Source: Candidatus Gottesmanbacteria bacterium (GTDB taxonomy: Bacteria; Patescibacteriota; Microgenomatia; UBA10105; UBA927). From it: 64,000 bases of DNA. Of this stretch, positions 1 through 64,000 are shown one piece after another. The stretch spans positions 2,489-66,488 of the forward strand of contig JACREN010000044.1 of the NCBI GenBank assembly GCA_016218255.1. The letters run 5' to 3'. The notes under the pieces were generated by a model that was given only the letters and a program-made list of their open reading frames with translations, made no database searches and was not told where the DNA came from. A program made the translations under genes and the position numbers. Positions within the stretch are counted from its first letter, which is position 1. Every line of letters begins with the position of its first letter.

Positions 1-221
1 AATTGAGCAGGAAACCAATTTGAGTTTCTTCTTCTCCAACGGGCCAACAACGCGATGATCGAATTATCAGAAACGTGTCTACTGGTAAAAACTTTCAGCG
101 ATCCGGCTGTTCGGGAACGATTTTTTAGTATCGGAATGGTCAATATTCGCATACTGTATTTCGGATGCTTAAGATAATTCATCTGCGATGATACCTTTGC
201 TTTAAACGTCTCTCGCATGTC

Positions 222-1349
222 TTAAGTCACGCCGAGCAGTTCGCGGATAGAATCGGAAACATACGCGACTTCGCGTTCGCCCAAACAAACACCGCTCGGT
301 AAATTTATTCCTGAATATGCAAGCTCATGCGATACAGAAGTGTTGAATTTTGGTTTTGGATAAATACCAAAATCACTTATGGGGTAAAAAAACGGCCGGG
401 TGTCAATATTTCGAAGCTTTAACGCTATTCGAAGTTCATCACGGCTCAGCCGAAATTTCTTTTCCATGACAATAGAAGTCATCCAATAACTGCTCCGAAC
501 ATCTGTCCTCTCGGGATTCATCGATAATCCTTCAATGGTCCCAAGTCTTGACTTGTACCACGAAAATATCTGCCTTTTTCTTGCTATCAAATCTTCAATT
601 TCTTCAAGTCTGGCCAATCCCAGAGCTGCCTGAATATTTGACATAGGATACATATACCCAATCTCATCATGCCAAAACTGACGCTTTGGATTAATTCCAT
701 GATCCACAAGCGATCTGGCTCTCTCAATCCAGGATTTTTTATTCGTTATCAGCATACCGCCTTCACCTATGGCCAGAAGCTTCGCCCCCTGGAAACTAAA
801 TGCTGCTGTGTCGCTTGTTACTCCTGCATGCTTCCCATTCAGAATACATCCTAACCCCTCGCACGCATCCTCAATGACATACAGTTTATATTTTTTTGCC
901 AACGCCCGTATACCACGCATATCCGCTACGTTTCCGTACAGATGCACCGGCATAATAGCCCGGGTTCGCCTGGTTATATACCGCTCGGCTTTTCTGACGT
1001 CAATGGACCATGTATCACGATCCACATCAACCAGTACCGGTCTGGCTCCCGTATACTGTACAGCATTCGCACATGCGATATAGGTAAAGTCTGGTATGAG
1101 CACTTCATCGCCGGGACCAACGCCAGCAAGAATAAGTCCCATATGAAGTGCACTTGTGCCTGTCGGCATCGCGAGAGCATACGAAGTCCCGACGTACCTT
1201 GCGAATGCTTCTTCAAATTTATATATGTAATCACTGTGATGGAAATTCCATCCATTTTTGGCCGCATCCGTCACGTAAGCTAATTCATGACGACTTATCT
1301 TGGGTCCGGCAGTCAGTATCATTTCGTTGGGCTTCTGCATGCGCTTCAT
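222..1349 (-). CDS. DegT/DnrJ/EryC1/StrS-family PLP-dependent sugar aminotransferase
   Basis: 375-aa ORF. It has the Gly-rich PLP fold signature 'AMPTGTSALHMGL' and the catalytic Lys in 'FSFQGAKLLAIGEGG'. Lys (not His) argues for an aminotransferase rather than an E1-type dehydrase. The real start may be the internal Met in 'MILTAGPK' near 1322. Confidence 0.85.
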   Translation of the reverse strand: MKRMQKPNEMILTAGPKISRHELAYVTDAAKNGWNFHHSDYIYKFEEAFARYVGTSYALAMPTGTSALHMGLILAGVGPGDEVLIPDFTYIACANAVQYTGARPVLVDVDRDTWSIDVRKAERYITRRTRAIMPVHLYGNVADMRGIRALAKKYKLYVIEDACEGLGCILNGKHAGVTSDTAAFSFQGAKLLAIGEGGMLITNKKSWIERARSLVDHGINPKRQFWHDEIGYMYPMSNIQAALGLARLEEIEDLIARKRQIFSWYKSRLGTIEGLSMNPERTDVRSSYWMTSIVMEKKFRLSRDELRIALKLRNIDTRPFFYPISDFGIYPKPKFNTSVSHELAYSGINLPSGVCLGEREVAYVSDSIRELLGVT

Positions 1350-2284
1350 AAATTGATGGTGTTCCGAATAATATATCGCGGCCGGCGCTTTACTTCAAGG
1401 AATATTTTTGCCAGGTATTCTGCTATCACGCTTAAACTCAAAAGCTGGACGCCTCCCAAAAATAAAATAAGAATCACGATAGTCGGTATCCCCCGCGGTG
1501 CATCGCGATAGACAATGATCATGCTTATATTGATTATTATAAGAACCAATGTCATGAGCATGACAAAAAATGCGGTTAATGATATCCATTCAAGCGGTTT
1601 AAATGAAAAATTGATAATGAGAGTTTTTGCCCACCAAAACCCGGACATGAGGGATTCATTTGATCTGCCGGCGTGGCGGGCATCCCTCACATAAGAAACG
1701 CCAATTTGGCGAAACCCCACATACGCCCGAAGACACCGGAGATAATAATCATATTCATCCATAGCCAGAAGCGCTTCCATGGGTTTTCGCCCTATAAGAG
1801 AAAACTCTCCTGCGTCAGGAGGAATGGGAAAATAGGCGAGTTTTTGAAGGAAAAAATAAAATCCCCGATACAGTACGTTCATAAGCGCAGTCGCGCCTCT
1901 TCGTTTCTTTCGTACTCCATAAACGATATCGTACCCCTTGCGCCAATGCAAAATAAATTCACGGATGAGCTCCGGCGGATCCTGTATATCTCCGTGCAAA
2001 AGTACCACTGCTTTTCCCTTCGCATACTGAAGTCCGGCCAAAAAACTTGGCTGGGGCGAACCGAAATTCCGGCTCATGACAATGACCTTTACGCGCCGAT
2101 CCCGCTGGCCAAGAGACGAAAAAATGCTTTCTGACCCGTCCGTTGATGCGTTGTCCACAAAAATAAGTTCAAATTCATACCCCGGTAGGGTTGCAATAAC
2201 CGATTTTACCCGAGTATACATCTCTCGGATATTTCCGGATTCGTTATAACAGGTTACAACAACTGATATAAGTGTTTTTCTCAT
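1346..2284 (-). CDS. Family-2 glycosyltransferase, polyprenol-phosphate sugar synthase type (ArnC/GtrB/DPM1-like) with C-terminal TM helices
   Basis: N-terminal GT-A motifs 'ISVVVTCYNE', 'VDNASTDGS' and 'HGDIQDPP', followed by two hydrophobic C-terminal helices. The ORF track gives 1346..2374. An internal ATG at 2284 ('MRKTLISVVV') gives an ATGA overlap with the upstream gene that ends at 2281. Confidence 0.8.
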   Translation of the reverse strand: MRKTLISVVVTCYNESGNIREMYTRVKSVIATLPGYEFELIFVDNASTDGSESIFSSLGQRDRRVKVIVMSRNFGSPQPSFLAGLQYAKGKAVVLLHGDIQDPPELIREFILHWRKGYDIVYGVRKKRRGATALMNVLYRGFYFFLQKLAYFPIPPDAGEFSLIGRKPMEALLAMDEYDYYLRCLRAYVGFRQIGVSYVRDARHAGRSNESLMSGFWWAKTLIINFSFKPLEWISLTAFFVMLMTLVLIIINISMIIVYRDAPRGIPTIVILILFLGGVQLLSLSVIAEYLAKIFLEVKRRPRYIIRNTINL

Positions 2285-3240
2285 CCGTATTTTTTGTACC
2301 AGGCCAATGTTTTCAAGATTCCTCCACGAAGTGAGTAGTGGGGCATCCACCCAAGATTTTTTATCTTTTCCCAATCAAGGTGCTGATAGGGTATTTCATT
2401 CTTCGAAGTGTTTGCGATAGAATATCGTATTCGCTTATGAAGAATTTTTTCGGTACGCTTAATGAGCTCAATAACTGAACACGACACTTCAGAAGATATA
2501 TTAAACGCCTGTCCTTTAATTTTTCCCATACGTTCTAGTAGAAATACATACGCTCTCGCCACATCACCGACGTAGATATAATCACGTATATATGTACCGT
2601 CGCTTCGTAACACCACAGGAACGCCATGGACCAGACTATTCATAATGCCGGGAATAATTCTACTATTATGCAGATCTCCCGGACCATAAATATTGCCAAA
2701 TCTTGTTATAGCTACAGGAACTCCGTATGTCTGCCAATATGCGTTAGCTATTAAATCAGCAGCGGACTTAGAGACTTCATATGGATGATCACCCCGAAGT
2801 GGATCATCCTCTCTGTAAATTTTTTTCAATTTACCATATGCTTTATCCGATGAAGCAAGTATCACGCCATGGACGCGCGGGGTACGGCGGGCAGCCTCAA
2901 GTATAGAAACCGAACCTAATACATTGGTCCGTATCGCTTCTGCTGGATTTTCATAGGACGTTGTCACGATAGCAGAAGCAGCCAAATGGATAATGCTGTC
3001 TATTTCATATCGAGTCACGACATCAATCACACGATCTGTATCGTTGACATCGCAATGCACACTAATCACTTTCTGATCGAGTTCTTTGGTGATAAAATAA
3101 CTATTAGGATCATGACTCCGGACAGTAGTAACGACTCTATATCCCCTTCCGAGAAGCAATTCAATGACGTGACCGCCGACCAAACCGGTTCCGCCAGTAA
3201 CCAGAACCGTCTGACCCGTCAATCGTTCCATATTTTCCAT
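2281..3240 (-). CDS. NAD-dependent extended-SDR sugar-nucleotide dehydratase/epimerase (CDP-glucose 4,6-dehydratase-like)
   Basis: Rossmann motif 'VLVTGGTGLVGGHV' and catalytic 'YEVSK' (YxxxK). It lies immediately downstream of a glucose-1-phosphate cytidylyltransferase, the usual partner of the CDP-glucose 4,6-dehydratase. Confidence 0.6.
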   Translation of the reverse strand: MENMERLTGQTVLVTGGTGLVGGHVIELLLGRGYRVVTTVRSHDPNSYFITKELDQKVISVHCDVNDTDRVIDVVTRYEIDSIIHLAASAIVTTSYENPAEAIRTNVLGSVSILEAARRTPRVHGVILASSDKAYGKLKKIYREDDPLRGDHPYEVSKSAADLIANAYWQTYGVPVAITRFGNIYGPGDLHNSRIIPGIMNSLVHGVPVVLRSDGTYIRDYIYVGDVARAYVFLLERMGKIKGQAFNISSEVSCSVIELIKRTEKILHKRIRYSIANTSKNEIPYQHLDWEKIKNLGWMPHYSLRGGILKTLAWYKKYG

Positions 3241-3998
3241 TTTGGGTCAGTTTTCCAATACATATTAAGGTTTTCTACATCCGAATATGTGTCCATCGAG
3301 TGCCAAAATCCGCTATGAATATACAGAGAAACCTGACGCTCCTTCACAAGGCGGTGGATTGCTGCGTGCTCATACTCCTCGGGCCGGAGGTAGTTAAAAA
3401 AACTTTTCTTAAATACCATAAAACCGCCGTTTACCCATTCGCGGAGAGACGGTTTTTCAATGAAATCGGTTACAATATTATTTTTATCAACCTTCACCTG
3501 ACCATATTTGCTTCGCGGGTATACACCGGTAATCGTTCCTATGGTATTCTGCTTCTTATGAAAAGAGACGAGTTTTGTGATATCGATATTTCCGACACCG
3601 TCACCGTATGTCACCATAAAATTATCCTCAGTAATATAAGGCTTAATACGTAATATCCGCTCCCCGGTCAGCGTCTCCTGACCGGTTTCAACAAATGTAA
3701 TATTAAAATCGTCAATCCGTTTGTCTTTCTTTCTCAAAGTATGAATTTTCGTTTTACCCGTTCTTGTCGAAAGCGTAAAATCATGCAAAAAATATTTCTG
3801 GTTTAGAAAATAGTCCTTAATCGCATCTCCTTTATACCCAAGAGCAATCACAAAATCTTTATATCCATAATGGGCATAAATTTTCATAATATGCCAAAGA
3901 ATCGGCTTATTGCCGATGGTGACGAGCGGCTTTGGCTTAAACTCCGTCTCCTCTTTTAAGCGGTAACCTATACCGCCGGATAATATTATTGTTTTCAT
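3219..3998 (-). CDS. rfbF: Glucose-1-phosphate cytidylyltransferase
   Basis: 259 aa. N-terminus 'MKTIILSGGIGYRLKEETEFKPKPLVTIGNKPILWHIMKIYAHYGYKDFVIALGYKG' matches the RfbF/DdhA nucleotidyltransferase signature over its whole length. Confidence 0.85.
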   Translation of the reverse strand: MKTIILSGGIGYRLKEETEFKPKPLVTIGNKPILWHIMKIYAHYGYKDFVIALGYKGDAIKDYFLNQKYFLHDFTLSTRTGKTKIHTLRKKDKRIDDFNITFVETGQETLTGERILRIKPYITEDNFMVTYGDGVGNIDITKLVSFHKKQNTIGTITGVYPRSKYGQVKVDKNNIVTDFIEKPSLREWVNGGFMVFKKSFFNYLRPEEYEHAAIHRLVKERQVSLYIHSGFWHSMDTYSDVENLNMYWKTDPKWKIWND

Positions 3999-6116
3999 CT
4001 AAAACAGATCTTCTGGATCCCCTCCGTGATACGGAAATAAAAAGAATATTCTAAATCGTCCGATCACAAATGTACTCTTATTGGCAATACTTTGCAACGG
4101 ACGGCGCTCAGTCAGACGCATATCACCCTCCACCTGATATTTGTTATGCGTTCTGGGTCCTTGAAAAAGTCTCGCAGTAGGCCCTTCATAGAAAAGCTGA
4201 GTGCCATACGGCGGATAGTCGCCAAAAAAATATGGCAGACTGCCCCCAGCAATTGCATTATTTTTCACGATAATCTGATTTTCCTTTTCAAGAAAGGTTC
4301 CTTGTATCGGAATCGCCAACCATTCGCGGAAATTCGGCCACGCGGCTGCTTCTGCCAAAGCATCCTCAACTCCAGCATACCCGCCTAATCGTGGCAATGT
4401 CCGCTGCCACTGGCGCACAGCACGTAAATCGACAGGAGACATCCGCATCATCATTGGAACCCGATCAAACAACTCCTGACCATTTAGCATGACAGTCAAA
4501 AACTGGGTTGCGTTCGGATCCTGTATATCCATGATCAGATACCCATTCAAATCACGCAACCTAGATAACGCTTCGTTTCCCAGGGTAATTTCCTGATGTA
4601 TTTCCTCTCCTTGATTCAATGGTTTCCGCCATTCATGCCAATTCCTGCTTCGTATCTCTGGCGCTATGACAATGGAAATATAGACAATGAGAACACTTGG
4701 TAAAAGTTTCTTCGCCCAGTGATGTGCAATAATAAGCTTTGCGTTGCGATCAATCTTCCAAAGCATCCTCAACGCCCATACAACAATTACTCCTGAGACC
4801 AAAAAATTCACGATCCGCCACACGCGACTGTCAGAAATTAACGGGATTATCCGAAGCTCAATTCCGAGAATATACGGGCCTAATAAAATCCATGACAAGA
4901 AGAGTCCGCACAAACTCAACACCGATTTTCTTGCTGATTGATAATTCCAAAGAAACCGTAACTCCTCTATGCCCGCACCTGCCAACAGCAGTAAAATTCC
5001 CAATACGGGCATCTGATATCGAATTTCCTCCACATAATATAAAGACACGAATACCGTATTCCACAGAATCATTGAACTTATGAGAAGCATAAATCTATGA
5101 CGAAGGGCCGCCCTCGTACCCCACGCTGCCAAAAAAAGTATGCCCGCATGAAGCAGCTGAAGACTCCGCTGGTCCGCAAACGGAAAACTCGTCGCATATG
5201 AATTTGCAGCGTGCCGCCACAACCGGCTTACTCGTTCAAGCTCCAATATAAACAATGAAGCCATATTCTGACGCAATAGTAATCTGGAAAACATATCCAT
5301 CCATCCGGATACTTTGATACCATCCATCCACCATCCGTCTGTTGCCAGCGTATGAGCGTTCATGAATGTACTCGCTATACCGCCAACGCCATAAATACTT
5401 GTGCCGGTAAATGTAAGCATTGCGTTCCATGCAATGACCGGTATTGCGTACCCAGCAATCAGACCATATAGATTTTTTCGCTTGATAGTTCTGTCCATTA
5501 ATAATGGTAGACCGATAAAAAGCATCCCATAATAAGTAAAAACATGACGGATCAAACCCATAATAAATAAAATGAATCCGGCGCCAACGAACCAATAGAG
5601 ATGTTTTTTCCGTAATACAATCCAACTTATGGCAAATACGGTAAGCTGCAACGCTACACCCGTTATCTGTTCCGGCATCCACGAATAGATAAACGCGAAA
5701 AACGGCGTATAAAATGCTCCGACCAAGCCTACAGCAAGCGCAATCCATAGTGGGAACAGCTTCAAGGCGGTCAAAAATAATGCTGATACGAATCCCGCGT
5801 TCAAAATTGGAGCCACGTCGCGTGGTGTCCATTTGGCATTTTCCAGTACCGCAACGTATACGTTATAAAGCGGAGACCCATGCGTGTTTGCACCGGCAAA
5901 ATTATGCTTCAGCGCAGCTATGAATGCGGATTGTTCCTCTATCACAAGTGATCCCACGGCAATGCGCCAAAGGTTGTTTACGGCTATCGCGGCGAGTCGA
6001 TACTCCTTTGCATCTGAAGGTTCGTTATAATCTCCAGTCGCTACAAATTCCAGCCGCACCTGGTATGCAATCCAAAAAAGAAAAAGTGTTATTCCAAGGA
6101 TCAGTATTTTTTTCAT
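3999..6116 (-). CDS. GT-C-type glycosyltransferase, ArnT/PMT-like (GT39/GT83 superfamily)
   Basis: 705 aa with an N-terminal TM helix. The first loop carries an acidic motif 'SDAKEYRLAA' resembling the ArnT 'DExRYA' motif. It also has a 'HGSPLY' element, about 10 predicted TM helices and a C-terminal soluble domain of about 230 aa. Confidence 0.55.
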   Translation of the reverse strand: MKKILILGITLFLFWIAYQVRLEFVATGDYNEPSDAKEYRLAAIAVNNLWRIAVGSLVIEEQSAFIAALKHNFAGANTHGSPLYNVYVAVLENAKWTPRDVAPILNAGFVSALFLTALKLFPLWIALAVGLVGAFYTPFFAFIYSWMPEQITGVALQLTVFAISWIVLRKKHLYWFVGAGFILFIMGLIRHVFTYYGMLFIGLPLLMDRTIKRKNLYGLIAGYAIPVIAWNAMLTFTGTSIYGVGGIASTFMNAHTLATDGWWMDGIKVSGWMDMFSRLLLRQNMASLFILELERVSRLWRHAANSYATSFPFADQRSLQLLHAGILFLAAWGTRAALRHRFMLLISSMILWNTVFVSLYYVEEIRYQMPVLGILLLLAGAGIEELRFLWNYQSARKSVLSLCGLFLSWILLGPYILGIELRIIPLISDSRVWRIVNFLVSGVIVVWALRMLWKIDRNAKLIIAHHWAKKLLPSVLIVYISIVIAPEIRSRNWHEWRKPLNQGEEIHQEITLGNEALSRLRDLNGYLIMDIQDPNATQFLTVMLNGQELFDRVPMMMRMSPVDLRAVRQWQRTLPRLGGYAGVEDALAEAAAWPNFREWLAIPIQGTFLEKENQIIVKNNAIAGGSLPYFFGDYPPYGTQLFYEGPTARLFQGPRTHNKYQVEGDMRLTERRPLQSIANKSTFVIGRFRIFFLFPYHGGDPEDLF

Positions 6117-9055
6117 TGTATCCGCGCAGAATAAACTTCAAGGCTTGAAGGATTCGGAGAGCCGACAACGATAATCTTCCGTAAAATGCTGCCGCTGCAA
6201 TCTAATGCGGTCTGAACCGTTTGTCTTCCATGCTGAAGCGGAAATGAACGAAAGTGCCAAAGCCCCCCAATTAATGTCTTTTGGTTTTGATTCTGTTTAC
6301 TCCAGTCCGCATCCTCCGCGCACACCCAGGCAAGCAACATGGTTTTGTACCGAATAAGCGATGACAATGTTTCCTGTATCGAAAAATCGTTCACATAATG
6401 CCAATTGACCCCCGCAAGTTCAAATATCTTATCCGGAGAGTATTGTCTATTGCTAACCGGCTCAATAACGATCTCATCAAGCGATACAGGTGCGGAAGGA
6501 GTCTGCGTAATAACAATCTTCACCGAACGGTATATTCCAGGTATTACCGTCACCGCATGCATTCCGCCATTATTCGGGCTCCAAGAAATCTTTGTATCCT
6601 CACCTATGCGCCCTATCTTTACGTATGATTCTCCGTAACGCGATCCGTAGACTACGCCCTCTAGCGGCATGCGTTCACTTACCATATTTTTCGGTGTATT
6701 GAGCAATATTCTCCCCACATCTGTAGATTCCGCAAAAGAAAGTATTATCTCTATCGGCAAATTATTGTTTCCTAAATAAAATATTTCATCTGGAGCAGGT
6801 GATGGATCGGAAACAAATACTCCATCGATCAACGATTGCGCACGCACCCGCGCATCGGTTTCATCCAGGCCGGATACAGATGCCCGAATCCCCTGTCGAA
6901 TCAAATCAACCTTCTGGATAGCACGATTGATTTGTATCCGGTCATCCAAATTTATTTCTCCCAGTAGACGATCCTGAAAAGACAGCACAGTGAATGAAGA
7001 AAGGATTTCCTGGATGCTCCTTGCAGCTATCGGCGCGTATTCCTTTATCATCCACCAGAATTGTCCCGGTACGCGAGCTTCTTTTGGAATGATTACCGCA
7101 TCGGAAAATGGAAATTGAACATCCGGCAAAATATTCTGACCGAGAGAAATTTCCAACATCGTTGGCAGGAGCAATCTTTCCCCAATTTCACGGCTTGTAA
7201 GCATCGGGCGCTTTGCCAAATAGAGGGTTCCGTTCGTGTCTATTTTCGTAAATTCCGTCTCGGAAACGGCTTCTTCAAAGACGATGGGTACCGGTATAGA
7301 ATTCTCTTTTTCAAAGAAGATTCTTCTCGCCATCCCGGAAATATTCGCAAACACTGACGTCTCAGGATTAGCATAAAAAGCAAAAAACCTGTCCTTCGTA
7401 TATATGCCGGATTCTATAAGATTGCGGATCTCCCGGACATCATTGCTATAAAATAACTCATCCGTTCGATAAAATCCGTATAGCCACCGCCAGCCGGCAA
7501 CATTGACATCAAGTGCATTCCGGACGGGATTTACGGAATAGATAAGCTTCGGCTTTCCGTCGCGGGGAACCATAGCAAAAAATTTATCGATCAACGCCCT
7601 CTCTTTATTACTGATACCCTCAACTATGCCCCGATGACCCTGAATACTCACCATGCTATTCCCCATCAACACGACGAGAGTTACTATCCATCCGACACGA
7701 CCGAATACGATTCCTTTTTTGCCCCAAAGCCAATAAAGACCCACGCCAAACAGCGTACTCACGCCCACAGCGGCAGCAAAAACATATCTCGCTCCCGGGC
7801 CATACGGAGGTGTTATGCGGGAAAAATAAAACGGAAAAAACAATAAATCGCTTTTTGTAGTGATGTAAAGCGGGACGTAAAACATACTGCTCAAGATCAA
7901 TACGACAGAAAAAACAAGAATTTTCGTCACCCAATGCTGGTTTTTCAACCGAAACAACGCGAGAAAACCGATAATAATAAAGCCGATTAAGGACACCAAT
8001 CCGATCCCATATATCAAATACTGCTCAATAAATGGATTTAACACCAGACTTCCGATCCACATCCGCATGGATGGAAAAGCGCCAATAGCATTTGGCATCA
8101 CCAGTTGAGCCATATAATATGCCAAACGCTCGCTGTAGATATCCCATCGGAACGGAGACGCAACCACAACATTGCTCTTCTTCAATACTCCCTCAAGTAC
8201 TGCAGACCATCCGCCTGGAATAAGACGGATTCCGATAAATCCAAGCCACACCAATCCGATCCCAAAGCTCTCTCCCAGACGCATTATAATGCTGCGTTTC
8301 CGCTTTGCTGGCATCCAGAGGATCGCGAAAAGTCCGAACACCAAACCGGCAATCCGTACAAAACCCATTTTGACTGAAGCGATAAAAAATAGTAATGAAA
8401 GCAGATAATATATACTCGCGCGTTTTTGGGAGTAGCGATAAAGAAAAATAAATGAAAGTATATGAAGACCTAATACCAATGGCATACCCTGGGCATTAGC
8501 CTGCCATGAAAACACATCCAAAAATACCGGTGTAGTGGCAAAATACAATGAAGAAAGGAGTGCAATACTTTTTTTATTACTTATGACAAATACTAAAAAA
8601 TATAAACTCACAGCGGCAAAAATAAACCAAAAAAGAGAAACAATATTGTAGAACCACGCATTTGTACCGAACAAAAGATAAGAAAGTACAAATGACGCGA
8701 ATGGATAGCCGTTTATAATGTAATGGAACGGAAAACCTGCAGCGCCATTAGTAACGGGCGTTAATATAGAAGAGCTGTCTTCGGCAAAAAAATAGTAGCG
8801 GAGAATCAATCCGTGCGCGATAACACCTGCAGTCAGTAGTATTCCAATCTGGATCTTATGCTGAGAAATAGTTCTTGCTATCGGGCGAACGAGGTTGCTT
8901 TGCAATAAAAAAATAACGGCTATCACCATTGGCAACGATTGATCTATCACATAGCTCCACCCGACTCCGATTCGGGACTCAAGCCAAACGTAAAGTCCCG
9001 CATTAAAACTCATTATGCTGTAAAAAATTGCCGCAATAATCCACATTAGCGTCAT
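6113..9055 (-). CDS. Large polytopic membrane protein with a C-terminal extracytoplasmic domain of about 500 aa (GT-C-like, function unknown)
   Basis: 980 aa. The N-terminal ~480 aa are strongly hydrophobic with many helices; the C-terminal half is soluble. It has a 4-nt overlap with both flanking genes. Confidence 0.5.
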   Translation of the reverse strand: MTLMWIIAAIFYSIMSFNAGLYVWLESRIGVGWSYVIDQSLPMVIAVIFLLQSNLVRPIARTISQHKIQIGILLTAGVIAHGLILRYYFFAEDSSSILTPVTNGAAGFPFHYIINGYPFASFVLSYLLFGTNAWFYNIVSLFWFIFAAVSLYFLVFVISNKKSIALLSSLYFATTPVFLDVFSWQANAQGMPLVLGLHILSFIFLYRYSQKRASIYYLLSLLFFIASVKMGFVRIAGLVFGLFAILWMPAKRKRSIIMRLGESFGIGLVWLGFIGIRLIPGGWSAVLEGVLKKSNVVVASPFRWDIYSERLAYYMAQLVMPNAIGAFPSMRMWIGSLVLNPFIEQYLIYGIGLVSLIGFIIIGFLALFRLKNQHWVTKILVFSVVLILSSMFYVPLYITTKSDLLFFPFYFSRITPPYGPGARYVFAAAVGVSTLFGVGLYWLWGKKGIVFGRVGWIVTLVVLMGNSMVSIQGHRGIVEGISNKERALIDKFFAMVPRDGKPKLIYSVNPVRNALDVNVAGWRWLYGFYRTDELFYSNDVREIRNLIESGIYTKDRFFAFYANPETSVFANISGMARRIFFEKENSIPVPIVFEEAVSETEFTKIDTNGTLYLAKRPMLTSREIGERLLLPTMLEISLGQNILPDVQFPFSDAVIIPKEARVPGQFWWMIKEYAPIAARSIQEILSSFTVLSFQDRLLGEINLDDRIQINRAIQKVDLIRQGIRASVSGLDETDARVRAQSLIDGVFVSDPSPAPDEIFYLGNNNLPIEIILSFAESTDVGRILLNTPKNMVSERMPLEGVVYGSRYGESYVKIGRIGEDTKISWSPNNGGMHAVTVIPGIYRSVKIVITQTPSAPVSLDEIVIEPVSNRQYSPDKIFELAGVNWHYVNDFSIQETLSSLIRYKTMLLAWVCAEDADWSKQNQNQKTLIGGLWHFRSFPLQHGRQTVQTALDCSGSILRKIIVVGSPNPSSLEVYSARIQ

Positions 9056-10458
9056 TTATTTTTTGAGTATAATACCAAAGCATCCATACGCATCACTTCA
9101 CGGTAATTCTCTCTCATATACGCCAGAAACGGCCATGTGGAAAGCCCGCGGGGCAAATCCGGATGAGCCCAGTCAAACACAATAGCTGCTGGAGGGTTGC
9201 TAGTAAATACCTTCGTTGTTTCAACAAATGGCTCGAGAATAAACGGCGTAAAATTCGTATATTTATTTGCAGGAAGACGGTCAGACAACAAATAGATCAT
9301 CTCGCTCCCGTAGCTTATAATACGGTCTTGCTTATGCGTATTCTCATTTATCCAGACAGCCATTCTTTTTTCAAAATCCCCCCAGTCAGTCAAATATTGC
9401 TCACGGTGAAAACCGTTATCTCTAACAAAACCATTGTATGCACTCATATACCGTGATACCAACGTCATATATCCTATAAACCCGCACACAATGGATAAAC
9501 GGACCCAAGCAGTGTTCTTTTTATGCAACAAACCACGGATCAAATAACCGGCTGCGACGGAAACAAGAGCAAAACTGGTAAATGTCCGATAGGATAAGTA
9601 TGACGGCAACAAAGACGGAATAAGCGCGACAACAAAAAGTGTCAACAAAATAGCTGTCTTCCGTTGCATCCCCAATTGTTTCCATAAGAAAACACAAGGC
9701 AAAAGAAGAATGCCATATGCAAATTCGATATACAAACCGTCCCCGTGATCCAAAAGAGTGAAATTCCGGTATGGACCAACCACAGTATACAGAGAATAAT
9801 ACAGAAAATCGTACAGTGCTCCACGAAAGAAAAAGTATACCCCTATCAAAATAAACGGAACGGTCAACCCAAAGACATATACAAAGCTGCTCCTCATCAG
9901 ACGACTCATAGATTGCTTCCTAATATATAGATAGAATTGAAAAAACGGCAAGATTAAGACCACAAAAATGGTGTTTTGTTTGGTTGCGACAGTAAAGCCC
10001 GCACATATACCCGCTGCTAATGCCCAAACCGGCCGGTTTGTTAACGCATACTGATGAATCAAGAAAAACAGCAAAAGAACCAATAATCCCACCATTAGTT
10101 CGCCCACTTCCACATTGAGGAAGAGTGGAAACAGAAAGACCAAAAAAAATATACACGCCGGATATACTATCTTTCTGTCAATTCTCTTCAAAACCCACAG
10201 AAATATCGACACCAACAGGCCAAACATTACCCAAATAAATAACTGATACGCTGATCCGCTCGCGCCAAACAGTCTGTACCAAGCTGATAACAAAAACATA
10301 TCGAACGGCATACGAAGCCAAATGATATCCTTATACAGCGTTAATCCCTTTGTCATAAACCAGGGATAAATCACACCGGCAGTCCAAACGTGAAATGGAA
10401 GAAAATATATATTAGCAGTTATCCATAAAAGAGACACGAGATACAACATACCCGCCAT
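9052..10458 (-). CDS. Polytopic membrane protein, paralog of 13104..14486 (GT-C/GT87-like candidate)
   Basis: 468 aa. It shares with 13104..14486 an N-terminal 'ITANIYFLPFHVWT...LYKD' region and a TM 'TKQ(N/T)' element. The start codon is ATG at 10458. Confidence 0.5.
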   Translation of the reverse strand: MAGMLYLVSLLWITANIYFLPFHVWTAGVIYPWFMTKGLTLYKDIIWLRMPFDMFLLSAWYRLFGASGSAYQLFIWVMFGLLVSIFLWVLKRIDRKIVYPACIFFLVFLFPLFLNVEVGELMVGLLVLLLFFLIHQYALTNRPVWALAAGICAGFTVATKQNTIFVVLILPFFQFYLYIRKQSMSRLMRSSFVYVFGLTVPFILIGVYFFFRGALYDFLYYSLYTVVGPYRNFTLLDHGDGLYIEFAYGILLLPCVFLWKQLGMQRKTAILLTLFVVALIPSLLPSYLSYRTFTSFALVSVAAGYLIRGLLHKKNTAWVRLSIVCGFIGYMTLVSRYMSAYNGFVRDNGFHREQYLTDWGDFEKRMAVWINENTHKQDRIISYGSEMIYLLSDRLPANKYTNFTPFILEPFVETTKVFTSNPPAAIVFDWAHPDLPRGLSTWPFLAYMRENYREVMRMDALVLYSKNK

Positions 10459-10498
10459 TGTACAAAAGGGGTATTCATTTTACAATCAAACGGAATCT

Positions 10499-11332
10499 AT
10501 GAACGCAGTGATCTTTACCAGTAGCCATCACATGCTCGCCAATTATATCATTAAGCATTTGCTCTCTATGCATGATCTGAATATCGTTGCGATCGTGGAA
10601 TCCGACGCTGTATATCCGGGCAAAGGAAAGTGGCAGTCGCTTATATTTATGATACGGAAATCCGGATTACAGTATGTTGGATCCCAGATAATCAAATTCC
10701 TTTATTTTCATATCGGAAGCACCCTATACGGCTTCTTTCCCGGCAATAAACCGTCACACATTCTCTATTCGTATCATGAAATAACAAAGACTAAACATAT
10801 TCCTATTTTACTTGAAAAAAATATCAACACACAAACATTCATTACCACAATGCAATCACTCAAGCCTGATCTGTTTGTTTCTATTTTTTTCAACCAGATA
10901 TTCAAAAAAAATGTACTTTCGTTGCCAAAGAGAGGTACTATAAATCTCCATCCGGCATATCTTCCGTCATACCGGGGATTAAGTCCGACATTTTGGGTAC
11001 TTGCAAACGGCGAGCATCATACCGGCATCACCGTGCACCGTATAGACAGTGAGGCAATTGACGCTGGACAAATTTTAGGTCAAATCCGGATCCCCATTCT
11101 TGCACAAGATACGGAATACTCCCTTTATTGGCGATGCGTCCGAATGGGCGTTCCTTTGCTTGAGGATATCATTACTTCAATTGATCGAAACAAACGAAAC
11201 CATGCAAAACCTGATAGCCGCGTTAAGCCTAGCTATTTTTCTCTCCCAAAAAAGTCTGATGTCAATCGATTCTGTGCCCGCGGGAGAAAATTTTTAACGC
11301 TTCGGCAACTCGTCGGTTCCCCGAAGTTTTAA
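10499..11332 (+). CDS. Formyltransferase-domain protein (ArnA-N/Fmt-like sugar-nucleotide N-formyltransferase)
   Basis: 277 aa. 'INLHPAYLPSYRGLSPTFWVLANGEHHTGITVHRIDSEAIDAGQIL' matches the formyl_trans_N catalytic core (N/H/D). It is the only plus-strand gene in the first 21 kb and sits between the aminotransferase genes. Confidence 0.75.
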   Translation: MNAVIFTSSHHMLANYIIKHLLSMHDLNIVAIVESDAVYPGKGKWQSLIFMIRKSGLQYVGSQIIKFLYFHIGSTLYGFFPGNKPSHILYSYHEITKTKHIPILLEKNINTQTFITTMQSLKPDLFVSIFFNQIFKKNVLSLPKRGTINLHPAYLPSYRGLSPTFWVLANGEHHTGITVHRIDSEAIDAGQILGQIRIPILAQDTEYSLYWRCVRMGVPLLEDIITSIDRNKRNHAKPDSRVKPSYFSLPKKSDVNRFCARGRKFLTLRQLVGSPKF

Positions 11333-12016
11333 TGAGGCGATCGTATAAGATATAAACATTGGAATGAATCTTGATTTGCTTTCTCCGTAAGGACGGTTAC
11401 GGTAATATACCGGAATTTCATAAAATGTGCCTCCCGCTTGTTTCACTTTTGTTATTAGCCGCATAAAATAATCTCCATACCCGGCAAATAATCCGGCATC
11501 CGAATTTCCGAGTGAAAGGATAAATTTCCGGTCAACACAAAAAAATCCGCTTAAAAAATCAGTAACAGGAAGATGGAATAACAGTCGAAGATATATATTA
11601 AAAAATCGGCTGAGCCAATACCGTCGCGAGTTCTCCATACCGCCACCGGTAATATACCGCGATCCAATAGCAAGTGTTGCTTTTCGACAAGCCTCACCAA
11701 GCTTCGGAATCACAGATGGATCATGGCTCAAGTCTGTATCCATTACCACGACCTGTTTACCCCTGGCTTTCTGAACACCAAACCATATTGCAGAAGCCAG
11801 TCCCCGCTCTTTTTTTCTGACGAAAACCCGAACTGAACGTTTTCCTCTAAACGCATGTTTACATACCACAGCAGTACCATCAGGACTGCTATCGTCGACA
11901 ACGATAGCTTCATATTTCGCTTTCGCAAACAATGCAGTACGAAAAATGCTCTTTATGAGTGGGATAATATTGCCTTTTTCGTTATAAGTTGGAAGAATAA
12001 CGGAAATATCGATCAT
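11294..12016 (-). CDS. Family-2 glycosyltransferase, DPM1-like polyprenol-phosphate sugar synthase (soluble form)
   Basis: 240 aa with motifs 'ISVILPTYNEKGNI', 'VVDDSSPDGT' and 'VMDTDLSHDP', which are DPM1/Ppm1-type. Its 3' end overlaps the formyltransferase 3' end convergently by 39 nt. Confidence 0.8.
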   Translation of the reverse strand: MIDISVILPTYNEKGNIIPLIKSIFRTALFAKAKYEAIVVDDSSPDGTAVVCKHAFRGKRSVRVFVRKKERGLASAIWFGVQKARGKQVVVMDTDLSHDPSVIPKLGEACRKATLAIGSRYITGGGMENSRRYWLSRFFNIYLRLLFHLPVTDFLSGFFCVDRKFILSLGNSDAGLFAGYGDYFMRLITKVKQAGGTFYEIPVYYRNRPYGESKSRFIPMFISYTIASLKLRGTDELPKR

Positions 12017-13107
12017 ACAACACGCAGAATACGAACTATTTGTTTGCAGATATACCGTATATCCTTTTCTGTCACTTTTGCACTCGACGGTAGGCTCATG
12101 CCCCGATCCGAAATATCATCTGAATTCGGAAATGATTTCTTTTTTTTATACATCGGCAAACGATGCAAGGGTACAAAAAATGGCCTTGTTTCAATTCGTG
12201 CGCGAGCGAGTTCTTCCATAAGATATTTTCGGACCGAACAGGAAGGTAAAAGAATGGAATACATCCAATAAATATTACGTGCCCATTCTATGCCAGGCGG
12301 CAAAACAATCCCCCGAACAGATTTTAGAAGCGTATTGTATAGGGCTGCATGTTTTCGTTTTGCAGTAAGAACGACGTCAATGTGCTCCAATTGCGCCAAG
12401 CCGAATGCCGATTGAAGATTAGTTAATCGGTAATTAAAGCCAATTTCGCTATGCATATATTGTTTCTTCTGATCCTGTGCATGAGCCTTCAGATAGGCGA
12501 TCCGGTCGATAATCCCTTTATTGCCGGATACCACCATGCCTCCCTCACCAGTCGTCATAACCTTATTCCCGTAAAAACTAAAACACCCTACATCACCAAT
12601 GGAACCAACTTTTTTGCCTTTATATAGCGCTCCGTGAGACTCACATGCATCTTCTATTACAAGAAGATCATGTTCCCGCGCAACCGCAAGTATTGGATCC
12701 ATATCCGCGGGATGACCGAACAAATGCGCGACAATAATCGCTTTAGTTTTTTTCGTAATGCTACGTTTAATCGCACCAGGATCAATATTCCATGTCTCCA
12801 TGTTTATGTCTGCTAAAACCGGAGTAGCTCCAGCATAGACAACGACATTCGCTGTTGATACAAAAGTAAAATCCGGTACGATCACTTCATCTCCTGGTCC
12901 AATACCTAAAGCAACCAATGCGAGATGAAGCGCTGCAGTTCCACTCGCAACACTGGTTGCATGAGCCACACCACAAAACTTCGCAAATTTATTCTCAAAC
13001 AGATCGACATACGATCCATGCGATATCCAAGTGGATTTTATACAATCCGTCACGTACTTGAGTTCATTTCCCAAAAGTATCGGTTCTGATGCGGGTATAA
13101 TTTTCAT
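12013..13107 (-). CDS. DegT/DnrJ/EryC1-family PLP-dependent sugar aminotransferase
   Basis: 364 aa with 'ATSVASGTAALHLAL' and the catalytic Lys in 'FSFYGNKVMTTGEGG'. The start is typical, 'MKIIPASEPILLGNELKYV'. Confidence 0.85.
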   Translation of the reverse strand: MKIIPASEPILLGNELKYVTDCIKSTWISHGSYVDLFENKFAKFCGVAHATSVASGTAALHLALVALGIGPGDEVIVPDFTFVSTANVVVYAGATPVLADINMETWNIDPGAIKRSITKKTKAIIVAHLFGHPADMDPILAVAREHDLLVIEDACESHGALYKGKKVGSIGDVGCFSFYGNKVMTTGEGGMVVSGNKGIIDRIAYLKAHAQDQKKQYMHSEIGFNYRLTNLQSAFGLAQLEHIDVVLTAKRKHAALYNTLLKSVRGIVLPPGIEWARNIYWMYSILLPSCSVRKYLMEELARARIETRPFFVPLHRLPMYKKKKSFPNSDDISDRGMSLPSSAKVTEKDIRYICKQIVRILRVV

Positions 13108-14486
13108 AACGTATAAATACCAATCGTGTCAAACTCTTGTTGGAGTGTATAGTTCTGACGCAAAAAGTCAAGGAAACCCCATCCGGAGAGCTCCGGCCAA
13201 TCATCTATCAGTCTCCGGTCGTACACGACCACTTTAGGCGGTTTACTTATCAGCTCTGCAGTGGTCTGAGCAAACGGTAAATAATCAATGGGCATTCCGC
13301 CCACGTACCTGTTAAACGGCAGTCTGTTCGCCCTCATCATTATAATGTTATTTGCCATGTTAAACACTTTTTCTGTTTCTTCGGTGTTATCTCGCAACCA
13401 ACGCGCAGCCGCCAGTTCGTTCTCGCTATAATCTACGAGATATTGATTAGGAGAGAAACCATTATCAAGAATGTATCTTCTATATTCATTGACCGGTCTA
13501 ATGATAGATATCAAAAAAACTATAAAGGCCGAAACAAACAACATCTTTCTGGGGGTATTTCCTTTCGTTTTTATATATGTGTTTGCCTCCAGCAATACGA
13601 ACGCTGCGCCAATACACAACAGTGGAAAAGAGGCGACCAAACGGTATGACCAATACGAGGGTAACAGCATAACAAAAAGTGCCAGTATGAATCCCGATAA
13701 CAAATGTTTTACCTTTGACTGTGAGATACTTGTTCTCGCGATCAACAAAAAAGGCACGAGAATTGCCATATATACGCCTATCATATTCAACGCGGTATTT
13801 ATCCCCCATGCCTTTGCCCACCCTTTGTATATTGTCGCTACAAAAAGAAGACCCTGGATATAGTCATTGAGCGCACCATGAAACCAAAGAAACAGAACAA
13901 CAGCAGCCACTGGCATAAGCACTCCCAGGCTATATAGGCCAATCCATTTCCATCGTTTCCACAAAAAAAGAACCATAACAAGGATCAATACACCCGAAGT
14001 CTGCTTCGTCATAAGGCTTAAACCGGAAAATAGTCCTGCCCAGATAAGCCATATCGGCTTATTGCGCCGGGTTAACTCCCAAGAAGAGAAAAACGTGCAC
14101 AACGCAAAAAAACCAACGAGTATTTCCTCTATCTCTGCGTTTGAAAATAAGGGGAACAAAAACACAATAAACATGCTATAAGCAAGCAGCGCAAGTCTTA
14201 GGGATAATTTCCGGAGATATCCAAACAATAGAAATCCTGTCAGTAGAAATACTACTGCTACGACCAGCTGGTAACTTATTGGATGTACGCCGATAATTTT
14301 ATACACGGCCGCCAGCAGCGATATATCAATCATGCCTCTGTTCCATAGATGATCTCTATACGGCAATAGTCCCCGAAGAAGCAACCATGGCCGATACAAA
14401 CCTTCGGTCCAGGGATAAAAGGGAAGTAAAAAAATATTTACCGTTATCCAGATACTTCCCAAAGCTAAAACGATAAAGGGAATCAT
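13104..14486 (-). CDS. Polytopic membrane protein, paralog of 9052..10458 (GT-C/GT87-like candidate)
   Basis: 460 aa. N-terminus 'ITVNIFLLPFYPWTEGLYRPWLLLRGLLPYRDH' is collinear with the 468-aa paralog. It shares the 'MTKQT' TM element. Confidence 0.5.
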   Translation of the reverse strand: MIPFIVLALGSIWITVNIFLLPFYPWTEGLYRPWLLLRGLLPYRDHLWNRGMIDISLLAAVYKIIGVHPISYQLVVAVVFLLTGFLLFGYLRKLSLRLALLAYSMFIVFLFPLFSNAEIEEILVGFFALCTFFSSWELTRRNKPIWLIWAGLFSGLSLMTKQTSGVLILVMVLFLWKRWKWIGLYSLGVLMPVAAVVLFLWFHGALNDYIQGLLFVATIYKGWAKAWGINTALNMIGVYMAILVPFLLIARTSISQSKVKHLLSGFILALFVMLLPSYWSYRLVASFPLLCIGAAFVLLEANTYIKTKGNTPRKMLFVSAFIVFLISIIRPVNEYRRYILDNGFSPNQYLVDYSENELAAARWLRDNTEETEKVFNMANNIIMMRANRLPFNRYVGGMPIDYLPFAQTTAELISKPPKVVVYDRRLIDDWPELSGWGFLDFLRQNYTLQQEFDTIGIYTL

Positions 14487-14488
14487 AG

Positions 14489-15265
14489 CTATTTCACAGC
14501 CTCAACATAACAAAGAGGCCAAAATAACCGGTATTTCAGAAGTGATTGAATAAATCGCCGAAACCACTTCGGAATAAACGCAATAGGGTAATACATGGGA
14601 AAATACGCGACTGTTTTGACCGTGAACCCGGCTTTTAAGAATAACTGTCGCAATTGTCCCGGCGTAAAGGACTGTTCATAACCGTAATGCAAATATTTAC
14701 CACTCATCCACTTCAAATGAAACCATTCCATGAGTTGCCGAAGAATCGGCACATTAGGTATATCGCCCCGCAACTGATGATATGTAAGAGTGGTAAGAGA
14801 AACGACCGGAACAACGGCGATCATCGTCCCTCCCGGCTTAAGCACTCGATATGCCTCCTTTATCGCTTTCTTCGTACTCCGAACATATTCCAAAGACATG
14901 CAGGACCAAATAAATGAGAACTCATTTTCACGAAATGGCAACGCGAGCAAATTTCCTTGAACAAAAAATCCACGGCTGCCACGTTTTTTGAATAATTGTT
15001 TCGATTTGATAACCGCTTCTTTGGTTATATCTACACCGGTCACATGCCCTCCTGATTGGGCAACCAAGCTCGACACCCATGCAACGCCGCACCCAAGGTC
15101 CAAAAACGAAATGGAGTTCCATTTTCTATGATACTTCAAAAGAAATCGCCAATAGGATTGAATGGTAGGATCTTTTTCTATCACTCGGTCAAGAGATTCT
15201 TTCTTATGTAATCCTTCCCACCGCATCTTGGACAGCAGTACATCTGTGGTAGCTATAGGTTTCAT
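14489..15265 (-). CDS. Class I SAM-dependent methyltransferase
   Basis: Motif I 'FLDLGCGVAWVS' and post-I 'VTGVDI', then 'VLKPGGTMIAV'. The ORF track extends to 15394. An internal ATG ('MKPIATT') at 15265 gives an ATGA overlap with the upstream gene that ends at 15262. Confidence 0.75.
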   Translation of the reverse strand: MKPIATTDVLLSKMRWEGLHKKESLDRVIEKDPTIQSYWRFLLKYHRKWNSISFLDLGCGVAWVSSLVAQSGGHVTGVDITKEAVIKSKQLFKKRGSRGFFVQGNLLALPFRENEFSFIWSCMSLEYVRSTKKAIKEAYRVLKPGGTMIAVVPVVSLTTLTYHQLRGDIPNVPILRQLMEWFHLKWMSGKYLHYGYEQSFTPGQLRQLFLKAGFTVKTVAYFPMYYPIAFIPKWFRRFIQSLLKYRLFWPLCYVEAVK

Positions 15266-16173
15266 GAGATCGATACGTCTGCCATGCCTATCTGATAAAA
15301 ATAATTCTTTCTGCCGCTGTAATACAGAACAAGTCTGTTCCCCTCCCTGTAAGGACATGCACGGCTTGCAGAAATCGCGTCCCATGATCCCCAAGTCACA
15401 TCAAGGACAGGATTAGCCGAATATTTTTTCCAATGAATCAAATCACGACTTTCAGCCGCACCGGTCCGCTCAATACCTGAAGCGTCGATACCGCTGTAAA
15501 ACATTACATACACACCGCCATATTCGATAACTCTGGGATCGGATATGCTTTTCTCATCCCATGCACCCGCACTTCCCACATCCAGAACCGGCTTCGGAAA
15601 CCGTGTAGTAATCGACGACAATGTCTTTCCGGTCGCCAGACCTACCCGTTCCCGCTCGCCGTCATGGCCGGCATAATACATATAGTATATGCCCTTTTTC
15701 CGATAAACCGCGCACCGGCTCACATGCCGCTTTTCCCACCACGCCGCACCGACACGAAAAATCGGATTTGACGGATACCTTCGCCAATTAACGCCATCCG
15801 TGCTATCCGCCAGACCGATCTCTTCCAGCCAGTCTCCAACCCTGCTTCCGTCATAAAGCATGGATATATTTTTTCCGTGGTCAAACACATACGCATGAGC
15901 GGTAAAATCGCTATCCCACGAATCTTCTACTCCGTTTGGTAACGCCACCACCCCCGTTTTTACCCAATGCGTCAGACTCTCACCTCTTGCTGCAAGCGTA
16001 TAATGCCGGATTCCTAATCCGATGCTTTTTCCGGTATAAAAAAGCAAACGGTGCTTCCCCAAGCGGACTGCCACAGGATGATACGCCCACAACGCATCAG
16101 GGGCAAAAAAATTACCGGAAAATATTCCCGGAGAAAGAATCGGCTTAGGATATTTTTTAATCTGAATTCTCAT
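15262..16173 (-). CDS. Five-bladed beta-propeller glycoside hydrolase/phosphorylase-like protein (GH130/GH43-like fold)
   Basis: 303 aa with repeated W-D/E blade signatures: 'SWDSDFTAHAYVF', 'GAWDEKSISDPRVIEYGGVYVMFYSG' and 'GSWDAISASRA'. This resembles GH130 mannoside phosphorylases. Confidence 0.45.
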   Translation of the reverse strand: MRIQIKKYPKPILSPGIFSGNFFAPDALWAYHPVAVRLGKHRLLFYTGKSIGLGIRHYTLAARGESLTHWVKTGVVALPNGVEDSWDSDFTAHAYVFDHGKNISMLYDGSRVGDWLEEIGLADSTDGVNWRRYPSNPIFRVGAAWWEKRHVSRCAVYRKKGIYYMYYAGHDGERERVGLATGKTLSSITTRFPKPVLDVGSAGAWDEKSISDPRVIEYGGVYVMFYSGIDASGIERTGAAESRDLIHWKKYSANPVLDVTWGSWDAISASRACPYREGNRLVLYYSGRKNYFYQIGMADVSIS

Positions 16174-16180
16174 GTTTTGC

Positions 16181-16819
16181 TCATTCAGTATTCTTTTTTG
16201 TAATTATCGCTGCATTATACGCACAAAATGCTCTTGGCATAAGATGTTCCATGATGAACTCGTATATCTTAAACAACGGTAGAAACGCCGAAGGATAGAG
16301 ATGAGCCTCAAAAAAACGAAACGAAATCGTATCCTCACTAAATACAGTCCGCACCAATTTCATAAAGTATGATTGTATAAAATGGTCGTGTCCGCGCATG
16401 CGCACCATATGAGGATAGAATAACGGGTTGTACCGATTACCTTCAACAATCACTACTGACCCGCCCGGCTTACATACCCGCCGCAATTCTCTCAGTCCTT
16501 CTTTGTGTTTATCCGTGCGCTGTCTTCGTTCATCGATATGGTGCAGGACGTCATGAACAAAAACATAATCGAATGCATCACTCTTATAAGGCAATGCGTA
16601 TATGCTTCCCAATGTGAAACGGGACCGAAAACGCCCCATGGCGTTATGTCTGTATATATCTGTACCCCTCCATACTAATCCATACTCCCGTAAAAAGATT
16701 TCTGCGTCAGTTCCCTCACCACATCCCACGTCTAATATAACACTTCCCTTTCTCCAGGAGACTCCAAGCTTATTAAAAAAATCATTCTTATATTGATTGT
16801 ACCGGGTAATACGTTTCAT
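16181..16819 (-). CDS. Class I SAM-dependent methyltransferase
   Basis: 212 aa with motif I 'ILDVGCGEGTDA' and 'VCKPGGSVVIVEGN'. Confidence 0.75.
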   Translation of the reverse strand: MKRITRYNQYKNDFFNKLGVSWRKGSVILDVGCGEGTDAEIFLREYGLVWRGTDIYRHNAMGRFRSRFTLGSIYALPYKSDAFDYVFVHDVLHHIDERRQRTDKHKEGLRELRRVCKPGGSVVIVEGNRYNPLFYPHMVRMRGHDHFIQSYFMKLVRTVFSEDTISFRFFEAHLYPSAFLPLFKIYEFIMEHLMPRAFCAYNAAIITKKNTE

Positions 16820-16832
16820 CGAAGATGAAATA

Positions 16833-17954
16833 TCACAATTTATGATATTTTCTAATGGCAGTATGTCCTAATATAATCTTTACCACCTTTTCCGATACAT
16901 TGACATCGCGGTAGTCAGCGGGAATAACCCGATGTTCCTGGAACTCACCTGTCGCCATTTTAATCGCATCATTTAACGCATCTTTATGAAATCCGGTTAC
17001 GATAATAGACCCTGCATCAAAAGCTTCGGGTCGTTCCGTGGATACCCGCACTTGCACAGCCGGAAAACCTGCGATTGCGGATTCCTCCTGTATCGTACCG
17101 CTATCTGAAATAACACAGAAGGCATTTTTTTCCAGTCTTGCGAATTCTAAAAACCCAAACGGTTTATGACAGTGAATAAGCGGATGCAACGAACCCAATG
17201 ACGCCAGTTTTTTCTGAGTTCTGGGATGCACAGATAGCAAAACAGGCTTCTTATAAGCATCTGCCAGACTACCCAATGAAGCAAATAGCTCACGGATTCT
17301 GTCCGGCTTTTCTATATTTTCCTCTCTGTGAACGCTGACAAGAAAATATCCCCCTGGTATAAGATTCAAATCAGTAAGCACAGTATTACCGGATATAGCA
17401 GAATTATAATAAGCAAGAATTTCCGCGTATGGACTTCCGGTGACAAATATAGTTTTTGGGTGAAGTCCTTCACGGATAAGATACCGCCTGGCATGTTCCG
17501 TGTAACAAAGATTAAAATCGCTGATATGATCCACAATTCTCCGATTTACTTCCTCCGGCACATCCCAATCGAACGAACGATTTCCTGCTTCCATATGGAA
17601 AATGGGAATATGCATCCGTTTAGCGATCACCGCCGACAAGCAACTATTGGTATCTCCCAATACGAGAAGTGCATCAGGCATTTCTTTTTTAAGGACTGCT
17701 TCCGATTGTTCAATTATTCGCGCGATCTGCCCCCCCAGGGAATCTGACTTCACATCCAAAAAGTAATCAGGTCTTCGAAGCTCTAATTCCTCAAAAAAAA
17801 TATCGCTCAATTCATAATCATAACTTTGCCTCGTATAGACCATGATGTGATGAAAATACTCATCCAGTTTCGGCAACACCCGTGATAAACGGATAATTTC
17901 CGGCCGAGTACCAACTATAGACATAATGGTCAATGACTTTTTCTGTTGTTTCAT
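16833..17954 (-). CDS. UDP-N-acetylglucosamine 2-epimerase family (WecB/FnlC/CapG-like)
   Basis: 373 aa with 'MSIVGTRPEIIRL' and 'HMEAGNRSFDWDVPEEVNRR', which are epimerase_2 signatures. Confidence 0.85.
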   Translation of the reverse strand: MKQQKKSLTIMSIVGTRPEIIRLSRVLPKLDEYFHHIMVYTRQSYDYELSDIFFEELELRRPDYFLDVKSDSLGGQIARIIEQSEAVLKKEMPDALLVLGDTNSCLSAVIAKRMHIPIFHMEAGNRSFDWDVPEEVNRRIVDHISDFNLCYTEHARRYLIREGLHPKTIFVTGSPYAEILAYYNSAISGNTVLTDLNLIPGGYFLVSVHREENIEKPDRIRELFASLGSLADAYKKPVLLSVHPRTQKKLASLGSLHPLIHCHKPFGFLEFARLEKNAFCVISDSGTIQEESAIAGFPAVQVRVSTERPEAFDAGSIIVTGFHKDALNDAIKMATGEFQEHRVIPADYRDVNVSEKVVKIILGHTAIRKYHKL

Positions 17955-19006
17955 TTTTTTTGAATTTGTATTAGCTCATCTTGTATTTCAGAGAGCCCGG
18001 ATAATATCCGTACAACCTCTTCAACCTTTGCACGGGGAGTATTTTCAGATGTATATGCCTCCTTCATGGATTCAAGCTTTCGTTCACCGTCCAAAAAATA
18101 ACGGTTGTACTCTAGCCCCTGACTTTCCGGTGGGATATCAAAATAGCTACCACGGTCTACTACCCGAGCAAGTTCTTCACATGTCAAAAGCGTTTCATGG
18201 TATTTCTCTCCTGCCCGAATACCAACTTCGCGATACCCTTTTGCGTGTGAAAAAATTCTGCACACAGCTTCTACTAGCACACCCACAGTACACGCACGCG
18301 ACTTCCGCACATACAGATGTCCATTTTCTCCATTTACAAGCGCATACAATACCAAATCAACCGCTTCCGGCAATGGCAGAAGAAATCGAGTCATCGAAGG
18401 GTTGGTCACAGGCAGGGTGTTATTTTTTTTAACCTGCTCAATAAAAAATGGAAGCACCGACCCCCGCGAATAAAGGACATTCCCGTAGCGCACACCGCAA
18501 AAAACAGTATGCTTGTTTCCACTCTCCGAGAGCTTCCGCGCAGCAGCGACCATAACCTTTTCCATAATCGCCTTAGTCATCCCCATAGCATTTATGGGGT
18601 ACGCCGCCTTATCCGTACTCAAAATCACAACCCTGGATACGTCGGCAGCAATTGCGCTATCCAGCACATTCTGGGTGCCTAATACGTTTGTTTTAACGGC
18701 CTCAATTGGAAAAAATTCACATGACGGCACCTGCTTGAGCGCAGCCGCATGGAATACAAAATCCACTCCGTCCATGGCTTCTGAAACACTAGCTCCATCC
18801 CGCACATCGCCAATAATAAATCTTAAAAGCCGCGAATTATAATAGTTTCGCATGTCAAATTGCTTCTTTTCATCACGGCTGAAAATGACTATCCGTGCCG
18901 GCTCAAGTGACAATAGTTTTTCAATAACCGTATTGCCAAATGATCCCGTTCCCCCAGTTATTAAAATCGTTTTATTTTTTATATGCTCTCTGACGCTTTT
19001 TTTCAT
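17951..19006 (-). CDS. UDP-GlcNAc 4,6-dehydratase/epimerase of the CapD/FnlA/PseB family
   Basis: 351 aa with 'KTILITGGTGSFGNTVIEKLL' and 'IVIFSRDEKKQ', which are Polysacc_synt_2 short-form hallmarks. Confidence 0.8.
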   Translation of the reverse strand: MKKSVREHIKNKTILITGGTGSFGNTVIEKLLSLEPARIVIFSRDEKKQFDMRNYYNSRLLRFIIGDVRDGASVSEAMDGVDFVFHAAALKQVPSCEFFPIEAVKTNVLGTQNVLDSAIAADVSRVVILSTDKAAYPINAMGMTKAIMEKVMVAAARKLSESGNKHTVFCGVRYGNVLYSRGSVLPFFIEQVKKNNTLPVTNPSMTRFLLPLPEAVDLVLYALVNGENGHLYVRKSRACTVGVLVEAVCRIFSHAKGYREVGIRAGEKYHETLLTCEELARVVDRGSYFDIPPESQGLEYNRYFLDGERKLESMKEAYTSENTPRAKVEEVVRILSGLSEIQDELIQIQKK

Positions 19007-20175
19007 AATGATAAAGCACGGATGACATTAATTGTGTATAGAGTGTTGTAGTCAAAACGCCGAACGTACGATATCGCACATTTTCTATATGAGGTATGCA
19101 ATTTTTCGTCCGTCAGGAACCTTACTATAGCACGAACCAATGCTTCTTTTCTATAAGGAACGACGATCCCGCACCTATGAATTTGTATATCGCGGGCGCT
19201 GGCAATTGCATCTGTTACCACTACCGGTAACCCGCATACCATATAGTCCTTTATTTTCCCTGGATCTGCATTTTTTACTTTTTCATCCAGAATATACGTA
19301 TTAAATGGTGCAACACCTACCGCGCCTCGGCATAGTATTCGTTCAAGCTGTTTCCGGTCAGTTACCCAACCGTAAAAGCGGACATACTTTGTGAGATGCA
19401 ATATGGCAGTCAACTTCTGAAGTGCCTCCATCTGCTCGCCCCCCCCGACAATAACTAACGACGCATCTGGTACCTTCTTACGTATATCAGCAAATGCGCG
19501 AATAAGCATATCTACCCCCATATGCATCACAAGGTGACCGGAAAAAACAATGAGACGAGTGTTGATTTGTGACCGCGGCAGGCGCTTCACCTGATCAAAC
19601 CAAATGCCAATCGGAACCGTATGCTGACTACCCATCTCCCCCTTAGAGCGGTGAAATTTCCTCCTCGCAGCAACCATGGCTTCTGACACATTCCATGTTT
19701 CATCAGAATGTCGCACACAAAATAAATCAATTGCATGATACAGTCGATTCATGAATGGATTTGCGAATCGAGTCGGGAAATAATCAATCGTATAATATAC
19801 AACCCGCCGTACTATGCCCAATCGTTTCAAAAATAGCCCCAGAAGTGCGTTCATATTATCAACGCCGATAAACAAATCAAATCTCTTTCCCGCTTGAAGG
19901 ATACGGCCCAGAGCGAATAACGCTTCAAACCCTGAACTTAATACGACATTACGAAACCGCACTGGTGCACGAACACCAGAAACGATGTTATTACCGCGGC
20001 TGAGCTCTGCAAAGGATCGATCAAAATCATGAACATCTGCCATCGGCAATGGATGGCTTATATAAAGCAAATTCCGGCACCCATGAACGCGCAAAAAATC
20101 TCTCATCGCCTGTGAAGCAGAATACACTCTGGCATGGGTAGCCAAAATAATTGACGATTGTTTAATGATATTCAT
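19003..20175 (-). CDS. GT4 (GT-B fold) glycosyltransferase
   Basis: 390 aa. The C-terminal Glycos_transf_1-type region 'LVIVGGGEQMEALQKL...FYGWVTDRKQLERILCRGAVGVAPF' has the E-x7-E-like pattern. Confidence 0.7.
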   Translation of the reverse strand: MNIIKQSSIILATHARVYSASQAMRDFLRVHGCRNLLYISHPLPMADVHDFDRSFAELSRGNNIVSGVRAPVRFRNVVLSSGFEALFALGRILQAGKRFDLFIGVDNMNALLGLFLKRLGIVRRVVYYTIDYFPTRFANPFMNRLYHAIDLFCVRHSDETWNVSEAMVAARRKFHRSKGEMGSQHTVPIGIWFDQVKRLPRSQINTRLIVFSGHLVMHMGVDMLIRAFADIRKKVPDASLVIVGGGEQMEALQKLTAILHLTKYVRFYGWVTDRKQLERILCRGAVGVAPFNTYILDEKVKNADPGKIKDYMVCGLPVVVTDAIASARDIQIHRCGIVVPYRKEALVRAIVRFLTDEKLHTSYRKCAISYVRRFDYNTLYTINVIRALSL

Positions 20176-20987
20176 AGTCCCAATGTCCTACCCAATCCCT
20201 CATAAATCAATGTGGTCGGCTCCCACCCCAATATTTGACTCGCACGCGAAAAGGAACAAATTGGGAGTACTGATTCCTTATTCGGCGATGGCGCATACGA
20301 TACTGAAATTTCTTTTCCAACCAATTTACTCATTGTATGAATAAGCCCATTGATAGATACTCGTTCTCCTGAGCAAACATCGATTACTGGACAAATTTCC
20401 ACCCCTCTATACATAACCGACCGAAATATTGCTAAGGCAGCATCTTTCACATAGAGATAATCACGAATTTGCTTACCATCTCCATGAACCACGATCGGCT
20501 TTCCGGACTGGATTAGGTGAGCGAATGTCGAAATTGCTGAATTATAAAACGGACGGCCACCGGGGCCATAAAGATTCGAAAAACGCAATACTACTGCCCG
20601 CATTCCCCTTGATCTGCTTTCATATCCAATCACCTCTTCAGCGCATCGCTTGCTCCAACCGTAAAAACTATTCTTCCATGCTGCCTGCACGGATGAAGCA
20701 AATATTAGCGCTGCCTTCGGACAGTATAATCGCATCGCTTCCATAAGGCGGACGGTACCTAGCAGATTTACCTTCGCCAGCTTATAATTCGTATCACGGT
20801 TAGCTCCGGCGAGATGCACTACTGCAGACGCTCCTATCAATAATTCCGAAAGGGATTGAGGAATGAATAAGTCTTGCGTTTCTTTTTTTAGAAATGACGT
20901 GGTAACTGATTCTTGCTGAAAGAGTTGCATCACATGAGCACCAAGGAATCCTGTTGCCCCGGTGATAGCAATTTTTTTCGTTTTCAT
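20172..20987 (-). CDS. Short NAD(P)-dependent SDR, sugar-nucleotide reductase/epimerase-like
   Basis: 271 aa with 'KIAITGATGFLGAHV' and 'YGWSK' (YxxxK). Its position after a CapD-like dehydratase suggests a 4-reductase role. Confidence 0.65.
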   Translation of the reverse strand: MKTKKIAITGATGFLGAHVMQLFQQESVTTSFLKKETQDLFIPQSLSELLIGASAVVHLAGANRDTNYKLAKVNLLGTVRLMEAMRLYCPKAALIFASSVQAAWKNSFYGWSKRCAEEVIGYESRSRGMRAVVLRFSNLYGPGGRPFYNSAISTFAHLIQSGKPIVVHGDGKQIRDYLYVKDAALAIFRSVMYRGVEICPVIDVCSGERVSINGLIHTMSKLVGKEISVSYAPSPNKESVLPICSFSRASQILGWEPTTLIYEGLGRTLGL

Positions 20988-21799
20988 ACCATTCTACCCC
21001 TCACAAATCCTGCAAACCCTGCTACCTGTTCAAAACCGAGCATTATAATCATCCCAATCGCATGAACTGGGTCCCGTGCCAATAAGCGCCAATTTCGATA
21101 AAATGCAGGGCGAAACAGATACACCAACTGTGTACCAGTAACGGACAGCGGGTGTTGTGAAATATATTTCGACACTTTCAGACCATAATAAAACTTTTTC
21201 TTCATTAGAGATCGCAAACGTACCCTTCGCTCGTTGTGCATAATATATGAGAAAATTCTTCTAAGGGGGTACTTCTGTTGCATTCTTTGCGGTAAATCCC
21301 AATCCTCGGGTCCGGTCAGCCTTTCATCATACCCGCCGGCGTCCCAAAACGCTTTCTTGTCAAAAAACCGTGCTGCCTCAAGCGTTGCATCTCCTTCATA
21401 ACACCTGCGCTCAAGCGTCTTACAGGCAGCCCAAAATCCCACTCCGGCTGACCGCTCCGGCACAACGATTAATTTCGCATCCGAATTCTTTACCGCCATA
21501 TCGACACATTCAAATACTACAGATTCAGACAAAACCATGTCCGCATCTAAAAAAAAGACGTATCGTCCCCTAGCGCACTTAGCGCCCGCATTTCTCTGTG
21601 CACTCCGCTCCGGCCCATCGGTCAGAACCGCAATCCCAAAGCGTTTCACGATATCGCATGTTTTGTCCGTAGAATGGTTATCTACAACTATTATCTCAAT
21701 ATTCGGATAGGTCTGCCTCTTCACGCTTTTAAGTAGAGACGCAATAACGTCCTCTTCGTTTTTTGTTGTAATAATGATAGATACAGCCGGATATTTCAT
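20984..21799 (-). CDS. Family-2 glycosyltransferase (soluble GT-A)
   Basis: 'VSIIITTKNEEDVI', 'IVVDNHSTDKT' and 'FLDADMV'. The ORF track start at 21859 is a TTG. An ATG at 21799 ('MKYPAVSIIITT') is more plausible and leaves a 65-bp divergent intergenic region. Confidence 0.8.
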   Translation of the reverse strand: MKYPAVSIIITTKNEEDVIASLLKSVKRQTYPNIEIIVVDNHSTDKTCDIVKRFGIAVLTDGPERSAQRNAGAKCARGRYVFFLDADMVLSESVVFECVDMAVKNSDAKLIVVPERSAGVGFWAACKTLERRCYEGDATLEAARFFDKKAFWDAGGYDERLTGPEDWDLPQRMQQKYPLRRIFSYIMHNERRVRLRSLMKKKFYYGLKVSKYISQHPLSVTGTQLVYLFRPAFYRNWRLLARDPVHAIGMIIMLGFEQVAGFAGFVRGRMV

Positions 21800-21864
21800 T
21801 CTGGTGCAATCATTATACCATCGGCGGTTGACGAAGCAGGAAAATCCCCGTATACTCAAACGAT

Positions 21865-22449
21865 ATGAAAAAAATAATCCAATCTTCTTTAGTACTGTTT
21901 ATTTCGGTATGTACTGTTCTATTGATCCCGCTAAGCAAATCGTTTGCCCAAGAGGTTCTCTCCGTACAAAGCGAATCAACTCCTATATATGTAGAATATG
22001 AACTGGCCTTTCCAGGTATGTTGCCGGATCACCCTCTCTATAAAGCAAAAATAATGCGCGACCGAATCATGGCCTTTGTCACCTCCAACCCTCAAAAACT
22101 TGCTGACTTTTATCTTCTTCAGACAGATAAGGGCATCTTAGCAGCTGCTATGTTAGTCGACAAAAATAACTCCAAGCTCGCCGCAACAACAGCGCTCAAA
22201 GCCGAACACAACTTCACTTTGCTGACGCAGCAATTGTTCCGGTTCCCCAAGAAGCCGGAGACAGCCTTTTATCAAAAACTAAAAACTGCCGCTGCGAAGC
22301 ATCAGGAAGTACTCGCATCTCTTGAAAAAAGAACAACAGGTGAAGAAGCAAAAACCTTTGAAACAATTATCGAATTTTCAAAGAAAAACGTGCAGACAAT
22401 CACCGATTTTCAAACGAAAAAGACCTTCGAAGAATCGCTTCTGGAATAA
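21865..22449 (+). CDS. Small secreted protein with a 'Y-x-L-x-[FY]-P-G-x-[LM]-P-[DG]' motif, paralog of 47857..48372
   Basis: 194 aa. The N-terminus is a signal peptide, 'MKKIIQSSLVLFISVCTVLLIPLSKSFAQE'. 'YVEYELAFPGMLPDHPLYKAKIMRDR' aligns with 'YVLPYPGSMPGSKFYLLSRIADS' of the paralog. Confidence 0.6.
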   Translation: MKKIIQSSLVLFISVCTVLLIPLSKSFAQEVLSVQSESTPIYVEYELAFPGMLPDHPLYKAKIMRDRIMAFVTSNPQKLADFYLLQTDKGILAAAMLVDKNNSKLAATTALKAEHNFTLLTQQLFRFPKKPETAFYQKLKTAAAKHQEVLASLEKRTTGEEAKTFETIIEFSKKNVQTITDFQTKKTFEESLLE

Positions 22450-22464
22450 TGCTATAATACCACC

Positions 22465-23415
22465 ATGCAAAAAAGCAGTGTAAATCCGGAGCTGTCCGTT
22501 ATTATTCCTGTTTACAACGAAGAGCAATCACTTCCGATACTGCACAAAGAACTCATTTCGGCACTCGAAAAAATCGGGTACACTTTTGAAATCCTCTATG
22601 TAGATGATGGCTCTACGGATCGCTCCCAAAATATACTCAGACGATTAACAAATCCGCGAGTTCATCTCATTACATTTCGGGCCAACTTCGGCAAATCGGA
22701 AGCACTTGCTGTTGGTTTTAGAACTGTAAAAGGGCGATATATTATCACGATGGATGCGGATCTACAAGATGATCCAACACAAATCAAACTGCTACTCGAT
22801 AAACTCATTTGTGGATATGACCTAGTGAGTGGCTGGCGCGTAAAACGAGAAGATACAAAGACAAAAAAAATCTCAAGCTTTCTTTTTAATAGAGGGACAT
22901 CGCTCCTCTCGGGCGTGAACCTACATGATGCGAATTGCGGCCTGAAAATATTTACCAAAGAAGTAGCGGATCAGATATCGCTTTACGGTGAGCTCCATAG
23001 ATTCATTCCAATTCTGGCTGCCAAAAAGAAATTCCGTGTCGCTGAATTACCTATTCATCACCGCAAAAGAAAATTCGGTGTCTCCAAGTATGGCTGGGAA
23101 CGCGGTTGGCGTGGAATCATTGATTTATTTACCACTCTCTTTGTCACGGATTACGCTACAAAACCTGCACACTTCTTTGGAAAAATTGGACTTCTCCTTT
23201 TCATAATAGGATTTATCATGGACGGATATGTCACCGCTCTAAAAATATTCACCGGCACCACACAGGGAAGAATCCCTCTGTTTCTTGCTGGTATATTGTG
23301 TATGGTCCTCGGAGTACAACTGCTCTCAACAGGACTTATTGCGGAGATGATGACGTACTATTTCCTGCGCCGGAATCCAAAAACCACACCCGGGCACGGC
23401 GGACCTGAACAATAG
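22465..23415 (+). CDS. Family-2 glycosyltransferase, polyprenol-phosphate sugar synthase type (GtrB/ArnC-like) with C-terminal TM helices
   Basis: 316 aa with 'LSVIIPVYNEEQSL', 'VDDGSTDRS' and 'ITMDADLQDDP', plus two C-terminal hydrophobic helices. Confidence 0.8.
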   Translation: MQKSSVNPELSVIIPVYNEEQSLPILHKELISALEKIGYTFEILYVDDGSTDRSQNILRRLTNPRVHLITFRANFGKSEALAVGFRTVKGRYIITMDADLQDDPTQIKLLLDKLICGYDLVSGWRVKREDTKTKKISSFLFNRGTSLLSGVNLHDANCGLKIFTKEVADQISLYGELHRFIPILAAKKKFRVAELPIHHRKRKFGVSKYGWERGWRGIIDLFTTLFVTDYATKPAHFFGKIGLLLFIIGFIMDGYVTALKIFTGTTQGRIPLFLAGILCMVLGVQLLSTGLIAEMMTYYFLRRNPKTTPGHGGPEQ

Positions 23416-25387
23416 GGCACACATTGTCAATTTCTGAAAATAATCCAATCATTGACGCCTTATCTGCTGGAAACGAATAAGAAAGCGATGTATTCCCCAG
23501 AGTGTATGACCTGTCCCCATCACCCATTTGAGTAATAAGAAAATACGGACTGAACCATTTATCTCCGTTTGATGAAACGCCAATTTTTATATTTTCCGGA
23601 GGTATACACCCGTCATTATCGAAAATTAACTCCAATTTTGTAATCTTTACTTCCCGAAGCAGACGAATAATGAGATCTTTCCCTTCTAACGCAAATGCTA
23701 CTTCTTCCATTTGTTGATTACGATACTCTGATTTTATGTTGGCTGGATCATTTTTCCATATCGTCAGAACCGTAGTGCCGTCAACACGTACCTCATAAAC
23801 CGGTTTAAGAAAACGTTCCAAAAATGCCGGCTCGAAGTATCGAAGCGCTTCAAAATCCATAGAGGTAGCCTCCATGATATATTCACCGCGGTGCGCGTAT
23901 CCGCTCCATACACTATCATCAAATATGATATCCGAACGCAAAAATGGACGGGGCAACGCGGACGTTCCCCGATGAACAAGAGTCAGGCGGGCTCCCTGTT
24001 CTGCATACTGATTTAGCCACTGTGCGCCTTGACGATACACGCTACCGAGATCTTCACCGGCAGAAGGGATTCGCAATGCATAAGCCCCACGCAATCCTCC
24101 GATAAGTTCATTTACATAAAGCGTCTCATTGGGATGAATTCGGATAAGCTTCGCGCCAGCAATGACAAATCCTGCAAAAATGAGTATTAAAATCATCACA
24201 CGCCACATACCGGTCAATCTCCAAACTATAAAGCGAGCGCCATACCCCGCTAATAAGCAGAACGCTGGAATATATTCCATGAGAAGTCTTGCACCGCCGT
24301 ATATAGATGTTCCTGGCATGCTTGCGCGCACTATAGGAATCGTCATCCAAAGGATGAGAAGCGTACCGAGCGGAGACGTTCGTCTTATGGTGTATGCGAA
24401 CGCAGCAATAAACCCAATTCCCCCCAATGCAAGAATCACGAGCGGTGTTGTCAACCCGATCCACGCGAGAGGATAGCTATTAAAACCAAAAAATAAATAT
24501 GCCGGCTGATACGGTTGGTATGTTCCAATTGATACGTAATATCCCAATATTTTTTTGAGATGTTCAATTGGCGCCGTCCAAAGAAACGGCCAGGACAAAA
24601 AAAACAGGGAAACTGCAATGACGCCTGCAAATGGAAATAATACAATAATCTTAGTAAGATTTCTTTTTCTTTCGGGTCGTTGAATCAACCAATAATACAA
24701 AAACCACAACCCTGCAATAATCGGCAGAAACGCGCTATTTAATTTCGTAGCCAGCGCAAACCCCCAGGCGATGCCGGAAAAAACAAGAAGCTTCCGGGAG
24801 TTTTTCGTCACCGCACGGTAAAAAAGAAGTACCGCAATGCTGAAAAACACCGTGAGCGGCGGATCCTTCACGTTAAAATGCGTCTCTGCCAAAAAAATAG
24901 GGTAGAGAAAAAGAGACAAGCCGCTCACGATGCCAGCGAGTATTCCGATTTCCTGTATCGCGAACCACACAAGAATTCCAATAAATAAAGAGGACAGAAA
25001 AATTCCAAAAACACTGTACGCTTCAATATCTCCGAGAACGCCAAACACTTCATAAAAAATGGTATTGGCCGCGGCAAACAATATGCCATTGAGCGGCGGA
25101 TGTCCACTATCGTTGAAACGCCAATACTGGGCGGTCATGTTGGGCAACTGATACATTGACCTTCGAGGCAACTGCGGACTATTTCCGATTAGCGGCGATA
25201 AAAAATACGTCAGGTAAGCCTTTCCCCGAACATAATGTGCGGGATCGTCCCAACTGATCCCATAATGAGAAAGCGTCGATAAACCAACAGCAAAGAACAC
25301 GAAACTAAAAATTACTGCGATGAATATATCAAATCGTTTTTTCACGTCTGTTATTGTATTATATACGTATGAAACGGCTGATTCCAA
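23336..25387 (-). CDS. GT-C-type glycosyltransferase, PMT/ArnT-like, paralog of 33352..35397
   Basis: 683 aa. It has an N-terminal TM helix, then 'GISWDDPAHYVRGKAY' and 'NDSGHPPLNGILFAAA', matching the DE-loop plus 'HPPL' architecture of GT39/GT83. The ORF track start is a TTG; a GTG at 25345 is possible. Confidence 0.55.
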   Translation of the reverse strand: MESAVSYVYNTITDVKKRFDIFIAVIFSFVFFAVGLSTLSHYGISWDDPAHYVRGKAYLTYFLSPLIGNSPQLPRRSMYQLPNMTAQYWRFNDSGHPPLNGILFAAANTIFYEVFGVLGDIEAYSVFGIFLSSLFIGILVWFAIQEIGILAGIVSGLSLFLYPIFLAETHFNVKDPPLTVFFSIAVLLFYRAVTKNSRKLLVFSGIAWGFALATKLNSAFLPIIAGLWFLYYWLIQRPERKRNLTKIIVLFPFAGVIAVSLFFLSWPFLWTAPIEHLKKILGYYVSIGTYQPYQPAYLFFGFNSYPLAWIGLTTPLVILALGGIGFIAAFAYTIRRTSPLGTLLILWMTIPIVRASMPGTSIYGGARLLMEYIPAFCLLAGYGARFIVWRLTGMWRVMILILIFAGFVIAGAKLIRIHPNETLYVNELIGGLRGAYALRIPSAGEDLGSVYRQGAQWLNQYAEQGARLTLVHRGTSALPRPFLRSDIIFDDSVWSGYAHRGEYIMEATSMDFEALRYFEPAFLERFLKPVYEVRVDGTTVLTIWKNDPANIKSEYRNQQMEEVAFALEGKDLIIRLLREVKITKLELIFDNDGCIPPENIKIGVSSNGDKWFSPYFLITQMGDGDRSYTLGNTSLSYSFPADKASMIGLFSEIDNVCPIVQVRRARVWFLDSGAGNSTSSSPQ

Positions 25388-27123
25388 TGATTATTTCAAC
25401 CATTTGTACCCTCTTCTTGCTTGAGGCAACACTCCGTATTTTTTGGGTTCCAGCCAACCTTGATCCCCGCTTTAGAAGACACGATATCCAATGGATGGAG
25501 CAAAACGTCGTATACAATTCATACGGATATCGTGATGTCGAATATACCCAAGGAAAGCCGGCCAATATCTTTCGCATCTATAGCCTGGGCGACTCGTACA
25601 CCTTTGGCTGGTATCTGCCGGATACGAAAAATACCTACACGAAGCTTCTTGAACATGATCTGAACGAAAATCAACACATTGCCAGCCAAATCATAAACGC
25701 TGCTTCCCCAGGGTTTTCCATGAAAGAAGAAGTGGATCGCTTTATGGAAGAAGGACGGTACTTTAACCCGGATCTGGTAACGATTGGCCTAAACTATGGA
25801 GACTTTATCACCGTGGGCCAGTTCCCAAACATCATGCTGCCATTCCAAAATGAACTGAACAAATCGTATCTCTATCGGACATCAGTCGGCAGACTCATTC
25901 AAATCATCGAATCTAAACGCCGCCGCGAGTATCTTCTGAATATTTTCCAAAATCCCGACTCTCCGGACTGGAAAGAGGCAGAGAAACTCTTAGTACATCT
26001 TCAAAAAGAAACGGCAGCGATCAATGCAAAGCTCGTTATCGTCCTGTTTCCGCATCTTGATACGGGAAATCCCGACGGACCATATTTATATATACCCATG
26101 CACGAAAAACTTACCGCATTTGCCAAAGAGCACGATATCACACTCGTCGACCCGTTGCCCTTGTATAAAAAATATAAAGACAAGGAGAAACTTGTCCTCA
26201 ATCCCATCGACGCCCATCCGACTAACGAAGCGCATGTATTGGTGTTTCAGGCATTTTTGAGATCGTTTTCATTTTCTTCGTATATTGCGAGCCATCAACC
26301 GTACCAACCACGAAAATTTTCAGTTTCCGTCCGATCCGAACGAGATAGGCTGCCGGCATTCAAAAAAATATGGCATATTAAATCTTCTGATCCAGGTATC
26401 CCGTGGGTGTACATGAATGATGACCAATCAGTTAAAACCATACCCCTTATAGATGCTGCGGCGCGCCAATCACCCATTTATCAGGATACGCTGCAAATTT
26501 TTAAACCGTCTCAGCCCGGCCAGCCTGGCAATACCATCGGCGCGTCGATGAAATATCATATTCTGGCAAAAAATCAATCCCAAGGGCAAATCATAATTCC
26601 CACGATTCTTTACGGATATCCTGTGGTCGGCATAGAAAATATCCAGGGATTATATATAGAAAAACAAGGGGGTACGGTAAAAGAATTTATCACGCCAATG
26701 AATATAAATTTCACCCCACAACAGATCACAATTTTTTATAAACCTGCTGCGGATTACTATGTCTTCCAGCTGGAGCTTGCCGTTGCCGTCAAACAGCTCA
26801 CCGTCACGGCAGATGGCCGAATTGCATACATAACCAAAACATCCATCATCACATACCCAATGAAAAAATCCGATACCCGTATTTCCATCCCGATAGGTGC
26901 TCCAATTGTCGGACTCCCGCAATTTACGGATATGAATGACAGTTACTCGTACGTCATTGATAATGGGGTCTTAACGCGCCTCCAGGAAATACACGTTACG
27001 GACAATCAACTCGATCTGCAGTTTGTCCACCCGATACGCGCGAACGCCGAGATTTCCATTCCCGTGGAACTAGGATATACTATAGACAATAATGAAGTTC
27101 TGACGCTTGACCTTGAACAATGA
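25354..27123 (+). CDS. Membrane-anchored SGNH/GDSL-family hydrolase or acyl-esterase, with a C-terminal beta-rich domain of about 300 aa and unknown function
   Basis: 589 aa. SGNH blocks are 'YSLGDSYTFGW' (I), 'NAASPGFS' (II), 'GLNYGDF' (III) and 'IDAHPTNEAH' (V). It has an N-terminal TM helix. The ORF track start is a TTG; the first ATG is at 25369. Confidence 0.65.
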   Translation: MYYIRMKRLIPMIISTICTLFLLEATLRIFWVPANLDPRFRRHDIQWMEQNVVYNSYGYRDVEYTQGKPANIFRIYSLGDSYTFGWYLPDTKNTYTKLLEHDLNENQHIASQIINAASPGFSMKEEVDRFMEEGRYFNPDLVTIGLNYGDFITVGQFPNIMLPFQNELNKSYLYRTSVGRLIQIIESKRRREYLLNIFQNPDSPDWKEAEKLLVHLQKETAAINAKLVIVLFPHLDTGNPDGPYLYIPMHEKLTAFAKEHDITLVDPLPLYKKYKDKEKLVLNPIDAHPTNEAHVLVFQAFLRSFSFSSYIASHQPYQPRKFSVSVRSERDRLPAFKKIWHIKSSDPGIPWVYMNDDQSVKTIPLIDAAARQSPIYQDTLQIFKPSQPGQPGNTIGASMKYHILAKNQSQGQIIIPTILYGYPVVGIENIQGLYIEKQGGTVKEFITPMNINFTPQQITIFYKPAADYYVFQLELAVAVKQLTVTADGRIAYITKTSIITYPMKKSDTRISIPIGAPIVGLPQFTDMNDSYSYVIDNGVLTRLQEIHVTDNQLDLQFVHPIRANAEISIPVELGYTIDNNEVLTLDLEQ

Positions 27124-27290
27124 AGTGCTTTTTCGGCAAAATAAAAATTATTGGGGAGATATTTGAATTTCTTGGGCATGAACGGCTGTGGTGGCTCGCC
27201 CCGCCGATTATCATATTGCTCTTGTTTGGTCTTCTGTTTGTCCTGTCTCACGGTACGGTGCTTGCCCCATTTTTGTATCCACTATTCTGA
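27120..27290 (+). CDS. Tiny single-TM membrane protein (56 aa) of a family often found next to carbamoyltransferases
   Basis: The ATG at 27120 overlaps the stop of the SGNH gene (ATGA). The product is 'MKCFFGKIKIIGEIFEFLGHERLWWLAPPIIILLLFGLLFVLSHGTVLAPFLYPLF'. It is not called as such in the ORF track. Confidence 0.5.
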   Translation: MKCFFGKIKIIGEIFEFLGHERLWWLAPPIIILLLFGLLFVLSHGTVLAPFLYPLF

Positions 27291-27484
27291 TGAAGAAAAT
27301 TCTTGTTTTGATATCAGATATCCAAATGACGATTATTATGACGATATTTTACCTCGTCATACTTGCTCCCTTTTCACTATTTGTAAAAAGTAAAATTAAG
27401 CCTTTTAAGACAAAAAAAAAGAACAGCAATTGGGAGCGCATACATATTACTTCAAATAATAAAGATCTGATGAAACAATACTAA
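27290..27484 (+). CDS. Tiny single-TM membrane protein (64 aa)
   Basis: Its ATG shares one nucleotide with the preceding stop (TGATG). The product is 'MKKILVLISDIQMTIIMTIFYLVILAPFSLFVKSKIKPFKTKKKNSNWERIHITSNNKDLMKQY'. It ends 7 nt before the carbamoyltransferase start. Confidence 0.4.
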   Translation: MKKILVLISDIQMTIIMTIFYLVILAPFSLFVKSKIKPFKTKKKNSNWERIHITSNNKDLMKQY

Positions 27485-27491
27485 TGCACCC

Positions 27492-29273
27492 ATGAATATC
27501 CTTGGCATTTCCTGTGATTATCATGATAGTGCTGCAGTTCTCGTTCGCGATGGAATTCTGGTCTCCGCAGCCCAGGAAGAACGGTTCACCCGATTAAAAA
27601 ATGATTCCTCCATCCCGCGCCATGCCGTTGATTTCTGCCTTTCACAGGGTAACATCGGGCTGAAAGATATTGATCGGGTTGCTTTTTATGAAAAGCCGTT
27701 CCGAAAATTTCACAGAATTCTGCTCTCATCGTTAGCCACATATCCGGCTGGTCTGCCGTTTTTTGTCGCAGCTATGCGTTCGTTTCTTTTGGAGAAATTG
27801 TGGATCAAAAATAAAATCATTGAAGAACTACATATACCGGAAGACCGTGTCTCATTCGTCCCCCATCACATTTCCCATGGGGCATCAACATTTTTTGCAT
27901 CACCATACTGCGACGCAACCATCGTAACGATTGACGGTGTCGGAGAATGGGCGACCTCAACCATTGGAAAAGGAAAAGATAACAATATCACGGTAATGGC
28001 TGAACAGCAGTTTCCCCATTCTCTTGGGCTTCTTTACAGCACAATCACCGCGTTTTTGGGATTCGAGGTTAATGAGGGGGAATACAAAGTCATGGGCATG
28101 GCACCGTTTGGAAAACCAATATATGCTGACAAAATTTGGAAACTTCTCAACCTGTTTCCAGATAGCAGCTTTCGGTTAAACCTAGAATATTTTTCCTTTC
28201 AGATATCAGAAAGCAGTCCATATAGTTCAAAGCTTATTTCTCTGTTGGGCAAGCCCAGGGATCCCGGCAGTCACTTTTTCACCAAACGCTCCGGTTTTCC
28301 TTCATATTTTGGCAAAAAACCAGCCGACTACGCGAAGCGTTGTGAAGAAAATCAACACTTTGCCGACATTGCCGCATCGCTGCAATACGTAGCGGAGCAT
28401 ATCATATTTTCTGTTATTCGCCACGCCTACACGATAGCGCCATCAAAAAATCTGTGTCTCGCCGGGGGAGTTTTCTTAAACAGTGTCGCAAACGGCAAAC
28501 TTCAAAAAAATACTCCTTTCCAACATATCTATATCCAGCCGGCGGCAGGTGACGCAGGCGGCGCATTAGGCGCTGCGCTTTATGTAAACAGAACCGTATA
28601 TCAATCCAAGCCTTTTATCATGACTCACGCGTATTGGGGCAAAGAATTCTCGGAAACAGAAATATTGCACGCAGCAAAATCATATAATCTCTCCTTTCGA
28701 AAAATACGCAATACGCGCAAACTCAACACAGTCATCATCAATGCGATAATGAATGAAAAAGTCGTCGGCTGGTTTAACGGGCGAAGCGAATGGGGTCCGA
28801 GGGCTTTGGGCAATCGAAGTATTCTGGCAGATCCCAGAGATCCCGCCATAAAGGATATTGTCAATACAAAAATAAAGTTCCGTGAGCCATTCCGTCCGTT
28901 CGCTGCTTCTGTTCTCGCCGGACATGAACATGAAATATTCGATATACCTGCTTCTCCGGGTTTACCCATCAATTTTATGCTCTGCGTGTATCCGGTCAAT
29001 AAGAAATGGCGTAAAAAAATTCCTGCAGTCACGCACGTCAACGGAACCAGCAGACCCCAGGTCGTCAACAAAAAAGATAATAAACGCTACTGGGAGCTTA
29101 TCAACGATTTTTATAAAAAAACCGGTGTGCCATTGCTATTGAATACATCGTTTAACATCAAAGGCGAACCGATCGTGAACACCCCGACTGATGCCATACA
29201 AACATTCCTCACAAGTGAACTCGATCTGTTAGTCATGGGAAATTTCATTATAACAAAACAATCAAATAGCTGA
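27492..29273 (+). CDS. O-carbamoyltransferase of the NodU/CmcH/TobZ family
   Basis: 593 aa. 'ILGISCDYHDSAAVLVRDGILVSAAQEERFTRLKNDSSIPRHAVDFCL' is the hallmark N-terminus of the family. A YrdC-like C-terminal region is present. Confidence 0.85.
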   Translation: MNILGISCDYHDSAAVLVRDGILVSAAQEERFTRLKNDSSIPRHAVDFCLSQGNIGLKDIDRVAFYEKPFRKFHRILLSSLATYPAGLPFFVAAMRSFLLEKLWIKNKIIEELHIPEDRVSFVPHHISHGASTFFASPYCDATIVTIDGVGEWATSTIGKGKDNNITVMAEQQFPHSLGLLYSTITAFLGFEVNEGEYKVMGMAPFGKPIYADKIWKLLNLFPDSSFRLNLEYFSFQISESSPYSSKLISLLGKPRDPGSHFFTKRSGFPSYFGKKPADYAKRCEENQHFADIAASLQYVAEHIIFSVIRHAYTIAPSKNLCLAGGVFLNSVANGKLQKNTPFQHIYIQPAAGDAGGALGAALYVNRTVYQSKPFIMTHAYWGKEFSETEILHAAKSYNLSFRKIRNTRKLNTVIINAIMNEKVVGWFNGRSEWGPRALGNRSILADPRDPAIKDIVNTKIKFREPFRPFAASVLAGHEHEIFDIPASPGLPINFMLCVYPVNKKWRKKIPAVTHVNGTSRPQVVNKKDNKRYWELINDFYKKTGVPLLLNTSFNIKGEPIVNTPTDAIQTFLTSELDLLVMGNFIITKQSNS

Positions 29274-29648
29274 GGCAAATGTATCAGGTTTGGCCTGATC
29301 AAGGGGCTCATTCACAAACGCGAGAAGAAACATTTCTCCCTGGCCGATATTTTCCAGCTTATGCGCGACACCAGCAGGCACAGCGACCATGGTCGGTTTA
29401 TCTCCACTGACCACAACCTCCTCACGCTCATGCGTTTTCAAATCTTCAAATGAAATTTTTGCTTTCCCTTTAATAATGAGAAACCATTCTTGTTTTTTAG
29501 TATGAAAGTGCTGACCGCGTACAACCCCTTTCTTCGAATATGACACAAAGAAATGCTTCATCGCGCGGGATAAAAACGGATATTCGTTCTGTACGAGCCA
29601 GCCGCGTTCATCACGCCGAACTTTCAGAGGATACGTATCTATTTTCAT
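29262..29648 (-). CDS. Cupin sugar-nucleotide 3,4-ketoisomerase-like protein (FdtA/WxcM-C-like)
   Basis: 128 aa with 'ERGWLVQNE' and 'VRGQHFHTKKQEWFLIIKGKAKI', containing the His pair typical of FdtA-type isomerases. Confidence 0.65.
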   Translation of the reverse strand: MKIDTYPLKVRRDERGWLVQNEYPFLSRAMKHFFVSYSKKGVVRGQHFHTKKQEWFLIIKGKAKISFEDLKTHEREEVVVSGDKPTMVAVPAGVAHKLENIGQGEMFLLAFVNEPLDQAKPDTFASAI

Positions 29649-30640
29649 ATCCAGCCCGTTTTTTTCAAAAGTCTAATAATAGCATTCCGATCCATAAAAT
29701 TACCCGCTAAGTCCGTACGATATTCATTATATTTTTTCCGCAATCCGGAAACTCTTTCTCCATACGGGTAAATAACGAAATAATCATTCCTTTCGACTGC
29801 GCGATGCATTTCCTCTTCTGAAACTAAGGCTTCATACAACTGTTCCCCTTCTCGGGAACCAATCCTTTTCATAGGATATTCTTCTCTACCAGTCAAAGCT
29901 TTGCTCATGACAGCGGCTATATCTGTGATTCGAGCAACCGGCATCTTTTTTACAAAAATTTCTCTTCCTTTTCCTTCTGTGGTCGCTGTAAATACTAAAT
30001 CCATAGCGTCTTCTAAGCTGATCAGGAATCGGGTCATATCAGATTCTGTAATGGTCAAAGGTTCTTTTTTATCAATCTGATCTTTAAAAAGCGGCACCAC
30101 GCTACCCCGGCTTCCCACAACATTGCCGAAACGGACACACGTAAATAATGTTTTATCGGTTTTATGAGCAAACAGCAGAATTCTTTCCTGAATGGCTTTT
30201 GTCATTCCCATGACATTTACTGAACGGACTGCTTTATCAGTGCTAATTGCTATGACCTTTTGCACGCCGTTTTGGATAGCGGCTTCCCGCAAGTTAAAGG
30301 CGCCATGAACATTTGTATATACCGCTTCCATAGGATTTTCTTCACAAATCGGCACATGCTTCATCGCAGCGGCATGATAGATAATATCCACTCCGCGGCA
30401 CGCAGCCAGCAATGTAGAAAAATTTCGTACATCACCGATGGAAAATGTAAGGCGATCGGCAAACGCTGACAGATCGCGACGCAATATGTGCTGTTTCCAT
30501 TCATCCCGGGAAAACACAATGATCTTCCGTGGGGAGAATTTCAAAAGATGCCGTACTAAATATTCTCCAAAGCTCCCCGTCCCTCCCGTGACGAGCACTG
30601 TTTTATCATTAAAAAACTCTGCCATCGCTAACGTGTTCAT
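29645..30640 (-). CDS. UDP-GlcNAc 4,6-dehydratase (PseB/PglF/CapD short-form family)
   Basis: 331 aa with 'KTVLVTGGTGSFGEYLVRHLL' and 'IIVFSRDEWKQ'. It is a paralog of 17951..19006. Confidence 0.8.
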   Translation of the reverse strand: MNTLAMAEFFNDKTVLVTGGTGSFGEYLVRHLLKFSPRKIIVFSRDEWKQHILRRDLSAFADRLTFSIGDVRNFSTLLAACRGVDIIYHAAAMKHVPICEENPMEAVYTNVHGAFNLREAAIQNGVQKVIAISTDKAVRSVNVMGMTKAIQERILLFAHKTDKTLFTCVRFGNVVGSRGSVVPLFKDQIDKKEPLTITESDMTRFLISLEDAMDLVFTATTEGKGREIFVKKMPVARITDIAAVMSKALTGREEYPMKRIGSREGEQLYEALVSEEEMHRAVERNDYFVIYPYGERVSGLRKKYNEYRTDLAGNFMDRNAIIRLLKKTGWI

Positions 30641-31725
30641 AGTGCTTTCTCAATAAATTCCGCAATAAAGTGAATCTGTTTTTTTGTAATCTTCGGATGA
30701 ACCGGCAGCGAAAGCGCTTCCCGGCTTAATTGCTCTGCAATCGGAAAGTTGCCGCGAAACCCGCGTACAAGCAGTTCCTTTTGCTGATGAATGGGTACGG
30801 GATAATAGATCCCATATCCTATGCCTGCACCGTCAAATGCGTGAATGAGCGTCTGTCTATTTTTTTCTTTTTGCTCTCTTACGCGTATCGTATATTGATG
30901 ATACACGTGCTGCACGCATCCCGCAACGACGGGCGTAACAAGCTGAGGCATATCACTCAATAGCTCATTATAGTACGCAGCATGCTCTCTTCGAATCTTA
31001 TTAAACCGATCAAGTTTGGCAAGTTGTACCAGACCCAATGCGGCCTGCATTTCCGTCATTCGCATATTATAACCTAAAAAATCATGATAATATCGAACTC
31101 GACCACCGTGGCTTCTAGCCATCTTCGCATAATCATTAATATCCTTATCGTCCGTCACAATCATGCCTCCCTCACCGGTTGTCATATTTTTGGTCGCGTA
31201 AAATGAAAAACAACCAATATCCCCAATAGATCCTGCCTTTTTGCTTTTGTATATGGCTCCATGGGCTTGGCAAGCATCTTCTATGATCTTCAGATCGTGA
31301 CGTCTGGCGACGTCCCGGATTATGTCCATATCACAAACATTTCCAAATAAATGAACCGGCAAAATTGCCTTTGTTCGTTTGGTAATTTTTTCTTCTATCT
31401 TTCCTGCGTCAATATGAAAGTCTTTACCAATATCGACAAACACCGGCGTTGCACCCACATACAAAATCGCGTTGGTCGAAGCGATAAAACTATAGGGGGT
31501 CGTTATCACCTCATCACCCGGACCGATGCCAAGAGCAAGAAGAGCAATATGAAGAGCTACCGTGCCATTTGCCACCGCAACCGCATACCCCGAACCCATA
31601 TAGGAAGCAAATTGCTTTTCAAAAGCCGCCACCGTTTCCCCTTGTGCCAATTGTCCGGAGCGCAGGACCTTGACCACCGCCTGCTCTTCCTCATGGGTAA
31701 AAGAAACATGAGTAATAGGAATCAT
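30637..31725 (-). CDS. DegT/DnrJ/EryC1-family sugar aminotransferase (PglE/PseC-like)
   Basis: 362 aa with 'AVANGTVALHIALLALG' and the catalytic Lys in 'FSFYATKNMTTGEGG'. Confidence 0.85.
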   Translation of the reverse strand: MIPITHVSFTHEEEQAVVKVLRSGQLAQGETVAAFEKQFASYMGSGYAVAVANGTVALHIALLALGIGPGDEVITTPYSFIASTNAILYVGATPVFVDIGKDFHIDAGKIEEKITKRTKAILPVHLFGNVCDMDIIRDVARRHDLKIIEDACQAHGAIYKSKKAGSIGDIGCFSFYATKNMTTGEGGMIVTDDKDINDYAKMARSHGGRVRYYHDFLGYNMRMTEMQAALGLVQLAKLDRFNKIRREHAAYYNELLSDMPQLVTPVVAGCVQHVYHQYTIRVREQKEKNRQTLIHAFDGAGIGYGIYYPVPIHQQKELLVRGFRGNFPIAEQLSREALSLPVHPKITKKQIHFIAEFIEKAL

Positions 31726-32282
31726 ATAGATATTTCAGCTTTACACACAGGGCACATCTGCCCTACCCCCTTTTTCACGAGCTTTGCTCCACAAAGACAG
31801 ACATATCCATGCGCGCGGGCAGGATTTCCATATACCAGGCTATGTCGAGCAACATCTCTTGTCACTACTGACCCAGCGCCTATCATCGCCCATTCTCCGA
31901 TAGTTACCCCTGGAACGATAACGCTACCCGCTCCCACAGATGCACCTCGCTTCACCACCGTCTTGGTTACTACCCAATCCTTGACTCCCTTTGGTTTCTC
32001 TTTTGGTGTCACGGCACGGGGCACTTTATCATTCGCAAAACATACGTGAGGACCCACAAACACTCCGTCTTCTATAGTAACACCCACATAAATCGACACG
32101 TAATTACCTATCTTACAATTATTGCCAACTATAACATCATGATCAATATACACGCCTTTTGCGATAATGCAACTGTTGCCCAATCTCGCATGCTCGCGTA
32201 TTTGTGCGTGATGCCAAATTTTAGTTCTTTCTCCAATATGGGCATTTTTGCTTACCTCCGCAGTTGGGTGAATATATATCAT
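31722..32282 (-). CDS. Left-handed beta-helix (hexapeptide-repeat) N-acetyltransferase (PglD/WbpD-like) with a C-terminal Cys4 tail
   Basis: 186 aa with imperfect hexapeptide repeats, for example 'IGERTKI', 'IREHARLGNSCII' and 'VIVGNNCKIGNYVSI'. The C-terminus reads 'VCLCGAKLVKKGVGQMCPVCKAEISI'. Confidence 0.8.
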   Translation of the reverse strand: MIYIHPTAEVSKNAHIGERTKIWHHAQIREHARLGNSCIIAKGVYIDHDVIVGNNCKIGNYVSIYVGVTIEDGVFVGPHVCFANDKVPRAVTPKEKPKGVKDWVVTKTVVKRGASVGAGSVIVPGVTIGEWAMIGAGSVVTRDVARHSLVYGNPARAHGYVCLCGAKLVKKGVGQMCPVCKAEISI

Positions 32283-33355
32283 AACGTATTATAAAAAAAA
32301 TCGACAACAACGTCACTTGGCCGACTCGTAACTTGCTTGTGACGGCGTAGTCTCCTGTACGAATTCAAAAACCAAACAACTCTCCTCATTTCCAACTTCG
32401 ACAAGTAAGCAGTCTCCCCAATGCCAATATCCTGTTCAATAACTTCTCTTAAAATAAGCATTGGAGTATTGAGAACAAACGTTTCTGTCTGCAACCCACC
32501 GCTGTCAGAAGCTACAAACTGACTGTGTCTGACTGCATGCATAAAATCAACATAATCAAAAAGATAACTGGTAACGAGCGGAAACTTACGTTTTAGCTCC
32601 AATATAGTCTGCCAAACTCCCTGCTTTTTAAGCTCAAAAACAGTATTGGTATGGATCGGCCATATGACGATAAACCCTCGGCGCAAAATTTCCTCCAATA
32701 TTCGGATAATGCGATGCAACCTTTCTTTGTTGAATAAATTTTCTTTTCTATGAAACGTAATGAGTACATATTTTTTTCCAAAAAATTGCTTTATCTTATT
32801 TGACGGTGGTCTTTGCAAAGCCAGTCTCGCCGAATCCAACGCCGTATTTCCGTTGGTAATGAAAATACTCTGCTTTCTCTTGATTGTGTCTGCGTCTCTC
32901 TGATATGGACAAAAACTAATATCGCTATACCTGGATACGACCGTTCGGGTAATCTCCTCAGGAAATGGTTCAAAAAAATTCCAACTGCGAATTCCGGACT
33001 CCAGATGCACGATGCGCGCACCAAACCATTTTGCAATGAGAAAACCCAAAATAGTTGACTCTGCGTCTCCATGGATAAGAACGTAATCATGTTTGGTTAT
33101 AGGAAGCTTACGCGCATTCCACAGCACATGAGGCGCCCAACACAACAGTTCCCAGATATTTGCAAGGTCCCTTTTTTTCATCGTCAGGTAGATATCCGGC
33201 TTGCGAATTCCCAATCTTTTTCTGGTATTTTCTATGATATGATAATGTTGACATATATGTATAAACTGATAGGGTACCCGACGCTTATCAAGCCCCTGCA
33301 TAACAGGAAACGTCTTCATGAATTGTCCCTTTGTGCCGATGAGTATATATATCAT
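32279..33355 (-). CDS. UDP-N-acetylglucosamine 2-epimerase family protein, second copy; a hydrolysing NeuC/LegG-like role is possible
   Basis: 358 aa with 'IVHLESGIRSWNFFEPFPEEITR' and 'FVASDSGGLQTE', which are epimerase_2 motifs. Confidence 0.65.
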   Translation of the reverse strand: MIYILIGTKGQFMKTFPVMQGLDKRRVPYQFIHICQHYHIIENTRKRLGIRKPDIYLTMKKRDLANIWELLCWAPHVLWNARKLPITKHDYVLIHGDAESTILGFLIAKWFGARIVHLESGIRSWNFFEPFPEEITRTVVSRYSDISFCPYQRDADTIKRKQSIFITNGNTALDSARLALQRPPSNKIKQFFGKKYVLITFHRKENLFNKERLHRIIRILEEILRRGFIVIWPIHTNTVFELKKQGVWQTILELKRKFPLVTSYLFDYVDFMHAVRHSQFVASDSGGLQTETFVLNTPMLILREVIEQDIGIGETAYLSKLEMRRVVWFLNSYRRLRRHKQVTSRPSDVVVDFFYNTL

Positions 33356-35352
33356 AATTTCTCTATTCCCTTAGGTCCATAAACACGAACTTGAATATAG
33401 GAAAGTATACAAGAAAGGAAATCGTTTGGAACGATATCGATCATTCGTGCCATTGTAGCCGGAAAAAAATAATACCATGTATTTGGCTTAAAATAAAATT
33501 TTTGATATTGCCCATAGATGCTTTTGAAAAACCGCATATCCTCCTCCATTCTTATTAAGTTCTCCCCATCAGCAATATATTGTACCCCGCCGTCATCCGC
33601 TTTGCTACAGTCCAACGTGTTGTGATCGACCTCTATTCGCGTTATTATTCTTAATCTGTCGAGACGAATTTTTATAAATCCTTCGTTTCGACCGCCTGTG
33701 ATGTCCACATTTGGAATAATCATCTCATTTGAAAGTTCAGGTTTAAAATATGTCGCCTCATTTTTCCAAATTTTCAAAACGGGTATGCCTTCAACGCTGA
33801 TTATATCGACTGGATTCATCATTTGATTTAAATAGAGAAAGTTATATCGCGGCGGCGGAAAATCTACCGACACCATTTCCATCATGTATTCCCCCTCATG
33901 TCTTAATGCAGAAAAATATGCACCAAATCGTATATCCTTCCGGATATACTGCCCTGGAATATTCGAAAGCAGCCCAACAGGCAAACCGACTCGGGCGTTC
34001 TGTTCTGCATGTTTATTAAGCCACCTGATGCCCTGCAGATATACATTTCCCATGGATTCCGCGGCTCCGGGAATCTTGTGTGCAACCGCACCGGATACAC
34101 CGCCAATCAGACTATTAAGAAATAAATTCTCATTCGGATGCATGCGCATCATCGTCAAAAGCGTTGGGACAAACAATAATACAATGACGACCGAAGAAAA
34201 AAATCTGCGCCCTGTTATTTTCACTAGCACTTCTCTACATATATGTGCGCCAAACCCTGTCAACAATACAAGAGCAGGTAAGTATTCCAAAATCTGCCTG
34301 ACGCCGCTATAAATGGATGCGCCCGGCCACATCACCCGCACGATCGGCACGCATAACCAAAATACCACCAGCCAGACAAACCGGCTCTTCTCCTTAAAAC
34401 GACCAGTCAATACTCCAACAAATCCAACAACCGCAAAAAGCAAAGAAACCAGCGGCGTTGATATAACGACAAAAAAGGGTGGATACATATTCCACCCGTA
34501 AAAAAGAAACGACGGCTGATTGGCATTGCCCGTACCTATTCCCTTGTAATACATGATTGTATCCCGCAGTCTTCCGATCGGATCAGACCAAAGATATGGC
34601 CAGGACGAGTAAAAAATCAAAAAAACGATAGCAGGAAAAAGCAAAAAAGACAAAATCATTCTCCGTGTAAAAAAGCGCGTTGGCCGGCAAATAATAAGAT
34701 AGGGCAGCAGCATAAAAGGAACAAAAACAATATTAAATTTTGTTGATAAAGCTAATCCGCATAAAAACGCAGACCACAGCAGCAGAGACGCTTTATTTTT
34801 CGTTATCCCGAGGTAAAAAAAATATACAGTTCCGGCAAAAAATGCGGTTTCTACCGGATCTTTGATATTAAAGCGTGATTCTCCCAAAAAAAGTGGGTAA
34901 AGGGCAAGGGCTAGGGCCGCGATACCTCCAGCAAACGCCCCAAGCGTGTCCCGCCCCATCACAAATACAAGAAACACCAATAAACCGGCAACAAGTACTT
35001 CAAACGCGTGATATGATTCCAAATCTCCCATAATTCCCAACTTCTCATAAAGTATCCGGTTGCTTAATGCAGCAATAATTCCGTTTAGAGCTGGATGCCC
35101 ACCGTCATTTTTCAGAAAATATTGCCCATTGTATTGCTGAATCTTCCATGCGCTTACTCTCGGTCCAATCAAATTCGATGGACGGTAAGAATACTGGCCA
35201 GTCGTCAATAAGTGTAAATATGCCTGACCACGAATAAAATGAATCGGCTCATCAATATTGATGCCGTAATCAGAAAGCGTCGCAACACCCACAACAAAAA
35301 AAACCATCGCTATAATTATTCCCCCAAAATACCGGATTATAAAATTTTTCAT
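33352..35352 (-). CDS. GT-C-type glycosyltransferase, PMT/ArnT-like, paralog of 23336..25387
   Basis: Motifs 'GINIDEPIHFIRGQAY' and 'DGGHPALNGIIAAL', with the same length and architecture as the paralog. The ORF track extends to 35397. The ATG at 35352 gives an ATGA overlap with the GT4 gene ending at 35349. Confidence 0.55.
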   Translation of the reverse strand: MKNFIIRYFGGIIIAMVFFVVGVATLSDYGINIDEPIHFIRGQAYLHLLTTGQYSYRPSNLIGPRVSAWKIQQYNGQYFLKNDGGHPALNGIIAALSNRILYEKLGIMGDLESYHAFEVLVAGLLVFLVFVMGRDTLGAFAGGIAALALALYPLFLGESRFNIKDPVETAFFAGTVYFFYLGITKNKASLLLWSAFLCGLALSTKFNIVFVPFMLLPYLIICRPTRFFTRRMILSFLLFPAIVFLIFYSSWPYLWSDPIGRLRDTIMYYKGIGTGNANQPSFLFYGWNMYPPFFVVISTPLVSLLFAVVGFVGVLTGRFKEKSRFVWLVVFWLCVPIVRVMWPGASIYSGVRQILEYLPALVLLTGFGAHICREVLVKITGRRFFSSVVIVLLFVPTLLTMMRMHPNENLFLNSLIGGVSGAVAHKIPGAAESMGNVYLQGIRWLNKHAEQNARVGLPVGLLSNIPGQYIRKDIRFGAYFSALRHEGEYMMEMVSVDFPPPRYNFLYLNQMMNPVDIISVEGIPVLKIWKNEATYFKPELSNEMIIPNVDITGGRNEGFIKIRLDRLRIITRIEVDHNTLDCSKADDGGVQYIADGENLIRMEEDMRFFKSIYGQYQKFYFKPNTWYYFFPATMARMIDIVPNDFLSCILSYIQVRVYGPKGIEKL

Positions 35353-36413
35353 ACAGATAATAAAACCCCTAACGCCTTCCGGGCCGCCAGATTCCAACTT
35401 CTTCTTTTTGCCTGAACAAGTGCGCCCATCTGCAACACTCTGTATAACTTCTTATCCTGTAATACACGAATCGCTTCACGAGCAAGTGAATCTGGATTCG
35501 GCGCAGTTAGTATGCCGCTCGTTCCATCCATTACGACATCCCGTACTCCCGATACATTATATGCAATCGTTGGGGTACGCACGAGTCCGGCCTCACTCAC
35601 CACCAACCCCCAACCCTCATGAATAGAAGGAAATAAAAGCAAATGAGCCTTTGCCAAAAAGGAAAATTTCTTTGTTTCAGATACCTTACCAAAAAAACGC
35701 ACCGAGTTTTTTCTCCAATGTGATTTTATCGGTCCTTCACCAATCACCCAAAAGTTGGCTTCTGGAAAATGATTTTTGACAAGATCAAAAGCCAATAGAG
35801 CGTCCTCCGTACCTTTTTGTTTATTGATTCTCCCCAAATACACCAACGTTGGATTATTTTCTTTTTTTGTTTTTGGTAGATGTCGAGGCATATCTACACC
35901 CAATGGAATAACTGTAATTCCTCGATCATTGAACCCTTCAGCGATAAGATCGTCCTTTGTTGATTTTGAAATTGTTATAGTCGGAACATTTCGGTACAAA
36001 TAGAAATATATTCTTTCAATCCAACGTCCCAATGCAGCCAAGGGCTTAGGAAACAAAACCGGAAAAAGTTTTTTGGCTACTTCACACGCCAAAAGTACTG
36101 TCTTATTACCTGCATAGAATACTGCAAAAAATGGATACCAATGCACTTCATCTATTACTACATCTGTAGCTTTTTTGAATCGAAAAAAATAATACCAAAC
36201 TGCCAATGCATGCACATTCCACCATCGGCCTCGCCGAAATATTCTCACCCCGTCAATATATTCATCGGGCAAACTTCCCCGATAACCGGCACAAAAGACA
36301 GTAACACTATGTCCCCAGATCACCCAGCGCTTTGCGAGTTCATGCGTGAGTCTTTCAGCACCCCCACCAGCCGGATTTTTGATATCACGCCAATTGAGAA
36401 TGAGGATTCGCAT
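35349..36413 (-). CDS. GT4 (GT-B fold) glycosyltransferase
   Basis: 354 aa with 'MRILILNWRDIKNPAGGGAERLTHELAKRW' and C-terminal 'LFPSIHEGWGLVVSEAGLVRTPTIAYNVSG'. Confidence 0.75.
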   Translation of the reverse strand: MRILILNWRDIKNPAGGGAERLTHELAKRWVIWGHSVTVFCAGYRGSLPDEYIDGVRIFRRGRWWNVHALAVWYYFFRFKKATDVVIDEVHWYPFFAVFYAGNKTVLLACEVAKKLFPVLFPKPLAALGRWIERIYFYLYRNVPTITISKSTKDDLIAEGFNDRGITVIPLGVDMPRHLPKTKKENNPTLVYLGRINKQKGTEDALLAFDLVKNHFPEANFWVIGEGPIKSHWRKNSVRFFGKVSETKKFSFLAKAHLLLFPSIHEGWGLVVSEAGLVRTPTIAYNVSGVRDVVMDGTSGILTAPNPDSLAREAIRVLQDKKLYRVLQMGALVQAKRRSWNLAARKALGVLLSV

Positions 36414-36419
36414 GGGACT

Positions 36420-37280
36420 TTAGCCAATATTAATGCGGAAATTTAGCTCCGGATCATATCGCCATTGCTGACTGTTTAAATTGTCGTAGTACCGTAAAAT
36501 TTTCAGCCGATAAAATACAGCCGCGGTATCCCACAGCATATGATAAATAATATTCCATAAGTTAGCGGATGTAATGCTAGAAGCTCCCGAAAAATCCAGT
36601 TCAACCGGCGCTTCAAAAATCCGACGATACCCTAAATGATGCGCCACTGCCAAAATTTCGATATCAAAGGCAAACTCTTTCACCAACAGCCTCGGCAACA
36701 CATCCTCTAGAACCTTCCGCCGAAAAAGTTTCATTCCCACTTGTGAATCACGGATGTTAAGACCAAACATAACACGTACTACCATTTGATACCCCCACGA
36801 CAACAGCGTTCGGGAAAAAGGATAATGCACTTTTGATACCGGATGCCTCTTGCTTCCGATAATAATATCCGCGTTGTACCAGCGGTAATGTTCCAAAAAC
36901 ATGGATACCCCTTCTGCCCGAATATCGCTTCCGGCATCCAAAAATGCAATCACATCACCCTTGGCTCTGGCCATACCGTAACGCACCGCATATCCCTTTC
37001 CGTGATTATGCTCATATCCTACGACGACGATATGTTTTCTGACAAGCTTACGTGCCCGCGCATATGTCTGATCCTCTTTTCCATCCACAACCACAATGAG
37101 TTCATAGGGAATTTTTATATGCACAAGAGATGCATCAATTTGCCGGATATCTTGCTCTATGCTCTTTGACTGTTTATAAGCGGGAATGATAACGGAGAGC
37201 AATTTTGGATCGTGCTGCATAGGCGTAATATAGCAAAAGCACGCCCAAAAGAGAAGCTGTAACAGCCAATGATACACCAA
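36420..37280 (-). CDS. Family-2 glycosyltransferase
   Basis: 'LSVIIPAYKQSKSIEQDI', 'VVVDGKEDQT' and 'FLDAGSDI'. Its 5' end overlaps the upstream flippase gene by up to 107 nt, so the start is uncertain. Confidence 0.7.
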   Translation of the reverse strand: MVYHWLLQLLFWACFCYITPMQHDPKLLSVIIPAYKQSKSIEQDIRQIDASLVHIKIPYELIVVVDGKEDQTYARARKLVRKHIVVVGYEHNHGKGYAVRYGMARAKGDVIAFLDAGSDIRAEGVSMFLEHYRWYNADIIIGSKRHPVSKVHYPFSRTLLSWGYQMVVRVMFGLNIRDSQVGMKLFRRKVLEDVLPRLLVKEFAFDIEILAVAHHLGYRRIFEAPVELDFSGASSITSANLWNIIYHMLWDTAAVFYRLKILRYYDNLNSQQWRYDPELNFRINIG

Positions 37281-38430
37281 TCACATTTGCAAGTGTACTA
37301 TGAAAAAACCATATAACGCTCGCCTGAGCAACCGCAGCAACGGGCATAAAAAATATCGGAGTTGCTTTGTGCGCACCGAAATAAAACATGGTCACTACAT
37401 TGACGAGGGCGCACACAGACAAAAATAAACCAAACATCGGCAAATAAGACGCAGCACTTACGTATTTTGCTCCGATAAGAGCCCGGATTACAATTTCTGG
37501 AAACATCCAATATACGAAACTGATCCCGCCAGCCAATAGTGCGGTAAGGCCGAGACTATAAAGAAACATCTTATGATATCCGTCTCCCTTTGCGTAGGCC
37601 GCAGACACCAAAGGCAGCATGGTATTGGCAATCGGCGCCGATCCGAAATAAATAATTTTTCCCAGCACGGATAGCGCGGCATACGTACCTGCTTCACCAG
37701 GTAAAAAATGTCTCACTAGAACAACATCAACATTAAAAAAGGCGATCATGCTCATGGTCATAATAAAGCTAATCACCGACTCGCTCCCTATTCTGCGCCA
37801 ACCTATATCCGCGGCAACCACGGAACGAGACATATTCTTTTCGATGACAATTAACGTGTATAAGTATGTAAAAACTCCGGCAAGCACAAATGCTCCAAAA
37901 GCGCCGGTTGACCCCCAACCAACCAATACTGCCAATATCCCCAATGCCAATTTTCCATAAGACTCAATTACATTCGCGACTACCAATTCAAAAAATTTAG
38001 AAATTCCCTGAATAATACTCCTATTCAAAATCTGCAGAAGTCCAAAAAACAATGCGATATCCAAAAATACAAAACTGCCGAATGAAGAAATATGCAAAAA
38101 GGATAAAACAGGTCCCGAGAAAATCAAAAAGATTATACCCCCAATGACCAGTATTTTCCAAAAATACGCCGTCAGCCGGTAATAGAGAAAATTTATTTTT
38201 CCGTGCTCTCCGAATCCCGCAAATTGAGCCACAAATTTGACCATCATCATATTCAGCATCACCAACGGAACTGTTATGATATTGGACAACGAAATCAGAC
38301 TCTGGAGAATGCCGTATTCAGAGGGCGGCAACATGCGGCCAACCAGCAAGTGGTATAGATATGCTCCTGACTGAGCAGCGAAAGCGCCGCCAACCATTAA
38401 CACATTCGCATGAATAAAATCCTTCTTCAT
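37174..38430 (-). CDS. Wzx/MOP-superfamily oligosaccharide (lipid-linked glycan) flippase-like membrane protein
   Basis: 418 aa with about 12 TM helices. The N-terminus 'VGGAFAAQSGAYLYHLLVGRMLPPSEYGILQSLISLSNII' is typical of polysaccharide-biosynthesis flippases. Confidence 0.6.
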   Translation of the reverse strand: MKKDFIHANVLMVGGAFAAQSGAYLYHLLVGRMLPPSEYGILQSLISLSNIITVPLVMLNMMMVKFVAQFAGFGEHGKINFLYYRLTAYFWKILVIGGIIFLIFSGPVLSFLHISSFGSFVFLDIALFFGLLQILNRSIIQGISKFFELVVANVIESYGKLALGILAVLVGWGSTGAFGAFVLAGVFTYLYTLIVIEKNMSRSVVAADIGWRRIGSESVISFIMTMSMIAFFNVDVVLVRHFLPGEAGTYAALSVLGKIIYFGSAPIANTMLPLVSAAYAKGDGYHKMFLYSLGLTALLAGGISFVYWMFPEIVIRALIGAKYVSAASYLPMFGLFLSVCALVNVVTMFYFGAHKATPIFFMPVAAVAQASVIWFFHSTLANVIGVSLAVTASLLGVLLLYYAYAARSKIALRYHSRL

Positions 38431-38434
38431 GTTA

Positions 38435-39118
38435 TCAGGTAAATCTGTATCGGATTAGTGTCCATAATGCGGCGATTCCATCTCTCCATGTCAGCTTCTT
38501 TCCTTCAGAAAATTTTCGTCCGTAATATGAAATAGGCACCTCATAGATCTGATAACCCGCCTTTAGAGTTTTTGCAGTAAATTCAGGCTCAAAATCGAAC
38601 CGCTTCGAACAAATGGTAATTCCCTCTAATACTTGACGGCGAAATACTTTATAGCCTGTTTCCATATCCGTAATATTTGTGTTATAAAGCACATTTGTCA
38701 TAAGAGTAACAAACTTATTACCCATCATATATAGATACATCGTGGACAAATGCGGCCCCAAAAATCGTGATCCATATACCACATCGACTCGAGCGTCATG
38801 GAACGGTTCCAATAGTTTCTCGTAGTCATCTGGGCTATATTCCAAATCCGCATCTTGAATAAGAATAATATCACCAATAGCCTCCACGAAGCCCAATACC
38901 AAGGCCGCACCCTTTCCATTATTGATAGGCGCGTGTATCACATCGCACCGCTTCTCCCATTTTTTTAATATCTCGCCCGTACCATCAGTCGATCCATCAT
39001 TCACTACAATGATTTGCTTCTTCCAGTCTGATAGTTTTTTTGAAAAAACCGCAGACAAAATTTTATCAATGGAAAACGCTTCGTTATAGACTGGTATAAT
39101 AATAGAAACTGTTTTCAT
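38435..39118 (-). CDS. Family-2 glycosyltransferase, DPM1-like polyprenol-phosphate sugar synthase (soluble form)
   Basis: 227 aa with 'VSIIIPVYNEAFSI', 'VVNDGSTDGT' and 'IQDADLEYSPDD'. Confidence 0.8.
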   Translation of the reverse strand: MKTVSIIIPVYNEAFSIDKILSAVFSKKLSDWKKQIIVVNDGSTDGTGEILKKWEKRCDVIHAPINNGKGAALVLGFVEAIGDIILIQDADLEYSPDDYEKLLEPFHDARVDVVYGSRFLGPHLSTMYLYMMGNKFVTLMTNVLYNTNITDMETGYKVFRRQVLEGITICSKRFDFEPEFTAKTLKAGYQIYEVPISYYGRKFSEGKKLTWRDGIAALWTLIRYRFT

Positions 39119-39122
39119 ATTA

Positions 39123-40226
39123 TTAGGCGATAAAATAACCCCGTAAAAATGCGGTAGCGGACAAAATGAAACCCACCATAAAGATCAAAAATGCTAAAAT
39201 CTTTATCCACATATTATGCATGCTTCCGAACATAAAAAAAAGAGGAAAAGCAGAAAGCACATATCTGGGCAATGAAGAGAGGGTACCAGTGAGCGTCGGA
39301 ATAATAAGTATAGCCAACGAATATATAAGATACAACATTCTGACATGGTGTTTATAGCCCCACCACAAAACCCATAATCCTCCTGACAGAACAGCAAATT
39401 CAAATACAGAGATCGCGTAGGTAAGCGAAAACGGAGAAACGGAAGTAAAAATCTTCATATATCTCCAAATAACCTGTGGCAAAAAAATCAATGTATTACC
39501 GCTCCGCTCCGCTCCAAACGCTGGCTGAACGTGAAAAAATGCAAACGGGTCACCGATTGAAAAATACAAATATGCCATATAACTACACAATCCTACTGGA
39601 ATCAATAAAAGACTCGCGAAGGATAATATGGAACGATTCCGCAACTTTTGAGAAAAATATTCACAAAGAATCGCAGGAAATAAGAATATCCCAAACATCC
39701 TTGTGCCGCTAGCAAGGCCGCCGCTAATTCCAGCTAATAACCACCACTTCTTTCTCGAAGAGAATAAACACAAAGCAGAAAGAAATAGAAATAAGCTTTC
39801 CGTGTAAATTGCAGAGAAAAAAAAACTTGTCGGAAATACAAGAAACAGTAATAACCCCCAACGAGCAGTCGACTTATTATAGTCTTCTGCAAGAGCGTAA
39901 AACAACAATATACCCAAATAAAACGATATATGGGAAATTATCAAAGAAACACTTATGTCATTTATACCAGTTAATACCGTAATCCACCGGATGAGCAACG
40001 GATACAACGGAAAAAATGCCTGTTGGTAAGGTCCATATCCCCCTCTCGCAATTGTGAGATAATATACACCGTCTAAATTTGCCCAATAAGAAGGACCCAA
40101 AAACCGCTGATAAAGAGGCCAAAATGCCGGAGCAACCGATTCAATAATCCATAGTGCCACTCTCCAAACAATATACGCAGCACTTACGTTAATTACTATC
40201 CCCAAAGGCTTTTTCATAGGCCCCAA
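39123..40226 (-). CDS. Polytopic membrane protein, GT-C (GT87/DUF2029- or PIG-V-like) mannosyltransferase candidate
   Basis: 367 aa. 'LDGVYYLTIARGGYGPYQQAFFPLYPLL' resembles the D...Y..A...G.(N)PY motif of polyprenol-P-mannose-dependent GT-C enzymes. Confidence 0.45.
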   Translation of the reverse strand: MGPMKKPLGIVINVSAAYIVWRVALWIIESVAPAFWPLYQRFLGPSYWANLDGVYYLTIARGGYGPYQQAFFPLYPLLIRWITVLTGINDISVSLIISHISFYLGILLFYALAEDYNKSTARWGLLLFLVFPTSFFFSAIYTESLFLFLSALCLFSSRKKWWLLAGISGGLASGTRMFGIFLFPAILCEYFSQKLRNRSILSFASLLLIPVGLCSYMAYLYFSIGDPFAFFHVQPAFGAERSGNTLIFLPQVIWRYMKIFTSVSPFSLTYAISVFEFAVLSGGLWVLWWGYKHHVRMLYLIYSLAILIIPTLTGTLSSLPRYVLSAFPLFFMFGSMHNMWIKILAFLIFMVGFILSATAFLRGYFIA

Positions 40227-41229
40227 CAGTCGCGCCCGCTGTCTTTCTCCAGGTGAATTGTCTGACCCATGTAAATTGTTTCTGACGTAATTTCTCCCGT
40301 TCGCCGATGGAAATATTTATTGCAATCTTGATGCCCTGAAAAATCGCATCTTGATCTGATGCGTCTACCCTTATCGCCGGCCCGGCAATTTCGTCTAAAC
40401 TTGACCCTCGTGCACAGATAACCGGACAGCCGCTCGAAAAGGCCTCTAACACTGGTAATCCAAATCCTTCTGCGAAGGATGGCTGAATATATGCGGTTGC
40501 CAGATTGTATATGGCTGCCAACTCAGCATCGGTGACATAACCGGTTCGAATTATATCAGCATCTGCCTGAATTGCATGAATCAATGCATTGATACGCTGC
40601 GTTTCAGATAATGCATCGCTCTTGAACGATTTACCAACCAGAACAAGTTTTAAGCCTTTCGGCTTAGCACGCAATAACCCTATAACATTTTTATTCCAAT
40701 TTACATCACCAACATACAGAAGATATTGCGTTGGCAACTGATATTTTCTTTGTACTGAAGACAGTTCTTTTTTGTCATTTATTGGACGAAATATGTCACC
40801 GGGCGCAAGATAAACCGTATCAATCAAAGCATCCGGAACACCTACTATCTTCTGAATGTCTTGCTTGGAAGCAAAGGAATCTGTAATAATCCGTCGTGCA
40901 CCCCGAAGAGATGCTCTCTGTATATACCATTTCACTTTCCCACGAACACCGCTGGGAAAGTATTCAGGATACACCAAGGGAATAACGTCGTGCACGGTCA
41001 CTACCACTGGTTTGGATTTCACCAACGGGAGAGTAAGAAAAAATGGATCGAAGTAAGGATAATGGACTATATCAGCACTTTTGGGTACTTTTTGTTTTCG
41101 GGTAAAAAAAGAATATGAATGTTTATTTTCATATTTCTGCAACGCCTCTATTAATAATCCTGTATAGGACCCAATGCCTCTATCTCTGTGCTCGCCCTCC
41201 AAAGAGGTGGTATCAATGGCAATATGCAT
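40189..41229 (-). CDS. GT4 (GT-B fold) glycosyltransferase
   Basis: 346 aa with 'YLLYVGDVNWNKNVIGLL' and 'PSFAEGFGLPVLEAFSSGCPVICARGSSLDEIAG'. Confidence 0.75.
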   Translation of the reverse strand: MHIAIDTTSLEGEHRDRGIGSYTGLLIEALQKYENKHSYSFFTRKQKVPKSADIVHYPYFDPFFLTLPLVKSKPVVVTVHDVIPLVYPEYFPSGVRGKVKWYIQRASLRGARRIITDSFASKQDIQKIVGVPDALIDTVYLAPGDIFRPINDKKELSSVQRKYQLPTQYLLYVGDVNWNKNVIGLLRAKPKGLKLVLVGKSFKSDALSETQRINALIHAIQADADIIRTGYVTDAELAAIYNLATAYIQPSFAEGFGLPVLEAFSSGCPVICARGSSLDEIAGPAIRVDASDQDAIFQGIKIAINISIGEREKLRQKQFTWVRQFTWRKTAGATVGAYEKAFGDSN

Positions 41230-42790
41230 ATCTTCTGAGTATACCCAATCCCATCATGCACGACAAACTGACGATCGAGATTAAATCTGCGCCAACCCTA
41301 ATAGGAGTTTCCGCAAACAGAACTTCAATCGCGTGAACTCCCTTTCTCGCCGAGAAAAATATCGTCCCGTCTTCGCTATAGTTAATAAGCTGTTTATTTC
41401 CATCAATCATAACGACCCATCCCGGGAAATACAGACGATTCAGCCGAATCACAGCATCTTCTTCGATATCCGCCACGGCTCGCATAGTAAGTGGCGTTTG
41501 TGTTTGCACAATTATCGTTCCTTTACCTTGCAATACCTCAACGGATTGTGCTGCACGACTTGATTTCCAAGGAGACCATACAGTAGAAAAACTATTGCCG
41601 AGCGATGATGTTCCGTCGGTAAATTCCCTGCGCGACAAATAGTAGGCATCATCACGGTCCATGTAGACAACTGGGTTCATATACTGCAACGAAAACCCGA
41701 TACAGAGAATCGCAAGACCAATCGCAACCCATCGAGCACGAATTCGATAGCTCACATATGCGACAAAAAAGCCAGCTAAAGGCATGACCACTACCAATAA
41801 CCTCCATGGATACTGCACAAACTGCAAAACAGAAAAAAACTCCCATAAGGGGAGAGTTATGGTCTGCATCAACAGAATGACAAATAAAAACAATACGAGA
41901 CCTCCGCTCACCAGTATTTTCAACCATCGTTTTCTTTCAAAAATATTACATACGAACGCAAGGAAAGCCGCCACAACCGCTATGACGCCTAATTGCTGAG
42001 ACATCTCCCCGTCAGGAACGCCTACCTGTGAAAAATTAGTCCCCCAGGAAGGAATCAGCAGCTGGGACAATTCAGGAAAATGTTCACGAAAATTTACGAC
42101 GTTCAAACCCACCATAAAGTTTCTTTCCAAGATAGCGGGTATCCAAAAATATGCGGATAAACCAAGCCCCATCATGGCATATCCGAGATATCGCCACCTT
42201 CTAATGAACAGATAGATAACTACAATAGGAAAGAAAACAATAGAAAGAATATTGTGAGAAAGTATCATTCCTGCAGTTGCCAGGCTTATAACGATCTCTC
42301 TCTGGTGCTCCACGGCTGCCAATAAAAGCATGAACCAGGCCATGAAGATCACTTCCCCGATAGACCCACGAACATATAATTCCACAAACCAGTAAGGAAC
42401 AAAAAGAAATGCGATGGTTCCTACTGCACCTGAAAACTTTCCAAATATCTTTGATAGCCAAACATAGCAAAAAAGACCAGCGGAAAGATACCCGGCCGCC
42501 AGAGCCAACTTGAACGAATCAGTCAAATTCCAACCCAAAGCATGAAAGAAAACACCGATGTAATTCGGAAGCGGGTAGTGAAAATTAAAAAGAGGCAAAC
42601 CGTATCCGCTGTTTAAACCAGGCGCCCACCGCGGGAACCAATATCCTGACCGCAGCATAGTCTCAAATTCATAAAACCGAATCAAATGGTATTCACCATC
42701 ATGAGTCGGAATAAATCCCGGCCTCAAAAGAGGCAATACTGCTGCTATTGATGCGAGCATTAAAATTAAAAATACGATCTTCGTTTTCAT
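41213..42790 (-). CDS. Polytopic membrane protein of the 'HDG' family (GT-C/YfhO- or PTPS-related-like), paralog of 49127..50722 and 59290..60915
   Basis: 525 aa. N-terminal TM helix, then 'PTHDGEYHLIRFYEF...RWAPGLNSGYGLPLFNFHYPLPNYI'. It is collinear with the two paralogs. Confidence 0.5.
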   Translation of the reverse strand: MKTKIVFLILMLASIAAVLPLLRPGFIPTHDGEYHLIRFYEFETMLRSGYWFPRWAPGLNSGYGLPLFNFHYPLPNYIGVFFHALGWNLTDSFKLALAAGYLSAGLFCYVWLSKIFGKFSGAVGTIAFLFVPYWFVELYVRGSIGEVIFMAWFMLLLAAVEHQREIVISLATAGMILSHNILSIVFFPIVVIYLFIRRWRYLGYAMMGLGLSAYFWIPAILERNFMVGLNVVNFREHFPELSQLLIPSWGTNFSQVGVPDGEMSQQLGVIAVVAAFLAFVCNIFERKRWLKILVSGGLVLFLFVILLMQTITLPLWEFFSVLQFVQYPWRLLVVVMPLAGFFVAYVSYRIRARWVAIGLAILCIGFSLQYMNPVVYMDRDDAYYLSRREFTDGTSSLGNSFSTVWSPWKSSRAAQSVEVLQGKGTIIVQTQTPLTMRAVADIEEDAVIRLNRLYFPGWVVMIDGNKQLINYSEDGTIFFSARKGVHAIEVLFAETPIRVGADLISIVSLSCMMGLGILRRYAYCH

Positions 42791-42794
42791 ACTT

Positions 42795-44039
42795 TCATCT
42801 CAATGCTATAATTCCCATTTGATATACAATAACGGAGAAAACGACACCGACAATATATAACGCATTGATCTTGCCCTCTAGGCCAAATAGCAACAAGAGC
42901 ACCAATATTGCGGTAATATCGAGCGAATACCGATATCCGAACTGCATCCACCCGGTACTATAAAGAAGAAGACTGGGAATCATTGTGATAATCGCAGCAA
43001 CCCAGAGAGATAAGATATACGGATCAATTATCAATCGCCCGCGAACTCTACGCCAAAATTTTGCTAAAAAGATTGCCAGAAAAGGAGGCGTCAGATAGAA
43101 AATCGAGCTTCCCTTCAGGTCGAAATTTAATCGCAACCCATGGCTCCAATACAGGGTAGGCAATTCAAAAAACATATAGCGTATATTCGTTGCGACGTGA
43201 GATAGCGACATAATTCCGTATCGCTCGCGCAGGGATGACAGATTTGGCGCTTCGGTAATAAATCGATACCCATATTCCAGTGGATTTCCGAACCGGAGCC
43301 AATTATAGAGAAAAAATATGCCGGTAAAAATACCTAACGGTATTCCGAATATCGCTATCCCATTTCGAATAGCACGCACTTTCTGCTTCCATAAGACCAT
43401 TGCAGAAAGAAAAAAATCCCAACTATAAAGCAAAGCCGGTATACTAACCAGTAGCACAATCGTTGCCCGACCCATCAGAACAACTCCAAAACATAACACC
43501 GAAAAAAAGTATGACCACTGCGTCCGTTTTTTTTTAAATACGCTGTATATACCAAGTGTGCCAAAAAAGTTCGATACCATCTGGTCTACGTGCCAGACCG
43601 AACCGAGAGTCCCCACATAAATATGTGTTGTCCCAAAGGCAAATAAAAACAACGCTAACCACAAAGACGACTCTGACAGATAAGGCAAAAATTCCTGTTT
43701 TATGCGCCGCAGAAGAAAATAAAAAACTACCACATCCGCGCTCGCAAAAAACAAGGTTAAATAAAGCGGTGGAACGAAACGCCCCTTTATGAGCTGAACC
43801 GGAATCAGAAACAAAGCTGGCAACATGCCCCATGGGGCATACCATTTGCCGCCATATTGCACCAAATCATATGTCACCGGCGGATTGACGATATCAAAAC
43901 GGCCTTGCCGAATCGACTGCGCCAACGGATTAAAGTAATCCAAATACCATTTAGGCTGAAACGAAAAACCGGTTGCAATACCAAAAGACAGTACAAAAAC
44001 TGATAGAAAGAGTACAAGTGGTACGCCTATCTTTTTCAT
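42795..44039 (-). CDS. Polytopic membrane protein, function unknown
   Basis: 414 aa with more than 10 predicted helices and no recognised soluble domain. Confidence 0.4.
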   Translation of the reverse strand: MKKIGVPLVLFLSVFVLSFGIATGFSFQPKWYLDYFNPLAQSIRQGRFDIVNPPVTYDLVQYGGKWYAPWGMLPALFLIPVQLIKGRFVPPLYLTLFFASADVVVFYFLLRRIKQEFLPYLSESSLWLALFLFAFGTTHIYVGTLGSVWHVDQMVSNFFGTLGIYSVFKKKRTQWSYFFSVLCFGVVLMGRATIVLLVSIPALLYSWDFFLSAMVLWKQKVRAIRNGIAIFGIPLGIFTGIFFLYNWLRFGNPLEYGYRFITEAPNLSSLRERYGIMSLSHVATNIRYMFFELPTLYWSHGLRLNFDLKGSSIFYLTPPFLAIFLAKFWRRVRGRLIIDPYILSLWVAAIITMIPSLLLYSTGWMQFGYRYSLDITAILVLLLLFGLEGKINALYIVGVVFSVIVYQMGIIALR

Positions 44040-45649
44040 AATCGATATACCGTAACTCTGTCATCACGATAGGAAACCGTAAGATTCGTATCAAATACAG
44101 ATCGGTCTATGATATATCTGAAATTTGCTGGCGGATGTGTCGGAATAGCAATATAATCAATGTTGTTTGATTTTGCATCATGCAAATCAGTATCGCTTTT
44201 TGCCTCAAAAAATCTCGTCGCATTTCTTCTTCGCTCCGATATAGGGTACCCCATCACCTCACCATAATACGTAGCGCCGAAATAGTTTCTTCTGCCGGCA
44301 AGCGTCACCGGATCGAGTGTATCTTCCCGTGAAAGAAAAACGGCGTTGGGAGATGTACTTGTTTTAATCCACTGCATAAACGCATCTGTTGGTGCATCCG
44401 GAACGGCAAACTGAAAATCATTTTTCACCGCCATCATGTCGACGACGCCGGAAGCCGTCAGTAAAATTACCAACACCAAACTCGCGCATTTCATACATAC
44501 ATTTCGCCTCCACATTTCTATAATTGCATATGCGATAAAGATGTTGGTGAAAATCAAAAAATAATTAATCAGTGTATGATTATGATCGATTCTATAGCTA
44601 AGCTGAAACACGTTCGCTATAACAAAAAGCGGTACTACCGACCAAAATAATTTTCGTGCCTTTGGAGCGGCAATTGCTATGGCATATGCCAACACGAATG
44701 GGGCAATGCCTAAATTTTGCCACCAATACGCGAAAAATCCGGCTACAGTCAGCGGCCGTGGCGCTAAAAAACCGGGATTTAACCACTTGTATCCCAAATC
44801 AGGGTCACGATACTGCAAAAGATCCGCTATTCTGGGAAATGCCACGAGAAGTGCCGCAACATACAATGCCGCCAGTCTCTTCCCCTGATGAAAATATATA
44901 AACAGCAAGCCGATCACGATCAAGTTTGCCGCAAAAATCAGTGTATGAATCCAGAAGATCATACCCAATAATAATCCTGTGCCAATAAGCGCAGTAAGCG
45001 GAATTTTCCTCTTATTCATGAGCCGCGGCAATAGATAGACGATTACCCCAAGACTCGTCGCCAATGCCACAATCAGATGCCGTTGATTCAACAACACGTT
45101 CAGCGTAAAAAATAGAGAAATAGTCGATCCGTCAAACGGCCCTTTGTTCAGATAATCAGGCAAATACCAAAACCGCCGTATAAGGTCAGGCCCGATACTA
45201 TTTTGCTTTATAAAATCCACGAATGTCAGATTGCTATGAAAAATAAATAACAAAACGGAAAGTATTCCCGTAGTGACATTTCTTCCGAAGAGAATACCGG
45301 TAAGCCGGTAAATATAAAAGAGTGCCACGGCAAAGGCAAGCGCACTGAGTCCGTTCAGCGCAATATCTATGCGTATACCTGCACGCTCCAATAGGCCGAC
45401 GGTTAAATCAAAACCATAGTGGTACGGGAGAGGCCTCCCGGGGAAAAAAGGCAGCTGAGCAGGGAAATTATTACCCCAGGAAAATGACCGTATTAAAGAG
45501 AGGTGCAACCCGAAATCTCCCAGCTGGTGGCGCGCAATGCGGAACGCATGACCCGATGCATTGTAGCCGAACGATTTATTCATCAGCCAAAATGCAAAAA
45601 GCAAGAAAATGCCAAATAACAGAAGATCACTTTTTTTTATGTGCTGCAT
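44036..45649 (-). CDS. Polytopic membrane protein with a C-terminal soluble domain, function unknown (GT-C-like topology)
   Basis: 537 aa. The N-terminal two-thirds is hydrophobic; the C-terminal ~150 aa is soluble. Confidence 0.4.
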   Translation of the reverse strand: MQHIKKSDLLLFGIFLLFAFWLMNKSFGYNASGHAFRIARHQLGDFGLHLSLIRSFSWGNNFPAQLPFFPGRPLPYHYGFDLTVGLLERAGIRIDIALNGLSALAFAVALFYIYRLTGILFGRNVTTGILSVLLFIFHSNLTFVDFIKQNSIGPDLIRRFWYLPDYLNKGPFDGSTISLFFTLNVLLNQRHLIVALATSLGVIVYLLPRLMNKRKIPLTALIGTGLLLGMIFWIHTLIFAANLIVIGLLFIYFHQGKRLAALYVAALLVAFPRIADLLQYRDPDLGYKWLNPGFLAPRPLTVAGFFAYWWQNLGIAPFVLAYAIAIAAPKARKLFWSVVPLFVIANVFQLSYRIDHNHTLINYFLIFTNIFIAYAIIEMWRRNVCMKCASLVLVILLTASGVVDMMAVKNDFQFAVPDAPTDAFMQWIKTSTSPNAVFLSREDTLDPVTLAGRRNYFGATYYGEVMGYPISERRRNATRFFEAKSDTDLHDAKSNNIDYIAIPTHPPANFRYIIDRSVFDTNLTVSYRDDRVTVYRL

Positions 45650-46745
45650 AAAGTCCCATAAAGACGGCGGGCGGGATAAATGTTACCAGTTTTTTTGTAA
45701 GCGGCGTAACCCCACCCCAATTGCGATGATACACAAATGGAGCAAACCGCAACGGTAATCCAAACGCGAAACCCAACGTCGTTATCTGCAGCCATGACCA
45801 CGGAGAACCAAGCGCTACAAATGTCAGCGGCCAAAGCAGGTACCATGCATATATCTCTTCTCGGATGGGAGAAAGAAAAAATATCATATACATCACGATG
45901 GCGCACCATCGCCAAACAGATTCCCATCGTATAGGCTTCCCTTGCACAACCATCGCAAAAGTTACCACATAGACAGGTAATAAAAACACCGTCGCAAATT
46001 TAATCAATATTGAAGCCAAAAGTGCAACCAGTGACCAATACCATCGTTTTCTCGCTATTAACTCAAAACTTAACAGGGCAAAAAACATCATCACAATGTC
46101 ATTGTGCCCGCTCCCCAACGTTTCGATCAGAACCAATGGATTGAGACCGAAAAACGCAACGGAAAATGCACTTTTAGACCTCTTCCATACCAAAGAAAGA
46201 ACACCGACATAAAACGCGGCAGCAAACAATTTGAACATCCCGATAGTGAGCAATAGATTGTTAAACCCCAAAATATATGGTACTCCGGTCAACGCAATCC
46301 ATACGGGTCCATAGAGCGCAACCTTATTGGAAGCATGAAGAAAACGCAGCATTGGTTCATTTGGGATATCGATCGGCATAATGAGATACGGGTTCTCCCG
46401 ATAAAGAAATGTGATTTTTGCCGTCGCAATGTAATTAAATACATCATAGGAAAACCCTGGAAACGAAAACAGCAAAATTGCGGCGCTTACCGACATGAGC
46501 ACAATGACATGTTTTAATAGCATCCGCTTCCGATATATCTGATACAAAAACAAAATATACCCTACAAATAATAATGCCTGGAGCGCTACGTAGGAAACTG
46601 CCGCCCACGGACGCAGTAAAACAACAAATTCATAGAGTAATGGAACGGTACGAATCGGCATATTCGCGTCCACAAAACCCCACGAAAATATACCTACGAG
46701 GATAAGTACTAAGCTATAAAAAACGGACAATACAATAATGTTCAT
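45627..46745 (-). CDS. Polytopic membrane protein, GT87/DUF2029-like GT-C candidate
   Basis: 372 aa. 'FSYDVFNYIATAKITFLYRENPY' and 'ILIKFATVFLLPVY' parallel the motifs in 56551..57813. Confidence 0.45.
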   Translation of the reverse strand: MNIIVLSVFYSLVLILVGIFSWGFVDANMPIRTVPLLYEFVVLLRPWAAVSYVALQALLFVGYILFLYQIYRKRMLLKHVIVLMSVSAAILLFSFPGFSYDVFNYIATAKITFLYRENPYLIMPIDIPNEPMLRFLHASNKVALYGPVWIALTGVPYILGFNNLLLTIGMFKLFAAAFYVGVLSLVWKRSKSAFSVAFFGLNPLVLIETLGSGHNDIVMMFFALLSFELIARKRWYWSLVALLASILIKFATVFLLPVYVVTFAMVVQGKPIRWESVWRWCAIVMYMIFFLSPIREEIYAWYLLWPLTFVALGSPWSWLQITTLGFAFGLPLRFAPFVYHRNWGGVTPLTKKLVTFIPPAVFMGLYAAHKKK

Positions 46746-47860
46746 ATGTGCCTACCCAAAAAGCTGCGGACTGCCTGTGTCCCTAAAATATACGCAACCG
46801 GCAAAAACGGCAGCAAAAAACGGGACGAAACCACACCAAGAGAAAGAAATAGCCCATACAGCAATACCCACCAAACGAGAACGAATAAATAAGGGGAAAC
46901 CTGGAGTTTTTTCTTTAGGATAAAATAAATCAAAATCAAAGACAGCCCAGTGCCTATTGCCCAAGTTATCTGCCAGTCATCTGCGGGTATGACATCCATA
47001 TTCCCCCACCATGTTTGCCACTGATTGAAAAATACAAGCCGCCATACGGAAAAAGGGAACAATAATTTACTTTTCTGGTAGAGAATAATCCACTTCTGAA
47101 AGCCTAAAAAACTTATAAAAGAATATCCGTCAAGAAATGTCCTGGTGTATGAAACTACCAATACTCCGAGAGATACCGGCAACCAAAGAAACAATCGCCA
47201 TACTGATGAAATCCGCTTTTGAAAGATCAAAAATAATACGAAAGTAATACACAGAAGAAATGCCGGAAAATGCGTTTTGGTCGCCATAACAAGACCGAGA
47301 CATAATGCAGTAAACATAAAGCGCTGTTTTGGATATTCCACAATAAATACATAGAGAGAAAGCAATATGAACGGCAGTTGGATAATGTCCAGAAGCGGCG
47401 CGGTAGTCAGCTGGTTAAGAAATAAAGTATCCGATGAAAAAACAGCAATCGGGACGAGCGCCCATGCGGTTGACCGGAAAATCCTTTTCCCCAACAAAAA
47501 TAAACTGACGAGCGTAACGAGACCAAAAGGAATCGCAACAAATTTGTCATTTTTTAATATCGAGATCGACGCGGCGATAAAATATTTCCCGAGCGGCGTC
47601 GTCTCGGAATTTACCAATATGGGATCGACGCCGTGCAAATATGCTCCCGCTGCATAGCTAAATACCGTCTGATCCGGTATTATTGCCGGGTCTTTCGTTT
47701 TCCGGTATTGAGATTCATTAAAAACACGTTCAAAATCCTTGTAAATTCCCTCTGAATAATACGGATCAACGTAGGCACCGATACTTGGAAACAAAGTGGA
47801 ACCAACGCGGATTACGACATACCCGGCCAAAATGCACGATACCCAAAATGAACGCTTCAT
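46742..47860 (-). CDS. Short PMT/ArnT-like (GT39-type) membrane glycosyltransferase
   Basis: 372 aa. 'DQTVFSYAAGAYLHGVDPILVNSETTPLGKYFIAASI' resembles the PMT loop-1 region ('HPPLGK'). Confidence 0.5.
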   Translation of the reverse strand: MKRSFWVSCILAGYVVIRVGSTLFPSIGAYVDPYYSEGIYKDFERVFNESQYRKTKDPAIIPDQTVFSYAAGAYLHGVDPILVNSETTPLGKYFIAASISILKNDKFVAIPFGLVTLVSLFLLGKRIFRSTAWALVPIAVFSSDTLFLNQLTTAPLLDIIQLPFILLSLYVFIVEYPKQRFMFTALCLGLVMATKTHFPAFLLCITFVLFLIFQKRISSVWRLFLWLPVSLGVLVVSYTRTFLDGYSFISFLGFQKWIILYQKSKLLFPFSVWRLVFFNQWQTWWGNMDVIPADDWQITWAIGTGLSLILIYFILKKKLQVSPYLFVLVWWVLLYGLFLSLGVVSSRFLLPFLPVAYILGTQAVRSFLGRHI

Positions 47861-48372
47861 AATATCCGTTTTTGTTTCGCTTCAAAAAATATTTTTGTAA
47901 AATCCAAAAAAACCGGCTCCAGCTTCTCCGGTTTCCACACATATTGAGCAGGTACTTCTGTCTGTATTCCATCTAATGTTTTCAGATGCTTTTCCGAAGC
48001 TTCGCTGATTTTTTGCCGCAATTTGGAAACATTTTTTCCTTCTTTTTCTATCTCATGAAGAAGCCCGGGGAGGACAGTAAATTGCTCATTTGATCGCGTT
48101 AATGCATCGACTGCCAAAACATATTGCTGATATTCAAATAATGTTTTTGCTTCAACCAAATATTTATCCGATAGCTGTAAATGATACTGTAGCGACGCAA
48201 TAGATCCCCAATACCAGTATCGTTTCAACGAATCGGCTATACGGGATAGCAAGTAAAATTTACTTCCCGGCATTGACCCCGGATATGGCAATACATATTC
48301 TGCCCTCACGGTTGTCGTCCACAAAAACGCCGCAAAAACGAGTAATATATATAGAAAATATTGTTTTTTCAT
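47857..48372 (-). CDS. Small secreted protein, paralog of 21865..22449
   Basis: 171 aa. Signal peptide 'MKKQYFLYILLVFAAFLWTTTVRAEY', then 'VLPYPGSMPGSKFYLL'. Confidence 0.6.
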   Translation of the reverse strand: MKKQYFLYILLVFAAFLWTTTVRAEYVLPYPGSMPGSKFYLLSRIADSLKRYWYWGSIASLQYHLQLSDKYLVEAKTLFEYQQYVLAVDALTRSNEQFTVLPGLLHEIEKEGKNVSKLRQKISEASEKHLKTLDGIQTEVPAQYVWKPEKLEPVFLDFTKIFFEAKQKRIL

Positions 48373-49130
48373 TTTTGGCGTACACGATACTTTTGATACG
48401 CTATTGGATAATGCAGTGCCGAGAAAAGCGCGAATAAAAACCCATATATGCCATCGAGAAATCCTTTATGTCGTAAAAAAATAGAGAGAAACGTCTTTAC
48501 CGGCATAACTATTTCATATTGGATATAGGAAGCGATATTTTTTTTCTCGGCCACTCGAGCCAACTCATCAGCAGTCAACGACGTATATGCGTCAGCTTTT
48601 CTCCAGTAGTCTTTCATAGTTCGATAAGAATAATGCTCTAACGGTTCTTTCAGATATCCGACAGGACCTTCCACCACTATTTGTTCGTGGATATTTTTAG
48701 CGGGAAACCAACCCTTACCGCGCTTAAACAGACGCATCACATAATCAGGATATTGTCCGCCCTTATGAAGCCAATGTCCAAGAAAATAATTCCTTCGGGA
48801 AATATAATATCCGTTTTCTTTTGGATTACCGTCGATCATTTTAATGATCTCATTACGTAATTCATGCGTCACCACTTCATCGGCATCCAGCTGCAAAATC
48901 CAAATTCCGCTGCATGCATCCAATGCCTTCTGTTTATTTATGTGAAAAATCGGCGGGTTGGTCGTTTCAATGATTTTCGCCCCGAACGTCTTGGCTATGA
49001 GAACCGTATTGTCTCTCGACCCTCCATCAACAAGCACAATTTCATCCGCCCATCCGGACACCGACGCCAGAGAGCGCCCGATATGCGCTTCTTCATTAAA
49101 TGTTGCAATTGCAACAGAAAGTTTTTTCAT
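48369..49130 (-). CDS. Family-2 glycosyltransferase (small soluble GT-A)
   Basis: 253 aa with 'LSVAIATFNEEAHI', 'VLVDGGSRDNT' and 'LQLDADEVV'. Confidence 0.8.
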   Translation of the reverse strand: MKKLSVAIATFNEEAHIGRSLASVSGWADEIVLVDGGSRDNTVLIAKTFGAKIIETTNPPIFHINKQKALDACSGIWILQLDADEVVTHELRNEIIKMIDGNPKENGYYISRRNYFLGHWLHKGGQYPDYVMRLFKRGKGWFPAKNIHEQIVVEGPVGYLKEPLEHYSYRTMKDYWRKADAYTSLTADELARVAEKKNIASYIQYEIVMPVKTFLSIFLRHKGFLDGIYGFLFALFSALHYPIAYQKYRVRQK

Positions 49131-50722
49131 AATATGAGTAATATCGCTCCGACCACGCTTATGGCATTCGCCGCCTTTCGTAATTTCGTTTCTTGAAAAC
49201 GAACTTCGACCTGATGTTCCCCTGCCGGAACTTCAAACGTCATAAGCCCTCGCCATTCCGGATTCTGAAATTCTACAAAAACCGGCTTTCCGTCAACTGC
49301 CACTTCCCAACCCGGAAAATATAATGTATTTTCGACCAACTTCGCCTTCTGTGATGCAATCACACGATACCTATGGCGTGTCGTTGATCGGGATAATTCG
49401 GTTACGGTCACAAGCCCCTCGACAGCTTCGAGAGCCGCTTTGGACCGAGCCTCCATAAATCTTACAGACCAAATGGGGCTGCTTTCCCCTGTGTCAGTGG
49501 TCCCCTCATAGACACTAGTATAATAACTTTCCGGCTTTATACTATACGCTTGGGCGTGCCACATGGGAAACGTGAAGGCAAAACTCGCGAGTAGTACGAT
49601 ACCGCAAAACATTATTCTTGATGTTTTCCTTACCGATGACACGACCACTCCTCCCAAAGCAGATACAAAAAATACCGTAAGGGTTAATAATCTCCAAGGA
49701 AACTGAAACTTCTGCAAAATAGTAACCTGCTGCCAAATGCCGGACGACCAACCAATCATAAGAAATATTGACAATGCCAGCGATATGAATAAGGGTCCAA
49801 TCATCCACCGTATCACGTTCTTTTTCGATCTGAAAAAGGTCACGGCACTCGCCATAATCACAAACCACTGAGCCATACCCAATTCCTTAGGCAATTCATT
49901 CCCTCCGCCATAATTCCAAGGCGTAAAGAAAAATTTTTGTATTGGCACAAACCGGTCCGAAAAATCACCCCTGGTTACAATATCCCGCAGTGTGTATTTT
50001 CCTTCAAAAAATGCCGGAACCCAAAAAAACGATGCCAGCATAAATCCGATCGCAATAGACCAGACCCCAAAAACGATAAACCAACGGCGTTGGGTGGTCT
50101 CAAAAAAGTTCAAATATACCCCATAGAGAAATATCACAGGAAAAAACATTAAACTTATGGCGTTATGCGAGAGAAGAAGCCCGGCAGTAGAAGCCGCGAC
50201 CACCATACCCCACCGACGATTGCCAGAACGCGCCAGCTTTAAAAGTCCCCAGAGCACGAGCGGAAGAAAGACAAACGCAACATGTTCCCCTATGGCTCCG
50301 CGCACGTACAAATCCACAAAACGATACGGAGCAAAGCCATACAGCACTGACGCGGCTAGTCCAGCAATGCTGCCCCATTGAGACCCTGCCCATACGAACA
50401 TTGCGATCATGCTTATTATATACGCCGCTGCAAACACCAGTTTGGTCGCATCAACGAATGAAAACCCTACAAAATGAAAAAACGACGCGACATATGATGG
50501 CAACGGATATAAAAACATGAGAATCGGATGTCCGTATCCCCAATTAAGATTTCCTGCCCAGCGAGGAACAATATGCCCTTCGGAAAGAGACTGATAAAAA
50601 TTCGCTATACGCGTTACATGGTCCTGTCCGTCATGCGTAACAGGTAAACCGGTATGCAATAAATCCCAAAGAGGGAGTAGTGAAAATACTATGATAACGA
50701 ATAGCCACCAACGTGTTTTCAT
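49127..50722 (-). CDS. Polytopic membrane protein of the 'HDG' family, paralog
   Basis: 531 aa with 'PVTHDGQDHVTRIANF...RWAGNLNWGYGHPILMFLYPLPSYV'. Confidence 0.5.
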   Translation of the reverse strand: MKTRWWLFVIIVFSLLPLWDLLHTGLPVTHDGQDHVTRIANFYQSLSEGHIVPRWAGNLNWGYGHPILMFLYPLPSYVASFFHFVGFSFVDATKLVFAAAYIISMIAMFVWAGSQWGSIAGLAASVLYGFAPYRFVDLYVRGAIGEHVAFVFLPLVLWGLLKLARSGNRRWGMVVAASTAGLLLSHNAISLMFFPVIFLYGVYLNFFETTQRRWFIVFGVWSIAIGFMLASFFWVPAFFEGKYTLRDIVTRGDFSDRFVPIQKFFFTPWNYGGGNELPKELGMAQWFVIMASAVTFFRSKKNVIRWMIGPLFISLALSIFLMIGWSSGIWQQVTILQKFQFPWRLLTLTVFFVSALGGVVVSSVRKTSRIMFCGIVLLASFAFTFPMWHAQAYSIKPESYYTSVYEGTTDTGESSPIWSVRFMEARSKAALEAVEGLVTVTELSRSTTRHRYRVIASQKAKLVENTLYFPGWEVAVDGKPVFVEFQNPEWRGLMTFEVPAGEHQVEVRFQETKLRKAANAISVVGAILLIL

Positions 50723-52245
50723 GGTTCTACGGAAACTGCCGATAATGCAGGCGTACCGTCAAGCAAATAAAACCTTGCTGCAGTAACGGCGTTATCAGGA
50801 AAATCCTTCACATTCCCAATGTATAGCGTCCGCGACGCAGGCTTTTCCTGTTTCCATATGATCGGCCGGAAATCATATTTACCAATACTATGCGTTTCCG
50901 CATACCCACCACTCTTCGTTCCTCCTAGGCGCTGATACATGCCCGGATCAAATCGCGTGTAATACAAATACATCATATAGGACTGGTATGTCTGGTCGGC
51001 ATTGGAAAATACAATTTTTCCGTATTGATCTTCCCTAGCCACTGCATACGGAATAGCTTTCGATAAGGCATATAAAAAAGACCGCGACTGTTCTTTAGGA
51101 AAAACAACGTAGTAATTTCGGTAGAAAGATTGCAAACTCACAGCAATCAAGAATATAAAAACTACTAGACTCAGTGTGTTGATTCTCCTGAGAGCTGCAT
51201 ACACAGAGAGCAAACCAAATGCAGTAAAGATTTGCCATGTGGGCAAAAACGCGTATGAACGCATGGCATGAGGCGTTTGCGTAGCAACAGATGCGGGTAG
51301 CGGCCCAAGAACAAACCATAAAAATACAAGTTGTTTTCCGCGCGTATTAATATCGCGGTGGAAAAGAAACGCAATAATTCCGATCAGAATAAATGGAAGT
51401 TCCCAAACATATAAAAACCCCATATTCGGTACCTTAAATGATTCTCTACCCGAGTTAGTAAAAAGCCATTTTATCTTGAAGTGGGATACATAATTTTCAA
51501 CAAATATTTTACCGTTCGTTATCTTTTTTTGAGTCAAATCAAATGCACTTGTCCCCTGAAACCGTACCAGAGCCGAGGGCGAAAAAATGGACCAAAAAAT
51601 AAAAATAAGAAATGGGGTAAAAACGAGAAGCGGGACAACAAATTTCTTATATGATGCTCTATATATAGCGAGGAGTCCGAGTCCAAACAACGGCACAAAA
51701 ATTTGGCCGGCATAATAACTTATGATTGAAAGAGCAAAAAAAAGCAGAGCGGTAAGCAGCCGATCTTTCAAAAAAAACATCACTCCGAGAACAAGGAACG
51801 AAAGATACGCGTTGGATTCATGACCCAATCGGGAAATATAAATATGCCAGGGACTAATTGTCAAAAGAAACGAAACGAGTAGTCCGACGTTTTGTGCATT
51901 TGCTGTTTGTTTTGAAAAAAGATGATATACGATTTGATATGTTGCCCATACTGTAATGATCGACAAAATAACCGCAGGCAGCCTCACTGCCGTTACCTGA
52001 AGATTAAAAATCGTAACGAACGGCACAACAAGCAGTAAGTACGTTGATCTGCGCCAGTCATCGTACGCGCGCTGTGATATGAGGGGAAATACCCCGTACT
52101 CATCTACGCCGATTTTCGAAACGGAATAGGCGTTGTATCCTATGGACGCTTCGTCCATGGAAGCGCTCGGTGGCACGTTTCCCAAATTCCATAATCTCAA
52201 AAAGGCAGCCAAAGTCACTATCGCAATCAATAATAATTTTTTCAT
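50719..52245 (-). CDS. ArnT/PMT-family (GT39/GT83) GT-C glycosyltransferase
   Basis: 'PPSASMDEASIGYNAYS' and 'VRLPAVILSIITVWATY'. The ORF track extends to 52353. The ATG at 52245 ('MKKLLLIAIV') gives an ATGA overlap with the SDR gene ending at 52242. Confidence 0.65.
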   Translation of the reverse strand: MKKLLLIAIVTLAAFLRLWNLGNVPPSASMDEASIGYNAYSVSKIGVDEYGVFPLISQRAYDDWRRSTYLLLVVPFVTIFNLQVTAVRLPAVILSIITVWATYQIVYHLFSKQTANAQNVGLLVSFLLTISPWHIYISRLGHESNAYLSFLVLGVMFFLKDRLLTALLFFALSIISYYAGQIFVPLFGLGLLAIYRASYKKFVVPLLVFTPFLIFIFWSIFSPSALVRFQGTSAFDLTQKKITNGKIFVENYVSHFKIKWLFTNSGRESFKVPNMGFLYVWELPFILIGIIAFLFHRDINTRGKQLVFLWFVLGPLPASVATQTPHAMRSYAFLPTWQIFTAFGLLSVYAALRRINTLSLVVFIFLIAVSLQSFYRNYYVVFPKEQSRSFLYALSKAIPYAVAREDQYGKIVFSNADQTYQSYMMYLYYTRFDPGMYQRLGGTKSGGYAETHSIGKYDFRPIIWKQEKPASRTLYIGNVKDFPDNAVTAARFYLLDGTPALSAVSVEP

Positions 52246-53306
52246 GAAAGTTTTTTTAAGAGCGTAAATATCCCCATTTTCGGCAAGCTCCGATTTGCCG
52301 AGATGTTGCTCGATCCGATCTTTGTAAATTCTTTTTTGTGCTGGATATACCATTCGTAATTTTCAACGAATGAATCTATATTCGTTTTTCGAGGCTTCCA
52401 TCTCAACTTTTTTTTGATTTTGGTCGTGTCTGCATACATCGATTGGCCTATCATCGAATACTGATAAACCCCCAAAGGGGAAACATTGAGCCGATCCAGA
52501 ATGGCAAGTGCGACTAACGCAGGAAATTTTGGCAATGAAATGATTTTCGACGAGCTTTTTGCATACGCTATAACGCTCTGATATAACTCTCGAAGCGTCA
52601 TAACGCCGTCCCCACCAATAGTATAGATATCAAAACCAGAAATACTTGCCGCTTTCTCAAGAGCAGTGCACACATCTCCCGCATCGACAAACTGGTACTT
52701 ATTCAATCCGTCACCCAATACATAGACATTGCGATTTTCCGATATAAATTCAAACAGAATAGCCTGAAGCCCCAATCTGCCAATACCTGAAATCACCGGA
52801 CAGCGGAATATCTGTATATTCATACGGTTTTTGTATTTCTCAAGTTCCTCTTCGGCCTGCTTCTTGCTTTTTCCGTATGTTTCCACTGGAAGAGTATGGG
52901 TGTTCTCTGTCACAGGCAAATCTCTGGGCACACCATAAGTCACATTGCTGGAGGTAAATATGAACGATTTTACACCGGTTCTTGCCGATTCAGCAGCCAA
53001 AAATTTTGTCCCTTCAACATTCGTTTTCCATATCATCTCATCGGAATCTGCCTTGTTTGGCATAGCGGATGCTAAATGAAAGACAATTGCAAACGGCCCA
53101 TACCTATCAAAACATGCATGGATATCGCTTTGGGAAAGAATGTTCCCCTTGCAAAAGGATGCAGTCTTGGGGTACTTCTTCGTCCCATCACGATCTAGCT
53201 TGTCGAATATGACAACATCATATCCACCTATACGCGATAAATACTGAACAAGATATGAACCCAAAAAACCCTCTCCGCCGGTGATAAGAACACGTTTATT
53301 ATTCAT
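52242..53306 (-). CDS. NAD-dependent epimerase/dehydratase (extended SDR)
   Basis: 354 aa with 'KRVLITGGEGFLGSYLVQYL' and 'YGKSK' (YxxxK). Confidence 0.75.
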   Translation of the reverse strand: MNNKRVLITGGEGFLGSYLVQYLSRIGGYDVVIFDKLDRDGTKKYPKTASFCKGNILSQSDIHACFDRYGPFAIVFHLASAMPNKADSDEMIWKTNVEGTKFLAAESARTGVKSFIFTSSNVTYGVPRDLPVTENTHTLPVETYGKSKKQAEEELEKYKNRMNIQIFRCPVISGIGRLGLQAILFEFISENRNVYVLGDGLNKYQFVDAGDVCTALEKAASISGFDIYTIGGDGVMTLRELYQSVIAYAKSSSKIISLPKFPALVALAILDRLNVSPLGVYQYSMIGQSMYADTTKIKKKLRWKPRKTNIDSFVENYEWYIQHKKEFTKIGSSNISANRSLPKMGIFTLLKKLS

Positions 53307-53312
53307 GCATGG

Positions 53313-54935
53313 TCAGTCGGCAATTTTTATAGCTTCTTTCCCGTCCAGATAACGAATCGTCATGAGGCCGGGACCCGGAATTTCACCCGGCGTGCCAATG
53401 TACAGCACCGTACCGTCTTTAACGTCCGTGTCCCAATGAATGGGACGGAATTCGTATATATCAAATGTATTTCGCACCTCTGCAAATCCGCCGGACGAAG
53501 TACCTCCTTTAGCCAGATACTTGACCGGATCATACTTCAAAAAATAGAGAAAAAACATATGCGGCTGCTCAAGTTTTGTGGAAACAACAATTTTTTTATA
53601 TCTGTCTTTCTGTATCTTTGTGTACTCGACGGCCTGAGCGTATCCATACTGCCATGATGAAGAATATTCCTCATTCAAGTGGCCGAAATACATATGGAGA
53701 TAATACAGAACATTCACAGCAAAAAGCGCGGTAACAAAAAGACGAAGAATATAATCTTTATATTTAAAATAACGCTTATAAAAATTTATCAGCCCCACTG
53801 CCGTAAATATCTGAAATGTCGGTAAAAATACGAGCGTCCGTATGGCATGAGGCAATTCAGTAGTTGGTGATGCCGCGATCGGTGCGATCAAAAACCATCC
53901 GAATATGATGCGTGCTTGTCTGCCTCTTTGCCGCGCCAATATAAACATGCCCCACAACAGGAACGGCAACTCTGCTAAATACAATAACCCCATATCAGGA
54001 GCATGATGACGCGCGTTATCCCCGGTCAAAAACAGCCATCGCAGTGAGTAATGAGAGAGATATCCACTTGTCAATGTTTTTATCCAGACGATACGCCGGT
54101 TATCGAACATGACTCCCCACGGATTATTCGCTTTCTGATCTTCTTCAAGTTTCCATACGCTTCTTGCCAATAATCCGGTCTGATCTGCCAGAGAACTGGT
54201 CCCGCGCAGCCGCATCAGCGTATTCTGATTCATAAATACCGGCACGAGCGGCGCCACAGTCATCAATCCTACGATTGCCGCTATCACTACGTTTACCCGC
54301 ATCCGAAAAAGTTCCTTTCGGTAATTCAAGACGAGAATCACCAAGAGCAATGGGAGAAATATCCGCTCACTATGATATGCATAAAATCCCAAACCAAACA
54401 AAAATGCAGACACCGATAACCACCGTCTGCTTAAAACGCCTTTCAAAAAAAATACTACGGCCCAAATGTTTATCGTGACACCGATATTTGCTTCAAAAGC
54501 AATACGGGAAAACTGAATGTGCCAGGGTGAAATAGCCAACAACAACATTGCTGTTACCGGAATACCAAATAAAGACTCCTTATTTGCACGTTTTAACAAT
54601 TCTTGTGTTAGGAAATAGGTTCCGATGACCGCAAGTATTCCTGCAATCACCGATGGAAGCCGAACAGCCCATGTATTTAACCCAAACAAGGCAACCGAAG
54701 GGACGGTTAAATACATATATAGTGGTGGCTTATAGTCGTCGAAAGATCGAAGCGTGAGCGGAAACCACGTACCGTACTCATCGCGGCCGGTTTTCAGCAC
54801 CGAATATGCATTGTATCCAAGCGCTGCTTCATCCCAGTCAGGACTTGGTGGCACTTGCCCAAGCTGCCATAATCGCAGCCAAGCAGCAACTAAAACGATG
54901 ATAAAGATACAAAAATAGGAAAATTTCTTGCTCAT
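53313..54935 (-). CDS. ArnT/PMT-family (GT39/GT83) GT-C glycosyltransferase
   Basis: 540 aa with 'PPSPDWDEAALGYNAYSVLKTGRDEYG' and 'AVRLPSVIAGILAVIGTY'. It is a tandem paralog of the flanking genes. Confidence 0.65.
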   Translation of the reverse strand: MSKKFSYFCIFIIVLVAAWLRLWQLGQVPPSPDWDEAALGYNAYSVLKTGRDEYGTWFPLTLRSFDDYKPPLYMYLTVPSVALFGLNTWAVRLPSVIAGILAVIGTYFLTQELLKRANKESLFGIPVTAMLLLAISPWHIQFSRIAFEANIGVTINIWAVVFFLKGVLSRRWLSVSAFLFGLGFYAYHSERIFLPLLLVILVLNYRKELFRMRVNVVIAAIVGLMTVAPLVPVFMNQNTLMRLRGTSSLADQTGLLARSVWKLEEDQKANNPWGVMFDNRRIVWIKTLTSGYLSHYSLRWLFLTGDNARHHAPDMGLLYLAELPFLLWGMFILARQRGRQARIIFGWFLIAPIAASPTTELPHAIRTLVFLPTFQIFTAVGLINFYKRYFKYKDYILRLFVTALFAVNVLYYLHMYFGHLNEEYSSSWQYGYAQAVEYTKIQKDRYKKIVVSTKLEQPHMFFLYFLKYDPVKYLAKGGTSSGGFAEVRNTFDIYEFRPIHWDTDVKDGTVLYIGTPGEIPGPGLMTIRYLDGKEAIKIAD

Positions 54936-56554
54936 AATCCCTGATCAAACAACACAAGCGCTGTTTTTCCGTTTAACAATCGAACCGTGGTGATGACCCG
55001 CGCAGAATCCGGTAAATACTGCGGTTCAAGAACATACAATATCCTTGGTTCCATTTTGTCGATCCCCTGCCGGACAAACCGGTATTTACCCAACCGGTGC
55101 GGGTTATAGAACCCGGCCGCATCGAATGCCCCATCCATTGTTTTTCTGTATTCTCCAGGGTCTAATCGTTCATAAAACGCTATATACATATGAGGCCGAC
55201 CGATATTTTCCGTCATAACGATAGCGTCGTATTGATTTTTAATAGGTTCGATTGCACGAATTGCTTCACGATACCCGTACTGCCATTCACCTGAATACTC
55301 CACTACATAATGAGTAAAATAGTTATGCCAATAATACGAAAAGCTAGCAGAATACAGAAACGCTATTGCGCCCAATAAAATAAATTTTTTCTTGGCCAGT
55401 ATAGGATACCGAATAGCGGATAGCAATCCACACGCGATAAATATCTGCCAAACTGGCAGGCTGTTTTCAATGCGGAGTGCATGTGGCGTTTCACGAGCCG
55501 TTGCCGCAGGAATTATTGCGCCTATCAGCCAAGCAGCCAGAAACCATGCCGTGCGTCGGTCTCGCACAAAAAGCCAATATATCCCTGCAATCAATAACGG
55601 CAACTCAATAATATGCAACTGTCCCACATCCTGGATAGAAAATTTCGGGTTCCCGTCGCCACGAATAAACAGAAAACTCGGTTCAAAGTGATCCAGCAGA
55701 TGGAGTAAATAGCTTTTTGTATAGCCGATGCGACGATTATGAAATATTTTAGACCACCAACTGTTTCCATCTGTCTCAATCCGGTGATTTGCAGTCTGCA
55801 CGACGGAAAAGTCAGTAAAAATATTTACCTCTGCAAACCGCAGCCGCGCCTGTGGCGAAATTAGGTATGGCACGATAGGAAACAAAAATACAAAAGCAAC
55901 GATTACTCCAGCAACGAATTGTTTTGTGTGGCGACGCACCTCTTTCCAACAGTAAATAATGAGTAGCACCCCTAAAATAGGTGCAAAGTATCGAGCGCTA
56001 TTAAATGTGTAAATACTCGCAACAAACGGCAACCACGCGACAATAAATAAATGGTTCCTTTCTCGAGCTTTTAATACACACCAAATTCCTAAAACAACAA
56101 AAAATAACGCGGTGTTTGCTTCGAATCCCGCTCGAGACAACTGCATATGCCACGGAGAAATAGCAAGTAAAAATGAAGCAAGAAGTGATAAACGGATCAA
56201 GTGAGGTGATTTGTTAAACAATTCTCTAACAAGGAAATAAGTCAGTAAAACGGTCAAAGTTCCGGCAACAACTGATGGCAAACGTACTGCGAGTTCACTA
56301 AGCCCAAATAATGCAACAAACGGAACAGTAAGATATACTGGCAAGACCGGTTTGTAATCTCCATACGCGACAAATGCATCCAGCGGGAAAAGACGCCCAA
56401 ATTCATCTCTACCGGTCTTCAAAATGCTATATGCGTTGTATCCTATGGAAACTTCATCCCAAGATAAAGACGGAGGTATTTGTGCTACCTTATAAAACCT
56501 GAGGAAAAATGCCAGAACCACTGTCAGTGCCAAGACCGCATAGGTTTTTTTCAT
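54932..56554 (-). CDS. ArnT/PMT-family (GT39/GT83) GT-C glycosyltransferase
   Basis: 540 aa with 'PPSLSWDEVSIGYNAYSILKTGRDEFG' and 'AVRLPSVVAGTLTVLLTY'. Confidence 0.65.
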   Translation of the reverse strand: MKKTYAVLALTVVLAFFLRFYKVAQIPPSLSWDEVSIGYNAYSILKTGRDEFGRLFPLDAFVAYGDYKPVLPVYLTVPFVALFGLSELAVRLPSVVAGTLTVLLTYFLVRELFNKSPHLIRLSLLASFLLAISPWHMQLSRAGFEANTALFFVVLGIWCVLKARERNHLFIVAWLPFVASIYTFNSARYFAPILGVLLIIYCWKEVRRHTKQFVAGVIVAFVFLFPIVPYLISPQARLRFAEVNIFTDFSVVQTANHRIETDGNSWWSKIFHNRRIGYTKSYLLHLLDHFEPSFLFIRGDGNPKFSIQDVGQLHIIELPLLIAGIYWLFVRDRRTAWFLAAWLIGAIIPAATARETPHALRIENSLPVWQIFIACGLLSAIRYPILAKKKFILLGAIAFLYSASFSYYWHNYFTHYVVEYSGEWQYGYREAIRAIEPIKNQYDAIVMTENIGRPHMYIAFYERLDPGEYRKTMDGAFDAAGFYNPHRLGKYRFVRQGIDKMEPRILYVLEPQYLPDSARVITTVRLLNGKTALVLFDQGL

Positions 56555-57813
56555 GTTTCCTTTTCATCGAGATCTTTTAATATTCCCAAAGCGAATATGC
56601 TGGAAAGATATCCTACGTGACTGTTATTGAAATACCTGCTCGCCCACCACCAGACAAATAAAAACGCACCATATCCGATTAACAATCGGGACATTGTCCC
56701 TCGCTTCCAAAGTGCTCCTAGGCTAACGCCAAGTACCGGTATTGCCAGCACAATCTGCCAAACAAAAAAAGGATAGTATGCATGTATATCCCGGACAACA
56801 CCGGCCTCTCGAAGCACCATGCCCAACCCATACCCGGAGACAGGATAGGAAAATGCCGAACCTCCGCTTAAATATAAAATCGTACTTTCAACGAAAGCAC
56901 GATAATCCCACAAAAGAAACGGGCCAGCCAACACAAAAAGAACACCCGTTGCCGGTACTGCGATCTTGACAAAAAACGGCGTAATTTTCTTTAGCGATAT
57001 CCACGCATATATGCCATAAAAAGGAAGTGCCAGCCACACCGTCTGTTTTGACAGGATAGCCAAACTGAATAACAACGAAGACCAGACATACCGTTTCTTT
57101 TCTAGCGAATAGAGCGAACACATGAGCCAGAAAAGGGCAAATATATCGCTCCTGCCTTCAATAAGATAATCAACAGTTGCCGGCGACAACGCAGTTAAAG
57201 CAACGGCAATGAACGCGATTGACTTATTCCTGAACCAAAAAAGCAAAAGTGCTAAAACACCAAACGCGCTGAAAAGAAGCTGCATCCGTCCGTCAAAAAA
57301 TCCAAATAGGGGTATGGCTACCGCATAAAACGGCAATGCAGACAACAAATACCACGGCGGCATGACAAAATGGTAAAGTGCCGGGTTTACGGCTTCTTTA
57401 CCTTCTTCTGCATAATGCCAGCTTTCCAAAGGTGTTCCAAAATATGTTTCCTTATACGGATTTTTGCCCGAAATGAGATACCGCATTGCTGCTTCCTGCT
57501 GGAGGATAATATCGTGCACCCCGTATACCGGAGCAGTTTTGCTCCGGTCCACCATAGCCGTCACCATCGTACCGCCCAATACGATCATAACCGTCACAAT
57601 AAGCAAGACCAGTTTTATCTTTAGTACCCGTATTTCTTTTCCGATAAACCCGGGATACATAGAAATGAGAACATTTATAAGAAGCACGAAAAATAATATG
57701 CCGAATAACCAATATGGTGTACCCGTAACCGGAAAAATTCTATACCGCATCACCACCGGCACCGAGAGAGAGAAAAGAAGCAGCGCGTCCAATGCCAGAA
57801 GATTCATATGCAC
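56551..57813 (-). CDS. Polytopic membrane protein, GT87/DUF2029-like GT-C candidate
   Basis: 420 aa with 'VHDIILQQEAAMRYLISGKNPY' and 'LAILSKQTVWLALPFY'. Confidence 0.45.
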   Translation of the reverse strand: MHMNLLALDALLLFSLSVPVVMRYRIFPVTGTPYWLFGILFFVLLINVLISMYPGFIGKEIRVLKIKLVLLIVTVMIVLGGTMVTAMVDRSKTAPVYGVHDIILQQEAAMRYLISGKNPYKETYFGTPLESWHYAEEGKEAVNPALYHFVMPPWYLLSALPFYAVAIPLFGFFDGRMQLLFSAFGVLALLLFWFRNKSIAFIAVALTALSPATVDYLIEGRSDIFALFWLMCSLYSLEKKRYVWSSLLFSLAILSKQTVWLALPFYGIYAWISLKKITPFFVKIAVPATGVLFVLAGPFLLWDYRAFVESTILYLSGGSAFSYPVSGYGLGMVLREAGVVRDIHAYYPFFVWQIVLAIPVLGVSLGALWKRGTMSRLLIGYGAFLFVWWWASRYFNNSHVGYLSSIFALGILKDLDEKET

Positions 57814-59297
57814 TATCGATTGTACACGTAGATGCGAGCATTTTCCACGTCTGACGTTTTATCTAATTGCCAACCGGTTAGATCCAATACCGGATGTTCA
57901 CCGCCGCAAAATCGTTTGAAGCAAACAATGTCAAGTCTCGTTTTCTCCTTCATATCCGACTCACCTGGACATATTTCTGATTCGCAGACCAAAAATAATC
58001 GCCGGTAATTCGGGTCGCTCATTATCACGGGCTCATTGTGCCGCCATAGGAAGAAATACCGGTAGTGCAAATCAGAAAATGATCGGGATGCAAACAACGC
58101 AAATGAATACGGTGTAGCACCGGACTCATCTCGTATAACGTCAACGACATGGCCAATGCGGGATATATCCCGGGGTCCAGCAGTAAATACATCTGTCTGG
58201 TGGATACTCCAAACAAACAATACTATCGAGATGATAATCAAACCTTTTTTAGGGATAGCCGATTCAAGCGCTTGAAGTACACCACCCATAAATACAAACG
58301 GCAAGGGAAGCATAAAATGCAGATAATGGTCAAATACCGTCCCCTTATATAGGGATATAGCGGCGATGCCGCCGACATACCATACTCCCCAAAAAAATGA
58401 CCAAAACGATCGCTTCCAAAACAGAGCAACGACGGCAAACAATTGAATTGCTATCAGCATATTACGGCTGACGCCAGGAATCATCGTTCCAAATAATCGA
58501 CTCGAGTAATCAATCATCTGTTCCCACATCGGAGCTACAGTAGCCGCCCCGTTTCCACCAGAAGTCAGCATGGTAAAAGCGATTTCCCTCACATCCGCCC
58601 ATGCATGGCTCATTTCATAGACAAAAAACGGCGTAAGCACGCCGAAAAAGCCAATCACACCTCCCACTGCTCCCAGAGCAAGCGGCCAAATACGGCAGCG
58701 CTTGTTTAATGCCATGGCAAGAATCAAAATCAAACTTAACCCGACAAAGATGACATTGGGGTAATGAAGCTGTACTAGAATTCCTACGACTATTCCCAAA
58801 GGCAACAACGAAAACGGAAACTGTTTCTCGTAGGCACGGTAAGCCAGATAAAGGAAAAAAATTACAAAGAGAGGCACTATGGTGGGTTCCCAAAGCGTCC
58901 GGTCAGCTCGAACGATAGACGGAGAAACTGCATACAGCCCGGCTACTGCAATTCCTATCCAGGATCCATACAGTATGGATGCAAACCGGTACAATAATAA
59001 AACAGCTAGAATCCCAAGCATCGCCATAAAAATGCTTGGAATGATGGGATGAAAACCCCCGAAGACAAACGGCAGCCCGATAATATAGTAAAAGGCCGGA
59101 CCCAAAAATTGTCCCGTAAGGACTGGTGGTCCAACTAAGGGCAATTGCCGGACTTTCCAAGCTTCATAAATGATCATTCCCGTCCGGCCTTGATCACCCA
59201 GGAACTCCGTTAAGTCGTTTATACGCCACAGGCGAAAAAACCCCGCAAAGACAAGAAGCACCAATATAAAAACCTTGGTATAATGAACCTTGCTCAT
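57813..59297 (-). CDS. Polytopic membrane protein, PMT_2-like GT-C candidate
   Basis: 494 aa with 'FLGDQGRTGMIIYEAWKVRQLPLVGPPVLTG'. The ATG at 59297 shares a CATG palindrome with the divergent gene start. Confidence 0.4.
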   Translation of the reverse strand: MSKVHYTKVFILVLLVFAGFFRLWRINDLTEFLGDQGRTGMIIYEAWKVRQLPLVGPPVLTGQFLGPAFYYIIGLPFVFGGFHPIIPSIFMAMLGILAVLLLYRFASILYGSWIGIAVAGLYAVSPSIVRADRTLWEPTIVPLFVIFFLYLAYRAYEKQFPFSLLPLGIVVGILVQLHYPNVIFVGLSLILILAMALNKRCRIWPLALGAVGGVIGFFGVLTPFFVYEMSHAWADVREIAFTMLTSGGNGAATVAPMWEQMIDYSSRLFGTMIPGVSRNMLIAIQLFAVVALFWKRSFWSFFWGVWYVGGIAAISLYKGTVFDHYLHFMLPLPFVFMGGVLQALESAIPKKGLIIISIVLFVWSIHQTDVFTAGPRDISRIGHVVDVIRDESGATPYSFALFASRSFSDLHYRYFFLWRHNEPVIMSDPNYRRLFLVCESEICPGESDMKEKTRLDIVCFKRFCGGEHPVLDLTGWQLDKTSDVENARIYVYNR

Positions 59298-60915
59298 GAA
59301 ATCATTTAAACATTATCTTCTCATACTTGCAATTTCTGTTCTTCCGGTCGCAACCGTATTTTTTACTCCTGACCTACCACATACCCATGATGGACCTGTA
59401 CATTTAGCACGAATGGCAGCGTATTACAAGGCACTTACTGCCGGACAAATTTTTCCTCGCTGGGCAAGCGACCTCAATTACGGCTATGGCATGCCGCTGT
59501 TTAATTTTATCTATCAATTGCCGTACCTGATAGCGTCAGTGTTTCTTTTTCTGAACACCAGCCTTGTGTTGTCTTTTAAATACACACTGGCACTGAGTTA
59601 TTTACTTTCCGGTATATTTATGTTTGCTTTTGCCAAAGCGTTCTGGAAAGATGATAAAAAGGCGCTATTGGTCGCACTTTTTTATCAATTCGCGCCGTTC
59701 CGGTTGGTTGAACTTTTTGTACGCGGAAGCTTTGGAGAGATTTATACATACGCACTGCTTCCGCTTGTCCTCTTGGGCCTCACACAAATCCGAGCATATT
59801 TTATCCTCACAAGTGTGGCTTCAGCGCTTCTTATCATCTCGCATAATTCCATGAGTTTGATTTTTTTCGGCGTTTGCGTACTTTTTGTGTTCTTTTTTGC
59901 AAAAACTGCCAAACTACGAGCGCTTTCCTTTATTGCCTTAATCTGCGGCCTTCTTCTTTCTGCCTGGTATTGGCTTCCTGCGATCATGGAACACCGATAC
60001 ACGTACGGCGATCTTTTCATGAAGGATATGTACCGGGACCATTTCGCTCCAATTTGGCAATTTATATTACCCAATTTCATAAATAGCCCGTTACTCCAAA
60101 CCGGCGGTGTAAGCGTTCAATGGGGCATCTTCCACATCGGTGCCGTGTTCCTTTCGCTCGTATTCATTGTTCGAAATAAGCTGTCCGCCTCGGAAAAAAC
60201 TGTAGCGATTTTTTCTCTTATACTTACCACTGGGTCGCTGTTTTTTATGCTATACCCGTCGATATATTTCTGGAAAACTATTCCAATCCTTCGCCAATTT
60301 CAATTTCCCTGGAGGCTTGTCGGACTTGCAGGCTTTACCACGTCATTACTTTCCGTTTATTACCTATCACTCCCAATTTTCCATAAAACGAAGGCCTTCA
60401 CACTGCTACTCACCCTTGTTGTACTATCGACTTCATATTATTGGCTGCCTCCATTAGGTTTTGATCAAGTACGGGATGAGTCTCAATATTGGAATTATCC
60501 CCTGAACACCACATATTTCGGCGAAACAGACGTCATCTGGTCAGCAGGTCCCGCAAAGGCATACCCAAAAGAGCGTGTTGAGGTAGCAGAGGGAAAAGCA
60601 GTTATCTCCGCTTTTACCCAAAAATCTATCGTCCAAACACTCCAAGTCAACGCAACAACCAATGCGACTCTCGTATCACATACTCAATATTTTCCGGGGT
60701 GGCGGGTATTTGTAGATAACAACAAGGTACCCATTCAATTTCAAAACGCCAATTGGAGAGGCCTCATCACCTTCCCCGTTCCGACGGGCCAGCACACCAT
60801 ACACATAAAACTCGGAAAAACCAAAGTACAATTTATTTCGGAAATTCTCTCGCTGTCAACGCTCATACTCATGACGGGAGTTGTATTATGGAGAAGGGTA
60901 GGACGCACGACATGA
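59290..60915 (+). CDS. Polytopic membrane protein of the 'HDG' family, paralog (plus strand)
   Basis: 541 aa with 'PHTHDGPVHLARMAAY...RWASDLNYGYGMPLFNFIYQLPYLI'. The ORF track start is a TTG; the ATG is at 59296. Confidence 0.5.
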   Translation: MLMKSFKHYLLILAISVLPVATVFFTPDLPHTHDGPVHLARMAAYYKALTAGQIFPRWASDLNYGYGMPLFNFIYQLPYLIASVFLFLNTSLVLSFKYTLALSYLLSGIFMFAFAKAFWKDDKKALLVALFYQFAPFRLVELFVRGSFGEIYTYALLPLVLLGLTQIRAYFILTSVASALLIISHNSMSLIFFGVCVLFVFFFAKTAKLRALSFIALICGLLLSAWYWLPAIMEHRYTYGDLFMKDMYRDHFAPIWQFILPNFINSPLLQTGGVSVQWGIFHIGAVFLSLVFIVRNKLSASEKTVAIFSLILTTGSLFFMLYPSIYFWKTIPILRQFQFPWRLVGLAGFTTSLLSVYYLSLPIFHKTKAFTLLLTLVVLSTSYYWLPPLGFDQVRDESQYWNYPLNTTYFGETDVIWSAGPAKAYPKERVEVAEGKAVISAFTQKSIVQTLQVNATTNATLVSHTQYFPGWRVFVDNNKVPIQFQNANWRGLITFPVPTGQHTIHIKLGKTKVQFISEILSLSTLILMTGVVLWRRVGRTT

Positions 60916-63230
60916 AACGCTTTTTCCCATTGTTTGTGTTGCTAGCGATTGTAGCAATCTTTTTTTATAAAACGTTTCTTTATGGTCTCATACCGTTCCC
61001 CGGTGATTTATTGCTTGCGGAATATAAACCGTGGCAATCCTATTCTTTTGCCGGATACGTTCCAGGCTCTATTCCAAACAAAGCACAGTACCCCGACACA
61101 ATCCGGCAATTATATCCATGGCGGACGCTCGCAACAAATGAACTAAGGTCCGGAAGAATGCCCCTGTGGAATCCATATAATTTCTCCGGTACCCCGCTTT
61201 TGGCAAATTTTCAATCCGCAGCATTTTATCCGCCCAACATTCTCTATGTTGTATTTCCCCAAACTGTGGCCTGGAGCATGCTAGTTATCCTGCAACCCTT
61301 ACTCTCTCTCCTGTTCACGTATTGGTATATTAGAAAAATTGACGCTTCGCTACTGGCCGCAATACTTGCAGGCATTTCCTATGCATTTTCTCTATTTGCC
61401 ATTGTATGGCTACAATATAATTCCATCGGGCATGTCATGATTTGGTTACCGCTCATGCTTCTTGCTATCGAATCGCTCAAGCGTCAGCGCACACGATCCT
61501 GGTTTGCACTACTTGTAGCCGCTGAAGCAAGTGCGCTTCTTGCCGGCCATCCACAACTTGGAGGCTATCTGCTTTTATTCGTTCTTGCATATACTTTTTT
61601 TCTGGCGAGGCCATTGATCAAAAACGTTACACTGTCTATGCTGTTTGCATTGGGAATCGCTGCTATCCAACTCATACCCGGTATGGAGCTCGTCTGGTAC
61701 GCCGCCAGAAGTTCACATGAATTTTCCCTTATCTTTCAGAAAATACTTATCCAACCGCAGCAACTATTCATGACAATTATCCCAAATCTTTTTGGCCACC
61801 CTGCAACACGCACCTATTGGCCGCAAGACACTTTTATCGGCAAAGTCACCTATGTCGGTCTCGTCCCGCTCTTTTTCCTTTTGGCAGCATTCCGGATTAA
61901 ATCGCGACACATAAAATTTTTCGGGATCTCTAGTCTCATTGTTCTGGTTCTAGTAACTGCCAATCCGATCACCTTTATCCTCTACAAATTTAATCTCCCA
62001 CTATTTTCCTCAAGCAGTCCGACGCTTATGGAATTTCTGCTTGCTTTTTCACTTGCCGTCATAACGTCTTTAGGCTTAGATGGGTGGATACAAGAAAAAC
62101 ACTCCATCGGCAAACTCGCCCATCGGTCCCTGAGCGTCATTATTTTCTTCATCATCATATGGTTAGGCTTCCGGTCTATTGAACACTCCCGCACTGCCAT
62201 GAATGCAATTCTTTATTCAGGCGTACTGGCAACAATTATACTCTCCGGATTTTTCATAGCAATAACGCGTAAAAAATTTATGATTCCTGTCGTACTACTT
62301 CTTATAGCACTGCATACAACGGATCTCTTTATCCAATTTCAAAAATTCAATCCTTTTGTTCCTGCGTCTTTTGTTTTCCCCCAAACCTCAATAATCCAGT
62401 ATCTTAAAGAGCATGCAGGTAACAATCGTTTTTGGGGTTATGGCACCGCAAGTATCCAGACAAATATAGCAACCCAATATCAGATCTATTCAACCGATGG
62501 ATACGACCCACTCTATCCAAAATGGTATGGTGAACTTCTCAATGCTTCAAAAAACGGCCAAATACTCAAAAAATTTACGAACGATACAAGGTCTGATGCA
62601 ATTTTAGCGCAGGGCTTTGGAGAATTTGACCTGCCAAATAATCAATACCGCTTACGCATGCTTGACGCACTTAGTGTGAAATATATACTCGACAGACCCG
62701 AGAATGGCAGCACTCAAAATACACTGCCGCAAGATCGTTTTCAGCCTGTTGCAGATATTGATGGATGGAAAGTATATGAAAATCTTAAAGCCGCTCCACG
62801 CGCATTTTTGGTTTCCGACTTTGCTACGTACGCCTCACCCAAAGAATTCGAAGACCATTTTTTCTCTAAAGAATTTAACCCTTCAACGGCTATCTTGTTA
62901 GAAAAACCGATCAATGAACGTCTTGGACAAATCAACGGCACATCCGTACAAATCAAAAAATATCAACCAAATGAAGTATCACTCGATCTTGTTTCCAACG
63001 GAAATCTGCTCTATCTTTCCGATACCTATTATCCTGGATGGAAAGCATTCATAGATGAAGCAAATACACCCATCCTGAAAGCAAACTATGCCTTCAGGGC
63101 AATATACGTACCCCGGGGCGCACACACAGTTCGCTTTATATTTGATCCACTATCTTTCAAAATTGGGCTCGTCGTCAGCGTGATAAGTTTGGCTGCTTCA
63201 ATTATATTCCTAAAGAAATATGAAGCATAA
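60912..63230 (+). CDS. YfhO-like GT-C-type large membrane protein
   Basis: 'GDLLLAEYKPW...LWNPYNFSGTPLLANFQSAAFYPPNIL' resembles the YfhO-family N-terminal region. It has many TM helices and a C-terminal soluble domain. The ORF track start is at 60753. The ATG at 60912 ('MKRFFPLFVLL') gives an ATGA overlap with the preceding gene. Confidence 0.5.
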   Translation: MKRFFPLFVLLAIVAIFFYKTFLYGLIPFPGDLLLAEYKPWQSYSFAGYVPGSIPNKAQYPDTIRQLYPWRTLATNELRSGRMPLWNPYNFSGTPLLANFQSAAFYPPNILYVVFPQTVAWSMLVILQPLLSLLFTYWYIRKIDASLLAAILAGISYAFSLFAIVWLQYNSIGHVMIWLPLMLLAIESLKRQRTRSWFALLVAAEASALLAGHPQLGGYLLLFVLAYTFFLARPLIKNVTLSMLFALGIAAIQLIPGMELVWYAARSSHEFSLIFQKILIQPQQLFMTIIPNLFGHPATRTYWPQDTFIGKVTYVGLVPLFFLLAAFRIKSRHIKFFGISSLIVLVLVTANPITFILYKFNLPLFSSSSPTLMEFLLAFSLAVITSLGLDGWIQEKHSIGKLAHRSLSVIIFFIIIWLGFRSIEHSRTAMNAILYSGVLATIILSGFFIAITRKKFMIPVVLLLIALHTTDLFIQFQKFNPFVPASFVFPQTSIIQYLKEHAGNNRFWGYGTASIQTNIATQYQIYSTDGYDPLYPKWYGELLNASKNGQILKKFTNDTRSDAILAQGFGEFDLPNNQYRLRMLDALSVKYILDRPENGSTQNTLPQDRFQPVADIDGWKVYENLKAAPRAFLVSDFATYASPKEFEDHFFSKEFNPSTAILLEKPINERLGQINGTSVQIKKYQPNEVSLDLVSNGNLLYLSDTYYPGWKAFIDEANTPILKANYAFRAIYVPRGAHTVRFIFDPLSFKIGLVVSVISLAASIIFLKKYEA

Positions 63231-64000
63231 ACAAGTATTTCTTCTTGTACTGATCATTTTCCTGGCCGCTTTCCTTCGCCTCTTTCGAGTGAACGAAATC
63301 CCCCCAGGAGTCAATCGGGATGAAGCATCTATAGGATTTACTGCGTATTCTCTCATGCAAACCGGCAACGATGAATACGGAAAACCATTTCCGCTGTCTT
63401 TCCAGTCATTCGGGGACTGGAAACTACCTCTCTATATCTACACAACAATCCCGTTCGTCAAGCTATTCGGCCTAAATGAGCTTGCCGTGCGGTTGCCATC
63501 CGTTATTGCAGGAACGCTTACCGTGTTTCTGACATATTTTTTAGTAAAGGAGCTTTGTAAAGCTTACAACCGTTATATTGCGCTTCTAAGCGCACTTCTT
63601 CTCGCTATATCGCCTTGGCATATTCATCTTTCCCGAGTCGAATCAGAATCCAATGTTGCAGTTTTCCTCACGGTAAGCGCCTTACTTCTTTTCCTTAAGG
63701 GCCTAAAGAATACACCCGTACTCCTTGGGCTCAGTTTCCCAATCTTTGCTCTTACCTACTATACCTATCACGGCAACCATGTATTTACCACACTCCTTCT
63801 TATTAGTCTTTGTGCTATATACCACAAAGATATCCCTCGAAAGCTGCCTGTTTTTGTTGGCGCAATTTTGAGTGTCGTTCTTATAGTATTTATCCTGTCT
63901 CAAACTCTGCTTGGAGCTGACAAAACAAAAATTTCCGGCATAAGCATATTTGGGAGTCCAAATGTCATTCATGAAAATATTGAGCTCCCTCGCAACCGTT
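63220..64000 (+). CDS. ArnT/PMT-family GT-C glycosyltransferase (5' part; runs off the window)
   Basis: ATG at 63220. The product begins 'MKHKQVFLLVLIIFLAAFLRLFRVNEIPPGVNRDEASIGFTAYSLMQTGNDEYGKPFPL...AVRLPSVIAGTLTVFLTYF', collinear with the three paralogs at 50719..56554. It is not in the ORF track because it is open-ended. Confidence 0.65.
   Translation, partial: MKHKQVFLLVLIIFLAAFLRLFRVNEIPPGVNRDEASIGFTAYSLMQTGNDEYGKPFPLSFQSFGDWKLPLYIYTTIPFVKLFGLNELAVRLPSVIAGTLTVFLTYFLVKELCKAYNRYIALLSALLLAISPWHIHLSRVESESNVAVFLTVSALLLFLKGLKNTPVLLGLSFPIFALTYYTYHGNHVFTTLLLISLCAIYHKDIPRKLPVFVGAILSVVLIVFILSQTLLGADKTKISGISIFGSPNVIHENIELPRNR

Follow-up and report, generated by a model that had tools for sequence, protein, structure and literature searches.

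In the 64,000-nucleotide stretch of Candidatus Gottesmanbacteria DNA analysed here (the window), four consecutive plus-strand genes carry, judged by their sequences, all the parts of a conserved, four-component module and match sxtL, sxtK, sxtJ and sxtI of the saxitoxin clusters gene for gene. They are a genuine copy of a widespread, putative carbamoylation module. The operon lies within a large sugar-chain biosynthesis island and probably carbamoylates a surface glycan.

The four ORFs encode, in order, an SGNH hydrolase, a DUF5989 protein, a 64-residue protein and a carbamoyltransferase (CT), and direct reading of their junctions bore out the coupling described in the first-pass annotation. 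The stop codon of the hydrolase gene (TGA, 27121–27123) is overlapped by the DUF5989 start codon at 27120 (ATGA), and the DUF5989 stop codon (TGA, 27288–27290) by the next ATG at 27290 (TGATG). The TAA of the 64-residue ORF (27482–27484) is followed by 7 nt (tgcaccc) and the CT start codon at 27492. The operon had been placed at 25354–29273; its genes and strand stand, but its start has been corrected. Position 25354 is an upstream in-frame TTG that begins the longest hydrolase ORF. We assign the start to the ATG at 25369 (584 residues, MKRL...), because the resulting protein matches an NCBI protein with 100% identity and coverage and the start is shared by 11 of 11 other full-length homologues.

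The CT (27492–29273, plus strand, 593 residues) is a class III O-carbamoyltransferase of the TobZ/NodU type, combining a Kae1-like N-domain with a YrdC-like C-domain, in agreement with its initial assignment. It matches Pfam Carbam_trans_N (240 bits) and Carbam_trans_C (230 bits), and aligns over its full length with the PDB sequences of NovN (9e-87), GdmN (2e-80) and TobZ (6e-72). Residues H11 (HDSAA), H125 and H129 (HHISH), D148 (DGVGEW) and D354 (AAGDAGG) correspond to the base H27 and the iron ligands H133, H137, D156 and D333 of GdmN (PMC9633730). Further motifs are found at residues 430–443 (GRSEWGPRALGNRS) and 462–471 (KFREPFRPFA), and by alignment the CT retains every class III catalytic motif intact. 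In class III enzymes, the YrdC-like domain converts carbamoyl phosphate and ATP to carbamoyl-AMP, and the iron-containing Kae1-like domain moves the carbamoyl onto a hydroxyl of the substrate (PMC9633730). TobZ, GdmN and NovN, which are structurally solved, soluble antibiotic-tailoring enzymes, share with the window CT the two-domain architecture, the base His and the His/His/Asp/Asp metal ligands, while the C-terminal dimerization domain of GdmN is absent from the window CT. We know of no reported partners of the SxtJ or SxtK type for these three enzymes. NodU and NolO, from the same enzyme family, also modify a glycan at a sugar hydroxyl, in their case on a lipo-chitooligosaccharide. The NCBIfam NodU profile scores 149 bits (1.9e-43) against the window CT, far under its equivalog cut-off of 1000, which therefore rules out a NodU orthologue.

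The two small proteins noted at first reading as membrane proteins each have one predicted transmembrane (TM) helix. The DUF5989 protein (27120–27290, plus strand, 56 residues) is SxtK-like and matches Pfam PF19451 with 59.9 bits (cut-off 27, E 2.4e-16). It comprises an N-terminal amphipathic segment predicted to be cytoplasmic, the TM helix, preceded by Lys and Arg residues, and an uncharged C-terminal PFLYPLF tail. The 64-residue protein (27290–27484, plus strand) by itself matched no Pfam or NCBIfam profile, and every one of the clusters in its family, at least 2,368, is labelled hypothetical. We refer to it as mini-SxtJ, an assignment based on the family alignment, hhalign comparison to SxtJ and synteny with the CT. 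A weak Pfam SxtJ match at profile positions 51–99 is seen in 23 of 34 family members, and longer variants with two TM helices widen this match to positions 33–99 (up to 23.7 bits). Comparison by hhalign paired the family with bona fide SxtJ (94% probability, E 1.3e-7) and with a 143-residue protein from Sinorhizobium meliloti (92.9%, E 3.6e-7). The TM helix of mini-SxtJ (residues 14–32) leads into a basic tail that ends in KQY and carries 10 Lys/Arg vs 2 Asp/Glu. Tyr21 and Pro27, both within the helix, are invariant among the 34 members and align with a Tyr and a Pro of full-length SxtJ; the terminal Gln is invariant too. One CPR variant of 52 residues begins directly with the TM helix. These profile alignments identify the family as the C-terminal half of SxtJ, a one-helix truncation that keeps the tail.

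We compared 80 CT loci from the group with 50–54% identity to the window CT, spanning Acidobacteriota, Methylomirabilota, Omnitrophota, Binatia, Patescibacteria, Chloroflexota and others. The first-pass annotation would have been refuted by tiny ORFs lacking conserved homologues beside CTs, which is not what these loci show: homologues of mini-SxtJ are present in 73/80 loci and of DUF5989 in 69/80, the latter on the CT strand in every case, and the two occur together in 65/80. The small ORFs are not chance, because both recur on the CT strand beside CT genes in most of these loci and in many phyla. Between the mini-SxtJ stop codon and the CT start, the median distance is 2 nt (4 nt or less in 51 of 67 cases). 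An SGNH gene is found within 3 kb in 45 loci, 38 of which have all three partners; since the other 35 have none within that distance, the SGNH protein is an accessory component. The same operon occurs on another CPR-like contig. More distant CTs (42–43% identity), encoded on Aquisphaera giovannonii pOJF2_1 and S. meliloti pSymB, also have an adjacent DUF5989 gene. In the former, within an exosortase/EPS locus, the CT is accompanied by proteins that PGAP names 'SxtJ family membrane protein' and 'DUF5989 family protein'; in the latter, the set comprises a divergent SGNH gene, the 143-residue protein, DUF5989 and the CT. Both carry a full-length SxtJ with three TM helices (138–143 residues), whereas the window CT subfamily has the one-helix mini form (the 73 loci above). 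Azospirillum has a CT, an SGNH protein and a 65-residue protein, and here, as on pSymB, the SGNH gene adjoins the CT gene.

In saxitoxin clusters, sxtJ (405 nt) and sxtK (165 nt) adjoin sxtI (PMC2679770; PMC2885083), and sxtI, sxtJ, sxtK and sxtL form one uninterrupted, co-inherited block with a shared origin, in which sxtI encodes the CT and sxtL a GDSL lipase (PMC2679770). The saxitoxin parallel drawn in the first-pass annotation was correct and extends to all four genes, including sxtL. The sxtJ, K and L genes are also grouped in a suomilide cluster. Reviews up to 2025 go no further than describing SxtI as acting 'with SxtJ and SxtK'. Both gene sets encode a class III CT, an SxtJ-type membrane protein, a protein of DUF5989 size (~54 residues in sxt) and a GDSL/SGNH hydrolase, a link drawn through the Pfam profiles for SxtJ and DUF5989 and through the PGAP-named SxtJ family proteins. 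They differ in gene order (L-K-J-I here, I-J-K-L in sxt), in the length of J (the C-terminal half of 64 residues vs 134), in the extra 280-residue β-domain of the SGNH protein here, and in setting, a CPR glycan island rather than a toxin cluster.

The SGNH protein (25369–27123, plus strand), an SxtL-like partner, matches Pfam Lipase_GDSL_2 over residues 78–294 (34.2 bits, cut-off 32.9). The AF2 model (pLDDT 89.3) has an N-terminal TM helix at residues 4–25 (25378–25443) and a rare, all-β C-terminal domain of 280 residues (305–584; 26281–27120), in line with the earlier description of a membrane-anchored SGNH enzyme with a large extra domain. Among 12 full-length homologues, Ser76 (GDS), Asp281 and His283 never vary, and Ser76 and His283 are likewise invariant in nine cassette-linked SGNH proteins. 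The latter form a coherent subfamily with a common anchor and a motif preceding the domain (D39, N..G.R), and most keep the TM helix and the LE..LR motif at its end, which sits at the membrane interface. Flanking charges in family members favour an N-in anchor with the catalytic domain outside. Foldseek matched the model to the SGNH esterases Axe2, CEX and TesA (1e-8 to 1e-6); the nearest solved structures, Axe2 and the acetyl-mannan esterase CEX, are acetyl-esterases that act on carbohydrates.

The glycan setting proposed earlier is supported by neighbouring genes in the window and by polysaccharide clusters elsewhere. Glycosyltransferase, GT-C and nucleotide-sugar genes dominate those parts of the window that were scanned. 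Divergent from the operon lies a PMT_2 (GT-C) membrane glycosyltransferase (23336–25387, minus strand, 42.9 bits), which probably uses a polyprenyl-phosphate sugar donor and whose context suggests a link to the carbamoylation module; PMT or PMT_2 genes also stand beside long-form SGNH genes in L081, L082 and L083. Next to it is a GT2 enzyme (22465–23415, plus strand, Glycos_transf_2, 108.7 bits) resembling polyprenyl-phosphate sugar synthases, with NCBIfam matches to ArnC-type (1.6e-49), PgfS (3.1e-37) and AglJ (2.5e-26) profiles, all under the equivalog cut-offs. The surroundings of the module elsewhere are also polysaccharide genes (Wzy_C, Bac_transf, exosortase).

We propose, with a probability of roughly 0.5, that the two small proteins dock the CT at the membrane, that the CT carbamoylates a lipid-linked glycan, and that the external SGNH enzyme edits the exported product. 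The N-terminal helix of the DUF5989 protein and the basic C-terminal tail of mini-SxtJ would face the cytoplasm, an orientation favoured by the charges flanking both helices and by the 52-residue variant, and would jointly hold the soluble CT on the inner membrane face. There, the CT would O-carbamoylate a sugar or glycan intermediate anchored in the membrane through polyprenyl phosphate. The GT2 and nucleotide-sugar enzymes encoded nearby would make this intermediate, and GT-C (PMT_2) transferases would use it; the acceptor may instead be a nucleotide sugar or non-glycan lipid. The anchored SGNH domain, outside the cell with its β-sandwich domain, would work on the same glycan after export; its likeliest role is that of an esterase, either trimming the carbamoyl or another ester group or shifting it to a new position. 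Its substrate may be a carbamate or an acetyl ester, and it may act as hydrolase or transferase. An esterase role would agree with the decarbamoylase role proposed for SxtL, although to our knowledge SGNH enzymes are not established carbamate hydrolases and the SxtL role is itself a proposal. The layout would be analogous to the O-acetylation systems OatA, PatA/PatB and AlgI/AlgJ/AlgX, in which a donor activated in the cytoplasm, a membrane component and an SGNH-fold enzyme on the far side of the membrane serve a surface glycan. In those systems, a large, multi-pass MBOAT or AT3 protein stands in place of two single-pass peptides, and the donor is acetyl-CoA, where the operon would use carbamoyl-AMP. 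Counting against it, tethering does not readily account for the retention of SxtJ and SxtK in the soluble-toxin pathway of saxitoxin.

The first-pass annotation had read the operon as a cassette for carbamoylation and a separate acyl modification, in which the SGNH enzyme would independently add or remove another acyl group such as O-acetyl, with two unrelated modifications sharing one operon. The acetyl-esterase folds of its nearest solved relatives fit such a role, as do the long-form SGNH gene of L083, flanked by two PMT_2 genes without a CT, and MBOAT-like genes in 6/80 CT loci. However, the hydrolase accompanies the CT module in 45/80 loci, far above a casual neighbour, as well as in Proteobacteria and in the sxt and suomilide clusters, and the cassette-linked proteins form their own subfamily. 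We saw no MBOAT or AT3 partner among the 48 window ORFs scanned, so external acyl addition would have no donor route. Given this and its recurrence with the CT and the small proteins, the SGNH enzyme is more likely to target the same carbamoyl or ester group than to add a second decoration, and we regard two unrelated modifications as unlikely.

Still less probable is a relay, by analogy with these O-acetylation systems, in which the CT activates the carbamoyl in the cytoplasm, the small proteins carry it across the membrane, perhaps via the invariant intramembrane Tyr of (mini-)SxtJ, and the external SGNH Ser places it on the exported glycan. The parts would suit it: a cytoplasmic donor enzyme, small membrane proteins with Tyr21 and Pro27 conserved as in full-length SxtJ, and an anchored external enzyme with intact Ser/His and the interfacial LE..LR motif; the S. 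meliloti cassette SGNH also has a faint AlgX-like match (E 9e-4). Yet a relay would need the SGNH protein, which is missing within 3 kb in 35 of the 80 loci, whereas the SxtJ and SxtK types are nearly constant, and two single-pass proteins of 50–75 residues are a minimal scaffold for group translocation. Moreover, class III CTs pass the carbamoyl group of carbamoyl-AMP straight to the final acceptor hydroxyl in a closed Kae1 pocket (PMC9633730), and the saxitoxin acceptor is presumed intracellular.

Equally doubtful is a role in tailoring some small secreted or secondary metabolite, like saxitoxin or suomilide, and not a cell-surface glycan. The literature describes the J, K and L proteins only from natural-product clusters, and L087 has NRPS genes 3 kb downstream. 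Against this stand the sugar-related genes of the scanned window parts, in which no PKS, NRPS or other hallmarks of such clusters were found, and the Wzy, Bac_transf, exosortase or PMT_2 surroundings of the CPR-like loci L081–L083 and of L085 and L089.

That the small proteins are CT substrates (carbamoylated peptides), or regulators or chaperones of CT stability, rather than subunits is very improbable: the tight coupling suits any fixed-stoichiometry model and the CT superfamily includes peptide and protein carbamoylation (HypF on HypE; PMC9633730), but one J/K pair accompanies CTs with clearly different acceptors (the saxitoxin precursor vs glycan loci), no exposed loop has a conserved nucleophile, and conservation falls on the TM helices and short tails, with the intramembrane Tyr and Pro and the terminal Gln as the invariant residues.

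All four plus-strand open reading frames described at this locus in the first-pass annotation are present, encoding an SGNH hydrolase, a 56-residue protein, a 64-residue protein and a carbamoyltransferase (CT). For the SGNH gene, the database protein and full-length homologues indicate ATG 25369 as the start codon rather than the upstream TTG (25354) given in that annotation, for a product of 584 residues. Translational coupling is as had been noted. Read directly from the sequence, the SGNH stop codon overlaps the ATG at 27120 (ATGA), the stop codon of the 56-residue gene overlaps the ATG at 27290 (TGATG), and a 7-nt spacer lies between the TAA of the 64-residue gene (27482–27484) and the CT start codon at 27492. 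Promoter-like sites were modestly more frequent than in shuffled sequence (18 versus 11.4 ± 3.9) and terminators were at shuffle level, with no promoter or terminator site from these scans positioned to delimit the operon. Upstream, a GT2 gene (22465–23415, plus strand) is convergent with a PMT_2 gene (23336–25387, minus strand), their 3′ ends overlapping by 80 nt. The start region of the PMT_2 gene abuts or overlaps the SGNH start at 25369, which leaves at most about 20 nt for a pair of divergent promoters.

The CT (27492–29273, plus strand) was assigned from Pfam, PDB sequence matches and motifs; exact look-up of the protein returned no identical database entry. Its two-domain architecture scored above the Pfam cut-offs (Carbam_trans_N, 240.4 bits against 24; Carbam_trans_C, 230.4 bits against 27), and it matched the solved enzymes NovN (9e-87), GdmN (2e-80) and TobZ (6e-72), the last over its full length. 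The Kae1-like domain contains the base histidine H11, within the motif HDSAA, and the iron ligands H125/H129, D148 and D354, and the YrdC-domain motifs are also present. These residues correspond to H27, H133/H137, D156 and D333 of GdmN (PMC9633730), where HDSAA was aligned directly with NovN and the remaining CT–GdmN correspondences were drawn by motif position. Judged by these motifs, the protein is an intact class III O-carbamoyltransferase of the NodU/CmcH/TobZ family. Class III enzymes use carbamoyl phosphate and ATP to form carbamoyl-AMP, from which the hydroxyl is carbamoylated (PMC9633730), and the motif set fits this two-step mechanism. At 149 bits against the NodU cut-off of 1000, orthology of the CT to NodU can be rejected.

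We scanned one genome per species for CT relatives, found 577, and analyzed the loci of the best 80, which are 50–54% identical and span many phyla, including Acidobacteriota, Methylomirabilota/Rokubacteria, Omnitrophota, Binatia, Chloroflexota and Patescibacteria. Six-frame searches with the window proteins placed all three partner types next to CT genes on the same strand, and HMMs built from these matches were used to count partners. The 64-residue family was found in 73 of the 80 loci and DUF5989, the family of the 56-residue protein, in 69, always on the CT strand; 65 loci have both. An SGNH gene lies within 3 kb in 45 loci (38 on the same strand), and all three partners occur together in 38. 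The gene of the 64-residue family is nearly always immediately upstream of the CT, with a median stop-to-start gap of 2 nt (≤4 nt in 51 of 67 gaps), and DUF5989 takes one of two positions, upstream of that gene in 40 loci and directly downstream of the CT in 30. Thus, homologues of both tiny proteins adjoin other CTs, clearly bearing out the association proposed from the sequence, and this conservation and synteny rule out chance ORFs. A rough count of CT neighbours by all-against-all BLAST clustering of six-frame ORFs, which was swamped by spurious high-GC frames and did not link short proteins, gave GT2, epimerase, GT4, radical SAM and MBOAT.

The 56-residue protein is a clear member of DUF5989 (PF19451; 59.9 bits against a cut-off of 27, E-value 2.4e-16, profile positions 2–49 of 49). 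The 64-residue ORF alone has no Pfam or NCBIfam match. A single-sequence search with it returned only itself, as an identical hypothetical protein at NCBI of Candidatus Gottesmanbacteria, the CPR/Patescibacteria lineage from which the window derives, and a family alignment from the related loci was therefore needed. The alignment of 34 members has the consensus W..WK..A..IGNFQARVLLT.FY.V..LPFGL.VR.FSDPL.IK......W.........AR.Q., in which Tyr21, Pro27 and Gln63 (window protein numbering) are invariant. Searching with this profile retrieved at least 2,368 clusters at 90% identity; among the 120 matches listed there was no Pfam domain and nearly all were unnamed or called 'hypothetical protein'. 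An NCBIfam scan of the family gave nothing consistent. The short form thus makes up a large family that has no Pfam or NCBIfam model.

We compared this family to SxtJ (PF19588). The window protein itself gave no match at the gathering cut-off of 24.4 bits, and at 64 residues with one transmembrane (TM) helix it does not have the full-length SxtJ architecture of ~135–145 residues and about three TM helices. Scanned singly, 23 of the 34 family members match PF19588 below threshold, and in all eight members with coordinates checked the match covers profile positions ~51–99 of 99. In variants of 103–112 residues, which have one extra N-terminal TM helix, it extends colinearly to positions 33–99. 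The best score in the family, these variants included, is 23.7 bits, against 35.9 bits for a bona fide 138-residue SxtJ from Aquisphaera giovannonii pOJF2_1. Profile alignment with hhalign matched the family to residues ~62–137 of this SxtJ (94.1% probability, E-value 1.3e-7, 73 columns) and to a 143-residue protein of Sinorhizobium meliloti (92.9%, 3.6e-7), with the FY...P.GL, DPL and terminal Q-F/Y features aligned in these comparisons. By profile comparison, then, the 64-residue protein is homologous to the C-terminal half of SxtJ, although it fails formal Pfam membership, and we name it mini-SxtJ. What SxtJ conserves is small: a single TM helix, in which a Tyr and a Pro are invariant, followed by a basic tail ending in Gln-Phe/Tyr, encoded by a gene in translational coupling with that of the CT. 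This narrows the search for its function.

Annotated plasmids carry comparable gene sets. Aquisphaera giovannonii pOJF2_1 encodes a CT, an 'SxtJ family membrane protein' of 138 residues and a 'DUF5989 family protein'. S. meliloti pSymB (locus L090, 2631–6833; KEM44_09010–09025) encodes an SGNH protein, the 143-residue SxtJ-like protein, a 49-residue DUF5989 protein and a CT. The 143-residue protein has no Pfam SxtJ match, though it aligned with the mini-SxtJ profile. Genetically tractable organisms carry the cassette, S. meliloti among them.

The charge patterns of the three partners suggest how they sit in the membrane. In mini-SxtJ, 13 residues precede the TM helix at 14–32, and the tail beyond it has 10 Lys/Arg against 2 Asp/Glu; this K/R-rich tail would be cytoplasmic under the positive-inside rule. 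A 52-residue variant from a CPR-like locus (L082) opens directly with the TM helix, so that the minimal unit appears to be the helix and tail. The N-terminus of DUF5989 is charged and amphipathic, with Lys/Arg immediately preceding the TM helix, and its PF(I/L)Y..LF end is uncharged, a pattern that suggests an N-in, C-out orientation. In most members of the SGNH family the flank of the membrane anchor is positive on the N-terminal side and neutral or negative on the C-terminal side, which would place the catalytic domain outside the cell.

The SGNH protein is barely above the Lipase_GDSL_2 cut-off (34.2 bits against 32.9). Its AF2 model (pLDDT 89.3) consists of a TM helix at residues 4–25, an SGNH domain that can be superposed on SGNH esterases of carbohydrates and lipids (Foldseek, probability 1.00) and an all-β C-terminal region. 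The catalytic residues Ser76 (block I, GDS), Asp281 and His283 (block V) are invariant in 12 full-length homologues, and Ser76 and His283 in nine SGNH proteins linked to the CT module. Block V of the CPR cassette proteins reads D-x-H and not the canonical D-x-x-H (IDAHP, residues 280–284, window 26206–26220); a Dehalococcoidia homologue (locus L080) appears to retain D-x-x-H.

These components have counterparts in saxitoxin biosynthesis. In sxt clusters, sxtI (carbamoylation), sxtJ (405 nt), sxtK (165 nt) and sxtL (1281 nt) are consecutive, and sxtL encodes a GDSL lipase with a proposed role in decarbamoylation (PMC2679770). All four genes fall in the same phylogenetic origin class (PMC2684587), and a suomilide biosynthetic gene cluster likewise groups sxtJ, K and L (PMC10157211). 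The saxitoxin parallel that had been drawn for the small proteins holds, and it extends to the SGNH gene, whose counterpart is sxtL. The operon has the same four-component set as the sxt block, in the order L-K-J-I. DUF5989 is presumably the SxtK family, given the size of sxtK and the position of DUF5989 beside genes annotated as SxtJ family, and recurrent adjacency to the CT and the two small proteins makes the SGNH protein a candidate SxtL-like partner. SxtJ and SxtK were described as uncharacterised (PMC2885083), and a 2025 review states that SxtI acts together with them and says nothing further (PMC12300590). In the literature examined, from 2009 to that review, neither has an established function, and we found no functional study of the module in the literature on DUF5989 and carbamoylated polysaccharides. 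The module itself is known; new in the window are the truncated SxtJ, the extended SGNH protein and the CPR glycan setting.

The operon belongs to a glycan island of very large extent, whose genes lie mostly on the minus strand. Among the products of the island are FnlA/CapE-like and PseB-like dehydratases, two DegT aminotransferases, a hexapeptide acyltransferase, a methyltransferase and two Epimerase_2 proteins, and at least five of its genes are of the PMT_2 (GT-C) type, with several more of the GT2 and GT4 types. The divergent neighbour directly beside the operon is the PMT_2 gene, which an ArnC/PgfS/AglJ-like GT2 adjoins. In the CPR-like locus L082 the operon is identical (SGNH, 589 residues; DUF5989, 56; the 52-residue protein; CT, 590). 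Of the other two homologue contexts examined, one has the SGNH gene next to a PMT gene, and a CT and a gene for a 60-residue protein are close by; in L083 it lies between two PMT_2 genes without a CT. Outside CPR, the module occurs with Bac_transf, Wzy_C, WecG and sulfotransferases (L085, Aquilonibacter), with Bac_transf and GT4 (L087) and with exosortase, EpsI and a tyrosine autokinase (L089, Aquisphaera giovannonii pOJF2_1). The module is mainly an accessory of envelope polysaccharides, present across many bacterial phyla, including CPR/Patescibacteria, and is not specific to saxitoxin clusters. We suggest that a glycan module of this kind was the source from which the sxtIJKL block was recruited.

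Two conserved membrane partners are thus coupled translationally to a CT, next to an intact membrane-anchored SGNH protein and in a polysaccharide context. The observation made from the sequence was confirmed, and the interpretation drawn from it is partly supported. We propose that DUF5989 and mini-SxtJ would dock the CT on the cytoplasmic face of the membrane, where it would carbamoylate a lipid-linked glycan intermediate, and that the external SGNH protein may later trim or reposition the carbamoyl group. We give this account as a whole a probability of about 0.5. If it is right, the genome is predicted to carry O-carbamoylated surface glycans. We know of no report of such glycans in CPR bacteria.

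The SGNH protein could instead act as an independent acyl esterase or transferase, as the first-pass annotation had it. Its domain does superpose on carbohydrate and lipid esterases, but no MBOAT or AT3 membrane acyl translocase of the OatA/PatB/AlgX type was found in a Pfam scan of 48 ORFs, which took in the window apart from about 16 ORFs at its ends; this speaks against independent acyl addition, and we regard this role as doubtful. Tailoring of a small molecule has precedents in the saxitoxin and suomilide clusters; it is improbable for a module that is found mainly with envelope polysaccharides. A trans-membrane relay is also conceivable, in which the carbamoyl group, activated in the cytoplasm, would cross by way of the small TM proteins, where an intramembrane Tyr is invariant, reach the serine of the external SGNH protein and end up on the already exported glycan. 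It would be a carbamoyl counterpart of OatA/Pat O-acetylation with a far smaller membrane component. However, the SGNH gene is present in 45 of the 80 loci against 69–73 for the small proteins and is therefore accessory, which fits the editing role in our proposal better than an obligatory relay, and we consider the relay quite improbable. That the conserved small proteins adjoining the CT are its substrates or regulators is highly improbable.

Several further features of these loci were observed. Two separate nucleotide-sugar pathways lie at 16833–20987 and 29262–33355 of the window. One, with an FnlA/CapE-like dehydratase, a reductase and a 2-epimerase, resembles L-FucNAc synthesis; the other, with a PseB-like dehydratase, a cupin, a DegT aminotransferase, a hexapeptide acyltransferase and an Epimerase_2 protein, resembles a diacetamido-trideoxyhexose route. 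The Aquilonibacter polysaccharide locus (L085, 12031–14876) has a second, different CT with a HypF_C_2 match and two sulfotransferases beside its SGNH/DUF5989/mini-SxtJ/CT genes, suggesting multiple glycan decorations. DUF5667 proteins occur twice in the island (21865–22449, plus strand; 47857–48372, minus strand), each beside a GT2 gene, and a DUF5667-then-GT2 pair likewise precedes the homologous operon in L082 (1484–2068). GC skew is negative throughout the 64 kb, strong and uniform (−0.06 to −0.20), with nearly all genes on the minus strand; the few plus-strand genes include the carbamoylation operon, the DUF5667/GT2 pair and two ORFs at 59290–63230. Large minus-strand ORFs of 372–544 residues at 41213–47860 and 50719–52353 have no Pfam match at 1e-5 and may be unrecognised membrane glycosyltransferases or polymerases.

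Follow-up and report, generated by a model that had tools for sequence, protein, structure and literature searches.

Organization of the locus

The window analyzed in this study is a 64,000-nucleotide stretch of Candidatus Gottesmanbacteria DNA, in which an SGNH hydrolase, two small proteins (ORF1 and ORF2), and an O-carbamoyltransferase are encoded by a tightly packed four-gene operon on the + strand. The SGNH/GDSL hydrolase gene (25354..27123) is the first gene and is followed by ORF1 (27120..27290, 56 aa), ORF2 (27290..27484, 64 aa), and the carbamoyltransferase gene of the NodU/CmcH/SxtI type (27492..29273), which starts with the ATG at 27492 and is the last of the four. The neighbors of the operon are GT2, PMT_2, CapD/PseB-like, DegT, hexapeptide transferase, and 2-epimerase genes, and the operon sits within a surface-glycan biosynthesis cluster.

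The gap between the SGNH and carbamoyltransferase genes (27124-27491, 368 bp) was described in the original prediction as almost fully coding, and ORF1 and ORF2 indeed cover 361 of its bases. The ATG of ORF1 at 27120 overlaps the SGNH stop codon (TGA, 27121-27123), and the resulting ATGA overlap, read from the sequence at 27120..27123 of the + strand, suggests translational coupling of the two genes; the 56-aa product has exactly the sequence originally quoted. Similarly, ORF1 ends with the TGA at 27288-27290, and the ATG of ORF2 at 27290 uses the A of this stop, which forms a TGATG overlap (27288..27292, + strand) with one nucleotide in common, as had been claimed. Two related loci, L002 and L003, show the same layout of SGNH, 56-aa, 68-aa, and carbamoyltransferase genes. 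Their SGNH/ORF1 junctions overlap by 4 nt and 1 nt, respectively, and their ORF1 and ORF2 homologs lie 11-12 nt apart, in the same frame in L002; because of this spacing and frame, ORF1 and ORF2 are independent cistrons. Across the three loci, none of the four genes has a Shine-Dalgarno-like motif ahead of its start, so ribosome-binding-site evidence is not usable here.

The SGNH protein scores 34.2 bits against Pfam Lipase_GDSL_2 (cutoff 32.9) and has a single hydrophobic segment, residues 4-22, as an N-terminal anchor. It is 584 aa long in the Logan call, and the ATG at 25369 (MKRLIPM...) is probably its actual start. The carbamoyltransferase matches Pfam Carbam_trans_N (E 4.7e-71) and Carbam_trans_C (E 1.2e-68) and carries the motif GPRALGNRS at residue 435; GPRALGxRS is cited as the putative catalytic site of SxtI (bioRxiv 10.64898/2026.06.11.731795). 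No segment of its hydropathy profile reaches the transmembrane threshold, and the enzyme is predicted to be soluble.

ORF1 and ORF2 are annotated in GenBank as hypothetical proteins of Candidatus Gottesmanbacteria (HY948_04740 and HY948_04745, respectively), and the Logan gene calls contain both with the boundaries drawn in the original prediction. The description of the pair as missed genes is accurate for the ORF list that had been consulted, where one is absent and the other over-long, but not for GenBank, which has both with the same boundaries. In that list, each ORF begins at the first ATG, GTG, or TTG after a stop, with a default cut-off of 60 aa; ORF1 is absent because its 56 aa fall below the cut-off, and ORF2 appears solely in an over-long form because the first possible start is taken. 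The longer forms reported earlier, 27151..27393 (80 aa, TTG) and 27188..27484 (98 aa, GTG), are indeed those that the list shows. The finding is correct but not new, since both genes are in GenBank, ORF1 falls in a named family, and ORF2 is remotely related to another; for the window itself, it is of little import. It illustrates that longest-ORF tracks can hide overlapping small genes.

Coding status of ORF1 and ORF2

Conservation at the amino-acid level in homologous loci, which had been named as the test of coding status, was found for both ORFs. ORF1 is 70-71% identical to its homologs (L002 and L003; P0003 and P0004), and ORF2 is 44% identical to its homolog in L002 and 58% identical to that in L003. 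In the codon-level comparison with related loci, pS reaches saturated values of 0.63-0.87 against a pN of 0.17-0.37, and third-position changes dominate. For ORF1, dN/dS is approximately 0.1, and for ORF2, pN is 0.28-0.37 against a pS of 0.79-0.87; the ORF2 homolog occupies another relative frame in L002. Moreover, profiles built from distant loci only, scanned against the whole window in six frames, retrieve exactly ORF1 (E 6.3e-18) and ORF2 (E 2.7e-11). Gene callers predict both ORFs in the window, and the corresponding small genes are also called in L002 and L003. Among 2000 dinucleotide shuffles of 27100-27500, 9% contained one + strand ATG ORF of at least 56 aa, and a tandem pair of such ORFs occurred in 0/2000; chance does not account for the tandem arrangement of ORF1 and ORF2.

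It is very improbable that the real genes are instead 27188..27484, 27151..27393, or both, even though these are the longest ORFs in the list and the 98-aa, GTG-start form of a relative stands as a database protein (P0005). Neither is conserved or has a significant family match, and similarity in both frames ends where ORF1 ends, which marks it as a shadow of ORF1. The 98-aa form would share 103 nt with ORF1; the L002 homolog of ORF2 is in frame with the ORF1 stop with only four codons between them, which leaves no room for an N-terminal extension. The frame of the 80-aa ORF is interrupted by stops in L003, and P0005 is called from a wrong, upstream start. The reading in which the gap serves the carbamoyltransferase as a regulatory RNA or non-coding leader and the ORFs are fortuitous, an arrangement that nucleotide-only conservation would have indicated, is effectively refuted. 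The slightly lower GC of the gap (0.36-0.38) is the sole point in its favor, whereas conservation lies at the amino-acid and not the nucleotide level, the Rfam scan of the region gave no match (best E 0.33, on the wrong strand), the fold energy of the gap is no better than that of shuffles (z +1.22), and the promoter/terminator scan detected no terminator-like site in the gap. Collectively, we regard it as practically certain that ORF1 and ORF2 are real protein-coding genes, as originally proposed.

ORF1 is a DUF5989 protein

With hardly any doubt, ORF1 is a DUF5989 protein and belongs to the family of SxtK. It matches Pfam PF19451 with 59.9 bits (cutoff 27; E 2.4e-16) over model positions 2-49 of 49, and PF19451 is also the precomputed Pfam annotation of an identical database protein. 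The DUF5989 profile from distant loci has ORF1 as its sole match in the window. The N-terminal helix of ORF1 is separated by an ERLWW..PP break from a single transmembrane helix, and a conserved APFLYPLF motif lies at the C-terminus; the Kyte-Doolittle hydropathy segment spans residues 30-48, and AlphaFold places helices at 3-20 and 27-55. Similar to SxtK and other PF19451 proteins, ORF1 is about 50-60 aa in length, has a single helix, a WW motif, and a C-terminal APF(I/L)Y(T/P)LF, and is encoded beside a carbamoyltransferase. The differences from the family are not essential: the motif at the C-terminus has YPLF in place of the usual YTLF, and the gene precedes the carbamoyltransferase gene, an order shared by about half of the related loci, whereas sxtK follows sxtI and sxtJ (PMC2679770). 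A literature search on DUF5989 found no papers.

ORF2 belongs to a family of short SxtJ-like proteins

ORF2, which we refer to as a mini-SxtJ, has one transmembrane helix at approximately residues 13-33 with an invariant proline (P27) and a basic tail ending in KQY. AlphaFold models a helix at 2-35 followed by a low-confidence tail that is disordered in the monomer. The C-terminal flank contains 7 Lys/Arg (charge +7), and the tail is probably cytoplasmic. With one hydrophobic helix apiece by Kyte-Doolittle and AlphaFold, ORF1 and ORF2 each have the single transmembrane helix first assigned to them.

A word-indexed protein search with ORF2 alone retrieved only itself, and an exhaustive phmmer search of 1.84 billion representative proteins gave three credible relatives and one spurious repeat protein (P0007), and only four close relatives are found in that set. 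The reading of ORF2 as an orphan was rejected, as synteny-guided profiles tie it to a large family. A profile of six Gottesmanbacteria-type ORF2 sequences matches small ORFs in distant loci, down to E 3e-12, and these usually lie directly upstream of a carbamoyltransferase. In the reciprocal direction, a profile of 62 distant J-like ORFs without Gottesmanbacteria finds ORF2 at E 2.7e-11 (39.9 bits), the next-best match in the window having an E of 0.46. At least 1216 database proteins belong to the family; they are mostly 72-79 aa in length and, among the 120 listed, all unnamed. The family occurs in Acidobacteriota, Methylomirabilota, Binatia, Omnitrophota, Curtissbacteria, and others. No NCBIfam model matches ORF2 or typical family members. 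The weak, sub-threshold match of ORF2 to UPF0114 (E 0.0084) is dismissed as a chance one, since only 1/41 family members shows it. Like the 72-79-aa proteins, ORF2 is encoded on the carbamoyltransferase strand, in the same position and tightly joined to that gene, whereas it is the shortest and most divergent form, is devoid of the N-terminal MW..LK..W, and has ISDIQMTII where the family has IGNFQARVLL.

Based on profile comparisons, ORF2 is very probably related to the C-terminal half of SxtJ, that is, its last membrane helix and cytoplasmic tail. An alignment of 41 family sequences with ORF2 as the first row was compared by hhalign with four SxtJ-type proteins, of which three exceed the Pfam threshold and one, an Ensifer protein of 143 aa, scores 21.4 bits; the match has 96.6% probability (E 6.6e-10, 74 columns) and runs to the common C-terminus (KQF). 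This SxtJ reference set is small, as tblastn of SxtJ against plasmids gave three planctomycete records only. Individually, 27/41 family members match Pfam SxtJ at positions ~50-99 with E <= 0.1 (best 1.7e-05); these matches all lie near or below the Pfam threshold, and SxtJ is the only family to recur. Against PF19588 (gathering threshold 24.4 bits), curated SxtJ proteins reach 34-42 bits, and two-helix intermediates of 112 aa exist. ORF2 itself does not reach the gathering threshold of PF19588 and has no match to it at E <= 1, an HMM from the four SxtJ proteins finds ORF2 in the window at a non-significant E of 1.4, and a three-sequence, Gottesmanbacteria-only profile matches SxtJ at 41.5% probability (E 2.7e-4). 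Because these direct matches are weak, the link of ORF2 to SxtJ is transitive, via the larger family.

The ORF2 family aligns with SxtJ residues 62-138, and the common features are a last hydrophobic helix with FY...P(F/I)GL, a (D)PLxxK motif, a conserved W, and a terminal KQF. The genomic partners, carbamoyltransferase and DUF5989, are also the same. In contrast, ORF2 has 64 aa and one helix, whereas SxtJ has 134-143 aa and three hydrophobic segments (in the 138-aa Aquisphaera SxtJ, near residues 40-58, 73-91, and 86-104), and the mini-SxtJ genes are usually directly upstream of the carbamoyltransferase, not downstream.

Linkage of the small genes to the carbamoyltransferase

Linkage was surveyed in 80 loci from many phyla whose carbamoyltransferase is 50-54% identical to that of the window, with small ORFs considered within 4 kb. 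A J-like ORF was present in 67/80 loci and DUF5989 likewise in 67/80; both occurred in 58/80 and at least one in 76/80. All 68 J matches and all 69 K matches lie on the carbamoyltransferase strand, and in 58/80 loci the J-like ORF directly adjoins the start of the carbamoyltransferase, the median gap being 3 nt. This strict same-strand linkage is real. The gene order varies, with K-J-CT in 27 loci and J-CT-K in 14. As neither small gene lies within 4 kb in 4/80 loci, the carbamoyltransferase may not strictly need the small proteins. SGNH genes adjoin the module in approximately one-quarter of the distant loci and in Ensifer and Azospirillum plasmids. Curated records show a carbamoyltransferase with an 'SxtJ family membrane protein', the PGAP name for PF19588, and a 'DUF5989 family protein', and in another case GDSL, SxtJ-like, DUF5989, and carbamoyltransferase genes. 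From this genomic association, ORF1 and ORF2 are quite probably functional partners of the carbamoyltransferase.

Possible role of the two small proteins

The best explanation as a whole, which we consider likely on balance, is that ORF1 and ORF2 are real operon genes related to SxtK and SxtJ and act as a membrane adaptor of the carbamoyltransferase. The specific adaptor mechanism is put forward more tentatively, with somewhat less than even confidence. Based on the positive-inside rule alone, ORF1 would insert with its N-terminus in and C-terminus out and ORF2 with its N-terminus out and C-terminus in, giving an antiparallel pair; typical J-like proteins are basic on both helix flanks. Each protein would then show a segment of 25-30 residues to the cytoplasm, the N-terminal helix of ORF1 and the basic tail of ORF2, and the conserved motifs W..WKKIA, DPLxIK..W, and KQF lie in these predicted cytoplasm-facing segments. 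Together, the two might keep the soluble carbamoyltransferase at the inner membrane face, where it could carbamoylate a lipid-linked or membrane-proximal glycan intermediate, and the membrane-anchored SGNH enzyme may serve as an esterase or editing partner that works on this substrate too. That both cytoplasm-facing segments are strongly conserved is compatible with anchoring and with regulation alike.

Alternatively, the small proteins might not be anchors but regulators or stabilizers that affect how active or stable the carbamoyltransferase or the SGNH enzyme is, or which substrate it selects, much as certain small membrane proteins tune their larger partners; they would not localize it. 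The linkage evidence is the same for this reading as for the adaptor; the variable position of K indicates that there is no rigid co-translational assembly order, and some loci have J alone or K alone. Nothing specific speaks against it, and sequence alone cannot tell a regulator from an adaptor; we nevertheless consider it unlikely. Acyltransferase-3/SGNH O-acetyltransferases offer an analogue for a third arrangement, a trans-membrane relay in which cytoplasmic carbamoyl activation would be coupled via the small proteins to extracytoplasmic glycan modification by the SGNH enzyme. The single N-terminal anchor of the SGNH protein could let its domain face outward, SGNH genes recur beside the module, and sxtL adjoins sxtJ and sxtK (PMC2679770, PMC10157211). 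However, a conduit built from one or two single helices is unlikely, a detectable SGNH neighbor occurs in only about one-quarter of related loci, the planctomycete modules lack one nearby, and SxtL has been proposed as a decarbamoylase (PMC2679770), all of which make such a relay improbable.

Returning to the membrane adaptor, a bolder version, which we hold to be possible but doubtful, is that the cassette is a dedicated membrane-assembled machine for O-carbamoylation of cell-surface glycans, in which both tiny proteins would be indispensable subunits. If so, the 64-79-aa mini-SxtJ would represent the minimal functional core of SxtJ, consisting of one helix and a DPLxIK...W...KQF tail, and the module would be a pan-bacterial device for glycan tailoring that toxin pathways recruited later. 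Direct tests of what SxtJ and SxtK do would then be feasible in culturable carriers, such as those with Ensifer/Sinorhizobium megaplasmids or planctomycete plasmids.

Comparison with the saxitoxin cluster

The saxitoxin cluster groups sxtI, J, K, and L (PMC2679770, PMC2885083), and the suomilide cluster groups J, K, and L (PMC10157211). As reported, SxtJ and SxtK are 'hypothesised to work in conjunction' with SxtI (PMC2885083, PMC12300590, bioRxiv 10.64898/2026.06.11.731795), and a functional SxtI/J/K unit is a hypothesis only (PMC2679770, PMC12300590); our literature search on SxtJ, SxtK, and DUF5989 found hypotheses but no experiment. A wider and modestly useful by-product of this analysis is that at least 1216 one-helix proteins, unnamed in curated libraries, prove to be a truncated form of SxtJ. 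Mini-SxtJ and DUF5989 are tied to one O-carbamoyltransferase clade across many phyla, including CPR bacteria with very small genomes. This provides a minimal version of the SxtI/J/K trio and names culturable organisms in which the hypothesis that SxtI works with SxtJ and SxtK can be examined.

The cassette is the Gottesmanbacteria version of a widespread carbamoyltransferase/SxtJ/SxtK(/GDSL) module known from sxtI-J-K-L. In both, an O-carbamoyltransferase, an SxtJ-type protein, an SxtK-type protein, and a GDSL/SGNH hydrolase are clustered (PMC2679770, PMC2684587), and the SGNH gene corresponds to sxtL of the saxitoxin cluster, which encodes a GDSL lipase (PMC2679770). In contrast, the order in the window is reversed (L-K-J-I), and the SxtJ component is truncated. 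Furthermore, the window holds a cluster for cell-surface glycans, in a CPR bacterium, instead of one for an alkaloid toxin, and because of this context, the substrate is presumably a sugar hydroxyl rather than decarbamoyl-saxitoxin.

Two small coding genes in the SGNH–carbamoyltransferase gap

The SGNH hydrolase gene ends at a TGA (27121–27123, + strand), and the O-carbamoyltransferase gene (NodU/CmcH/SxtI-type) starts at 27492 on the same strand. Of the 368 bp between them, 361 are covered by two + strand ORFs. ORF1 (56 aa) runs from ATG 27120, in an ATGA overlap with the SGNH stop, to TGA 27288–27290; ORF2 (64 aa) runs from ATG 27290, which shares one base with that TGA, to 27484. The gap is almost wholly coding, as originally predicted, and the predicted coordinates and ORF1 sequence were recovered unchanged. 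As originally noted, the mechanical longest-ORF track misses both genes, but public annotation does not: NCBI has both exact proteins as "hypothetical" (HY948_04740 and HY948_04745; Candidatus Gottesmanbacteria MAG, 67.8-kb contig), and the gene calls of an independent Logan assembly contain the same pair. In the mechanical list, ORF1 falls below the default 60-aa cut-off, and ORF2 is present only as 27188..27484 (98 aa, GTG start) because the tool opens ORFs at the first ATG, GTG, or TTG past a stop. A further 80-aa ORF is listed in an alternative frame (27151..27393). When 27100–27500 was dinucleotide-shuffled 2000 times, one ATG ORF of 56 aa or longer arose in 9% of the shuffles, and a tandem pair never did.

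Two related loci, L002 (Logan assembly) and L003 (GCA_964367065.1), show the same order as the window: SGNH, a 56-aa ORF, a 68-aa ORF, and carbamoyltransferase. Protein identity to these homologs is 70–71% for ORF1 and 44–58% for ORF2. In Nei-Gojobori comparisons of the three loci, synonymous sites are saturated in both ORFs (pS 0.63–0.87), pN is 0.17–0.21 for ORF1 and 0.28–0.37 for ORF2, and the differences lie mostly at third positions. Collectively, the conserved amino acids and saturated synonymous sites identify both ORFs as real coding genes. The original prediction had called for conservation at the protein level, and this is what was observed; nucleotide-only conservation was not seen.

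That the longer mechanical ORFs are the true genes is very improbable. In L002 the ORF2 homolog begins four codons past the ORF1 stop and shares the ORF1 frame, whereas the window and L003 have it in another frame; the 98-aa extension of ORF2 therefore cannot be conserved. Because this relative frame varies among loci, ORF1 and ORF2 are independent cistrons. The 80-aa frame is interrupted by stops in L003, and it is a mere shadow of ORF1, since its similarity stops at the ORF1 end. A regulatory RNA in the gap has a negligible probability: conservation is at the protein level, an Rfam scan returned no RNA family (best E 0.33, opposite strand), and the folding energy was no better than that of shuffles (z +1.22). 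No terminator-like site was found in the gap.

ORF1 and ORF2 as DUF5989 and mini-SxtJ proteins

By its profile match, ORF1 is a canonical member of DUF5989, a named domain of unknown function, scoring 59.9 bits against Pfam PF19451 (cutoff 27) over the whole model. In its AlphaFold model, an N-terminal helix (3–20) is separated by a break at ERLWW..PP from a second helix (27–55), which is long and hydrophobic; the charged segment of the protein is N-terminal. The ORF2 model contains one helix (2–35) and a basic tail (+7) of low confidence as a monomer. The models show one hydrophobic helix per protein, in line with the transmembrane character originally predicted for both and the single helix predicted for ORF1.

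ORF2 alone matched nothing in Pfam or NCBIfam, retrieved only itself in a word-indexed protein search, and had only three credible relatives among 1.84 billion representative proteins. For one relative, P0005 (98 aa), the database gene model begins at a GTG-type start further upstream, and the resulting 34-aa N-terminal extension is only an out-of-frame shadow of the neighboring DUF5989 gene. P0005 is the over-long ORF equivalent to 27188..27484, and its start is probably mis-annotated. We assembled 80 genomic loci whose carbamoyltransferase is 50–54% identical to that of the window, spanning Acidobacteriota, Methylomirabilota/Rokubacteria, Binatia, Omnitrophota, Curtissbacteria, Chloroflexota, and others. 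When these loci were searched with a profile of six ORF2 sequences of the Gottesmanbacteria type, 67 yielded a match to a small ORF on the same strand (down to E 3e-12), and in 58 of the 80 this ORF adjoins the carbamoyltransferase start (median gap 3 nt). The family consensus is W..WKKIA.KIGNFQARVLLTVFY.VLVLPFGL.VRLFSDPL.IKKRP..W...(~10)..ARKQF. Reciprocally, when all six frames of the 64-kb window were scanned with a profile of 62 distant members only, ORF2 was the sole significant match (E 2.7e-11; next best 0.46). The family alignment retrieved at least 1216 proteins at E ≤ 0.001 from a large protein database; the 120 matches listed were all "hypothetical" or unnamed, without a Pfam domain, and mostly 72–79 aa.

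Typical family members match the C-terminal half (~50–99 of 99) of Pfam PF19588 (SxtJ) just under threshold; 27 of 41 do so at E ≤ 0.1 (best 1.7e-05), and no other family recurs. In curated records of three planctomycete plasmids, the carbamoyltransferase is followed by an "SxtJ family membrane protein" (138 aa, 34–42 bits against PF19588) and then a "DUF5989 family protein", while an Ensifer plasmid carries a GDSL esterase, a 143-aa SxtJ-like protein, DUF5989, and carbamoyltransferase in this order. Alignment of the ORF2 family with these SxtJ-type proteins by hhalign gave 96.6% probability (E 6.6e-10), pairing family columns 11–85 with SxtJ residues 62–138 up to a common KQF end. The link from ORF2 to SxtJ is transitive and needs the wider family, because the direct profiles are weak: a three-sequence Gottesmanbacteria profile reached only 41.5% probability (E 2.7e-4, hhalign), and a four-sequence SxtJ HMM only E 1.4 against ORF2. 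Four members of 112–113 aa (P0068, P0072, P0092, and P0097) carry one extra N-terminal hydrophobic helix and are intermediates, so that helix number rises stepwise from one through two to the three of SxtJ. ORF2 itself scores below the PF19588 threshold and lacks the full SxtJ architecture. Judged by these alignments, it is a "mini-SxtJ", descended from the C-terminal half of SxtJ and predicted to work like it.

Linkage to carbamoyltransferase and genomic surroundings

Among the 80 loci, DUF5989 (K) occurs in 67, a mini-SxtJ-like ORF (J) in 67, at least one in 76, and both in 58. All 68 J matches and all 69 K matches share the carbamoyltransferase (CT) strand, commonly as K-J-CT (27 loci) or J-CT-K (14 loci). 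About a quarter of loci also encode, close by, a relative of the window's SGNH enzyme. Additional copies, two near-identical DUF5989 genes in L006 (2678–2893 and 4419–4634) and two J-like plus two DUF5989 genes in L066 (1380–1835, 3617–3958, 2–439, and 1931–2134), indicate local duplication of the module. The L068 contig, assigned by binning to a Nanoarchaeota (DPANN) MAG, encodes a carbamoyltransferase (485–2266) with 54% identity to that of the window. This could reflect transfer from one episymbiont lineage to another or a mistake in binning; neither J nor K was found in this sequence, which reaches only 484 nt upstream. On an Azospirillum oryzae plasmid (L084, NZ_CP054615.1), a 65-aa "hypothetical protein" (6133–6330) follows carbamoyltransferase and SGNH; it has SPFVYTLR at its C-terminus and no Pfam match at E ≤ 0.1. 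It looks like a degenerate DUF5989, and such partners may therefore be under-counted.

The operon lies among genes for GT2 glycosyltransferases, two PMT_2/ArnT-like membrane glycosyltransferases, a CapD/PseB-type dehydratase, a DegT aminotransferase, a hexapeptide acyltransferase, a UDP-GlcNAc 2-epimerase, and a cupin, a content that marks a surface-glycan cluster. The PMT_2 proteins (23336..25387 and 33352..35397, both − strand) are paralogs of ~680 aa with an ArnT/dolichyl-phosphate-mannose transferase-like domain; they flank the sugar-modification genes on both sides, which suggests two lipid-linked glycosylation steps at the outer face of the membrane. The SGNH gene and the PMT_2 gene divergent from it overlap at their 5′ ends in the mechanical list (25354..25387) only because this list takes the first TTG; the Logan call starts SGNH at ATG 25369 (MKRLIPM, 584 aa). 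Operon junctions in the window (25354..29273), L002, and L003 are overlaps or gaps of 2–12 nt, and no recognizable Shine-Dalgarno motif lies within 22 nt upstream of the four genes. Translation may rely on coupling or SD-independent initiation.

Discussion

ORF1 and ORF2 are probably functional partners of the carbamoyltransferase. No hydrophobic segment is present in this enzyme, which retains the GPRALGNRS motif; the SGNH protein carries a single anchor at its N-terminus. By the positive-inside rule, ORF1 and ORF2 would insert antiparallel, each exposing 25–30 conserved residues to the cytoplasm. They might form a small membrane adaptor docking the soluble carbamoyltransferase at the membrane, where lipid-linked glycan intermediates are, and the SGNH esterase would act on the same substrate. 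The adaptor is the most economical reading, and its mechanism is put forward tentatively. The small proteins are unlikely to be regulators or stabilizers of the carbamoyltransferase, and a trans-membrane relay to an external SGNH domain is more improbable still.

The finding itself is ordinary: both genes were annotated before, ORF1 belongs to a named family, and ORF2 is a shortened form of the protein that usually accompanies this family. What is modestly new is the recognition of a large unnamed mini-SxtJ family and of how broadly this family and DUF5989 are associated with a single carbamoyltransferase clade, CPR genomes included. Our literature search found no paper mentioning DUF5989. In the papers that the search did find, the idea that SxtJ and SxtK work with SxtI is put forward only as a hypothesis (PMC2885083, PMC12300590, bioRxiv 10.64898/2026.06.11.731795). 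In the suomilide gene cluster, sxtJ/K/L-like genes occur together (PMC10157211). SxtK of saxitoxin clusters, the 54-aa product of sxtK (165 bp; PMC2679770), belongs through PF19451 to the same family as ORF1, and the clustered sxtI-J-K-L genes (PMC2679770, PMC2684587) encode the same four protein types as the operon described here.

Follow-up and report, generated by a model that had tools for sequence, protein, structure and literature searches.

The five-gene cassette at positions 29262-33355 raises the question of which sugar it makes, and whether that sugar is used as such or feeds a nonulosonic acid pathway. The window, by which we mean the whole stretch of 64,000 nucleotides analysed, carries there five minus-strand ORFs, and an ORF check found them exactly where the preliminary description had placed them: a cupin (29262-29648, 128 aa), a dehydratase (29645-30640, 331 aa), an aminotransferase (30637-31725, 362 aa), an acetyltransferase (31722-32282, 186 aa), and a 2-epimerase (32279-33355, 358 aa). 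The genes are indeed chained by 4-nt overlaps, with an ATGA stop/start at all four internal junctions, and a fifth ATGA overlap joins the epimerase gene to an upstream gene for a 681-aa PMT_2 protein (33352-35397, minus strand). Domain matches also agree with the gene list and overall logic given earlier (dehydratase, aminotransferase, acetyltransferase, and extra 2-epimerase). Most likely, the cassette is a self-contained route from UDP-GlcNAc to a 6-deoxy L-sugar that bears two N-acetyl groups and is still activated, and it combines known enzyme types in a way not yet characterised.

The cassette is not a chance grouping, since the same gene set recurs in the same order in several independent CPR metagenome contigs (52-82% protein identity). 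It is full in L002/L003, L004, and L009, with fragments in L094 and L095. The L002 cassette keeps the cupin and is missing its own dehydratase, which implies that dehydratase is supplied in trans. The cupin and the aminotransferase occur together in all the cassettes (L002, L004, and L009), in L004 even though no gene of module 1, a separate module described below, is in view. Aminotransferase-cupin pairs were also found repeatedly in Micrarchaeota.

The dehydratase (Polysacc_synt_2, E = 8e-100 in the Pfam scan) belongs to the 5-inverting UDP-GlcNAc 4,6-dehydratases of the CapE/FnlA/PseB type. In NCBIfam it scored 315 bits with PseB, 300 with FnlA, and only 55 with LegB; in the PDB, 277 bits with the FnlA-type 4j2o, 233 with FlaA1/PseB, 230 with CapE, and 189 with PglF. 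Its aligned residues read D-K...MxxxK, with YxxxK replaced; the catalytic tyrosine is likewise absent from PglF. D-K...MxxxK in place of YxxxK is the CapE-type arrangement (PMC3699295). Since CapE/FnlA/PseB-like enzymes invert C5, an L-series sugar is expected, and the D-series 2,4-diacetamido bacillosamine logic (PglF/E/D or LegB/C/H) of the preliminary description is not borne out. The cassette enzyme is 41% identical to an FnlA/CapE-like paralogue of module 1 (17951-19006, minus strand; FnlA 388 bits, Polysacc_syn_2C), which could furnish the same 4-keto intermediate.

The 2-epimerase (Epimerase_2, E = 3e-48 in the Pfam scan) had been thought possibly NeuC/LegG-like, but it groups with WecB, a placement that the preliminary description itself had named as counting against its reading; it scores 158 bits with the NCBIfam wecB model (cut-off 210) against 27 with NeuC. 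Its best PDB matches are 5enz, a UDP-GlcNAc 2-epimerase (125 bits), a WbpI-type enzyme (81), and CapG (54). Of the 24 PDB entries that it matched, most bear the plain title "UDP-GlcNAc 2-epimerase"; the few named more explicitly are non-hydrolysing (9cm8), WbpI-type, or CapG, and none of the 24 is named hydrolysing. The enzyme belongs to a subfamily (23 sequences) restricted to CPR, throughout which HGD, HxE, PFPEE, HRxEN, and DxGGxQxE are kept. Judged by its sequence, the enzyme is a divergent non-hydrolysing, WecB-like UDP-HexNAc 2-epimerase with its full set of catalytic motifs intact. It counts as the second epimerase because another Epimerase_2 gene (300 bits) lies in module 1 at 16833-17954 (minus strand); that "first" epimerase, to which it is only 23% identical, is of the canonical WecB/FnlC type, with 233 bits for wecB, over the cut-off of 210.

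The earlier statement that the window holds no nonulosonate synthase or CMP-transferase stands. Neither NeuB (PF03102) nor a CMP-transferase was found in Pfam scans of nearly all plausible coding ORFs of at least 100 aa in the window, ORF 22465-23415 (ArnC/AglJ-like) having been covered by the NCBIfam scan only; NeuB and NeuA are also absent from roughly 1.2 kb recovered past its left end. No NeuB, NeuA, PseG, or PseI was found in the window, this left flank, or the 20-kb syntenic locus L009. On the strength of the family assignments, the ATGA coupling, the conservation of the cassette, the absence of NeuB and NeuA, and the WecB-like epimerase, we are fairly confident that the product is an L-series diacetamido-trideoxyhexose that retains UDP and does not lead to a nonulosonate. 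The suggestion that it is used directly as an activated sugar is probably right.

Which carbon bears the second amine is less clear. We tentatively favour C3, and thus UDP-2,3-diacetamido-2,3,6-trideoxy-L-hexose specifically, though we would put its chances a little short of even. From its family membership, the dehydratase would combine 4,6-dehydration with C5 inversion to give UDP-2-acetamido-2,6-dideoxy-beta-L-arabino-hex-4-ulose. In what is the least certain step, the CapF-type metal cupin would form a C3/C4 enediolate and shift the carbonyl from C4 to C3 as a 3,4-ketoisomerase. The DegT aminotransferase would then aminate C3, the WlbB-like LbH enzyme would acetylate the C3 amine, and the WecB-type enzyme would invert C2 with UDP kept on the sugar. 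The product would be of the L-manno/L-talo type before 2-epimerisation and of the L-gluco/L-galacto type after it. The manno epimer had been proposed as a possible outcome of 2-epimerisation; for an L-series sugar this appears to be the wrong way round, because the C2 configuration carried over from GlcNAc is manno/talo-like from the start, and epimerisation should lead to the gluco/galacto form.

The main alternative, which we find somewhat less likely, is that the cassette runs an amino version of L-FucNAc synthesis (the L-FucNAc analogue), with the amine at C4. The cupin would keep the C3-epimerase role that it has in CapF, giving the L-lyxo-hex-4-ulose; amination at C4 would replace the reduction carried out by CapF, the LbH enzyme would acetylate N4, and the 2-epimerase, in the role of CapG/FnlC, would yield a UDP-2,4-diacetamido-2,4,6-trideoxy-L-hexose, for example by converting L-talo to L-galacto. 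In favour of this alternative, the dehydratase product is the natural substrate of PseC and CapF; against it, the likeness of the epimerase to CapG (54 bits) is weak.

Much depends on the cupin (29262-29648), a free-standing CapF-type metal cupin. In the Pfam scan it matched PF14667 with 97 bits across the full model, and FdtA with 32; it aligns to positions 248-367 of 372 of the NCBIfam WbcJ/WbjC model and, in a PDB sequence search, to residues 239-355 of Cap5F (E = 1e-18). The top fold match of its AlphaFold model (pLDDT 95.6) is CapF (TM 0.84), with FdtA ranked 44th. The cupin-motif residues H47, H49, E54, and H96, which presumably correspond to the metal ligands of CapF, are invariant. The protein is therefore a homologue of the CapF C-terminal domain and not a typical FdtA isomerase. 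We know of no 3,4-ketoisomerase reported to act on a UDP-sugar. By far the nearest characterised relative, the CapF cupin, epimerises C3 and leaves the keto group in place (PMC5393024, PMC3699295), which speaks against C3 amination and for the L-FucNAc analogue, as does the distance of the FdtA-type ketoisomerases. On the other side, at three positions that show no variation among CapF-type cupins (80/80), the cassette cupins carry K or R for G31 and H for Q32 in 6/6 sequences and Q for N46 in 5/6; these clade-specific changes suggest an altered function. Cupin-type glucose-6-phosphate isomerases are weak matches (E = 7e-4), so that an enediol keto shift by a metal cupin has a precedent. We propose that the cupin acts on the UDP-4-keto-6-deoxy-L-HexNAc intermediate as a 3,4-ketoisomerase or, alternatively, as a C3-epimerase.

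The cassette copy is the only CapF-type cupin in the window. Module 1 includes a 271-aa SDR (20172-20987, minus strand) that resembles the N-terminal reductase half of CapF/WbjC: its best NCBIfam match is WbcJ (positions 2-207 of 372, 91 bits), and it matches the Cap5F N-domain in the PDB with 58 bits, which is not its top match. Elsewhere such an SDR is fused to or adjoins a cupin, but here, as in L009, none lies next to it. It could use the cassette cupin in trans, and because the reductase comes without one, the cassette cupin may be shared and still be an epimerase, a further point for the L-FucNAc analogue and against C3 amination.

The aminotransferase (30637-31725; DegT, E = 5e-131 in the Pfam scan) is a PLP-dependent sugar aminotransferase acting at C3 or C4. 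Its best NCBIfam model is PseC (334 bits, under the PseC cut-off of 423), a C4 enzyme working on the same kind of intermediate as proposed here, which favours C4. In the PDB, the cassette profile scored 414 bits with 7b0d, 331 with QdtB, 321 with perosamine synthase, 292 with DesV, 275 with WlaRG, 270 with WbpE, 268 with Pcryo_0638, 256 with ArnB, 232 with PseC, and 168 with PglE, the weakest of the listed matches (141-168 bits). Thus the characterised 3-aminotransferases QdtB, DesV, WlaRG, and WbpE outscore the UDP-4-keto-HexNAc aminotransferases Pcryo_0638, PseC, and PglE, which favours C3, although perosamine synthase, a C4 enzyme, stands about level with QdtB.

The acetyltransferase (31722-32282; Hexapep LbH, E = 1e-28 in the Pfam scan) is of the WlbB/QdtC type (class II). 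Pfam and NCBIfam scans found no PglD-type N-terminal domain in it, contrary to the PglD-like assignment made earlier. In the PDB, the single sequence matched the FdtD N-domain with 125 bits, the H. pullorum enzyme with 120, WlbB with 116, and QdtC with 69. The cassette profile matched WlbB along almost its whole length (161 bits), FdtD with 144, the H. pullorum enzyme with 132, and QdtC with 102, PerB and VioB being partial matches only (about 50-56 bits). Its C-terminal CxCG...CxxC tail (Cys4) is invariant in 5/5 sequences. In the Holden-lab classification, class II LbH enzymes are said to act on C3 amines, on the basis of a handful of D-sugar enzymes, which limits how far the rule can speak for C3 here. 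The best-fitting enzymes (WlbB, FdtD, QdtC, and that of H. pullorum) act without exception on C3 amines (bioRxiv 10.1101/2020.10.10.334391; PMC9271549), and the N-terminal domain missing here is present in all characterised C4-amine LbH enzymes, PglD, PerB, VioB, and Pcryo_0637 (PMC9271549). Both points favour C3 amination over the L-FucNAc analogue.

Gene context points the same way: the cupin is retained in L002 even without the dehydratase, an acetyltransferase-dehydratase-cupin string in L013 lies within a Wbp-like cluster where one aminotransferase only is shown, and in Woesebacteria an epimerase of the same subfamily adjoins a formyltransferase and a WbpB-like GFO_IDH_MocA oxidoreductase.

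It is improbable that the cupin serves only the split CapF of module 1 while the aminotransferase takes the dehydratase product directly, as PseC does, to give UDP-2,4-diacetamido-2,4,6-trideoxy-beta-L-altrose for 2-epimerisation. PseB and PseC are the best NCBIfam models of the two enzymes and the SDR of module 1 comes without a cupin, but the cassette cupin is translationally coupled, its association with the aminotransferase extends to L004 and Micrarchaeota, and by the Pfam scan the acetyltransferase is an LbH enzyme and no PseH-type GNAT. We consider equally unlikely a D-series UDP-2,4-diacetamido-2,4,6-trideoxy-glucose that is epimerised to the manno form for direct use: the enzyme classes come in a suitable order, and the MxxxK motif and the lack of NeuB and NeuA would agree with it, but the PglF, LegB, and PglE scores and the missing PglD/NeuD N-terminal domain speak against it, and the CapF-type cupin would be left without a task. 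Finally, a front end of pseudaminic, legionaminic, or acinetaminic-like acid synthesis, with synthase and CMP-transferase elsewhere in the genome, is very improbable, since, despite the PseB/PseC-like scores and a view of the genome limited to about 65 kb of one contig, the epimerase scores far better with wecB than with NeuC and keeps the non-hydrolysing catalytic set, the nonulosonate genes are absent from all three regions, and the cassette sits among glycosyltransferases, translationally coupled to one.

The favoured C3-aminated product would be used by the PMT_2 (GT-C), GT4, GT2, and Wzx-like proteins encoded next to the cassette. The PMT_2 protein (PF13231, E = 5e-13), an ArnT/Agl23-like GT-C membrane glycosyltransferase whose gene lies beside the cassette in L002, L004, L009, and L094, is a candidate user of a lipid-linked form. 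The same minus-strand gene string continues with a GT4 (GT-B) glycosyltransferase (35349-36413; Glycos_transf_1/Glyco_transf_4) and a GT2 glycosyltransferase (36420-37280; PF00535, E = 6e-20), each syntenic in L001, L002, L004, and L009. A 418-aa protein (37174-38430, minus strand) had no match of its own in the Pfam scan and is a probable Wzx-like flippase, being 52% identical to its syntenic L009 counterpart, which bears PF01943 Polysacc_synt. A further ORF at the right end of the window has a translation that looks GT-C-like by eye.

As a further point for C3 amination, the cassette has the same enzyme classes as the Qdt/Fdt systems, namely, 4,6-dehydratase, cupin, DegT aminotransferase, and class II LbH acetyltransferase. 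Once the epimerase is added, it matches the WlbB-WlbC-WlbD trio, with the dehydratase and cupin replacing the C3 oxidase WlbA.

The cassette consists of five minus-strand open reading frames, located exactly where the preliminary description had placed them. It lies on a 67.8-kb contig of Candidatus Gottesmanbacteria (CPR/Patescibacteria), and NCBI entries of this organism match the cupin and epimerase proteins at 100% identity. In transcription order they encode an epimerase (33355-32279), an LbH acetyltransferase (32282-31722), a DegT aminotransferase (31725-30637), an SDR dehydratase (30640-29645) and, last, a cupin (29648-29262). ATGA overlaps join the genes at each of the four internal junctions, and the domain matches are strong. 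The upstream gene, encoding a 681-aa PMT_2 membrane glycosyltransferase, is joined to the epimerase gene by an ATGA overlap too, and at the other end the stop codon of the cupin gene overlaps that of a convergent gene for a carbamoyltransferase, which puts the cassette at the end of the operon. Scanning 27-46 kb for promoter and terminator consensus sequences gave nothing above shuffled expectation. The convergent carbamoyltransferase is NodU-like, its gene has a 12-nt end overlap with that of the cupin, and it adjoins a GDSL-lipase-like protein (25354-29273 for the pair). The same pair is kept beside the cassette in another contig (L002, 11533-15459), a hint that the glycan may be O-carbamoylated or O-acylated.

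Conservation in other contigs shows that the five genes form a unit and do not adjoin by chance. At locus L004 of another contig, the epimerase, acetyltransferase, aminotransferase, dehydratase and cupin genes follow each other and are flanked by GT4 and PMT_2 genes, the cupin being 55% identical to that of the window. The same five genes and flanks are found at L009, on a 408-kb contig, with an epimerase 58% identical. Loci L002 and L003 (cupin 73% and epimerase 82% identical) carry epimerase, acetyltransferase, aminotransferase and cupin genes without the dehydratase, so the 4,6-dehydration step should there be supplied in trans. A further locus, L094, is a fragment with PMT_2, epimerase and acetyltransferase genes. 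At L095 the epimerase and aminotransferase genes are present and the dehydratase gene comes last, and between the first two (1152-2847) two genes take the place of the LbH acetyltransferase gene, the first for an unknown 248-aa protein and the second for a transferase of the FemAB family (aminoacyl/GNAT-like); this swap suggests that the amine is acylated with something besides acetate. The annotations of the syntenic JGI proteins are generic.

The dehydratase, aminotransferase and acetyltransferase had been assigned to the PglF/E/D or LegB/C/H series, an assignment that we rejected on the comparative scores of the three enzymes. Among NCBIfam models, the dehydratase scored 315 bits with PseB (cut-off 408), 300 with FnlA (equivalog cut-off 730) and 55 with LegB; it scored 44 bits with the dTDP-glucose dehydratase model and is of the Polysacc_synt_2 UDP-GlcNAc type. 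Its PDB matches were the FnlA-type enzyme 4j2o (277 bits), FlaA1/PseB (233), CapE (230) and PglF (5bju, 189). Alignment to 4j2o and CapE revealed the D-K...MxxxK motif that is found in the dehydratase/5-epimerase CapE (PMC3699295), where PseB has YxxxK. Since the close relatives of the enzyme are all 5-inverting, its intermediate should be an L-arabino-hex-4-ulose.

The acetyltransferase (186 aa) has no PglD-type N-terminal domain and matched only the LbH core (89-167 of 202) of the NeuD/PglB/VioB model. When a profile of the cassette enzymes was compared with the PDB, the best match was WlbB (3mqg, 161 bits, positions 1-179 of 186 against 3-177 of 192), followed by the acetyltransferase domain of FdtD (144), an H. 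pullorum enzyme (132) and QdtC (102), while PerB and VioB gave only partial matches of about 50-56 bits, or about 45-56 with the single-sequence search counted in. By sequence, the enzyme is therefore classed as a WlbB/WbpD-type N-acetyltransferase. Class II LbH acetyltransferases act on C3 amines, according to the Holden-lab classification and to PDB molecule names. Those of class I (PglD, PerB, VioB and Pcryo_0637) work without exception on C4 amines (PMC9271549). WlbB, QdtC and FdtD are enzymes of the UDP-ManNAc3NAcA, dTDP-Qui3NAc and Fuc3NAc pathways, respectively (bioRxiv 10.1101/2020.10.10.334391), so the amines acetylated by the three enzymes are at C3. Residues 162-180 of the cassette enzyme form a CxCG...CxxC tail, invariant in 5/5 cassette-type homologues, which may be a small zinc-ribbon addition; the WlbB tail is of similar length and has no cysteines.

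The best NCBIfam match of the aminotransferase was PseC (334 bits, cut-off 423.5). Against the PDB the cassette profile scored 414 bits with 7b0d, 331 with QdtB, 321 with perosamine synthase, 292 with DesV, 275 with WlaRG, 270 with WbpE, 268 with Pcryo_0638, 256 with ArnB, 232 with PseC and 168 with PglE, scores from which the regiochemistry is not readable; for 7b0d we found no paper on function.

The preliminary description had also allowed the epimerase to be NeuC/LegG-like, that is hydrolysing, and this does not hold: the protein scored 158 bits with the wecB model (equivalog cut-off 210) and 27 bits with NeuC_NnaA (cut-off 236). In the PDB its best match was 5enz, plainly named UDP-GlcNAc 2-epimerase (125 bits), with WbpI-type enzymes at 81 and CapG at 54; most matches carry that plain name and none is named hydrolysing. 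The enzyme being WecB-like by score and PDB matches, UDP is expected to be kept. The catalytic Asp, Glu, Glu and His motifs and DSGG.Q.E are present in the alignment to 5enz and 3beo, and HGD, HxE, PFPEE, HRxEN and DxGGxQxE are conserved across 23 aligned epimerases that are 38-82% identical to the window protein. Every source-named member of this subfamily comes from CPR bacteria.

In CapF, the product of CapE is epimerised by the Zn-dependent cupin domain and afterwards reduced at C4 by the SDR domain (PMC5393024, PMC3699295). The cupin of the cassette is a free-standing protein of 128 aa, encoded after the dehydratase at the operon end, with no fused or adjacent SDR reductase domain. Only the C-terminal 120 residues of the NCBIfam model WbcJ/WbjC were matched; the comparison with the Cap5F cupin domain gave E = 1e-18, and the Pfam scores were 97 bits for PF14667 and 32 bits for FdtA (cut-off 23). 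The AlphaFold model (pLDDT 95.6) superposes on CapF with a TM of 0.84, and far behind it in the fold search came oxalate decarboxylases, RmlC-type epimerases and FdtA (2pae, rank 44, TM 0.59). Residues H47, H49, E54 and H96 are invariant and align with the cupin-motif His/His/Glu/His of Cap5F, of whose Zn ligands they are presumably the equivalents.

To compare the positions that are invariant in CapF-type cupins, 89 cupin domains were aligned, among them six cassette cupins and 80 of CapF type. G31 is replaced by K or R and Q32 by H in all six cassette cupins, while G and Q are kept in 80/80 CapF-type cupins; N46, kept in 79/80, is Q in five of the six, and E20 is Q in four. G31 and Q32 form the G-Q that precedes motif 1, and N46 immediately precedes the first His. 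When 1.84 billion representatives were searched exhaustively with HMMER, 385 relatives were obtained at E <= 1e-10 and only 2 at E <= 1e-30, and His stands at the former Gln in about seven of the top 50%-identity clusters (five K/R-H, one S-H, one G-H). The cassette cupin clade is small and diverged.

Species-representative genomes were scanned with the cupin alignment, and most of the 80 loci obtained have FnlA, a fused CapF (about 370 aa) and FnlC. Several CPR lineages have a split CapF, with FnlA-SDR(245)-cupin(125)-FnlC kept together, and SDR-cupin pairs occur in Nitrospinota. The cupin is paired with an aminotransferase or acetyltransferase at only 3/80 loci. One of them, from Patescibacteria (L013), has an acetyltransferase-dehydratase-cupin string embedded in a Wbp-like cluster, whose other genes encode GFO_IDH_MocA oxidoreductases, a UDP-sugar dehydrogenase, an amidotransferase resembling Asn synthase and only one aminotransferase. 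The two others are aminotransferase-cupin pairs of Micrarchaeota (DPANN archaea), L029 (3402-4920) and L066 (7496-10387), the latter with a sugar C-methyltransferase and a GMD-type dehydratase nearby; in these archaea a CapF-like cupin is independently associated with transamination.

Very probably, the cassette leads from UDP-GlcNAc through an L-series 6-deoxy-4-keto intermediate, an enediol step on the cupin, transamination, N-acetylation and a UDP-retaining C2 epimerisation to a UDP-diacetamido-trideoxy-L-hexose for the neighbouring glycosyltransferases, and makes no nonulosonate. The earlier interpretation stands as to gene content, the absence of NeuB and the direct use of the product, and has to be changed as to pathway family, sugar series and epimerase type. 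In the form we propose, the FnlA-type dehydratase would convert UDP-GlcNAc into the L-series 6-deoxy-4-keto sugar, the cupin would act as a 3,4-ketoisomerase by enediol chemistry, the DegT enzyme would be a 3-aminotransferase, the WlbB-type enzyme would N-acetylate the C3 amine and the epimerase would invert C2 with UDP retained. The products would be UDP-2,3-diacetamido-2,3,6-trideoxy-L-hexoses, sugars of the L-RhaNAc3NAc type or epimeric to it at C2, and their users the neighbouring GT4, GT2, Wzx-like and PMT_2 proteins. An L-series sugar that keeps the C2 of GlcNAc is manno/talo-like, so the last enzyme, the epimerase, would turn it into the epimer of gluco/galacto type, which is what WbvD and FnlC produce.

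We tentatively favour C3 as the position of the nitrogen, for several reasons. The acetyltransferase falls in the WlbB/QdtC class, and C3 aminotransferases outscore those acting on UDP-4-keto-HexNAc. The four enzyme classes (dehydratase, cupin isomerase, aminotransferase, class II LbH) repeat the Qdt/Fdt logic, and the acetyltransferase, aminotransferase and epimerase correspond to the trio WlbB-WlbC-WlbD, with dehydratase and cupin in place of the C3 oxidase WlbA. A subfamily epimerase from Woesebacteria, moreover, adjoins a formyltransferase and a WbpB-like oxidoreductase. Finally, the cupin is kept even where the dehydratase has been lost, and it is altered at CapF-invariant sites. From these data we infer a ketoisomerase role for a CapF-type cupin. 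It is possible, and we say so with slightly more reserve, that metal cupins derived from CapF have, in one small clade restricted to CPR bacteria, been converted from C3-epimerase to the first 3,4-ketoisomerase on a UDP-linked 2-acetamido sugar, an activity that would be new to the CapF cupin family.

The similarity of the cupin to CapF, which is overwhelming, speaks for an amine at C4, with the cupin a C3-epimerase as in CapF, possibly serving the reductase of a second sugar module too, and the cassette an amino analogue of the L-FucNAc pathway. No UDP-sugar 3,4-ketoisomerase was found in the literature and none is known, which also speaks for C4. Set against the altered cupin sites and the class of the acetyltransferase, we regard this arrangement as a lesser, if serious, possibility.

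The second module, more canonical and 8-12 kb from the cassette, comprises an epimerase of WecB/FnlC type (16833-17954), which passes the wecB cut-off, an FnlA-like dehydratase (17951-19006; FnlA 388 bits, Polysacc_syn_2C domain) and a 271-aa SDR (20172-20987) that, among NCBIfam models, matched the N-terminal half of WbcJ/CapF best. Searched with an HMM in all six frames, the window showed no CapF-type cupin besides that of the cassette, and this module has none; its SDR, the sole CapF-N-like one in the window, lies 8 kb from the cassette cupin. CapF thus appears split and dispersed, and L009 is laid out alike. The idea that the cupin is merely the missing half of this split CapF is weakened by its divergence at CapF-invariant sites and by the SDR being only moderately CapF-like. 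A nonulosonate pathway was rejected, with the epimerase WecB-like and NeuB, NeuA, PseG and PseI all absent: as already noted from the sequence, there is no NeuB synthase or CMP-transferase, neither having a match among those ORFs of the window that were scanned with Pfam, or among those of the left flank, and the window has no PseG-, PseI- or PseF-like domains. UDPG_MGDP_dh and GFO_IDH_MocA domains, those of the WbpA 6-dehydrogenase and the WbpB/WlbA C3 oxidase, are likewise absent from cassette and window.

The 64-kb region consists almost wholly of sugar-modifying enzymes and ArnT/PMT-like membrane glycosyltransferases, which points to elaborate envelope glycosylation in as yet unculturable CPR cells; the UDP-2,3-diacetamido-L-hexoses would decorate the envelope of these ultra-small bacteria via ArnT-like GT-C enzymes. 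At least nine PMT_2/YfhO/PTPS_related GT-C-type membrane glycosyltransferases (13104-14486, 23336-25387, 33352-35397, 39123-40226, 49127-50722, 53313-54935, 54932-56554, 57813-59297 and 60753-63230) stand among sugar-nucleotide modules and GT2/GT4 genes, an array unusually dense for a small-genome CPR bacterium, and an ORF that starts at about 63240 and runs off the window end (last 0.77 kb) is GT-C-like by eye. An Arn-like unit (10499-14486) with an ArnA-N-like formyltransferase, a GT2, a LegC-like aminotransferase and a PMT_2 GT-C, together with an ArnC/AglJ-like polyprenyl-phosphate glycosyltransferase (22465-23415), suggests formamido-sugar transfer via a lipid carrier. A third sugar module (222-3998) encodes a glucose-1-phosphate cytidylyltransferase, a CDP/dTDP-glucose-type 4,6-dehydratase, a GT2 and a LegC-like aminotransferase, with a GNAT acetyltransferase next to it just past the left window end (L093, 7132-7794). 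Small DUF5667 proteins (21865-22449, 47857-48372) recur beside GT2 genes, also at L004, L009 and L010. Many long ORFs of 372-980 aa have no Pfam match (3999-10458, 41213-47860, 50719-52353, 56551-57813, 59290-60915) and are mostly chained to glycosyltransferase genes by short overlaps. Nearly all genes are on the minus strand, and each 2-kb bin has a negative GC skew (-0.06 to -0.20).

Rare bacterial deoxy-amino sugars are built by shuffling a limited set of enzyme families. All those of the cassette are known, which makes the finding incremental and not categorical, and their combination is without a characterised counterpart: a front half common to the CapE/CapF route to L-FucNAc is joined to a back half common to the Wbp/Wlb and Qdt/Fdt routes. 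With the UDP-L-FucNAc pathway (CapE/FnlA/WbjB, CapF/FnlB/WbjC, CapG/FnlC/WbjD) the cassette shares the UDP-GlcNAc start, the CapE/FnlA-type MxxxK 4,6-dehydratase/5-epimerase, a CapF-type metal cupin on the 4-keto intermediate and a UDP-keeping, non-hydrolysing 2-epimerase as the last enzyme. It differs in its cupin, which stands free and has changed at positions invariant in CapF, in transamination and N-acetylation, which replace the NADPH reductase step of CapF, and in an epimerase that is only distantly CapG-like (54 bits).

The UDP-ManNAc3NAcA pathway (WbpA/B/E/D/I; WlbA-D) has in common with it an aminotransferase, the WlbB-type LbH acetyltransferase, best match in the structural database, and a non-hydrolysing 2-epimerase acting on a UDP-2-acetamido sugar, and the acetyltransferase and aminotransferase genes adjoin as wlbB and wlbC do. 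The UDP-GlcNAc 6-dehydrogenase and the WbpB/WlbA C3 oxidase are missing from the cassette, and because a 4,6-dehydratase and a cupin take the place of these oxidation enzymes, the product should be a 6-deoxy, L-series sugar and not a uronic acid. The routes to dTDP-Qui3NAc and dTDP-Fuc3NAc (RmlB, the cupin ketoisomerase QdtA/FdtA, QdtB/FdtB, QdtC/FdtC; FdtD fusion) have the four enzyme classes in the same chemical order, and the cassette enzymes have QdtB and the acetyltransferase domain of FdtD among their top matches. The cassette, however, works on UDP and a 2-acetamido substrate, its dehydratase is Polysacc_synt_2 and not RmlB, its cupin is CapF-type with presumed metal-ligand residues whereas the FdtA type is a His-His enzyme, and it has an additional 2-epimerase.

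The cassette lacks the hallmarks of the bacillosamine and legionaminic pathways, and most of those of the pseudaminic pathway. The early pseudaminic steps (PseB, PseC, PseH) resemble the cassette in an inverting dehydratase of PseB size and in PseC being the best NCBIfam model of the aminotransferase, but neither the PseB nor the PseC score reaches its equivalog cut-off, Met stands in for the catalytic Tyr, as it does in CapE, an LbH acetyltransferase is found where PseH is a GNAT, PseG, PseI and PseF are lacking, and a cupin and a WecB-type epimerase are present. The bacillosamine and legionaminic pathways (PglF/E/D; LegB/C/H/G/I/F) share the order of reaction types, from dehydratase through aminotransferase and LbH acetyltransferase to an Epimerase_2-family enzyme; the cassette differs by an inverting dehydratase, an acetyltransferase of the other LbH class, a non-hydrolysing epimerase, an extra cupin and the lack of a synthase or CMP-transferase.

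The sole proposed route to 2,3-diamino-2,3,6-trideoxy-L-hexoses, itself only predicted, is that to L-RhaNAc3NAc and L-RhaNAc3NFo in E. coli O109/O119 (WeiS/P/Q/O) and A. baumannii (RhnA-C) (PMC7685785, PMC9676051). Should the cupin be a ketoisomerase, such 2,3-diamino-L-hexoses would be reached independently by the cassette. Both could reach a 2,3-diamino-2,3,6-trideoxy-L-hexose from UDP-GlcNAc via a dehydratase/epimerase and an N-acyltransferase; compared by description, the predicted route has two DegT-like proteins and neither the cupin nor the 2-epimerase that characterise the cassette.
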